In this document: one piece after another, positions 1-32,498 of the stretch
How the letters are laid out: each line of letters starts with the position of its first letter
Numbering within the stretch: the stretch's first letter is position 1
IMG/VR virus record: IMGVR_UViG_3300043173_000082
Coordinates: 1-32,498 of that record
Direction: 5' to 3' (one strand)
Source of the DNA: a virus
Taxonomy: Duplodnaviria; Caudoviricetes
Length of the DNA stretch: 32,498 nt
Position numbers and translations under genes: made by a program
The notes under the pieces: generated by a model
Databases searched by the model: none
Told to the model about the DNA's origin: nothing
Seen by the model: the letters and a program-made list of their open reading frames with translations, nothing else

Positions 1-2
1 CC

Positions 3-866
3 TGGTATGACTTCCTGGTGCAAGAACCCCCGCCCAACCTGGACTATATCCACCAGCCAGGCGGCCTGACGCCCGAAGCCACGTGGATTGAGCATCTACC
101 CAAAGAGTATTATGAAAACCTTATGCAGGGGCATGACACTGCCTGGGTAGACATTCATGTCCATAGTCAATGGGGCGAGTCCCTTATTGGCCAGCCGGTA
201 TATAGAAATTCCTTTGTACAAGATTTTCATGTTGCAAAAGAACCACTTAGACCAATACCTGGACATCCTCTACTAATTGGCTGTGACTTCGCAAGGTGGC
301 CGGCAGCAGTCATCTGCCAGGTCGATAATGTCGGTAGGTTATTGGTTTTACAGGAATTAGAGATGGAAAATACTGGCGTTGAGCGTTTTTGTCAGCAAGC
401 CCTACTGCCAATGCTTAATACACAGCGGTTTGGCCGATTCAGTTCCTTCCTGGTTGGAGACCCATCCGGGCGTAGTAAATCCCAGATTGGCGAAGAATCC
501 GTCTTTGATATGCTTAAGCGCCTGGGGTTCGTGGCCCTACCAGCCTCAACGAATGATATTCAACCCAGATTGCGGGCAGTTGAAAAATGGCTTGTACAAC
601 AACGAGATGGCAAGCCCGCCCTGTTGGTTGACCCCATAGCTTGTCCCAAGCTCCTAAAAGGTTTTCGCGGGGAGTACCGGTTCAAATTACTCCGGGATGG
701 GTCAATGGAAGTCAAACCGGATAAGAAAAATAGACCTTACGCTGACCTGCATGATGCGCTACAGTATGCGTGTCTTGGGACAGCAGACAACATTCGCGGC
801 AAATACATGCGCCGTGGGATGAACAGACGAACAGCCCAGCCTTTTTCGGCAGCTGCTTGGACATAG
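3..866 (+). CDS. terL: Terminase large subunit, C-terminal nuclease domain (5'-truncated by window edge)
   Basis: Frame is open from nt 3 (WYDFLVQEPP...). RNase H-like terminase motifs LLIGCDF, GDPSG and HDALQYACL are present. Lies directly upstream of the portal. Confidence 0.92.
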   Translation, partial: WYDFLVQEPPPNLDYIHQPGGLTPEATWIEHLPKEYYENLMQGHDTAWVDIHVHSQWGESLIGQPVYRNSFVQDFHVAKEPLRPIPGHPLLIGCDFARWPAAVICQVDNVGRLLVLQELEMENTGVERFCQQALLPMLNTQRFGRFSSFLVGDPSGRSKSQIGEESVFDMLKRLGFVALPASTNDIQPRLRAVEKWLVQQRDGKPALLVDPIACPKLLKGFRGEYRFKLLRDGSMEVKPDKKNRPYADLHDALQYACLGTADNIRGKYMRRGMNRRTAQPFSAAAWT

Positions 867-896
867 TTGACAAGACCCTACTTTCTATACGAGAAT
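867..896 (+). promoter_or_regulatory. Candidate sigma70-type promoter for the portal/late operon
   Basis: Perfect TTGACA at 867-872, right after the terL stop. 18-nt spacer, then GAGAAT at 891-896 (4/6 match to TATAAT). Sits in one of the few intergenic gaps. Confidence 0.45.
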
Positions 897-903
897 CCAA
901 CGT

Positions 904-2964
904 ATGGACGGTTCCCTGCTGCGTGTAGTACCCGAAGGACGGCTTCAAGACCAAGAGGCAGAGCAAGCTGTCGCTGATAATAAAGCAGCCATGCCATATA
1001 GTGACATGAATCAACTGGCTGCCCATATACGTACAAGATGGGATATATTCCGTAGATACCGCACCGAAGTCCTCACTACCGCCACCTCTGGCACCACATT
1101 TAATACTGATGAAAACGCCAACACGTTAAACAATCGTTTACTAAAAGCGTTGCGTGCCTACCAGGGTGAATACTCCCCACAAAAAATAGCTGAGATTGCT
1201 AAGTTTGGTGGCTCCAGGGTATATGCAAAAATAACTACGGTGAAGTGTCGTGGTGCAACAGCCATGCTACGAGATATTTTTATTAATGGTGTAAGGACAT
1301 GGGACGTAGAGGCTACACCAGAGCCAGTAGTACCAGATGAAATCCAGGGGAATATTGATGAGCTGGTAATGATGGAAGCCCAGCACATGCAGTCCGCCGG
1401 CCAACCAGTTGATGACATAGCATTGTCAGAAAGGAAACAACAACTAGAAGAAGCAGCAAAACAAGCTGCGCTAAAACAGGCTGACAAGGAAGCAAAAGAG
1501 GCCACAGAATTACTGGACGATTATCTTGTAGAGGGTGGATTCTACGAAGCCCTTGGTGAATTCCTTATTGATCTTCCCATTTTTTATATCGCGTGCATGA
1601 AAGGCCCGGTTGTAAAAATGTCCAAGGAGTTGAAGTGGGTAGGTTCCGAGATGACATCTACCATGGTGCCAAAGATGTTCTGGCAACGAGTATCGCCATT
1701 TGATATTTACTGGACACCAGGCGCATGTCGCGTCGAAGATGCGGAGATGATTGAAAAGGTACGCTTTACAAGAGCTGACCTTAATGCACTGATAGGAATA
1801 CCAGGCTATGACGAGACTGCTATTCGTGCAGTATTGGAAAAATATAAAGACGGATATAAAGAATACCCGGACGAATTTGAAAGTGAACGTGCAGACCTTG
1901 AATCACGTGAAGACTTTCATACAAACCAGAGTGGGCTTATTGAAGGGCTTGAGTACCATGGCTCTGTACAAGGCCAATCGCTTATTGATGCCGGATTCCC
2001 CTCTGATAATATTGTAGACCCTACACTTGATTATACTGTCGTAGTTTGGCAAATAGCTGAGTATGTAATCAAAGCGCAGCTAAATCCTAATCCCCGCGAA
2101 CGCCACGGCTATTATATAAGTAGCTTTGAAAAAGTACCTGGGTCAATTCCGGGTAATGGTGTACCAGACATCATTGATGATGCACAGAGTGTTGCAAATG
2201 CTTCGCTACGTTCACTTGTTAATAATATGTCCATAGCATCAGGCCCACAGGTTGCGGTCAACGAAGACAGACTCGGGCCAAATACTGACCCAGATTCGTT
2301 ATACCCATGGAAACGGTGGAGATTTGAAGACGACCCATCAGGTAGTCAGACTCCCCCTATATCATTTTTTCAGCCGCAGTCTAATGCTACAGAATTAATG
2401 GCTGTGTTTAACCAGATGACAACTTTGGCAGATGAGACTTCTGCTATACCACGATATCTGACTGGTGGTAGTAATGTAGGTGGTGCCGCGAAGACAGCTT
2501 CTGGGCTATCAATGCTCATGAACAATGCATCTAAAGTCCTGCAAAACATTGCTGCCCAGATTGACACTGATGTATTCGCTCCCATCCTTCAAGACCTGTA
2601 CGATTTCATCATGCTTACTGATGACACCGGCATGTTGACGGGTGATGAGAATATACGTGTTCGCGGTGTAACAGTAGCCATCCAGAAGGAACAGGACAGG
2701 ATGCGGAAACTGGAATTCCTCCAGATGACTGGTAATCCTATTGACTCACAAATTGTTGGTGTTAAGGGCCGCGCAGCTATCCTACGGGATGTTGCAAACG
2801 ATCTGGGTATGCCTGGTGAGAAGATTATTCCTTCTGAAACAGAACTTGATGCTAGAGAAAAAGCTGTAGCTATGGCAAATCAGGGGTCAGCAAATACGCC
2901 GGCTCCGTCAGAAAATCCGAATCCCGGTGAGGAAACGGATAATAACTTCAGGACTAACGCTTAG
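904..2964 (+). CDS. Portal protein (podovirus/P22-like head-tail connector)
   Basis: 686 aa, follows terL. Portal-like motifs RVSPFDIYW, GNGVPDIIDDAQ, AKTASGLSML. Confidence 0.9.
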   Translation: MDGSLLRVVPEGRLQDQEAEQAVADNKAAMPYSDMNQLAAHIRTRWDIFRRYRTEVLTTATSGTTFNTDENANTLNNRLLKALRAYQGEYSPQKIAEIAKFGGSRVYAKITTVKCRGATAMLRDIFINGVRTWDVEATPEPVVPDEIQGNIDELVMMEAQHMQSAGQPVDDIALSERKQQLEEAAKQAALKQADKEAKEATELLDDYLVEGGFYEALGEFLIDLPIFYIACMKGPVVKMSKELKWVGSEMTSTMVPKMFWQRVSPFDIYWTPGACRVEDAEMIEKVRFTRADLNALIGIPGYDETAIRAVLEKYKDGYKEYPDEFESERADLESREDFHTNQSGLIEGLEYHGSVQGQSLIDAGFPSDNIVDPTLDYTVVVWQIAEYVIKAQLNPNPRERHGYYISSFEKVPGSIPGNGVPDIIDDAQSVANASLRSLVNNMSIASGPQVAVNEDRLGPNTDPDSLYPWKRWRFEDDPSGSQTPPISFFQPQSNATELMAVFNQMTTLADETSAIPRYLTGGSNVGGAAKTASGLSMLMNNASKVLQNIAAQIDTDVFAPILQDLYDFIMLTDDTGMLTGDENIRVRGVTVAIQKEQDRMRKLEFLQMTGNPIDSQIVGVKGRAAILRDVANDLGMPGEKIIPSETELDAREKAVAMANQGSANTPAPSENPNPGEETDNNFRTNA

Positions 2965-2974
2965 GAGAATTATT

Positions 2975-3265
2975 ATGAAAGGTTTCGGACATGGCTCAAG
3001 CCAGAGTTACCCGCCCAAGATGGGCTACAAGAACGGCAAAGCGCCAAATGACAATGCCAACGCCAGTAACGGTGTAATTACCGGCCATGGTAGCGGTGAT
3101 AGTTACCCTAATGGTGCTTCCGGTAGTAATTGGCCTGCACCTAACAATCATGCTACTGCTACTGATGGCCAGACAACCGGTCATCCGTCACAGAAGACGA
3201 CATACCCAAGTAAGGGTGGCGGTGGCGGCAAGCAGTATATTCCAAAAGGCGGTAATATGCTTTGA
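2975..3265 (+). CDS. Small Gly/Ser/Asn-rich internally repeated protein, function unknown
   Basis: Start reassigned to ATG 2975, downstream of AGGAG (2963-2967). 96 aa with three GH-x-S-..-YP repeats. Confidence 0.7.
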   Translation: MKGFGHGSSQSYPPKMGYKNGKAPNDNANASNGVITGHGSGDSYPNGASGSNWPAPNNHATATDGQTTGHPSQKTTYPSKGGGGGKQYIPKGGNML

Positions 3266-3498
3266 AACTTGTTCCTGCACAGCTAGAGGCAGTAGCTACC
3301 CTTCAACAGGGTAATAGGGACTTTGCAGTCTTTATGAAAGCTATTGCCGATCACTGTTCAGAAATAAATGAGCGTCATATCAAAAGCCCGGAAAGTAGTG
3401 AGTATATACGAGGACAAGTCTTCGCATTCTCGGACATTCTGGAGACAGTGAATGGCGCTAGTGAAAAAATTAAACGGCTACAACAGCCGAAAACCTAG
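3262..3498 (+). CDS. Conserved small head-region hypothetical protein
   Basis: TTG start overlapping the upstream TGA. Helical 78 aa with a YIRGQV motif of the kind seen in small genes between portal and scaffold. Confidence 0.7.
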   Translation: MKLVPAQLEAVATLQQGNRDFAVFMKAIADHCSEINERHIKSPESSEYIRGQVFAFSDILETVNGASEKIKRLQQPKT

Positions 3499-3507
3499 GA
3501 GAATACA

Positions 3508-4557
3508 ATGTCAGCTCTCCCCAAAGAAGTGCGTAAGAAAATTCGGCAAGCGGAGAAAGCCCATGCAACAGTTTATGGAACAGGTGAAACGCCTGCTGAG
3601 GAAATTACGCCTTCTGAAACCACTACCTCAGAAGAAAGTACAACGGAAAAAGTCACCAAAGACGCAGCCAACGAAAGCGCCAGTGAAAGCGGTACGGAAT
3701 CCAAAACGGAAGAAGTGCCAGGTGAAAAAAGCTCCGAAGTAGCTTCTGAAGATAAGTGGGAGCATAAGTACAATGTATTGAACGGTAAGTACCGTGCAGA
3801 AGTACCACGGTTACAGACCCAGGTAAAAGAACTAGGTAATCATGTCAGTTCACTACAAGGATTGATTTCAACGCTTGAAAAAGCCAAGCCAGTCGAGGCA
3901 GAAACATCCCCTCTGACAGCTACCAGGCTGCTCAAAGACGACGAGATTGTAGACTATGGTGAAGATATGATTAGCGTGGTAAAGCGTGCAGCCCGTGAGG
4001 AAATTGCACCAGAGTTAGACAGGCTCACTGCTGAAAATGTAGAGCTGAAGAAAATGGTAGGTCGTGTTAACGAGACTACCGAAACCACAGCAAGACAAGC
4101 AGTCTATACTACCTTGGATATCGAGGTACCAGACTGGCGTAAGCTAAATTCAGATGAAGGGTTCATCGCATGGCTGGACACGCTTGATGCGTATACCAAT
4201 AAAATGCGTAGAGACCTGCTGAACGAAGCCCTTGAAGCCAATGATGCCGCCCGTGTCATTGTGTTCTTCGAGGGCTACCTAAAAGAAAACGCTACGGTTA
4301 GTACTCCAGCAGAGGAGACACCCACTGAAAAGCCAAGAAAGGCTAGTGTGGATATGGCATCTCTTGCAGCACCTGGTAAGCCCAGGAGCGGAGGAACAGC
4401 GAGCACTCAGGAAGGTAAGCAAACCTGGCGGCAAGCGGAAATATCCGCGTTCTATGCAGACGTTCGGAAGGGGGCGTTTAAAAACAACCCCGAGGAAAAA
4501 GTTAAGATTGAACAAAGCATAATGAACGCCGTGAAACATAACCAAATCGTTGCTTAA
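3508..4557 (+). CDS. Capsid scaffolding protein
   Basis: AGGAG RBS. Acidic disordered N-terminus, coiled coil (WEHKYNVLNGKY), directly upstream of the major capsid gene. Confidence 0.8.
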   Translation: MSALPKEVRKKIRQAEKAHATVYGTGETPAEEITPSETTTSEESTTEKVTKDAANESASESGTESKTEEVPGEKSSEVASEDKWEHKYNVLNGKYRAEVPRLQTQVKELGNHVSSLQGLISTLEKAKPVEAETSPLTATRLLKDDEIVDYGEDMISVVKRAAREEIAPELDRLTAENVELKKMVGRVNETTETTARQAVYTTLDIEVPDWRKLNSDEGFIAWLDTLDAYTNKMRRDLLNEALEANDAARVIVFFEGYLKENATVSTPAEETPTEKPRKASVDMASLAAPGKPRSGGTASTQEGKQTWRQAEISAFYADVRKGAFKNNPEEKVKIEQSIMNAVKHNQIVA

Positions 4558-4576
4558 CTAACTTGAGGGCTTAATC

Positions 4577-5569
4577 ATGCCATATACAATTGCCACACCG
4601 TCGGGCACCCCCGACACGTTCCCCGCAGGTTCTGCTAACCCCAGTCCTGCGTATACGGGAACATTCATCCCTGAAATCTGGAGCGGAAAACTTATCGAAA
4701 AGTTTTACGATGCCACGGTTATCGGGGCCATTGCCAACACTGATTATGAAGGTGAGATTACTTCATTCGGTGACAAGGTAAACATTCGCACCAAGCCGGA
4801 TGTAACCATCAAGGCTTACGAGGCTGACCAGACGCTTGAGTTTGAGCGCCCAAGTTCGGATATCGTAACGCTGAACATTGACAAGGGTTTCTATTTCAAC
4901 ACTATCCTTGACGATGTGATGGAAGTTCAGGCTGATTTGAATCTGATGAGCATGTGGTCTGATGACGCATCCGAGCAGATGAAGATCAAAATCGACACCG
5001 AAGTCCTGGCTTACATGCCAACTGAGGTTGATGCTGCTAACCAGGGTAATACTGCTGGTAAAATCAGTCAGAACCTCGCCCTCGGCGTAGTCGGTACTCC
5101 TCTGGAGATGGTGTCTCGTAACCCAGCAGCTTCTGAAACTGAAGTTGTTGACCTGATTGTGAAATATGGTCAGATTCTGGATGAGCAGAACATTCCAGAA
5201 AATGGTCGCTGGATTATTGTTCCGGCCTGGATGGCGGCAATGATTAAGCAATCAGAACTGCGCGATGCTTCGTTGACCGGTGATGGCCAGACGATGCTGC
5301 GTAATGGTCGCCTGGGTATGATTGACCGCTTCGAGCTGTATGCGTCAAACCTTCTGCCAGTTGATACTACTCCTGCTGGTGGAGATGCAACGCTGATAAT
5401 GGCTGGTCACCGTCATGGTATGACGTTTGCTTCGCAGATGAGCAAGATGGAAACACTGCGTGGTGAGTCTACCTTCGGTACCATCATGCGTGGTTTGCAG
5501 GTATATGGCCGGAAGATGACAGATGGTATTTCTGTCTCGCTGGCGTATGCTCGTAAGTCAGAAGTGTAA
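4577..5569 (+). CDS. Major capsid protein (HK97 fold)
   Basis: FIPEIWSGKL N-arm, NTDYEGEI..GDKVNI, LDEQNIPENGRW and RGLQVYG motifs. Followed by a strong terminator. Confidence 0.93.
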   Translation: MPYTIATPSGTPDTFPAGSANPSPAYTGTFIPEIWSGKLIEKFYDATVIGAIANTDYEGEITSFGDKVNIRTKPDVTIKAYEADQTLEFERPSSDIVTLNIDKGFYFNTILDDVMEVQADLNLMSMWSDDASEQMKIKIDTEVLAYMPTEVDAANQGNTAGKISQNLALGVVGTPLEMVSRNPAASETEVVDLIVKYGQILDEQNIPENGRWIIVPAWMAAMIKQSELRDASLTGDGQTMLRNGRLGMIDRFELYASNLLPVDTTPAGGDATLIMAGHRHGMTFASQMSKMETLRGESTFGTIMRGLQVYGRKMTDGISVSLAYARKSEV

Positions 5570-5574
5570 TTAAG

Positions 5575-5599
5575 GTGGGGGCTTCGGCCCCCGCTTTTT
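5575..5599 (+). terminator. Rho-independent terminator after the capsid gene
   Basis: GTGGGGGC-TTCG-GCCCCCGC stem with a cUUCGg tetraloop, followed by TTTTT. Confidence 0.92.
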
Positions 5600-5611
5600 A
5601 GGGAGAACAGT

Positions 5612-5857
5612 ATGAAGCGATGCCAACGAATAAAGGATGGAGTTCTTTATCCTCACACTGAAGCAAATGCTGCGCTTAGTATTATGCGGGTTGTGGAAGT
5701 TGATGAGGACGGGAATGTATCTAGTGTAATGCCGGACAGCGAACCAACGCCACCAGGATTTCCTGTAGCGGGGGCTGCTATACCCAGTGATTCAGTTGAC
5801 GAGGTAGAAAACCTCAACAGTGACCTGGGTGTACCGGATGAGTCTAACGATACGTAA
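5612..5857 (+). CDS. Hypothetical protein with acidic C-terminus
   Basis: AGGGAG RBS and ATG, 81 aa, post-capsid position. Confidence 0.7.
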   Translation: MKRCQRIKDGVLYPHTEANAALSIMRVVEVDEDGNVSSVMPDSEPTPPGFPVAGAAIPSDSVDEVENLNSDLGVPDESNDT

Positions 5858-6188
5858 TGCCTTTACCCAAGTTAGGCAGACTGTTCAGGATGTAGATGAG
5901 CCGTATAGGCATTCTGATGACAAGCTGTTTGGGTACTTCAATGATGCTTTAGGTGATATTCGCCGCCTGCGTCCTGATTTATTTATCGGGTCGCTTGATA
6001 GTACATGGGTCATTTATGATGACACCAACTTTGACGACCCCTTTCCCATAGACTTTACATATTTTACTACTGTAATTGACTATATGGCGTCAACTGTCGG
6101 TATAGAAGATGATGAGTTTGCTAATGATGGGCGGGCTATCACACTGTACCAACGCTTTGTAACCAAGCTAGTAGGTAAACTCGCATGA
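5838..6188 (+). CDS. Head-tail adaptor-like protein
   Basis: Likely start ATG 5838. Helical pattern RQTVQD...HSDDKLFGYFNDAL..IRRLRPD typical of phage adaptor proteins. Position fits. Confidence 0.7.
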   Translation: MSLTIRNAFTQVRQTVQDVDEPYRHSDDKLFGYFNDALGDIRRLRPDLFIGSLDSTWVIYDDTNFDDPFPIDFTYFTTVIDYMASTVGIEDDEFANDGRAITLYQRFVTKLVGKLA

Positions 6189-6772
6189 ACTTTGTAGACA
6201 TTTCAGTGTTCTACGATGAGGCTTCGTTGCGCCTGTCTGGCGCTCCTACATCTACATTACGCACCGAGCTTGAGGCTACGCTTCGGGAATTCTATGTTCG
6301 TTCTGCTGCATTCATTATAGAGACTGACAAAATAGACGTTGTAGCTAATCAAAAAACCTACAGTTTCAATCCCCAAGTACTGGGAGATATTCTACTTACC
6401 TATGCTGTGCAGATTTATGATGATTCTGATGAAGCCCCAATCCAGCAAAACTTTTCCGGTACATTAGTGCCTGGGGATATAAAATTAGCGCATAAGCCAT
6501 CCAGTAATAAGACAGATGCTATGTCAGCCTGGGTAGCATTAAAGCCAAAATCATATGATGTCATCCCTGAAGGTACTATCACCTACGACTTTGATACCAT
6601 CTTGGATGGGCTAACTGGTCGTATGTTTAATATGCCAGATAGGCCATGGTCAAATGCGCCGCAAGCCGCCTATTATTTACGCCGTTTTAGACAAGGCCAA
6701 GGCCAGGCCAGGGTGCGTACAAGGAGTCTATTTACCCGCGCAGATGCCGGCTGGAGATATCCGCCATGGTAA
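6185..6772 (+). CDS. Second adaptor / tail tubular A-like protein
   Basis: ATGA-coupled. Motifs LREFYVRS and ILDGLTGRMFNMPDRPWSN. Lies between head and nozzle genes. Confidence 0.65.
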   Translation: MNFVDISVFYDEASLRLSGAPTSTLRTELEATLREFYVRSAAFIIETDKIDVVANQKTYSFNPQVLGDILLTYAVQIYDDSDEAPIQQNFSGTLVPGDIKLAHKPSSNKTDAMSAWVALKPKSYDVIPEGTITYDFDTILDGLTGRMFNMPDRPWSNAPQAAYYLRRFRQGQGQARVRTRSLFTRADAGWRYPPW

Positions 6773-7008
6773 TCGGTGGAATTAATTCTGTACCAGTAAA
6801 CAGTACTTACCCTGTAAACGGGGAAAGCGTGCTTGTGATTGTGCAAGCTATAGGTGTTGGCGATGAAATCTGTATAGGGGCTAACCAGAATGATGTAACG
6901 GTGCCGAAAGAATATAATTCAGTATCAATACCAAATGGTAGCAAGGGCATAACTATATTTAGCGAGAACAAAGTTTCTGCTATTAAATATTCTCGGAGTG
7001 AGTGCTGA
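6766..7008 (+). CDS. Small hypothetical virion protein
   Basis: 80 aa, overlaps both neighbours and fills the gap exactly. Confidence 0.6.
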   Translation: MVIGGINSVPVNSTYPVNGESVLVIVQAIGVGDEICIGANQNDVTVPKEYNSVSIPNGSKGITIFSENKVSAIKYSRSEC

Positions 7009-7307
7009 TGTCCATCCTTAATAAATATATTCTCAAGTCTACTGAGCGTAAAAATTACACCATTAAATATGAGAAATGGTTAGAGACAGGTGAAAGTCTG
7101 AGTGGGGCTACTACTGTTGTATCTCCTGTTACAGCCCCGCCATTACAGGTTACCTCTATATTTAGCCCTACTACTAATGAAGTAACTGTGACTGTTGGTA
7201 CTGGTGGGGTAGATGGAGAACTTTATGAAGTAGAAGTAAGCATTACCACAGACCAGAACCAGATAAAAATTGACTGTTTGCAGTTTGATATAAAGGATGA
7301 TTGCTAA
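7008..7307 (+). CDS. Putative fibre-tail adaptor (small beta-sandwich)
   Basis: TGATG-coupled start at 7008. Pattern K...ERKNYTIKYEKWL..GESL...GGVDGELYEVEVSITT. Directly precedes a fibre gene. Confidence 0.6.
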   Translation: MSILNKYILKSTERKNYTIKYEKWLETGESLSGATTVVSPVTAPPLQVTSIFSPTTNEVTVTVGTGGVDGELYEVEVSITTDQNQIKIDCLQFDIKDDC

Positions 7308-8461
7308 TGCAACAGTTTGTTAACAATTATGATGAATTGGTAACCGGGATAGTAAGTCCTGGGGACTTGGTGATTCCTGTCTCTAGTGCAGCAGACCTAC
7401 CGATTCTGTCTGTAGATAATTTTGTACTCCTGACTATTGAAATTACTGAAACAGGTATACGTGAAATTGTTAAGGCCACGGGTGTAGTAGGTAATGACAT
7501 TACTGTGGTTCGTGCCCAAGAGGGTACTATCGCTGGTACGTTTCCTTCAGGAACTATAATTCAAGCCAGGGTAACCGCTGCTAGCCTTAGTGATTTACAA
7601 GGCATTGTGGGTTCCCTAAACGACCTTACAGACGTTAATAATAGTTCGCCATCAAGTCGTGATGTATTGGCATATGACGGTGTGGATAGCTATGACAACC
7701 GCCCTCTTGTTGAACTTGACATAAGTGATTTACAGGCATACCTAACAGATATTACTGGGCAGTCAGTAGGCGACCTTAATGATGTTAATAGTGTTACGCC
7801 TTCAGCCCGTGATGTATTGGCATATGACGGTGTGGATAGCTATGACAACCGCCCTCTTGTTGAACTTGACATAAGTGATTTACAGGCATACCTAACAGAT
7901 ATTACTGGGCAGTCAATAAAAAGTCTTTCTGATGTTTTGACATCAATGACCCCTTTAGAAGGTGATGCCCTAACATATTTATCTGGTGAGTGGAAAGCTC
8001 AAGCTGGAGGGGGTGGTACAGCATTTTGGGATACAGAGAAGATTAAACCACTCGATGAATCTATATTAAATAATGCAACTATTACTGTAGATTCCGATTT
8101 TACTATTGCCCTTGACGCTAGTTCAACGTATGAATTTGAACTCCTTACCTCATTTGACGCTGATAATAATTTCCCAGGTATGAAATACAGAGTAGATTAC
8201 ACAGGGACTGTAATTGAGGACACTGGAAATATAGACCTTCTCCACAAGAATACTGCGTCAACCGTGAACTCATACAGGTTAGGAAGTACCTTTACTATAG
8301 GATTTTTGTTTAATAACAGAGAGGCTGTCCGTATTAAGGGTATTCTCGAAACAGATACTGGTGGTGATTTAAGATACTCTTGGGCACAAGGCACTTTAGA
8401 TGCAGTTTTTGGCACAAATCTATATAAAGGTTCATTGCTAAGAGTTAGGAAACTGATTTAA
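7307..8461 (+). CDS. Tail fibre / receptor-binding protein 1
   Basis: TAATG-coupled start at 7307. N-terminal anchor (TVVRAQEGT), LNDLTDV-type fibre repeats, beta-rich C-terminal head. Confidence 0.75.
   Translation: MQQFVNNYDELVTGIVSPGDLVIPVSSAADLPILSVDNFVLLTIEITETGIREIVKATGVVGNDITVVRAQEGTIAGTFPSGTIIQARVTAASLSDLQGIVGSLNDLTDVNNSSPSSRDVLAYDGVDSYDNRPLVELDISDLQAYLTDITGQSVGDLNDVNSVTPSARDVLAYDGVDSYDNRPLVELDISDLQAYLTDITGQSIKSLSDVLTSMTPLEGDALTYLSGEWKAQAGGGGTAFWDTEKIKPLDESILNNATITVDSDFTIALDASSTYEFELLTSFDADNNFPGMKYRVDYTGTVIEDTGNIDLLHKNTASTVNSYRLGSTFTIGFLFNNREAVRIKGILETDTGGDLRYSWAQGTLDAVFGTNLYKGSLLRVRKLI
7658..7915 (+). repeat. Exact 108-bp direct repeat with 150-bp period (7658-7765 and 7808-7915)
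   Basis: Compared base by base: CGTGATGTATTGG...ACTGGGCAGTCA is identical in both copies and in frame. Confidence 0.97.
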
Positions 8462-10281
8462 TGCTTATATCACTAGACAGTTTCGGTGGGCAGATACCAC
8501 GTATAGGTAGGGAACAGCTACCTAAGAACGCAGCACAAACTGCGAAGAACTGCTTACTATTGTCTGGTGAATTACGTGGACTACACCGTCATAGGGAAGT
8601 AAAAGACCTTACTGCTGTAGGCGGTGATATAGGTATGGCGTTTCGTGTCCACCAGCCCCCACTGCCAGATTACTGGAAAACATTTGTAGATAGGAATTCC
8701 TTTTTCATTAAAGGTCTGATAGTAAACGATGCTTGGGATAGGTATTACTGGACGAGCGAGGATGAATCGTTCCCTATGTACAATACCCTGGCGCGTCTGA
8801 ATAGCAGTGACCCCGCATATAAATTAGGTGTACCACGTCCCGACAATACCCCTACTCTAGTGGCAGATGATACTGGAGTTGGTGATATATATAGCAGGGC
8901 GTATGGCTTCACCTTCGTAACAGAATATGGTGAAGAAGGCCCGCTATCAGAATTAATAGTAGCCAGTGGTAGGCCAGACGATGGCTGGACAATAGGCAAT
9001 ATGGATGTAGTAATGCCTGATGCCGGCCCCTACGCCACTATTACAAAGAATATATACCGTAGTGTTAGCGGTACTCTTGGGACAGCGTTGTTTCTTGTAG
9101 TTGAAGATATACCACTAGCACAAGCCACATACGTAGATTCAGAATCTGATGAAGTAATCGCACTTAACCGCCAGAGCGAGAGTGTGAACTGGTATCCACC
9201 ACCTGTTGATTTAGAAGGTATCCTTACCCACCCAAATGGATTTGTTGTGGGGTTCTCAGGGCGTGATCTTTATTTCAGTGAGCCATATAGACCACATGCA
9301 TACCCACCTGAGTATGTAGTTTCTACTGAACACAAAATTATAGGGCTAGGTATTTACGGCACATCTATTGCTGTAATGACAGAAGGCTTTCCAGCCGTTG
9401 CTAATGGTACCCACCCAGCAACTATGTCGCTCTCTAATAGCCAGTTCTCTGAACCATGCCTATCCAAGTTTAGTATTGTTAGTATGCCTTTTGGTGTGTA
9501 CTACGCAGGGGCTAATGGGCTAATGCTTGTTAACCAGGCTGGTATAAACAACGCTACTGAGAGAATACTTACCAAGGACGAGTGGGAGCTTCAGTATTCC
9601 CCATCTACAATAGAGGCGGCTAGGTGGCAGGATTACTATATCGGTTTTTATTCAGCTGATGATGGCTTTATGTTTATGCCAACTGAACAGCAGGCATCAT
9701 TTACAGAGATGGATAGATACTGGAGACAGGATGCTATCTTTACTGATGCTGAAACTAGCGAAGTATTATCTTTATTTGAAAAACGTGTATTTGAATGGAA
9801 TCCACCAGATGGTATTCCACTAACCTATATATGGAAGTCAAAAGAATTTCGTACTCCTAGGCCAGTAAACTTTGGTGCCTATCGTATTTATTGGGATAAG
9901 AATATATTAACTCCAGCGGCAACTGGGGACATAATTACATATAATACTAATAGGATTAATGCTGGTGCATTGAACGTGTTCAATATGCATTCATTTAATA
10001 GTGGGGATATATATGATATAGACCCTACCTATATTGAAAACAGAATGCCGTTTGGTGGATCACCATTAATTGACACTACAGCAGGTACCCTGACTAATAA
10101 TCTATTGTTACGAGTATTTGCAGATGGAGTATTAAAGTATACGAACTCAGTACTGAATGAGAAAATGATGCGGTTACCTTCAGGTTATAAGGCTGATCGC
10201 TGGGCATTTGAACTTGAGGGTAGTGTGGATGTACGCAACGTAGTTATAGCAGAGACATCCAAGGAGCTGGCCAATGCCTAG
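8461..10281 (+). CDS. Tail nozzle / tail tubular B-like (P22 gp10-like) protein
   Basis: 606 aa. N-terminal FGGQIPR...LP.NAAQ.A.NC, LYFSEPYRPHAYP and YIWKSKEF motifs; beta-propeller-like composition. Confidence 0.8.
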   Translation: MLISLDSFGGQIPRIGREQLPKNAAQTAKNCLLLSGELRGLHRHREVKDLTAVGGDIGMAFRVHQPPLPDYWKTFVDRNSFFIKGLIVNDAWDRYYWTSEDESFPMYNTLARLNSSDPAYKLGVPRPDNTPTLVADDTGVGDIYSRAYGFTFVTEYGEEGPLSELIVASGRPDDGWTIGNMDVVMPDAGPYATITKNIYRSVSGTLGTALFLVVEDIPLAQATYVDSESDEVIALNRQSESVNWYPPPVDLEGILTHPNGFVVGFSGRDLYFSEPYRPHAYPPEYVVSTEHKIIGLGIYGTSIAVMTEGFPAVANGTHPATMSLSNSQFSEPCLSKFSIVSMPFGVYYAGANGLMLVNQAGINNATERILTKDEWELQYSPSTIEAARWQDYYIGFYSADDGFMFMPTEQQASFTEMDRYWRQDAIFTDAETSEVLSLFEKRVFEWNPPDGIPLTYIWKSKEFRTPRPVNFGAYRIYWDKNILTPAATGDIITYNTNRINAGALNVFNMHSFNSGDIYDIDPTYIENRMPFGGSPLIDTTAGTLTNNLLLRVFADGVLKYTNSVLNEKMMRLPSGYKADRWAFELEGSVDVRNVVIAETSKELANA

Positions 10282-10945
10282 CTTAATCACACAAAAAGAC
10301 CTTACTAAAAAAGTACCATATGCAGGTATACCGACTCCTGTTAAGGACTTGGATGCGCTATTCAACACTACCTTAGCCATGCAGGAAGTTCTTGAGACCC
10401 TTATACGCCAGCGCGGTAAGCTAGAGAATTCAGTACTTACTTATGGTGAGACTGAACGCATAATTGAAGGGGTGCGGTTTGATATTGCTAGAATTGAAAA
10501 CATACTCAATATTGTTTATAAGGTAAGTATTGAGGAAGCTATAATGACTTTATCGACCACCACCGCGTTTGCAAATGGGGCAACAATCGCGCCTTACCAA
10601 ACCAGTAAACCTATAGATTCCGAAGCAAGTGTTACGGAAGATTTAGTCGCGGGTACACTTACTATTGGTAAAGATGGATGGTATACAGTAAGTGGATATA
10701 TACAAGCGACTGGCGCTTCATTCAATAATTATTATGGCGCTATTTTAGATATTAATGCAGGAGCAGACCCACATACTTTAGGGGTAAGTGAGTGGATAAA
10801 TGGAACGCCTCAGATGGCTTTTTTTAGTGCGGTTGAAGCCGAATTTAGTGCTGGCGATGTAGTTAAGATTATAGCGTATAGCCAAAGCGGAAATTTAACT
10901 GTAACTGATGCTCACTTATCTATAGAGATGGAATCACTACCATAA
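10274..10945 (+). CDS. Short fibre with coiled-coil stalk and C1q/TNF/BclA-like C-terminal domain
   Basis: N-terminal IPTP...AMQEVLETLIRQRG. C-terminal GTLTIGKDGWYTVSGYI...FSAGDVVKIIAY jelly-roll pattern. Confidence 0.62.
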   Translation: MPSLITQKDLTKKVPYAGIPTPVKDLDALFNTTLAMQEVLETLIRQRGKLENSVLTYGETERIIEGVRFDIARIENILNIVYKVSIEEAIMTLSTTTAFANGATIAPYQTSKPIDSEASVTEDLVAGTLTIGKDGWYTVSGYIQATGASFNNYYGAILDINAGADPHTLGVSEWINGTPQMAFFSAVEAEFSAGDVVKIIAYSQSGNLTVTDAHLSIEMESLP

Positions 10946-10966
10946 TTTTTAACAGGAGAGATAGAC

Positions 10967-11314
10967 ATGCCAAACCGTTCACAACGACACTTACGCGAAG
11001 TCCAGGGCTACGACAGTAATGACCGGCCTTACTATATTCCCGGCCCTGTATGGGATGGTACTGATGTTACAGATCAGGCTGATACTACAGCCGGGCCTAT
11101 CACCCCTCTGGATATTAGTGGGGAATTCTCTACTACATCTGGCCAGGCCATGGAGTTTGATGCTGGAGCATTACCAACTGGGCTGGTGATAGACAGTGCT
11201 ACAGGTATCATCTCTGGTACTCCAACAGCTACCGGTACTTTTGTTGTACGTGCATCAGCAAAAGACGGCTTCGGTGTAGCATACTCAAACCGGTTTGACT
11301 GGGTAATTACGTAA
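10967..11314 (+). CDS. Ig-like (He_PIG-type) domain virion/decoration protein
   Basis: GALPTGLVIDSATGIISGTPTATGTFVVRASAKDG matches the putative Ig signature. Has its own AGGAG RBS. Confidence 0.8.
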   Translation: MPNRSQRHLREVQGYDSNDRPYYIPGPVWDGTDVTDQADTTAGPITPLDISGEFSTTSGQAMEFDAGALPTGLVIDSATGIISGTPTATGTFVVRASAKDGFGVAYSNRFDWVIT

Positions 11315-11436
11315 TGCCTTATACCCCCGCACAATGTCGCAAGTTTGCTGTCATGGCATCGCGGGGGCAAAAGGTACCTGCTGACTGGAAGAAACACTGT
11401 AAGAAACGCAAGCCGAAGGTTAAGAGGAAACGGTAA
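11314..11436 (+). CDS. 40-aa highly basic small protein (not in ORF track)
   Basis: Hand translation gives MPYTPAQCRKFAVMASRGQKVPADWKKHCKKRKPKVKRKR*. TAATG overlaps at both ends. Confidence 0.78.
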   Translation: MPYTPAQCRKFAVMASRGQKVPADWKKHCKKRKPKVKRKR

Positions 11437-13112
11437 TGACACAGCTATACACTAACAATGCCAGTACATTACTGGCCGGTGATATAACCGATTTAGATAC
11501 TATATTTAATGTAGATGCTGGTACGGGTGCGCGGTTTCCTAACCCAGGTGGGGGTGAGTTCTTCATGGTGTCTCTGGAGAATACTGCTGGGGAGCAAGAA
11601 ATCTGTACTTGCACCGACAGAGCTGCTGACCAGTTCACTGTAGTTCGTGGGGCTGAAGGGACTACGCCAGTTGCATTCCTTACTGGGTCTCGTGTTGAGT
11701 GCCGTTTAACTGCCGGCTCAATGGGGCAATTTGCCCAGAAAGACGGCTATACCATGACAGGGGATATTGACCTTGGTGGTAACGCTGTAAAGAACGGCGA
11801 GAGCATCAACGTCCCAATGCGTGGGGATACCGGTGATACTAGCCAGGAAATAGATGTGCCATCAGGCGGTGGGCCTCCTACAATCGGTGGGGATGAGATA
11901 TGGAATGCTGGCAATGATGGTACTGGTAGTGGGTTAGACGCAGACACTCTTGATGATGCTGAGCGTGTTGAGTTTGGTGAATTAGCCAATGCTAATACAT
12001 GGGATGGTAATCAGACTGTTGCTAATGCTACACCGGAGACACCCCTTAAGAATACAGCGGGCACTGGCAAGAGCCGCATTCCTTTCCTTGATAATGCTGA
12101 TGTACTTAAAGGCTACGTCGAGCACGATGCTGATGCAAATACTGTAACTGTAGCCGTACGTGATGCCGGCGATACCGCAGATGCTGCGAAGGTTGTATTA
12201 AACCAAGACGGGTCTATAGAGCTAACAGGTAGTTCGCTTACTAATAATGGTGTTGATGTAATAGACCAGGATGAATTAGATACTGCTACCTCTCCAGTTT
12301 ATGCAGTGAATCCATTTTATAATTATGGCACAGGGGTAGATGGAACTGTTGTAGAAACAATTAATCAGAGCATTCTACCTAGCATATTAAATTATGTGGA
12401 TTACACTATTAATAGTGGTGTAGTAGTTGACCTGTCTTCCATTTCTGGGTTCATAATTATCCGTGCAACAAGTTCTATAACTATTACCGGAACTCTTACC
12501 GTTGAGGGAAAGGGGGCACAAGGAGCGCAAAGTGCTACACCTGGTGTAAGGCAAAATGGTGGTGATGGAATTTACGGAGGGACAGGCGGTGGCGGATTCT
12601 CGATGCTGGATAAATCTGGCTCTGTATTCATGAAAGAAGGAACAGGTGTAAGCCAAGGCCAAGGTGCCACACAGCCGGATGAAGCAATAAATATACTACT
12701 GGAGTATCCCCAGTTACTAGGGGGTGGCGGTGTATTATATAATAGGGGCAACGAGCCAGAAACAGTAGATGCCGGGCCAAGTATAAATAATCCACAGGAT
12801 ACAGTTATATATCCTGTCATTGGCGGCGGCGGGGGCGGACAGGCAAGTAATACATCTCCTGGCGGCCCTGGAGGTGGTGTAATTATGCTAATAGCCCCAA
12901 GCATTACGATTACTCCTACTGGCGTAGTTAATGCTGATGGCGCTGCTGGCGGCGGTACCGCAGGCCGCGGTGGTGGCGGTGCAATTATTGTTGCTACACC
13001 CGCAGGTGGTTACGATGACCAGACAGTAAGTGGGGTACATGCATTAGGTGGAGCTAGTGGTGGTACTTACGGCGGTGGTGATGGTTGGGTCAGGGAACTA
13101 ATTTTACCATGA
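11436..13112 (+). CDS. Tail fibre / receptor-binding protein 2 with glycine-rich C-terminus
   Basis: Same anchor type as fibre 1 (TVVRGAEGT). Fibre motif IWNAGNDGTGSGLDADTLD. Poly-Gly-rich tip. Confidence 0.8.
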   Translation: MTQLYTNNASTLLAGDITDLDTIFNVDAGTGARFPNPGGGEFFMVSLENTAGEQEICTCTDRAADQFTVVRGAEGTTPVAFLTGSRVECRLTAGSMGQFAQKDGYTMTGDIDLGGNAVKNGESINVPMRGDTGDTSQEIDVPSGGGPPTIGGDEIWNAGNDGTGSGLDADTLDDAERVEFGELANANTWDGNQTVANATPETPLKNTAGTGKSRIPFLDNADVLKGYVEHDADANTVTVAVRDAGDTADAAKVVLNQDGSIELTGSSLTNNGVDVIDQDELDTATSPVYAVNPFYNYGTGVDGTVVETINQSILPSILNYVDYTINSGVVVDLSSISGFIIIRATSSITITGTLTVEGKGAQGAQSATPGVRQNGGDGIYGGTGGGGFSMLDKSGSVFMKEGTGVSQGQGATQPDEAINILLEYPQLLGGGGVLYNRGNEPETVDAGPSINNPQDTVIYPVIGGGGGGQASNTSPGGPGGGVIMLIAPSITITPTGVVNADGAAGGGTAGRGGGGAIIVATPAGGYDDQTVSGVHALGGASGGTYGGGDGWVRELILP

Positions 13113-13651
13113 GTGCATCAGGCCAAAAGCATCCTCATTATTATGGTGCAAATCCACCTGCATACTATGGTGACTATACTATTGGCCTGGAGAAAATGAC
13201 TGATGTATTGCTGGAGTTCTCACGTGTTCATTGTGAAGAACTGGAGGAGACGGAACCACGCTGGCTAACCTTTCCTATACGGGCTAACTACCGCATGTAT
13301 ATGCAGGCTGAGCTTGCGAGTAAGATGGTTATGTTTACCCTTCGCCATAAGGATGTACCAGTAGGTAGTCTGCTGTACTTCCTAAAGCAAAGCCCTAATG
13401 TAGCAGGGGCTATGATGGCATCAGACGCTGGGCTGTATATAACCCCAGAGCACCGTAAAGGTAGGCTGGGTATCAGGCTAATGGACTATGCCGAGGATAC
13501 TTTGAAAGCATTAGGGATTCATTATATAGTCCATAGTGACAAAAGCCCCGCCGGGGGTATGAACCTGGGTAAATTATTTAATCGGCAGGGGTACAAACCC
13601 TTTGCTGTTAGCTACGTCAAAGAGATTAATGAGCTGGAGTCTAAGTCATGA
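13109..13651 (+). CDS. GNAT-family acetyltransferase
   Basis: Likely start ATG 13109 (ATGA overlap). Motif A LYITPEHRKGRLGIRLMDYAE and motif B KLFNRQGY. Confidence 0.85.
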   Translation: MSASGQKHPHYYGANPPAYYGDYTIGLEKMTDVLLEFSRVHCEELEETEPRWLTFPIRANYRMYMQAELASKMVMFTLRHKDVPVGSLLYFLKQSPNVAGAMMASDAGLYITPEHRKGRLGIRLMDYAEDTLKALGIHYIVHSDKSPAGGMNLGKLFNRQGYKPFAVSYVKEINELESKS

Positions 13652-15096
13652 AGATTATTAAACGCGCTGTATTTCAGATGACGGACACCATAGGGGAGTA
13701 CATCCACTTAGAAGAAAGCTCCTATGAATATGATGGGCCGATAGCCCATGCAGGCGGCGAAGAAGGCGAAGACCCAATACCGTCACAACTTCCAGCCTGG
13801 GCTAGTAATATCATAAAAGAAAATGCTGAGCTTGCATCAAACTATGGCCTGGCTGAATTTGACTGGGCCAAGGCACAGCAAGGTACACAGCAAGAATTGA
13901 TGGAGGGTATCCTTGAGACACAACAGGGTGCTGCTACCCAGATGTTTGCTAACGCTGATGAATGGCGCGAGCGTTATGCTACAACTTTCCAACCACTGGA
14001 AGACCAGCTTGTAGCCGATGCTGAAGACTATGCGTCTGACTGGCGGCGTGAGCAGGAAGCAGGCCGGGCCGCTGCTGATGTATCTCAGGCATTTGATGCA
14101 GAACGAGAGAGTACCCGCCAACGCCTTGAGGGATACGGCATAGACCCATCCCAAACCAGAGCTGCGGCTATTGACGCTAATGTATCCATGAACGAAGCCT
14201 TAGCGAAGGCCGGGGCACAGAACCAGGCCCGCCGGGATGTTGATGATAAAGCCAGAAATTTACGTGCACAGGCCATACAGCTGGGTATCCCCCTACAGGA
14301 CATGGCGACACAGGCCGAAGCCCAAGGGTTTAATATGGCCGGTGCAGCAGGCCAAACATATAGCCAGAACCTGGCGGCTAGTCAGGGGCTACGCCAGCAA
14401 GCTGTACTGCCATATATGCAGTCAGCAAACCAAGCGCTAGGCCAAACAAGGATAGGTGCTACTCCCGGTACGGCAGATAAACCTGGGTGGGGCGGCGCTG
14501 CTGGTAAAATATTAGGAAGTGCCGCTGGTGCTTACGCTGGTTCAACCGCTGGTTCAGCAGCTATTACAGCAGGGCTTGCCATGATAAAGGACGGCGGCGC
14601 TATTGAGTCAGCTCAAAATAGTCCGTATGCAGCGCCCCCGGCTATTAACGATCCACGCTATCCAATGATGGGGCGCTATGCAGAAGGTGGCCCGGTCATG
14701 CCTATTGAAGGTGGCGGTGAACTCATGCCACGGGAAGCTATGTATGATATGTCCAGAGGCTACAGTAATGTAGGAATGCAAGATGGACAGATTGATGGCC
14801 CTGGCGGCCCGAAGGATGACCTTATTGATGCCAAGCTCAGTGATGGTGAGTACGTAATACCTGCTGAGACTGTTAAATATAAGGGTACAGAGTTTTTTGA
14901 TAAGCTCGTAACCAAGACCAAGGAAGCCATACCGCCACCTCAACAGATGGGCCAGGCCATGGTTACTCCACCACCCAACGTACCAACTGATGTACAACCA
15001 GAAGCGCCGACAGTATTGCCGATGGCATATGGTGGATATGCAGCTATACCTAGTGTGCCCATGGCGTGCGGTGGTTATGTTACGAGGAGAAAGTAA
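13648..15096 (+). CDS. Internal virion / DNA pilot (ejection) protein 1
   Basis: Ala/Gln-rich helical core, Gly/Ala hydrophobic stretch, GPGGPKDDLIDAKLSDGEYVIPA motif. Follows the GNAT, as P22 gp7 follows gp14. Confidence 0.72.
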   Translation: MKIIKRAVFQMTDTIGEYIHLEESSYEYDGPIAHAGGEEGEDPIPSQLPAWASNIIKENAELASNYGLAEFDWAKAQQGTQQELMEGILETQQGAATQMFANADEWRERYATTFQPLEDQLVADAEDYASDWRREQEAGRAAADVSQAFDAERESTRQRLEGYGIDPSQTRAAAIDANVSMNEALAKAGAQNQARRDVDDKARNLRAQAIQLGIPLQDMATQAEAQGFNMAGAAGQTYSQNLAASQGLRQQAVLPYMQSANQALGQTRIGATPGTADKPGWGGAAGKILGSAAGAYAGSTAGSAAITAGLAMIKDGGAIESAQNSPYAAPPAINDPRYPMMGRYAEGGPVMPIEGGGELMPREAMYDMSRGYSNVGMQDGQIDGPGGPKDDLIDAKLSDGEYVIPAETVKYKGTEFFDKLVTKTKEAIPPPQQMGQAMVTPPPNVPTDVQPEAPTVLPMAYGGYAAIPSVPMACGGYVTRRK

Positions 15097-16445
15097 TGGG
15101 TATTAGCGCAGCAGATATTAACGAATTCGTCACCGGCGCTTTCGCTGGGTATAGTTTTTCAAAAGACCAGCAGTTTAGGACACAGCAATTAAAAAAGCTG
15201 GAGCGAGAAGACGAGATATTCAGGGCAAAGCAGAGTGCTGCGACATATGCAGCCGCCGGGCCACAAGATGTTGCAGTACCCCTGCCCAGTGCTGCTGGGC
15301 CAACAGGTGGTGGAGCAGGTGTACCTTTACGGCCACCACCCCCAGGGCCATACAGGAGCCAAACTGCTCCAACAGGTGCTCCTGCTATCCCCACACCAGG
15401 GGGCCAGCCAGGCCAGCCAGGCCAGCCAGGCCAGCCAGGCCAGCCAGGCCAGCCAGGCCAGCCACAAGGTGACCCGGAAGTAGATCAACTGGAAGCGATG
15501 GCTACAAAGTCAAGCGGCCACCCAATCATGATGAAAAAGGACTGGGATACATTCAGGTCTGAGGGAGCCAAGCGGCTCGGTGCTACTGGTGATGTTGGTG
15601 CTGTCACCAAGTGGAATGATTACGTTGATGGCCTTCAGCTTAAGGGATTCAAGCAGAACTCTGGCAATGCTGCCGCGGCTGCAATGATGGGTGATACCAA
15701 AGGTACTGTACAAGCACTTACCAAAGCCTGGGGATATATTGAGTCCGGCTCTACACCACAGATTATGCCAACTGATGACGGTAACTATATGGTTACGTTT
15801 GTCAGTGAGACTGAGATGGATAAGCAGGGTAACCCCAAGCCATCAAAGCGGAAGCCTATTATATTATCACCACAGAGTATTGGTGAGTTGTCCATGGCAG
15901 CGGAAGACCCAGCTGAGTTTGCCAAGTGGAAGGCTACGAATACACGTGCAGAGAAAGCTGAGGGTAGAGCTATTGCAGCAGAAGGTAGAGCAGTTGCAGG
16001 TGAGAAACGGACAGCAGCGAAACATCCAGCAGCACTGCGTAAGACTGAAGCAGAAGCAACAACTGCTGAGGCTAAAGCTGAATTGTCTTCTGAACAGGCA
16101 CTGGCTACCCTACGTGCTACCCAGAGGTCTAAAGCTGGTGATAGCCCTACTGCATGGAAAGGGGTTGATAGACGTTCCCTAAGTAGTTCTGTTACTCGTC
16201 ATATCAAGAACCGTGTAGACACGGGTACCAAAGAGGTATACCAGCTATATGAGGAGAGTGGTAACAGAATAGGGTCTTATATGAATGACCTGGGTAATGC
16301 CATGAAGACCTCAAATACTGAAGCCTTGGCTATTATTGCTGAGAAGCTGGTACAGTATCCGGGGGCACAGATTGCCCAAGACCCCAAGAGTGGCAGAGTG
16401 TTTGCTGTAATTGATGGAAGGCAGATTTCACTAGATAAAATTTAA
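15096..16445 (+). CDS. Internal virion / ejection protein 2
   Basis: TAATG-coupled start at 15096 (MGISAADINEFVTGAFAGY). Pro/Gly-rich linker, then helical regions. Position between pilot and giant protein. Confidence 0.65.
   Translation: MGISAADINEFVTGAFAGYSFSKDQQFRTQQLKKLEREDEIFRAKQSAATYAAAGPQDVAVPLPSAAGPTGGGAGVPLRPPPPGPYRSQTAPTGAPAIPTPGGQPGQPGQPGQPGQPGQPGQPQGDPEVDQLEAMATKSSGHPIMMKKDWDTFRSEGAKRLGATGDVGAVTKWNDYVDGLQLKGFKQNSGNAAAAAMMGDTKGTVQALTKAWGYIESGSTPQIMPTDDGNYMVTFVSETEMDKQGNPKPSKRKPIILSPQSIGELSMAAEDPAEFAKWKATNTRAEKAEGRAIAAEGRAVAGEKRTAAKHPAALRKTEAEATTAEAKAELSSEQALATLRATQRSKAGDSPTAWKGVDRRSLSSSVTRHIKNRVDTGTKEVYQLYEESGNRIGSYMNDLGNAMKTSNTEALAIIAEKLVQYPGAQIAQDPKSGRVFAVIDGRQISLDKI
15402..15464 (+). 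repeat. Perfect 9-bp tandem repeat (GGCCAGCCA)x7 encoding (GQP)7
   Basis: Counted directly. Confidence 0.97.
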
Positions 16446-19400
16446 TGACAATACTAACTCAAGCATGGTCGGATGTTGATGAAGAAACCGAGGAAGTAGT
16501 TCCTGGGCCTACTCCGTCAGCCCCTATGTTTGCTACAGAACCTGCTCCTGGAGTACCAGAAAAGCCAATAGCTGCACAACAGGAACCGGTGGATACTGAG
16601 GCACCTCCTCCTCCTCCTCCTTCGCCTAGCCCAAACATGGTATCGGTTGAGTGGCAGGGGGAAGGTGCTGAGGTTGATACTGCTGTAACTACAGAAGAAT
16701 CTGATGAAGACTTCCTTGCGCGTGCCCGTGGTGATATAGACCCTGTAAAAGCACCTGAAGAACGTGGATGGTGGAATAACTCCATGCGGATTATTGGTGA
16801 CAGGCTAGCAGGTGTCGGCGCTAATGTTGCCAAGTTAGTGACACAACTTGAGGATAAAGCTGAGGAGAAATTCGGCGGCCTTGGCGGTATATATTTTGAT
16901 GAGTCGGGTGTCAACTATGCTAGTCCTGATGAATGGCAAAAGATGCAGGACGCAGGTGAAGTAGACCTGTTTACCCGCCTTGGAGAGACTGATGAAGTTT
17001 CTCCATTCGGTGCTGAGAAGGATGCTGACTGGGAGGAAATGAAACGCCTCTTTAAGGAAGAAGGAGTCCTTAGTGGGGAAGCATGGCTGGAACTCGGTGA
17101 CTTTGCACAGGAGACCGGCGTTCAGTCTGTAGCAGATATGCTGGCTATCAGTCTCAGCTTGCCATTGTATGTAGCACAGTGGGCTGTAGACATAGGTAGA
17201 GACCGGGCTAAAAATCAAGGCGAGGAAGCTAGCCTCAAACATACTGTTGATGCTCTGCCCTGGGCGGCTGGTGCTGCGGCACTTGAGAAGTTTGGTGTGA
17301 AAGGCATAACAGGTGCCGGTAGAAATGTAGTTGAAAAAGCTGGTAAGGAAGCCTTGGATAAAGGTGTGCTTGCTGCTACTGCACGGGTTACAACGGAAGG
17401 TGGCAGGGCGGCTCGTAGAGAGGCTGGTACTGAGTTTGCTCAAGAACAAATTGAATATGCAGGTGAGGTTACAGGTACACCAGTACCATTTAATATTGCT
17501 GAAAGTCTTGAGCGTGGTGCTCAAGGTGCAGTAGGTGGCGGCGCTGCGGGTGGAGCAGGCGGTACGGCTGTAGCTGGGTACCGTGAGATTACACGTAAGA
17601 ATAAGAAGCAAGAGCTTGATATTATTGGCCCAGTTGATGACCAGGGCAAACCTTTACAGTATGTACCCGAGTCACAGGACTCCCTTGAAGCCCAGCTTGA
17701 GGCTATGCAGGAGGGCCATAAGCAAGGTGTGCTGGTCACCACTGGTGAGGCTATGCCGGACATACCTGATGGGTATACGGCTACTGAAATTGAGGGTGAG
17801 GGCACACTCATACATAAGGAAGGAGATACCCAGGCAGTTGAGCTGGCTACCTCTGGACGTATGGGCACAGTGTTGGGCTATGGTACTGACACGAAGCCGG
17901 AGAAAGCTGAGGCTGTAATCGTAGTAAAGGATGCCAAAGGCCGGACTATCAATGAGATAGCGGTTGATGACAGTAATGTTGATGCAGTTATAGAAGCCCA
18001 GCGGGGTATAGCAGAAGCAGGCGGGGCAGTAAATATCATGTCTGTAGATGATGCCCTTGCAAGCCGGGCCATAGACACCGATAAAGAGAAGGGGGTTATG
18101 GCTCCTGAGCAGATGCAGGAGATGGCTGAATACCTGAACATGGTCAGTGAGTCTGATAGTCCAGATGCGGCTAACCAGCTTCTTGATACAATCTCTAATG
18201 AATATGGCCCGAAGGTAGCTGGTGATATACAAAAGCTGGCATTAGGTACCCCGACAGCTGAGCCGGCGGCTCCCGTAGCGGCTGAAGCACCTGCTACAGT
18301 ACAGGAGCCAGGTGCACCAGGTGAGCCAGTAACGCCCGTAACAGAAGTGACGGTTGAGCAGGCCCGCGCCCAGGAGATTGTGCCGACACAATCAGATACT
18401 GCTGCTCCTGACAACACACCCCTAGCTAGGGAACTGGCTGGTGGTCTCAATACCTTCCTGAATGAGGATAAGAAGATACGGTCTGTCACCAGTCAGAAGG
18501 GGCGTGCCCGCAATATAACTGAAGGGCTGGGACTTCAGCAGTCTCCACTGATGGAGCGTATTGACCTTGTTGATAGTATGTTGGGAGCAATAGCAGCCCA
18601 ACTGGACACGCTGGCAGAACAGGGCTACAACATCAAGCCCCTCCGGGACATCTTTGTACGTAATACCCCCAAGGGTAAGCGCCGCATTGGCCTCAAGAAG
18701 GCACGTGAGGGCGGTGTACTGCGAAACATCGAGCTTAAACAGAAGGGTAGGGGTATCAGTGCTGGCATTGATGTAGAGGCGCTGGCGGCTGAGGACATAA
18801 CCGCGGCTGAGCAGGGGGGCGTAAGTCTTAAGCAGACAGGCCGGGTTACTAATGTCGTACTGGATGACATCGTACAGCGTATTAATGACAAGATGACTGA
18901 GGTCATGGAGACCGGCCCGGCCATAAAGACAGGTGCTATCCCTGGGGCTGCTGAGGGTAAGCCAAAGATATCGAAGAAGGCGGTCAAGAAGGTTGCCCCT
19001 AAACCGGTTGAGGCTGCACCCACCAAGGCTGCTGAGGCCAAGCAAATATCCCAGTTCCGTGCTGCTGAGCAGGCACCAGAGCCAGAGGTAGTCATTGGCC
19101 GCGGGGGCACGGCGGAGGTATCAAAGAAAGGGGAAGAAACACGGGTAGCACGTAAAGAGCGCCTGAAAAAGGTTGCTGAGAAAAGGGCTGCGAAGGCTAA
19201 AGCCCCCAAGGTCGAAGAAGAAAAAGTACCTAAGCCAACCCCCAAGAAGCAGGTTGAGGCCAAGGAGATCGCTAAGAAGCGGACTCTGGGTATGCTGCAT
19301 GATACCGCCAAAGAAAAAGCCGCCGAGAAACTGAAGGCGCAACAGAAGAAGGAGACCCAGCAGCGTAAGGAAGCCAAGGAGGCTCGCCAGGAAAGGATGG

Positions 19401-22400
19401 AGGCCGCTACTAAGATTCTATCTAAAGAAGACATCGCCAGGGTAGAGGCGGAGCAAAGAGCTGCGGTCAAAGCTACTGAAATGAAGAAGGTCTCCGAGGA
19501 GAGAGCACGTAAGCAGCAGGCCGAGAAGACCACCGAGGCCATGGAGATGAAGCGCAAGGAGGCTGAGAAGAAACGCCGGGATGCCAGGGAGGCACCGGGG
19601 GTTGTTGTTCCTGAGACTGTGCCAGTAGCGGAGAGAAATGTAGATGGCCAGCAGTTCTATAACAGCTTGGGTCAAATCGTCACTGCTACAGGTAAAATGA
19701 AAGCGCGTGCCGGTGAAGCAATGATTCAGGTATTTACACCATGGACAGTTAAAGAACAGACCGAACAAAACAAGGCGGCTGAGAAAAGTGGTAACGTACC
19801 AACTAAAGGAAAGTATGACTGGTTACCTGAGTATGCATTACAGCCTATAACTAATGGAATTGTTGAACCGCCTGTACAGGTTACCAAAGGTAAAGCGGCG
19901 CGTAATACTGTCGATAATGTACGGCTTGTACATCCTAATGCTGGCACTGCCAAGTCCTTGAAAGGAGAGCAGGGCAATATTCTAAATGAAGTAGTGGACG
20001 CAGTAGTATCACCGGCTAATTCAAACGGGGATATGAACGGTGGGATTGATAAAAAATACATGGAACGCTGGCCGCGGATTGAGTCTATTGTTAAGGCTGA
20101 GATTGTTAAGCGGTATGGCAAAGGCCAGATGCCTATCGGTGATGCGTTTGTTGTTAAAACCGGTGATCCAAACATACCGAACCTTATTGTCTCGCCAACT
20201 ATGGCACAGGCTGGTGGGCAAACTGACGTCAAGATTGCAGGGCTAGCCACTATGGCTGCGCTCAAGGCAGCCGATGATGCAGGTCTTAAGTCGGTGACCT
20301 TCCCAGGTATGGGTACTGGCATTGGTAAGTTGAATCCACAAAAGGTAGGCGTGCAGATGGAGCTTGCCCAGGATTACTTTGAAGCCTATCAAGATGGCGA
20401 CCTGACATGGGAGCAGGCATTACGTGGGTATCGTGCTGGTGTTGATGTCAATGACCATATAAAAAATTCACAGATAGAGTTTCTGGACGCTAAACCCGCT
20501 ATACAACGCGGGGCATACGAACATAAGAAGGCTGCATCCAGAGAAATATCACCTGACAAAGAGCAGGTGTTCACTGGTGATATGCAGGAGATGGTTAAGA
20601 AAGCCAGGCAATGGCAGAAGGATGTACTTGCAGAAGCTAAAGCTGATGGGCGCAAGCTGGTTATATTATTTCATGGTACAGCCAAAAATTTCGTAGAGGG
20701 TGTATCAGAGAGACCCAAGTTATCTAACCCTAATAATGCACACCGTATCACATCAGGTGGTGGGATATATGCTACTCCTAACCCAGCTGACGCTATTCAA
20801 TTCGCTGGTCAACGATATGGTGGGGAGAGTACAGGCATAGTTGGGTGGGCTTGGTACGCTGATGAGTTTGCAGGGATGATGGATAGTAAGCAGGTGTCTG
20901 TCGGTGAAATGACATACATCAGCGACCCAAGAGATTTAGGAAGTAAGGCTGGCCGTATCACTGAATACTTCTTTGACCCTAAGATTATTGCCAGGCAATA
21001 CGATGTCATCATCCATCGGAGTATGGATACAGAAGCTCTTGTAAACATGAGTGTAGAAGAACGCCTCGATATACTTGATGGTCGTAATAAAGCCGCTACA
21101 TTAATGGAGCAGCAGTATAACGGTTATGGTGAGGCCACCGCTGATAATCTTGTAGGTGCCATACTAAGCGCACTTCATACCAGTGACCCCCTTGTGGAAG
21201 TCCTTAATGGAATAATAAACGCAGGGATAGGGCTGAGTGGTATTGATGTACGGGTAGTTAACTCGGCAGAGATGGAGAGTATGTCTGGTAATGCACTGGC
21301 ACACGGGGCATATGTGCGAGGGAGAAATAAACGTACAGGCCAGATAGTCCGTAGAATTTTAATGGGGGAAGCAGGGGTTGATACCCCGCGTAGTGTTAAG
21401 ACTTTAGTACATGAGCTTGTACACGCAGCTACTACAGAGGCATTAAAGACAGACAATAAGTTTGGTCGTAGGCTGAACCGGCTGTTCAAACATACCAAAT
21501 TCTATATGTCTGAAGACCAGTTGAAGGAATATGGGTTCACTAATATAGATGAGTTCATAGCGGAAGCCCTGACTAACGAAAAGTTCCAACGATTGCTGGC
21601 GTCTATACCACCACCTAGTCCTAGTGGGGCTAGTGCATGGACAGAGTTTGGGCAGGCGATTATGCGCTTACTGGGGATAAAGACCTGGGAAGGCGGCAGT
21701 GCGTTATCAGCAGTGTATACCTTAGCTCCTGACTTGATGATGCCGCAGAATGAAATTGAGGTTGGTATAGCTACGGGGTTTAATGATAGAGGGCTTTACA
21801 TAACTACCGCAGAAGAACGTACAGCTGTTGCAGAACAGATGGCGCAGGAGATGGAGGAAGCGCAGGTACTGTATTCAATGTCACCAGGTGAGCAGGCGCG
21901 TACACACAAAGAAAAGCCCGGCGATATTGAGTTCCTGCGTGCTATGCACCATAGGGGTGGTAGCCAGGTAGGTACACTGGCTGACAAGATTCGTAAGGTA
22001 CTGTCAGTCGCCCACCCTAGCCAGGTCAAGAGGTGGGCACGTGATCTGCGTAATGGGACAGTGAATATACGACTGGCCAACATGGCGGCTAGTGATATCC
22101 AGTACGCGCATGAAGAAAAGTTTGAGGGGATGTATCCAGATAAGAAGGATGCAGAGGGAAGGATGCAACCGGTTGATGGCAATCCTCTAAGGGATTACTT
22201 CCGGGCTATACAGAAGGAAGTTGGTACAGCAGGTAAGCTATTGGAAGTGGCGGACAAGATTGATGCCGCGTGGCGTAAGTGGGAACGGTTGGTAGCTGGT
22301 ACTGGCAAAGCTGAGACCCTGAATCGGATTATAGTTGAGTCAACGGCCCATGGTGTTGACCCTTCAGTGGCATGGATGCACCCTCTTAATAAGGCTGCCC

Positions 22401-25066
22401 GAGAGAATCGCAAAACAGGTAAGACCTCCAAGGAAGCACACGCTCGCCTACGTAGGGAGATGATATCCGTAGGGCATCAAGGTCAGCTTATGTATAAGCA
22501 GGCTCGTGACTTCTACAAGAGTACGTTTGACCAGATGCGTAGCCAGGTCGTGGATAACATGCTGGGAATATATGAGCTAGATGGCGTGCGTGGCCTCAAG
22601 CAGAGAATACTAGACTCCAGCAGCAAGCAAGACCTGAAAGAGATGCCGGCCCCCATGGTTACACGGACAGTGGACGGCGAAAGGAAGTCAGTACCGCTCC
22701 CATCATGGGACAAGGTAGTGCAGGCCATAGGCGGCATGTCAGATGTGTTAAACGCCCCCGGCCCGTACTTCCCGCAGATGCGCTTTGGCGAATATGTATA
22801 TGAGTACTACCAGACGACACCACATACTGGGTACGCATCACGCAGCGCCGCGGGGGATGCTGCACGTACCTTGCGGTCAGAATCCCTAGGCTCTAAAACC
22901 CATAACTTCACACAGGAAGAAGATGGTACGTGGGCGTTTGACCACACAGAAACAGGGTTCGGTTCAGCGGATAGCCAGAGTCTGGCGGAAGATGATATAA
23001 ATGCTCTTAGGGCACAAGGGTTCGAGACCAGTACGGTCAATAAGAAAGCTGAACATGAGTTCAGTGATGCGTCCAGCGTTGGCCAAATACTGGCGATGGC
23101 TGACAAGAAATTAAAAGGCAAGGGTGACGAGCGCAACAGGGCAGCACTACGTGAGGCTCTTATTACCATGCTGCCTGAGACATCCATGCAGAAGCGTATG
23201 CTCCGCAAAAAGAATATAAAGGGGGCTAGTGAGGATGGGCGCAGGGTGCTGGCTAACTATGCACAGTCAGCGGGTAAGCACCTGGCGCGATTGAAGCATC
23301 GTAAGGATGTGGACAAGGCATTGATAGGAATGGAGCAGGCGGGTAAGAAGGCTGCTAAAGAAGGTAGGGTTAGTAGCGGCAACATCCGTATGACTGATGT
23401 ATATAATGAAATCAACAAGCGTCACAACATGGATGATTCTACTGGCACGTTTGCTCAGTTCTCAGCTAAGGCTTCATTCCTGGGGATGATATTCTCACCC
23501 AGCTTTGCATTCCTGAATGCCACACAAACCATTGCTATGACACTGCCTGTACTATCAGGTGAATATGGTACGGGTAAGACACTGGTGGCTATGGCTGAGG
23601 CATACAAGCATATACTCGGCCCGGTAGCGAAGGGCATACTGGACACCAGGGCGGGCCTTAAGGGACTGTATGACGATATTGAAATAAATGAATTGCTGCC
23701 AAAAATTATTGAAGGGGTGCGGAAAACTGACACTGAGATGGCAGACATGCTGCAAGTTCTTATGGATAGAAAGATTCTGGATGCTACGTTCTCCATGGAA
23801 ATAAGTGAGACAGCCAAGGGTGGTAAGAAGTGGATAGGTGGCAAGACTACAGACGTACTGGTGGATGTAGGCCGTACTGCACCATACATCGTAGAGATTA
23901 TGAACCGCTCGGCGTCAGCCATGGCGGCCATAGACCTTGAACGTCAGAAAAATCCTAACAGTAGTGTTGAAGAAAAAATTGATAAGGCGCACAAGATAGT
24001 ATCAACCACACAGGTTGACTACTCCATGCGTAACCGCCCGAGGTGGTGGAAGCAGAATGATCTGACAAAAATAATGACCATCTTTAAGATGGTACCACTA
24101 GCTGTGTATATGATATTGGCCACTAACACACGCAAGCTGCTGGGGCCGAACGCTACGTTACAGCAGAGAAAGGAAGGCGCACGTACGTTTGCAATGATAG
24201 CGGCTACGCAGATGATACTGGCCGGTGGTGATGGACTGTTCGTTGAACCTATAAGGATTCTCATAGGGGCTATTGCAGCAATATTTGATGTAGACGAAGA
24301 CGATGATGACTTGCTCAGTGACCCTGATATGTTTTTACGTAACCTGGTATACGACATAACGGGTAGTGAGTCAGCGGCACGGGTAGCGCAAGGTGGCGTA
24401 TTTGCATTGGCTGGTTCAACCCTTGGACAACGTGCCAGCTTTGGGCACCTGTTCTTTATGCATGAACGTGGAGATACATGGGCAGAAGAACTGACCAACA
24501 CTATATTCAAGAGCCTAATGGGGCCAATGTTTGGTCAAACTGATTCAGTAACAACAGCATTCGCACACATGAGTAATGGTGGTAGTCCGTACAAGACCGC
24601 GGAGTACTTGTCGCCCAAGATTATTAAAGACCCGATGAAGGCATACAGATATAGTAAAGAGGGCATGACCGATTTCAATGGCAACCCAATACTGGAGCCG
24701 GAAGCATTTGATAACATGAATTTATTCATGAAATTTTTTGGGATGGGGAGTACAACAGAGAGTGATACGTATACAAAACGTAACATTTATCAGGAGACTA
24801 CCACGCGCAAGACTAATGCAATGCGGTCAGTGATTAACAGATATAAGAACATGAAGGATAAGGATGCGGCGCAGGTTATGCTTGATGAGTATAACGAGGG
24901 GCTATCGTCGGAAGACTTTCGTGACTACGGTGTACGGATGGGAACTATACGCAAGTCCGAACGGGCGCGTAGGAAGCAGGAACGCTTCACAGAAGGGGGC
25001 GTACCTTTTAGGAATAGGAGACAGCAGGCTCAGTTTGAACGCCGTATGCGTTCCTTTAAGGAATAG
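16445..25066 (+). CDS. Giant internal virion 'polyvalent' protein: macrodomain + ADP-ribosyltransferase-like + zincin metallopeptidase + PLxRFG-type region
   Basis: 2873 aa. SPANSNGDMNGGID (aa 1189 on) and FPGMGTGIG (1286 on); FHGT (H1410) with GIYAT (Y1442); HELVH (1656-1660) with EFIAE (1703-1707); YFPQMRFGEY (2108 on). Last gene of the virion operon. Confidence 0.85.
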   Translation: MTILTQAWSDVDEETEEVVPGPTPSAPMFATEPAPGVPEKPIAAQQEPVDTEAPPPPPPSPSPNMVSVEWQGEGAEVDTAVTTEESDEDFLARARGDIDPVKAPEERGWWNNSMRIIGDRLAGVGANVAKLVTQLEDKAEEKFGGLGGIYFDESGVNYASPDEWQKMQDAGEVDLFTRLGETDEVSPFGAEKDADWEEMKRLFKEEGVLSGEAWLELGDFAQETGVQSVADMLAISLSLPLYVAQWAVDIGRDRAKNQGEEASLKHTVDALPWAAGAAALEKFGVKGITGAGRNVVEKAGKEALDKGVLAATARVTTEGGRAARREAGTEFAQEQIEYAGEVTGTPVPFNIAESLERGAQGAVGGGAAGGAGGTAVAGYREITRKNKKQELDIIGPVDDQGKPLQYVPESQDSLEAQLEAMQEGHKQGVLVTTGEAMPDIPDGYTATEIEGEGTLIHKEGDTQAVELATSGRMGTVLGYGTDTKPEKAEAVIVVKDAKGRTINEIAVDDSNVDAVIEAQRGIAEAGGAVNIMSVDDALASRAIDTDKEKGVMAPEQMQEMAEYLNMVSESDSPDAANQLLDTISNEYGPKVAGDIQKLALGTPTAEPAAPVAAEAPATVQEPGAPGEPVTPVTEVTVEQARAQEIVPTQSDTAAPDNTPLARELAGGLNTFLNEDKKIRSVTSQKGRARNITEGLGLQQSPLMERIDLVDSMLGAIAAQLDTLAEQGYNIKPLRDIFVRNTPKGKRRIGLKKAREGGVLRNIELKQKGRGISAGIDVEALAAEDITAAEQGGVSLKQTGRVTNVVLDDIVQRINDKMTEVMETGPAIKTGAIPGAAEGKPKISKKAVKKVAPKPVEAAPTKAAEAKQISQFRAAEQAPEPEVVIGRGGTAEVSKKGEETRVARKERLKKVAEKRAAKAKAPKVEEEKVPKPTPKKQVEAKEIAKKRTLGMLHDTAKEKAAEKLKAQQKKETQQRKEAKEARQERMEAATKILSKEDIARVEAEQRAAVKATEMKKVSEERARKQQAEKTTEAMEMKRKEAEKKRRDAREAPGVVVPETVPVAERNVDGQQFYNSLGQIVTATGKMKARAGEAMIQVFTPWTVKEQTEQNKAAEKSGNVPTKGKYDWLPEYALQPITNGIVEPPVQVTKGKAARNTVDNVRLVHPNAGTAKSLKGEQGNILNEVVDAVVSPANSNGDMNGGIDKKYMERWPRIESIVKAEIVKRYGKGQMPIGDAFVVKTGDPNIPNLIVSPTMAQAGGQTDVKIAGLATMAALKAADDAGLKSVTFPGMGTGIGKLNPQKVGVQMELAQDYFEAYQDGDLTWEQALRGYRAGVDVNDHIKNSQIEFLDAKPAIQRGAYEHKKAASREISPDKEQVFTGDMQEMVKKARQWQKDVLAEAKADGRKLVILFHGTAKNFVEGVSERPKLSNPNNAHRITSGGGIYATPNPADAIQFAGQRYGGESTGIVGWAWYADEFAGMMDSKQVSVGEMTYISDPRDLGSKAGRITEYFFDPKIIARQYDVIIHRSMDTEALVNMSVEERLDILDGRNKAATLMEQQYNGYGEATADNLVGAILSALHTSDPLVEVLNGIINAGIGLSGIDVRVVNSAEMESMSGNALAHGAYVRGRNKRTGQIVRRILMGEAGVDTPRSVKTLVHELVHAATTEALKTDNKFGRRLNRLFKHTKFYMSEDQLKEYGFTNIDEFIAEALTNEKFQRLLASIPPPSPSGASAWTEFGQAIMRLLGIKTWEGGSALSAVYTLAPDLMMPQNEIEVGIATGFNDRGLYITTAEERTAVAEQMAQEMEEAQVLYSMSPGEQARTHKEKPGDIEFLRAMHHRGGSQVGTLADKIRKVLSVAHPSQVKRWARDLRNGTVNIRLANMAASDIQYAHEEKFEGMYPDKKDAEGRMQPVDGNPLRDYFRAIQKEVGTAGKLLEVADKIDAAWRKWERLVAGTGKAETLNRIIVESTAHGVDPSVAWMHPLNKAARENRKTGKTSKEAHARLRREMISVGHQGQLMYKQARDFYKSTFDQMRSQVVDNMLGIYELDGVRGLKQRILDSSSKQDLKEMPAPMVTRTVDGERKSVPLPSWDKVVQAIGGMSDVLNAPGPYFPQMRFGEYVYEYYQTTPHTGYASRSAAGDAARTLRSESLGSKTHNFTQEEDGTWAFDHTETGFGSADSQSLAEDDINALRAQGFETSTVNKKAEHEFSDASSVGQILAMADKKLKGKGDERNRAALREALITMLPETSMQKRMLRKKNIKGASEDGRRVLANYAQSAGKHLARLKHRKDVDKALIGMEQAGKKAAKEGRVSSGNIRMTDVYNEINKRHNMDDSTGTFAQFSAKASFLGMIFSPSFAFLNATQTIAMTLPVLSGEYGTGKTLVAMAEAYKHILGPVAKGILDTRAGLKGLYDDIEINELLPKIIEGVRKTDTEMADMLQVLMDRKILDATFSMEISETAKGGKKWIGGKTTDVLVDVGRTAPYIVEIMNRSASAMAAIDLERQKNPNSSVEEKIDKAHKIVSTTQVDYSMRNRPRWWKQNDLTKIMTIFKMVPLAVYMILATNTRKLLGPNATLQQRKEGARTFAMIAATQMILAGGDGLFVEPIRILIGAIAAIFDVDEDDDDLLSDPDMFLRNLVYDITGSESAARVAQGGVFALAGSTLGQRASFGHLFFMHERGDTWAEELTNTIFKSLMGPMFGQTDSVTTAFAHMSNGGSPYKTAEYLSPKIIKDPMKAYRYSKEGMTDFNGNPILEPEAFDNMNLFMKFFGMGSTTESDTYTKRNIYQETTTRKTNAMRSVINRYKNMKDKDAAQVMLDEYNEGLSSEDFRDYGVRMGTIRKSERARRKQERFTEGGVPFRNRRQQAQFERRMRSFKE

Positions 25067-27815
25067 GTGTTTCTAACAGCCGGGTGCGCTTAGCCTTGAT
25101 ACTTGACTTGAGGCCGAATGCCAGATTAGCGCGGCACTTGGTTACGTTAGGCTCATGCTTTAACCACTCCACCGCACGGCTACCACCACCGTAGTTCTTT
25201 GTAACCCAGTTCCTAAAATGCGTTTCTTCTATACGCATCCTATCTATTGAATCAGCCACATGCACACGTACTGGCAATGTCTTTGGCTGTGATATGACAG
25301 TGGTTAGGTTAGTGCCACGCTGTTGGTAGAGGTCGGTCTTGTTGGTAGAGTCGGCGTATTCATCCATGTATTCAGACAGCATTTCCCACACAGTCTTGTT
25401 ATGCCGTTGCACATTACCCTGGGTATCTACTTTGGGCTTAATCGCTACGAGCATACGCTTGGCTATGCCGCTAACATCGAAGTCTGTAAGGCCGGCCTTG
25501 TTGGCTGCTGCTGCACCTACCAGTACTGCGGCTATTAAAGCTATACGCATACGCTCGCTCTGCCCCATGTTAGCTATGCCAGCCAGCTTGGCGATGGTAC
25601 TTATGACATTAGCCTTTAGCTGCGCGTGGTGCTTGGTTATGTATCGTGAATATATTTCACCGGCTACACCATAGTTAGTATCCAGGCCACCGAACGTAGT
25701 AAGCGCACCAGCCAATGGGTCGTTGGATAGTCTGGCATCAACAATGTCCAGCTCAAGTACACGCATCATAGCGGCATCAGTACCAGACCTATGCAGGCGT
25801 AGGTGGTCGTGTATGGAGTCATTGGACACTACAGTAATGAGAGTAGTCCACTCACCAGAGGACTGGAAGTTAACGGCGGACGTAAGGCGGGTCTTCTCCT
25901 TGCCCTGTGCCAGTCTGAATATCATGTTGGTGAATTCATCAACACCTTCCATACCCGAGTTCATATGAAGCTCATCCCAATAGGCGGGTAGGTTATTTAG
26001 TATACCCATCTTCCTAATCATGGAGTTGGCTGTATCGTCCATGGAGTTAATCTGGTTAGGCTTGCCCCATACTGACTGTGCAGTGTGTAGTGCTTTAGAC
26101 TTACCAATACCTGATGCTTGGGAAACAATGGACAGCACCGCGCCGTGTGTATTTGTCATCTGCATTAAGGGGGCCGCAAACGATGTAGCGAGGGCGATAG
26201 ATAATTCAATATTTGGGTGGTGGATAATAAGCTGTGCTGCTTTCTTCCACTCATCTACTACACCTGTAGGGGAGTAGTGCTTTAACAGTTCAGGACTCGG
26301 CAATGGGTTAGGTGTTTCTTTACCATCTTCCCATATGATTTTTTGGGCTAGTGCAAATCCTATCTTTTTATCAATGGTTGTCCAGCCCATCCTATTAGGG
26401 GCATGGGTAATATGCTTAGCGGACTCCATCTGCTGCTTCCAGGCTACCATAAGACGTTGTGCTCCTTTCATTTGTTCTGGCTGCATGGCGATGTTATGCC
26501 ACCCAAGCAGGGCGTTAAAACTTTTTGCATCGGGGAGATCAATACAGGGAATCTCGGCTACTGCTTCTGTAGAATTACCGATAGCGTATTTGAATCGGAG
26601 GTAGTGAGTGTACTCGCCAACCGGCACGTTCAGTGTGGCGTCAAATAATTTATACGGTGTGAACTTTACCCACTCGTTAACGCCATCTTCTTCGCCTTCT
26701 ATCTGCATCGCCTTATACATGCCATCATCCTGCATCATGTAGTTATTCGGCAATTCACCGGGCATTTTATGAAATACTGTCAAAATTGGGTTCTTCACCT
26801 GACCGTAGTAAGGACATCTATGGCACTGTGACCCACCTGTAAGGGCAAAAGTATCGCAGCCTGTAGGCCCGCTGATGCTTCCGTTAACTACGACCTGTAG
26901 TTTTTCTGCGTACTTCTTTTCGGTTTCATCTTTGTCATAGCCGGGGTGCTGATCGCTTACCTTATGTATGTAGTCACGTCCGTCTGGTAGGTACGCGAGC
27001 ACATGTAGAATCTGTGCCCATAGGGGCTGGGAGTCCTTCTCGCCCCCGGTGTCCAGGGCGTGCTTGAACGTAAGGCATCTGTCGAATATCTGTTTGGCTG
27101 GCGGATTTTGAAACTCCCGCTTCTCGCCAAGGTCAGAGTTATCTACGAGGGCACCAGTGTTTGGTACTGATGTGAGTATAGGTGTAGTAGTAGCAAGCAG
27201 CACCTTCTGCAAGCGTGCTAGTGGTACATTACCGTTGTCCTTACCGATTACATTACATAGTTTAGAATGTTCCTCATCCTTTACATTGTAAGTGCCCGGC
27301 AATCTGAGTATGCGTGCAGAGTCTGATGTACATGTGGAGTCAACCTTGAATCCATGCTCAACACATTTACGTTTAAGTGCGCGGGCAAGAGGTAGCCACT
27401 CGTCAGCAGGGATAGGTGTTTCCAATGTCCAGTAGGCATGTATACCATTGCCCGAGTTTGTGAGTATGGAGTACTGAGGCATCCCCGAATTTTTGATGAA
27501 CACAAGCAGTTCTTTTATTGCTGCCTTCTGTCCTGTAAATTCCTTACCGGGGCCGCAATCAAGATCAAGATAGAATGCCTTCTTTGACTTGACGTTTTTC
27601 TGTGTTCGGGATTTGTTTGTGTTAAATGAACCAATGGCGATGTATACGTCTTGGTGTTTTGCGTTGAGGTACTGTATTACTTGGTCGATCTTATCAAGTG
27701 TGGTTAGGGTCTTGTGCCTAATTCCTTTGGTGCTATCTGACTTGATGTACGATGTTGCTAAGAAGTATACCCCGTCGTCGGGTACTACTCTTTCTATGAA
27801 AGTCTTTGTATCCAC
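25056..27815 (-). CDS. Primase-helicase fusion (AEP/RepB-like primase, PriCT-like, Cys cluster, DUF927-type P-loop helicase)
   Basis: FYLDLDCG, SGNGIHAYW, DSARILRLPGTYN; CDTF...CHRC; Walker A SGIGKS, Walker B-like AYWDE. GTG start with AGGGG RBS. Confidence 0.9.
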   Translation of the reverse strand: MDTKTFIERVVPDDGVYFLATSYIKSDSTKGIRHKTLTTLDKIDQVIQYLNAKHQDVYIAIGSFNTNKSRTQKNVKSKKAFYLDLDCGPGKEFTGQKAAIKELLVFIKNSGMPQYSILTNSGNGIHAYWTLETPIPADEWLPLARALKRKCVEHGFKVDSTCTSDSARILRLPGTYNVKDEEHSKLCNVIGKDNGNVPLARLQKVLLATTTPILTSVPNTGALVDNSDLGEKREFQNPPAKQIFDRCLTFKHALDTGGEKDSQPLWAQILHVLAYLPDGRDYIHKVSDQHPGYDKDETEKKYAEKLQVVVNGSISGPTGCDTFALTGGSQCHRCPYYGQVKNPILTVFHKMPGELPNNYMMQDDGMYKAMQIEGEEDGVNEWVKFTPYKLFDATLNVPVGEYTHYLRFKYAIGNSTEAVAEIPCIDLPDAKSFNALLGWHNIAMQPEQMKGAQRLMVAWKQQMESAKHITHAPNRMGWTTIDKKIGFALAQKIIWEDGKETPNPLPSPELLKHYSPTGVVDEWKKAAQLIIHHPNIELSIALATSFAAPLMQMTNTHGAVLSIVSQASGIGKSKALHTAQSVWGKPNQINSMDDTANSMIRKMGILNNLPAYWDELHMNSGMEGVDEFTNMIFRLAQGKEKTRLTSAVNFQSSGEWTTLITVVSNDSIHDHLRLHRSGTDAAMMRVLELDIVDARLSNDPLAGALTTFGGLDTNYGVAGEIYSRYITKHHAQLKANVISTIAKLAGIANMGQSERMRIALIAAVLVGAAAANKAGLTDFDVSGIAKRMLVAIKPKVDTQGNVQRHNKTVWEMLSEYMDEYADSTNKTDLYQQRGTNLTTVISQPKTLPVRVHVADSIDRMRIEETHFRNWVTKNYGGGSRAVEWLKHEPNVTKCRANLAFGLKSSIKAKRTRLLETPIP

Positions 27816-27826
27816 AGCTATCCCCT

Positions 27827-27860
27827 AAAGAAGTGGCGGGGGGCAACAACACCCCCCACC
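27827..27860 (-). terminator. GC-rich hairpin, probable terminator/attenuator upstream of the primase gene
   Basis: Minus strand reads GGTGGGGGGT-GTTGTT-GCCCCCCGCC followed by ACTTCTTT (imperfect U tract). Confidence 0.68.
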
Positions 27861-27880
27861 GAACTTTCAGATTACCACTT

Positions 27881-28912
27881 TTACGACAGTGATTCCAGGT
27901 CACCAATGATGGAGTCAAGCTCATCATCCATGGTGGTAGAACCACCACCATCAGGTTCAGCAGGGGCTGCTGCTTTCGCTTTAGGCTTGGCCTTCGGCTT
28001 CGCTTTAGGCTTGGCCTTCGGCTTGGCCTTAGCGGACTGTACAGGAGCTTCACCGGCAGGGGGGATTTCAAACTCCGTGTCCACAACCGGCTGAACAACA
28101 ACTTCTTCCTCGGGTACTTCCGCGGGTACTTCCGCGGGTACTTCCGCGGGTTCTTCTGCTGGTGCAGTCTCAGGAGCAGTGGATGTATGGAGTATATTAG
28201 ACGTAGTGTCACTCATAAACATCTTGGTGACAGTCTCCGCTTCCTCTGCTGTGATTGGCCGGACTGCTTTGAAGGTCAACTTTGGATATGATGCCGACAC
28301 ATCAAACCCTAACCTTGTCACCAATGCATTGTAGGGATAGCCCTTGGTGGACATGTTAGACCCATAGGTAGCCAGGTCGTTAAGGCTAGCAGCCGGGACA
28401 CGTAACATCATAGGCTCGGTATCATCCGTACCATCTGGCAGTGGGGTCTGAATCCATACAGCCATACGGCGGGAGTCAGCACAGGTCTTTGCCTTCTTGC
28501 CAGCTTCGGTAATACGGCTGCCCCATTGATTGTGTTTACAGGCCGCGCAGCTCTTGCTCTGCTTGGCAGTGGACGCATCATCAGGTTCAATACCATCTAC
28601 ACTAAAGCAGTCGGGGGCTTCATCGTCACCCTCGTTGTACTTGCCTTTGTAATAGATTTTACTGACAGCCTTGTTGGCCTTCAACAGCACTACCTCAATG
28701 CTGGGTATAGGCTCATCGTCATCGTTAAGTACGGGGCGTTCTTCGCCAGCGGATTTTACTCTCCACTTGCTACCCCGAATTGAGATTGTCTGGAAGCCAC
28801 CGGAACCAGCGCCGTCAGACAGGTCACCAGCGAGGTCACCAACATCAAAGACGCTTGCCATTTCCGTGGACAGTTCCCCCGCGGGGTTAAATACATCCAA
28901 GTCTTTACTCAT
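27881..28912 (-). CDS. Putative ssDNA-binding/replication protein with Cys cluster and low-complexity tail
   Basis: PDCFSVDG...CAACKHNQWGS...KTC, LRVPAASL and PKLTFK motifs. Acidic C-terminal tip (DDELDSIIGDLESLS). Sits between helicase and primase genes. Confidence 0.65.
   Translation of the reverse strand: MSKDLDVFNPAGELSTEMASVFDVGDLAGDLSDGAGSGGFQTISIRGSKWRVKSAGEERPVLNDDDEPIPSIEVVLLKANKAVSKIYYKGKYNEGDDEAPDCFSVDGIEPDDASTAKQSKSCAACKHNQWGSRITEAGKKAKTCADSRRMAVWIQTPLPDGTDDTEPMMLRVPAASLNDLATYGSNMSTKGYPYNALVTRLGFDVSASYPKLTFKAVRPITAEEAETVTKMFMSDTTSNILHTSTAPETAPAEEPAEVPAEVPAEVPEEEVVVQPVVDTEFEIPPAGEAPVQSAKAKPKAKPKAKPKAKPKAKAAAPAEPDGGGSTTMDDELDSIIGDLESLS
27974..28030 (-). repeat. Tandem repeat encoding (KAKP)n, with 24-bp higher-order duplication
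   Basis: TTCGCTTTAGGCTTGGCCTTCGG occurs twice in tandem on the + strand. Confidence 0.9.
28111..28150 (-). repeat. 12-bp tandem repeat (CGGGTACTTCCG)x3 encoding (AEVP)n
   Basis: Counted directly. Confidence 0.92.
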
Positions 28913-28913
28913 A

Positions 28914-29297
28914 CTACTTTCTCCTTACGCCAATAGCGGCATCTACTGTTATGGCTACGCCCGGAGGGGCTTCGCCGTTAGCTTCTATGTACTCGGTTAC
29001 TCCTGCTTTCGATAGGTTCTTGACCAGCAAATGTTCAAGTCCGTGCTCAAGAACAAATGGTAGTGTCTTGTCCCAATCATCTACCTTCACACTGGTACGC
29101 TCAATCCTGTAAGCGGTACCAGCCTTACAGCGGATGCTCTCACCACCCGCGGCATTCAACTGGGAAAGCAATCCTGCTTCCAGCTTGGTTAGCTTCTCAT
29201 TGAACGGTGCCATTTCCTGCTTATGCCTGTCAGTAAGTTCCTTCTTCTGGTCGCGGATAATGACATACGCATTAATTAGGTCGTCGCTTGTTGGCAT
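28914..29297 (-). CDS. Conserved phage protein, Gam/Gp157-like (coiled coil plus small beta domain)
   Basis: N-terminal coiled coil, GESIRCKAGTAY, VDDWD and GEAPPGV motifs. AGGAG RBS. Confidence 0.6.
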   Translation of the reverse strand: MPTSDDLINAYVIIRDQKKELTDRHKQEMAPFNEKLTKLEAGLLSQLNAAGGESIRCKAGTAYRIERTSVKVDDWDKTLPFVLEHGLEHLLVKNLSKAGVTEYIEANGEAPPGVAITVDAAIGVRRK

Positions 29298-29307
29298 TGC
29301 ACTACTC

Positions 29308-29520
29308 CTAGTCTATAGTTAATTTTAGTTGGGCCTTTGCAACTTCTAATATGTATAGCCTATCTTTAGTTGAGTCATTAGACCCACCCCACACAAACTC
29401 ACCATCACTGTTCCACCCTAAAATTACTACATCCTTTAAGCCCCATTGTTTAGCTATTTCAAGTATAGCAGTTGGGTCTAATTTACTGCCTGGGAATACA
29501 AACAGCTCGCCGTTATCCAT
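29308..29520 (-). CDS. Small conserved hypothetical phage protein
   Basis: Likely start ATG 29520 (TAATG overlap). Motif LKDVVILGWNSDGE. Confidence 0.68.
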   Translation of the reverse strand: MDNGELFVFPGSKLDPTAILEIAKQWGLKDVVILGWNSDGEFVWGGSNDSTKDRLYILEVAKAQLKLTID

Positions 29521-29804
29521 TACACTTTCTTGCACAGATTATGAGTGCCGTTACGAATGCGCCAGATAGTATTGGCACCAGTTTCAAAGTGCGCTGCTAC
29601 TGCTGCATTAGTTTCACTTGAATGTGTAGCGAGGTAGCCAAGAATATCCTTGACCAGTTCAGGTGTTACACGGGTGTATCCCTTACGTGCTTTCTTATGC
29701 CCGTTTGAGATTTCCGTAGTGAATCGTATTTTCGCTGCCTTCAATGCTTTCTCGATCTCACCAGCAGCAATGAAGTTGGATGCTTCTATAGTAAATGTAA
29801 TCAT
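29520..29804 (-). CDS. Helix-turn-helix DNA-binding protein
   Basis: C-terminal TNAAVAAHFETGANTIWRIRNG fits an HTH. ATGA-coupled with AAGGAG RBS. Confidence 0.72.
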   Translation of the reverse strand: MITFTIEASNFIAAGEIEKALKAAKIRFTTEISNGHKKARKGYTRVTPELVKDILGYLATHSSETNAAVAAHFETGANTIWRIRNGTHNLCKKV

Positions 29805-31357
29805 AATGCTTTCTCCTTTGTCATATCATTAAACATGTCTAACAACACAGTGGATAGCGACCCTTTTTTCGCTAGTCTATTAAACATATAACGCTCCATA
29901 GAGCATGACTCAATAGAGATTACATGTGTGTGGTGCTTCTGTCCCGGTCTTACAATGCGAGCGTTAGCCTGCTCGTATGTTTCATAGCTCATTGTTGGTG
30001 AGTACCAGACAATAACACTGGCCTCTGTCAACGTAAGCCCGTGGCTAAGTACACCGGGATGCGCCACTATTACTTTTGGGTCAGGGTTATTCCTGAAATG
30101 AGCGAACAACAAGTCCCGTTGTTTCTTTGGTGTGTCACCGTACACTTTGGCAACAGAGTACGACTGGGATAGCTCTTTGTATAGCATATCCACGGCGTGC
30201 TTGAACGGTGCAAACACCAATACTTTCTGCTCTGTCTCGTCGATGATATCCTTTACAATCTGTACCTTTGGGTTATCAGGGTACTCAACGAAACCTGTGT
30301 CACTGTAACTGAACCCACATGCAATTTGCAATAGCTTCGCGGTCTTTACACCAGCGTTGGCCGCAGTTATTTCTTGACCTTGATACAGTGTGTAGAAGTG
30401 CTTAAGCATTTGGTTATATGCTTTGTCTTGGTCTTGTGCAAGGCCGGTACTGCGAGTTGAATACGTGGTGGGCGGCAGGTCAATACATTCATCCGTAGCA
30501 AAGCGGACGCTCGGCTGTAATGCCTTCGCTACAATGCTATTAGCCTCACGGCGGGGTGCCCACTTGAATTGTGTGATTTGGTATTCGACCTTTGCCTGGA
30601 ACTGCTTGAAGTACTTAGGCACACGTTCCGGTGTCAGCAAGCGTGCTTGCCCCCATGCGTCAGTCGGCCCGTTAGGTGTCGGCAGGCCACTCATACCCCA
30701 TACCCACCGCCTTGACCGGATAACCTTCTTAAGTGCCTTCCAGCGCCTAGTACGTGCGTTCCTAAAGGCCGCCAGCTCGTCAATAATAACAAGATCAATG
30801 TCGTCTCTATCGAGCAGTTCATCCAGTATTACATTGATGCCATCAGTATTGATGATGTAGAAGTCAGCAGGCTGGGCTAGCTCCTTGAGGCGCTTATCCT
30901 TGGTGCCATGCAATACCCTAGCTACCCTATTGGGCATGATTTGAAACAGTTCATACTCCCATGTTCCTGTTAGTACACTGAGAGGGGCTACTATTAGGGC
31001 GCTGGTGGCCTCACCATGCTTCATCAGGAAGTCCGCTGCAAACATGGCGGCCCGTGTCTTCCCCGACCCTAAGCCGTTGAGGACATACGCCCGCGGCTGG
31101 GTAGACAGCAGCCCGGCTGTTATAGCCTGGTGCCTGTAAGGTACGGTATTGCACCAGTCGTACTGTGTCAGTATGGGGGCCGGCGCTTTGTACCCAAGGT
31201 TGCTCAGCAGCTTTACTTCACTGGAACGATGCGGCACTAGGTGATACTTCTTACCAGCCTTACTGAACGCCTTAGCATGGGGTATGGTCGTAGCGATGCG
31301 CTGGTCATAGGGCATGACTATGGCCTTGAGTTTATCGCTTATGCGGAATGGCATCAT
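29801..31357 (-). CDS. SNF2-family (SF2) helicase
   Basis: GLGSGKT, LIVAPLSV, IIDE, SGLPTPN, HGLTLTEA and EQANARIVRPGQ motifs. Confidence 0.93.
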   Translation of the reverse strand: MMPFRISDKLKAIVMPYDQRIATTIPHAKAFSKAGKKYHLVPHRSSEVKLLSNLGYKAPAPILTQYDWCNTVPYRHQAITAGLLSTQPRAYVLNGLGSGKTRAAMFAADFLMKHGEATSALIVAPLSVLTGTWEYELFQIMPNRVARVLHGTKDKRLKELAQPADFYIINTDGINVILDELLDRDDIDLVIIDELAAFRNARTRRWKALKKVIRSRRWVWGMSGLPTPNGPTDAWGQARLLTPERVPKYFKQFQAKVEYQITQFKWAPRREANSIVAKALQPSVRFATDECIDLPPTTYSTRSTGLAQDQDKAYNQMLKHFYTLYQGQEITAANAGVKTAKLLQIACGFSYSDTGFVEYPDNPKVQIVKDIIDETEQKVLVFAPFKHAVDMLYKELSQSYSVAKVYGDTPKKQRDLLFAHFRNNPDPKVIVAHPGVLSHGLTLTEASVIVWYSPTMSYETYEQANARIVRPGQKHHTHVISIESCSMERYMFNRLAKKGSLSTVLLDMFNDMTKEKAL

Positions 31358-31611
31358 CCTACTGAATTACCCTCACTTGTATCTGGAGCTGCACCATTAG
31401 CGTCCTTCATCATTACAATATGACTGAACATTTCAAAGGCTAGTGCTTCGCCCCATTCATATTTTTCGCTAGGTACCCCACGGTTATAATGCGACCACTG
31501 TGTACTACCATCAGCACTATATTCAGTATGCCATCCACGCCCTATCAGGTATGCGCTTACATCATTTGGGCATTCAGCACGATCTATAATAAGCGTCGTT
31601 GTTATATCCAT
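31354..31611 (-). CDS. Hypothetical protein
   Basis: 85 aa, translationally coupled at both ends, AGGAG upstream. Confidence 0.68.
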   Translation of the reverse strand: MDITTTLIIDRAECPNDVSAYLIGRGWHTEYSADGSTQWSHYNRGVPSEKYEWGEALAFEMFSHIVMMKDANGAAPDTSEGNSVG

Positions 31612-31949
31612 TATGCCTTTCTCCTGTTATTACCTGCTTTAGCAAAACTACACATAGCTATCCATGCCTTGACCTCATCCATTTTATTATGAAATTTTGC
31701 GTTATCACATGCGGGTATAATCCACGAACCTGTTAAGAATGCTGTTGTAGTAGGTCGGTTAGGTTTGAACCCTACATTACCACCCGGCATATATTTAAAC
31801 ACCAGCTTGTAGTGGTCAACCATGGACTCAATATAAAATAAGTCAAACGTATCAAACGCATGGCTACCATACCTGCTCACAGTTTTCTTCAAGCTGTTAT
31901 GTATAAGCAGCCCTAGTTCATCTGCTGTTAGTCTTTCGGCTCTACCCAT
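31611..31949 (-). CDS. Hypothetical protein
   Basis: Likely start ATG 31949, downstream of AAGGAGAG. Stop overlaps the next start. Confidence 0.62.
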   Translation of the reverse strand: MGRAERLTADELGLLIHNSLKKTVSRYGSHAFDTFDLFYIESMVDHYKLVFKYMPGGNVGFKPNRPTTTAFLTGSWIIPACDNAKFHNKMDEVKAWIAMCSFAKAGNNRRKA

Positions 31950-32248
31950 TTCAGTCTCTCCTTTGTTAGCCATGTATCCAGTGCATCAATCCCAGCCTGG
32001 CTATCAATTACCATTACCATTCCACGTGCATCTACTATCTGTCTTATTGTTAGGAGCTGTCGCTCGGTAGGCTTCCTGCCCGTAGTCTTGGTCTCTATGG
32101 CCATGTACTTACCGCGCCAGCATATATGATAGTCAAGTGACGGCGTACCCATGCCATGTTGTACCGGCATGATGTAATGGGCACCGTGTTTCTTAAGTAC
32201 CGCGCTGACTTTACGTTTGACCGTAGGTTCCTTCATCTTCTTGGTCAC
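31928..32248 (-). CDS. VRR-NUC domain (PD-(D/E)xK) nuclease
   Basis: GTPSLDY...GKYMAIETK...KPTERQ motif. The true start may be ATG 32236. Confidence 0.88.
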   Translation of the reverse strand: MTKKMKEPTVKRKVSAVLKKHGAHYIMPVQHGMGTPSLDYHICWRGKYMAIETKTTGRKPTERQLLTIRQIVDARGMVMVIDSQAGIDALDTWLTKERLKWVEPKD

Positions 32249-32411
32249 CTAGTATGTTTACCATGGAGTTAATTTCAGCTACTAATGTACTGTACTCAAC
32301 TCCGTTAACGTACTGCCCACCTGTTACGGTGTGGTAGGCTTCCAGCTTTCTCCTACACTGATATAAAAGCGCCACTACCGCTTGGTTCCTCGCTGTCCTT
32401 GAGTCTGTCAT
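32211..32411 (-). CDS. Hypothetical protein
   Basis: 66 aa, AAAGGGGTG RBS-like sequence upstream. Confidence 0.58.
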   Translation of the reverse strand: MTDSRTARNQAVVALLYQCRRKLEAYHTVTGGQYVNGVEYSTLVAEINSMVNILGDQEDEGTYGQT

Positions 32412-32496
32412 TGTTCACCCCTTTGGCTGATACTATTAAGGCTATACGTGCAAGCCTTTCATCCGTTAACAAGTTCGCAACCTGCATTACAATACT
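32353..32496 (-). CDS. Possible 3' end of a gene entering from outside the window
   Basis: One minus frame stays open from the window edge (SIVMQVANLLTDERLARIAL...) to a TAG at 32353-32355. Confidence 0.3.
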   Translation of the reverse strand, partial: SIVMQVANLLTDERLARIALIVSAKGVNNDRLKDSEEPSGSGAFISV

Positions 32497-32498
32497 GT

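Follow-up and report, generated by a model that had tools for sequence, protein, structure and literature searches.

The window, which is the whole stretch of DNA analysed here (a phage contig of 32.5 kb), encodes in a single ORF of 2873 aa a macrodomain (Macro, aa ~1172-1320), an H-Y-E ADP-ribosyltransferase-like domain (ART, aa ~1404-1520), a zincin-like metallopeptidase (MPTase) with the motif HELVH, and an LPD39 domain, in that order. The order Macro-ART-MPTase was found in four distinct proteins, namely those of the window, P0002 (L001, L014, L016), L015, and P0003/P0154 (L017). We tentatively read this, with a probability of about 0.45, as a mobile Macro-ART cassette in a variable cargo slot, in which an injected mono-ART would tag a host macromolecule by means of NAD+, and the Macro would act as its own eraser or as the handler of its product.

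Setting and domains of the giant protein

The gene for the giant protein ends a virion module of the podophage type, and the minus strand after it carries genes for a DUF927 primase/helicase and an SNF2 helicase (Table 1). Its C-terminus (aa1935-2868) matched phrog_10089 with an E value of 2e-43 and is common to 'DarB-like'/PLxRFG proteins, and the MPTase region resembles internal virion proteins and N4-like virion RNA polymerases (E 2e-5 to 8e-4). Large size, disparate activities, an MPTase and predicted injection form the pattern of polyvalent proteins described by Iyer et al. 2017 (PMC5512222), and the giant ORF combines disparate domains, an HExxH motif with a downstream Glu, and a location in the virion module. 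Because of this homology and gene position, the protein is probably carried by the virion and injected along with the DNA. In phage JC1, a giant DarB-like protein at the same gene position ranked second by score among the virion proteins (PMC9144972); this comparison with JC1 gp69 is one of gene position and of the DarB-like label, not of homology, as no Burkholderia phage was among the 64 matches. The closest cultured relatives are Rhizobium phage RHph_TM3_14A and its kin, with a capsid 58.8% identical and a similar gene order. One sequencing run, a marine sediment metagenome that may be its source, contained DNA of the window, and no RNA runs were listed.

Table 1. Features of the giant gene and of the virion module that it closes.
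Feature	Position	Strand	Basis
Portal, major capsid, tail adaptor, tail fibres, internal virion protein, GNAT and two more ORFs, upstream of the giant gene	904..16445	+	
Polyvalent (PLxRFG/LPD39-type, 'DarB-like') protein, 2873 aa, closing gene of the virion module	16445..25066	+	
Macrodomain, aa ~1172-1320, MacroD-type Nx6GGID motif	19958..20404	+	Pfam PF01661, fold
N1192...D1202, predicted catalytic pair (N-x6-GGID)	20018..20050	+	motif per PMC8120803 section 4.1.1
M1253, position of DarG catalytic K80	20201..20203	+	alignment to 5m3i
Second glycine loop GTGIGK, aa1290-1295, without the MacroD Tyr/Phe; G1292 matches DarG G119	20312..20329	+	
Helical linker from Macro to ART, variable, shorter in P0003	20405..20653	+	
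H-Y-E ADP-ribosyltransferase-like domain, aa ~1404-1520; H1410 (20672), Y1442 (20768), E1507 (20963)	20654..21004	+	
Zincin-like metallopeptidase (MPTase): HELVH aa1656-1660, downstream EFIAE (aa1703)	21122..21754	+	motif
LPD39 domain, aa1915-2043	22187..22573	+	Pfam PF18858 E 1.3e-11

The first-pass annotation had recognised a macrodomain and, behind it, an H-Y-E ART-like pattern, and both were borne out. The identity of the macrodomain is certain: Pfam PF01661 matched aa1188-1301 (E 5.6e-11, 42.9 bits against a cut-off of 22), the motifs GNILNEVVD (aa1177), SPANS (1189) and PGMGTGIG (1287) are in frame, and a fold search returned macrodomains at Z 10-11 with a two-domain Macro+ART model, which at pLDDT 59.5 served as a test of the Macro alone. 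The MacroD motif Nx6GG[VLI]D is present in the window and in 135 of 148 stand-alone homologues. MacroD-type enzymes remove O-linked ADP-ribose from proteins and nucleic-acid ends, and one of them, SCO6450, strips it from RNA and phosphorylated DNA ends (PMC8120803). The aromatic loop G[VIA][YF]G, in contrast, reads G-I-G-K at aa1292-1295 in the window and was found in none of the 148 stand-alone homologues, and the missing aromatic is, on these sequences, a trait of the whole Macro family. Because this MacroD Tyr/Phe is missing, the Macro may bind rather than cleave. The glycine of this loop first proposed for mutation, G1290, has to be replaced by G1292, the one that matches DarG G119.

That the second domain has an H-Y-E ART-like fold and is a predicted transferase is well supported, indirectly, by its motifs and its model. 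LFHGT (1408, with H1410), GGGIYAT (1438, with Y1442) and ITEYFF (1505, with E1507) are in frame; H1410-G-T and E1507 are invariant in all four aligned homologues, at 20-66% identity, and the Tyr is kept in three of them, with Phe in L015. The catalytic acid had been proposed to be E1488 or E1507, of which the latter stands, kept 4/4, and the former was dropped, as the residue is not kept in the aligned homologues. Pfam and other family libraries gave no match above cut-off for this domain (PARP at E 0.06-0.25), and the ART profile, run against PDB sequences, returned unrelated rows only. A stand-alone model (pLDDT 73.6, pTM 0.73) placed residues 35, 67 and 132, corresponding to H1410, Y1442 and E1507, in strands. 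When this model was searched against 48,161 chains, ART folds filled rows 1 to 17 without a break and 43 of the best 50, where the assignment of rows to ART folds is our own reading. Matches included RhsP2 (Z 5.6, rmsd 3.9 over 100), diphtheria toxin (Z 5.4, rmsd 3.1 over 91), exotoxin A (Z 5.2), KptA (Z 4.8) and DarT (Z 3.2-3.3); with Z below 8 in the chance range and a best Z of 5.6, each ART fold row lies individually within that range, and the support comes from the agreement of the list. Foldseek on the model was likewise weak (E above 0.03). Residues 29-144 of the model align to 15-160 of the diphtheria toxin chain, so that H1410 and E1507 would fall on H21 and E148 of the toxin, provided that the alignment ends are ungapped.

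The known family nearest in design is ART-PolyVal (PF18760), whose proteins are likewise giant, lie in a virion module, carry an MPTase, LPD39 and an H-Y-class ART, and are predicted to be injected. Their active site is H-Y-D (PMC5512222), whereas that of the window is H-Y-E, and none of the four ART members matched the PF18760 profile at E up to 10. We infer that the window ART would work like ART-PolyVal and yet does not match that family, because it has H-Y-E and not H-Y-D. Language-model neighbours at 0.90 carried PF18760 in 19-22% of members, which serves as a lead.

Recurrence and history of the pair

The Macro-ART adjacency is also present in three further, distinct phage proteins, and the two domains are evolutionarily linked. 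Since the same order is found in P0002/L001, L015 and P0003/L017, the tandem is not an assembly accident. Among polyvalent proteins with this Macro the ART follows in 4/4 distinct cases, the HExxH of the MPTase is present in all four tandem carriers, and the same DUF927 gene comes next after the tandem gene in L015 and in L017. The cassette is rare, amounting to four distinct proteins and one variant, all from uncultured phages, and its general weight is therefore limited. ART searches found no further ART relatives beyond P0002, and a search of 1.8 billion was filled by macrodomains. Isolate phages gave Macro matches only (both domains covered in 0 of 33 records), a scan of prokaryote genomes gave 3 weak Macro fragments, and the scaffold search added one further scaffold, L019. 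Among 59 scaffold relatives, the Macro was seen in the window and P0002 only.

To compare the history of the Macro with that of the scaffold, quick trees of both were used. The four tandem Macros form one clade together with one stand-alone gene, L018 (SH-aLRT 99; 48/53 rows), beside which no ART was found among ORFs at least 70 aa long. The scaffold tree, on the other hand, rejects a single clade of the five ART carriers (p-AU 0.003; 20/61 rows): P0003 lies far off, and P0158-P0160, with neither Macro nor ART, are closer to the window. Because the Macros are one clade and the scaffolds are not, it is likely that the two domains moved together, as a cassette. The simplest history suggested by these trees, and a likely one, is one fusion followed by transfer of the Macro-ART pair, the alternative being repeated loss. 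Independent events are few, about one fusion, one transfer and one swap. The idea that the ART needs a partner finds an unbiased test in P0002 and P0157 only, because L015 and P0003 were found via their Macro.

The slot before the MPTase holds other cargo as well. It is occupied by InPase in P0178 and in RHph_TM3_14A, whose protein EVB41_084 has a homologous MPTase and C-terminal scaffold but neither Macro nor ART, and a profile search recognised no cargo in this slot of P0158-P0160. Because it is a general cargo slot, Macro-ART adjacency alone means little.

Possible functions of the pair

The writer-eraser scheme that we favour starts from what was observed: both domains are present, they precede the MPTase in this order, and they occur jointly. 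The giant protein would be packaged and ejected with the DNA, as homology and gene position suggest, and the ART, judging from its fold and triad, would mono-ADP-ribosylate a target using host NAD+. We leave the target class wide: the substrates of its neighbours by fold are RNA, protein or the phosphate ends of RNA. From its N/D motif, the Macro is predicted to remove O-linked ADP-ribose (Asp/Glu esters, nucleic-acid end phosphates) or to handle free ADP-ribose (ADPr) derivatives. More speculatively, the tethered eraser might keep the writer net-silent in the producing cell, sparing the phage's own molecules, and cleavage by the MPTase after ejection might uncouple the writer from the eraser. 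We favour such coupling because all four Macro carriers have the ART next, because Macros of one clade sit on unrelated scaffolds, which means that the pair co-travelled or was lost repeatedly, and because MacroD enzymes reverse O-linked ADPr, as written by H-Y-E PARP-like enzymes. A predicted complex of Macro and ART scored 0.00, which we count neither for nor against the scheme.

Human PARP14 is a precedent for writer and eraser in one chain, with a hydrolase-motif macrodomain and an H-Y-class ART as in the window protein (PMC10499325). It differs in being a eukaryotic antiviral protein with several macrodomains, whereas the window pair is viral and its activity predicted, and we saw no sign of common descent. 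T4 Alt resembles the window protein as a head-packaged ART delivered with the DNA, which for the latter is a prediction, but it is an R-S-E enzyme that stands alone and has no eraser domain, as described in PMC5512222. Mfs1 (a macrodomain-fused SirTM, PDB 8rsn) and the sirtuin-Macro pairs of phages also join an ADP-ribosylating enzyme to a macrodomain; their writer, unlike that of the window, is a sirtuin without an ART fold, and they are not virion ejection proteins.

Somewhat less probable is that the two domains are independent cargo, the ART hitting a host target and the Macro destroying soluble ADPr derivatives (immune signals, ADPr-1''-phosphate, O-acetyl-ADPr), and that they travel together as neighbours in one gene. 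Section 3.7.4 of PMC9503650 argues that the Macro domains of phages act chiefly against soluble ADPr derivatives and could be packaged in the head. Weak matches to Macro_2 (PF14519) within the Macro clade and the presence of the yeast ADPr-1''-phosphatase Ymx7 among the tied Macro fold matches (Z 10.0, 171 aligned) point the same way, as do the stand-alone L018 and the promiscuity of the cargo slot. The Macro is also the best-conserved part of the giant protein, with 83, 71 and 46% identity to P0002, L015 and P0154, compared with 50, 45 and 27% for the C-terminal scaffold. The ART evolves faster than the Macro, with 68 and 33% identity to P0002 and L015 and none detected to P0154, and has drifted to about 20% identity on the distant scaffold. 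Such a difference would be expected if the Macro had a fixed small-molecule substrate, and it counts against coupling. Against independence, no polyvalent protein was found with this Macro minus the ART (4/4 paired), even on the distant scaffold, and in P0157 the slot beside the ART is refilled, not emptied.

Another way to connect the two domains, which we consider improbable, is that the ART caps terminal phosphates, either of the incoming linear DNA or of RNA, with ADP-ribose against nucleases or sensors, and that the Macro uncaps them later. The top Foldseek rows were Tpt1/KptA (E 0.04-0.1) and a phage RNA 2'-phosphotransferase, the top VIA row was RhsP2, which we take to be an RNA-modifying ART, and delivery along with the genome would suit such a role. 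So would the action of SCO6450 on RNA and phosphorylated DNA ends (PMC8120803). These fold rows are, however, tied with protein-modifying toxins (Z within 1), and a nucleic-acid-binding module was not identified in the protein. Tpt1/KptA, of the H-H-h RNA-repair clade, share a weak fold likeness with the window ART, which has Tyr/Phe and Glu in its active site, with the Tyr in place of their second His.

Lower still do we rate the chance that the second domain is inactive as a transferase and is instead a NADase, a module that binds NAD+ or ADPr, or an ART that has decayed. It would account for the absence of a family match above cut-off, the weak fold Z and the change of Tyr to Phe in L015, and NADases and RES proteins, which share the fold, were among the fold-search rows. 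The invariance of His and Glu at 20-66% identity, extending to P0157, speaks for a preserved active site instead, as does the placement of H1410/E1507 on diphtheria toxin H21/E148, assuming ungapped ends, and NADase ARTs are scarce in phages according to PMC9503650.

The first-pass annotation had further suggested that the Macro might remove ADP-ribose imposed by defences, for example of the DarTG type. In this reading it would strip from phage DNA the thymidine ADP-ribose made by DarT, as does DarG or the phage protein AdfM, which offers a precedent (PMC13309987). This branch proved weak, and we consider it very unlikely. Chain 5m3i (M. tuberculosis DarG, per its title) came second to TTHA0132 among the PDB sequences nearest the Macro, and second also by Foldseek, and the equivalent of DarG N22 is kept; yet DarG was tied with many other macrodomains in the fold search, and K80, which is catalytic and required in DarG (PMC5179494), aligns with M1253, so that reversal of DarT marks is unlikely. 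The same position, K78 in AdfM (PMC13309987), is Met in 143 of 148 stand-alone homologues, which read PTM, and PTK was found in none of the 148. AdfM is moreover expressed late and guards packaging (PMC13309987), a role to which a few injected copies would be ill suited. DarTG2 and AdfM share with the window the pairing of an ART with a macrodomain and the loop-1 Asn (PMC5179494, PMC13309987), but they consist of two genes and have the catalytic Lys, whereas the window has one chain, a Met, and an ART that is distantly DarT-like.

An OGFr_N-like domain in place of the Macro

The most telling point is the replacement of the Macro by an OGFr_N-like domain in P0157, which is nested in the window's scaffold clade in the scaffold trees. 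P0157 has an H-Y-E ART before its MPTase (21.3 bits, compared with at most 5.5 for shuffles), a call that rests on the profile match and on motifs including His and Glu, blastp giving no detection. In its Macro slot, the best Pfam match was OGFr_N (PF04664) with E 0.008 and 16.1 bits against a cut-off of 22. A profile built from 7 viral OGFr_N ORFs, all 7 of them over the Pfam cut-off, scored P0157 at 33.7 bits (iE 1e-10) with both motifs aligned, and shuffles at 3.1 at most. These seeds came from a motif scan with 12 loci, of which 5 spurious ones were dropped; a first profile that included those 5 gave 29.9 bits. A language-model search with the OGFr-like part of P0157 gave no usable match, and OGFr_N was found in 0/2 and 0/301 genomes, where the controls were silent too. 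With P0157 included, a globular partner stands upstream of this ART type in 5/5 cases, 4 with a Macro and 1 with the OGFr_N-like domain. Among the 59 scaffold relatives, by comparison, none of the 7 ART-PolyVal carriers lists Macro, NADAR, ARH or Nudix, and the Macro and OGFr profiles were blank on them.

The OGFr-like domain in the place of the Macro would likely have a job similar to the Macro's. A bolder proposal, which we regard as doubtful, is that the injected reversible module belongs to an unclassified clade of H-Y-E ARTs that always need a tethered eraser and are silent until the zincin cuts, and that OGFr_N, which is the conserved domain of human OGFr, represents a class of ADP-ribose-processing enzyme that is new and unrelated in fold, with the product of this ART as its substrate. 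The argument for processing of the ART product by OGFr_N is that an OGFr_N-like domain replaces the Macro beside the same ART. A link between OGFr and ADPr is not supported by gene neighbourhoods, since the 46 ORFs around the seven viral OGFr_N genes contained no Macro, NADAR or ART family.

To describe the tandem as a new system, as had been proposed at first, overstates the case, since ARTs, which among protein-modifying domains are the most frequent in polyvalent proteins (PMC5512222), and head-packaged Macro proteins (PMC9503650) were predicted earlier. Outside RNA-virus polyproteins, viral macrodomains typically stand alone (PMC9503650), and the main text of Iyer 2017 (PMC5512222) does not mention a macrodomain. 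Our literature searches turned up no virion protein described as having a Macro-ART tandem, an architecture that the full list of Iyer 2017 may contain. Nor did they turn up this ART clade, an OGFr_N next to an ART, or a tie between OGFr_N and ADP-ribose. If the reading of P0157 is true, the product of the ART would be a substrate for both the Macro and its OGFr_N-like replacement, and a biochemistry would be assigned to the OGFr_N family, which is present in humans and for which literature searches returned none. The Macro-ART cassette would, if true, be a viral equivalent, delivered by the virion, of the writer-eraser macro-PARPs, and would show how a phage can carry an ART that is toxic and still not poison the cell in which the phage is built.

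Domain content of the giant protein and its relatives

The small globular region of the giant polyvalent protein, whose match to P-II was weak (E = 0.065), was also found in P0002 (48%), a relative with the same Macro-ART-MPTase order, and in the scaffold relative P0158 (32%). P0002 starts with an SLT transglycosylase (aa 41-146, compared with window 16445-16900), and a family search of the window protein found no SLT transglycosylase family at its start. Another scaffold relative, P0161, carries two MPTase domains, with HExxH at positions 376 and 833.

The stand-alone macrodomain at L018, possibly a captured fragment, has as its last element the helix that the phage proteins carry after their Macro domain. 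A macrodomain of a related family was fused to a dual-specificity phosphatase in P0099.

Outside the giant protein, the cultured Rhizobium phage RHph_TM3_14A also has a GNAT acetyltransferase, as the ejection-protein block of the window does, and its 'putative integrase' (L023:15568-18651) matches DUF927, as does the window primase/helicase.

Coordinates of the features discussed
Feature	Position	Remark
GNAT acetyltransferase	window 13085-13651	within ejection-protein block
Small globular region, giant ORF aa ~408-551	window 17666-18097	weak P-II match
Stand-alone macrodomain, polyvalent clade	L018:1836-2552	surroundings look bacterial
OGFr_N-like domain	P0157 aa ~54-164	occupies Macro slot; no genomic locus found for P0157
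Viral OGFr_N gene	L028:2662-3171	directly downstream of T4-like portal gene
OGFr_N at C-terminal end of 843-aa viral protein	L030:2860-5388	DVNP gene adjoins
Viral OGFr_N gene	L032:2698-3357	directly downstream of DUF4055 gene

An OGFr_N-like domain in the macrodomain position, and OGFr_N in viral genomes

In P0157, a relative lacking Macro, the OGFr_N-like domain is immediately followed by a predicted ART of the same H-Y-E type as that of the window protein. Among 7 loci with viral OGFr_N genes, 2 (L028 and L032) had the gene right after a T4-like portal or a DUF4055 gene, the latter presumably portal-like, and these gene positions hint at a head association of viral OGFr_N.
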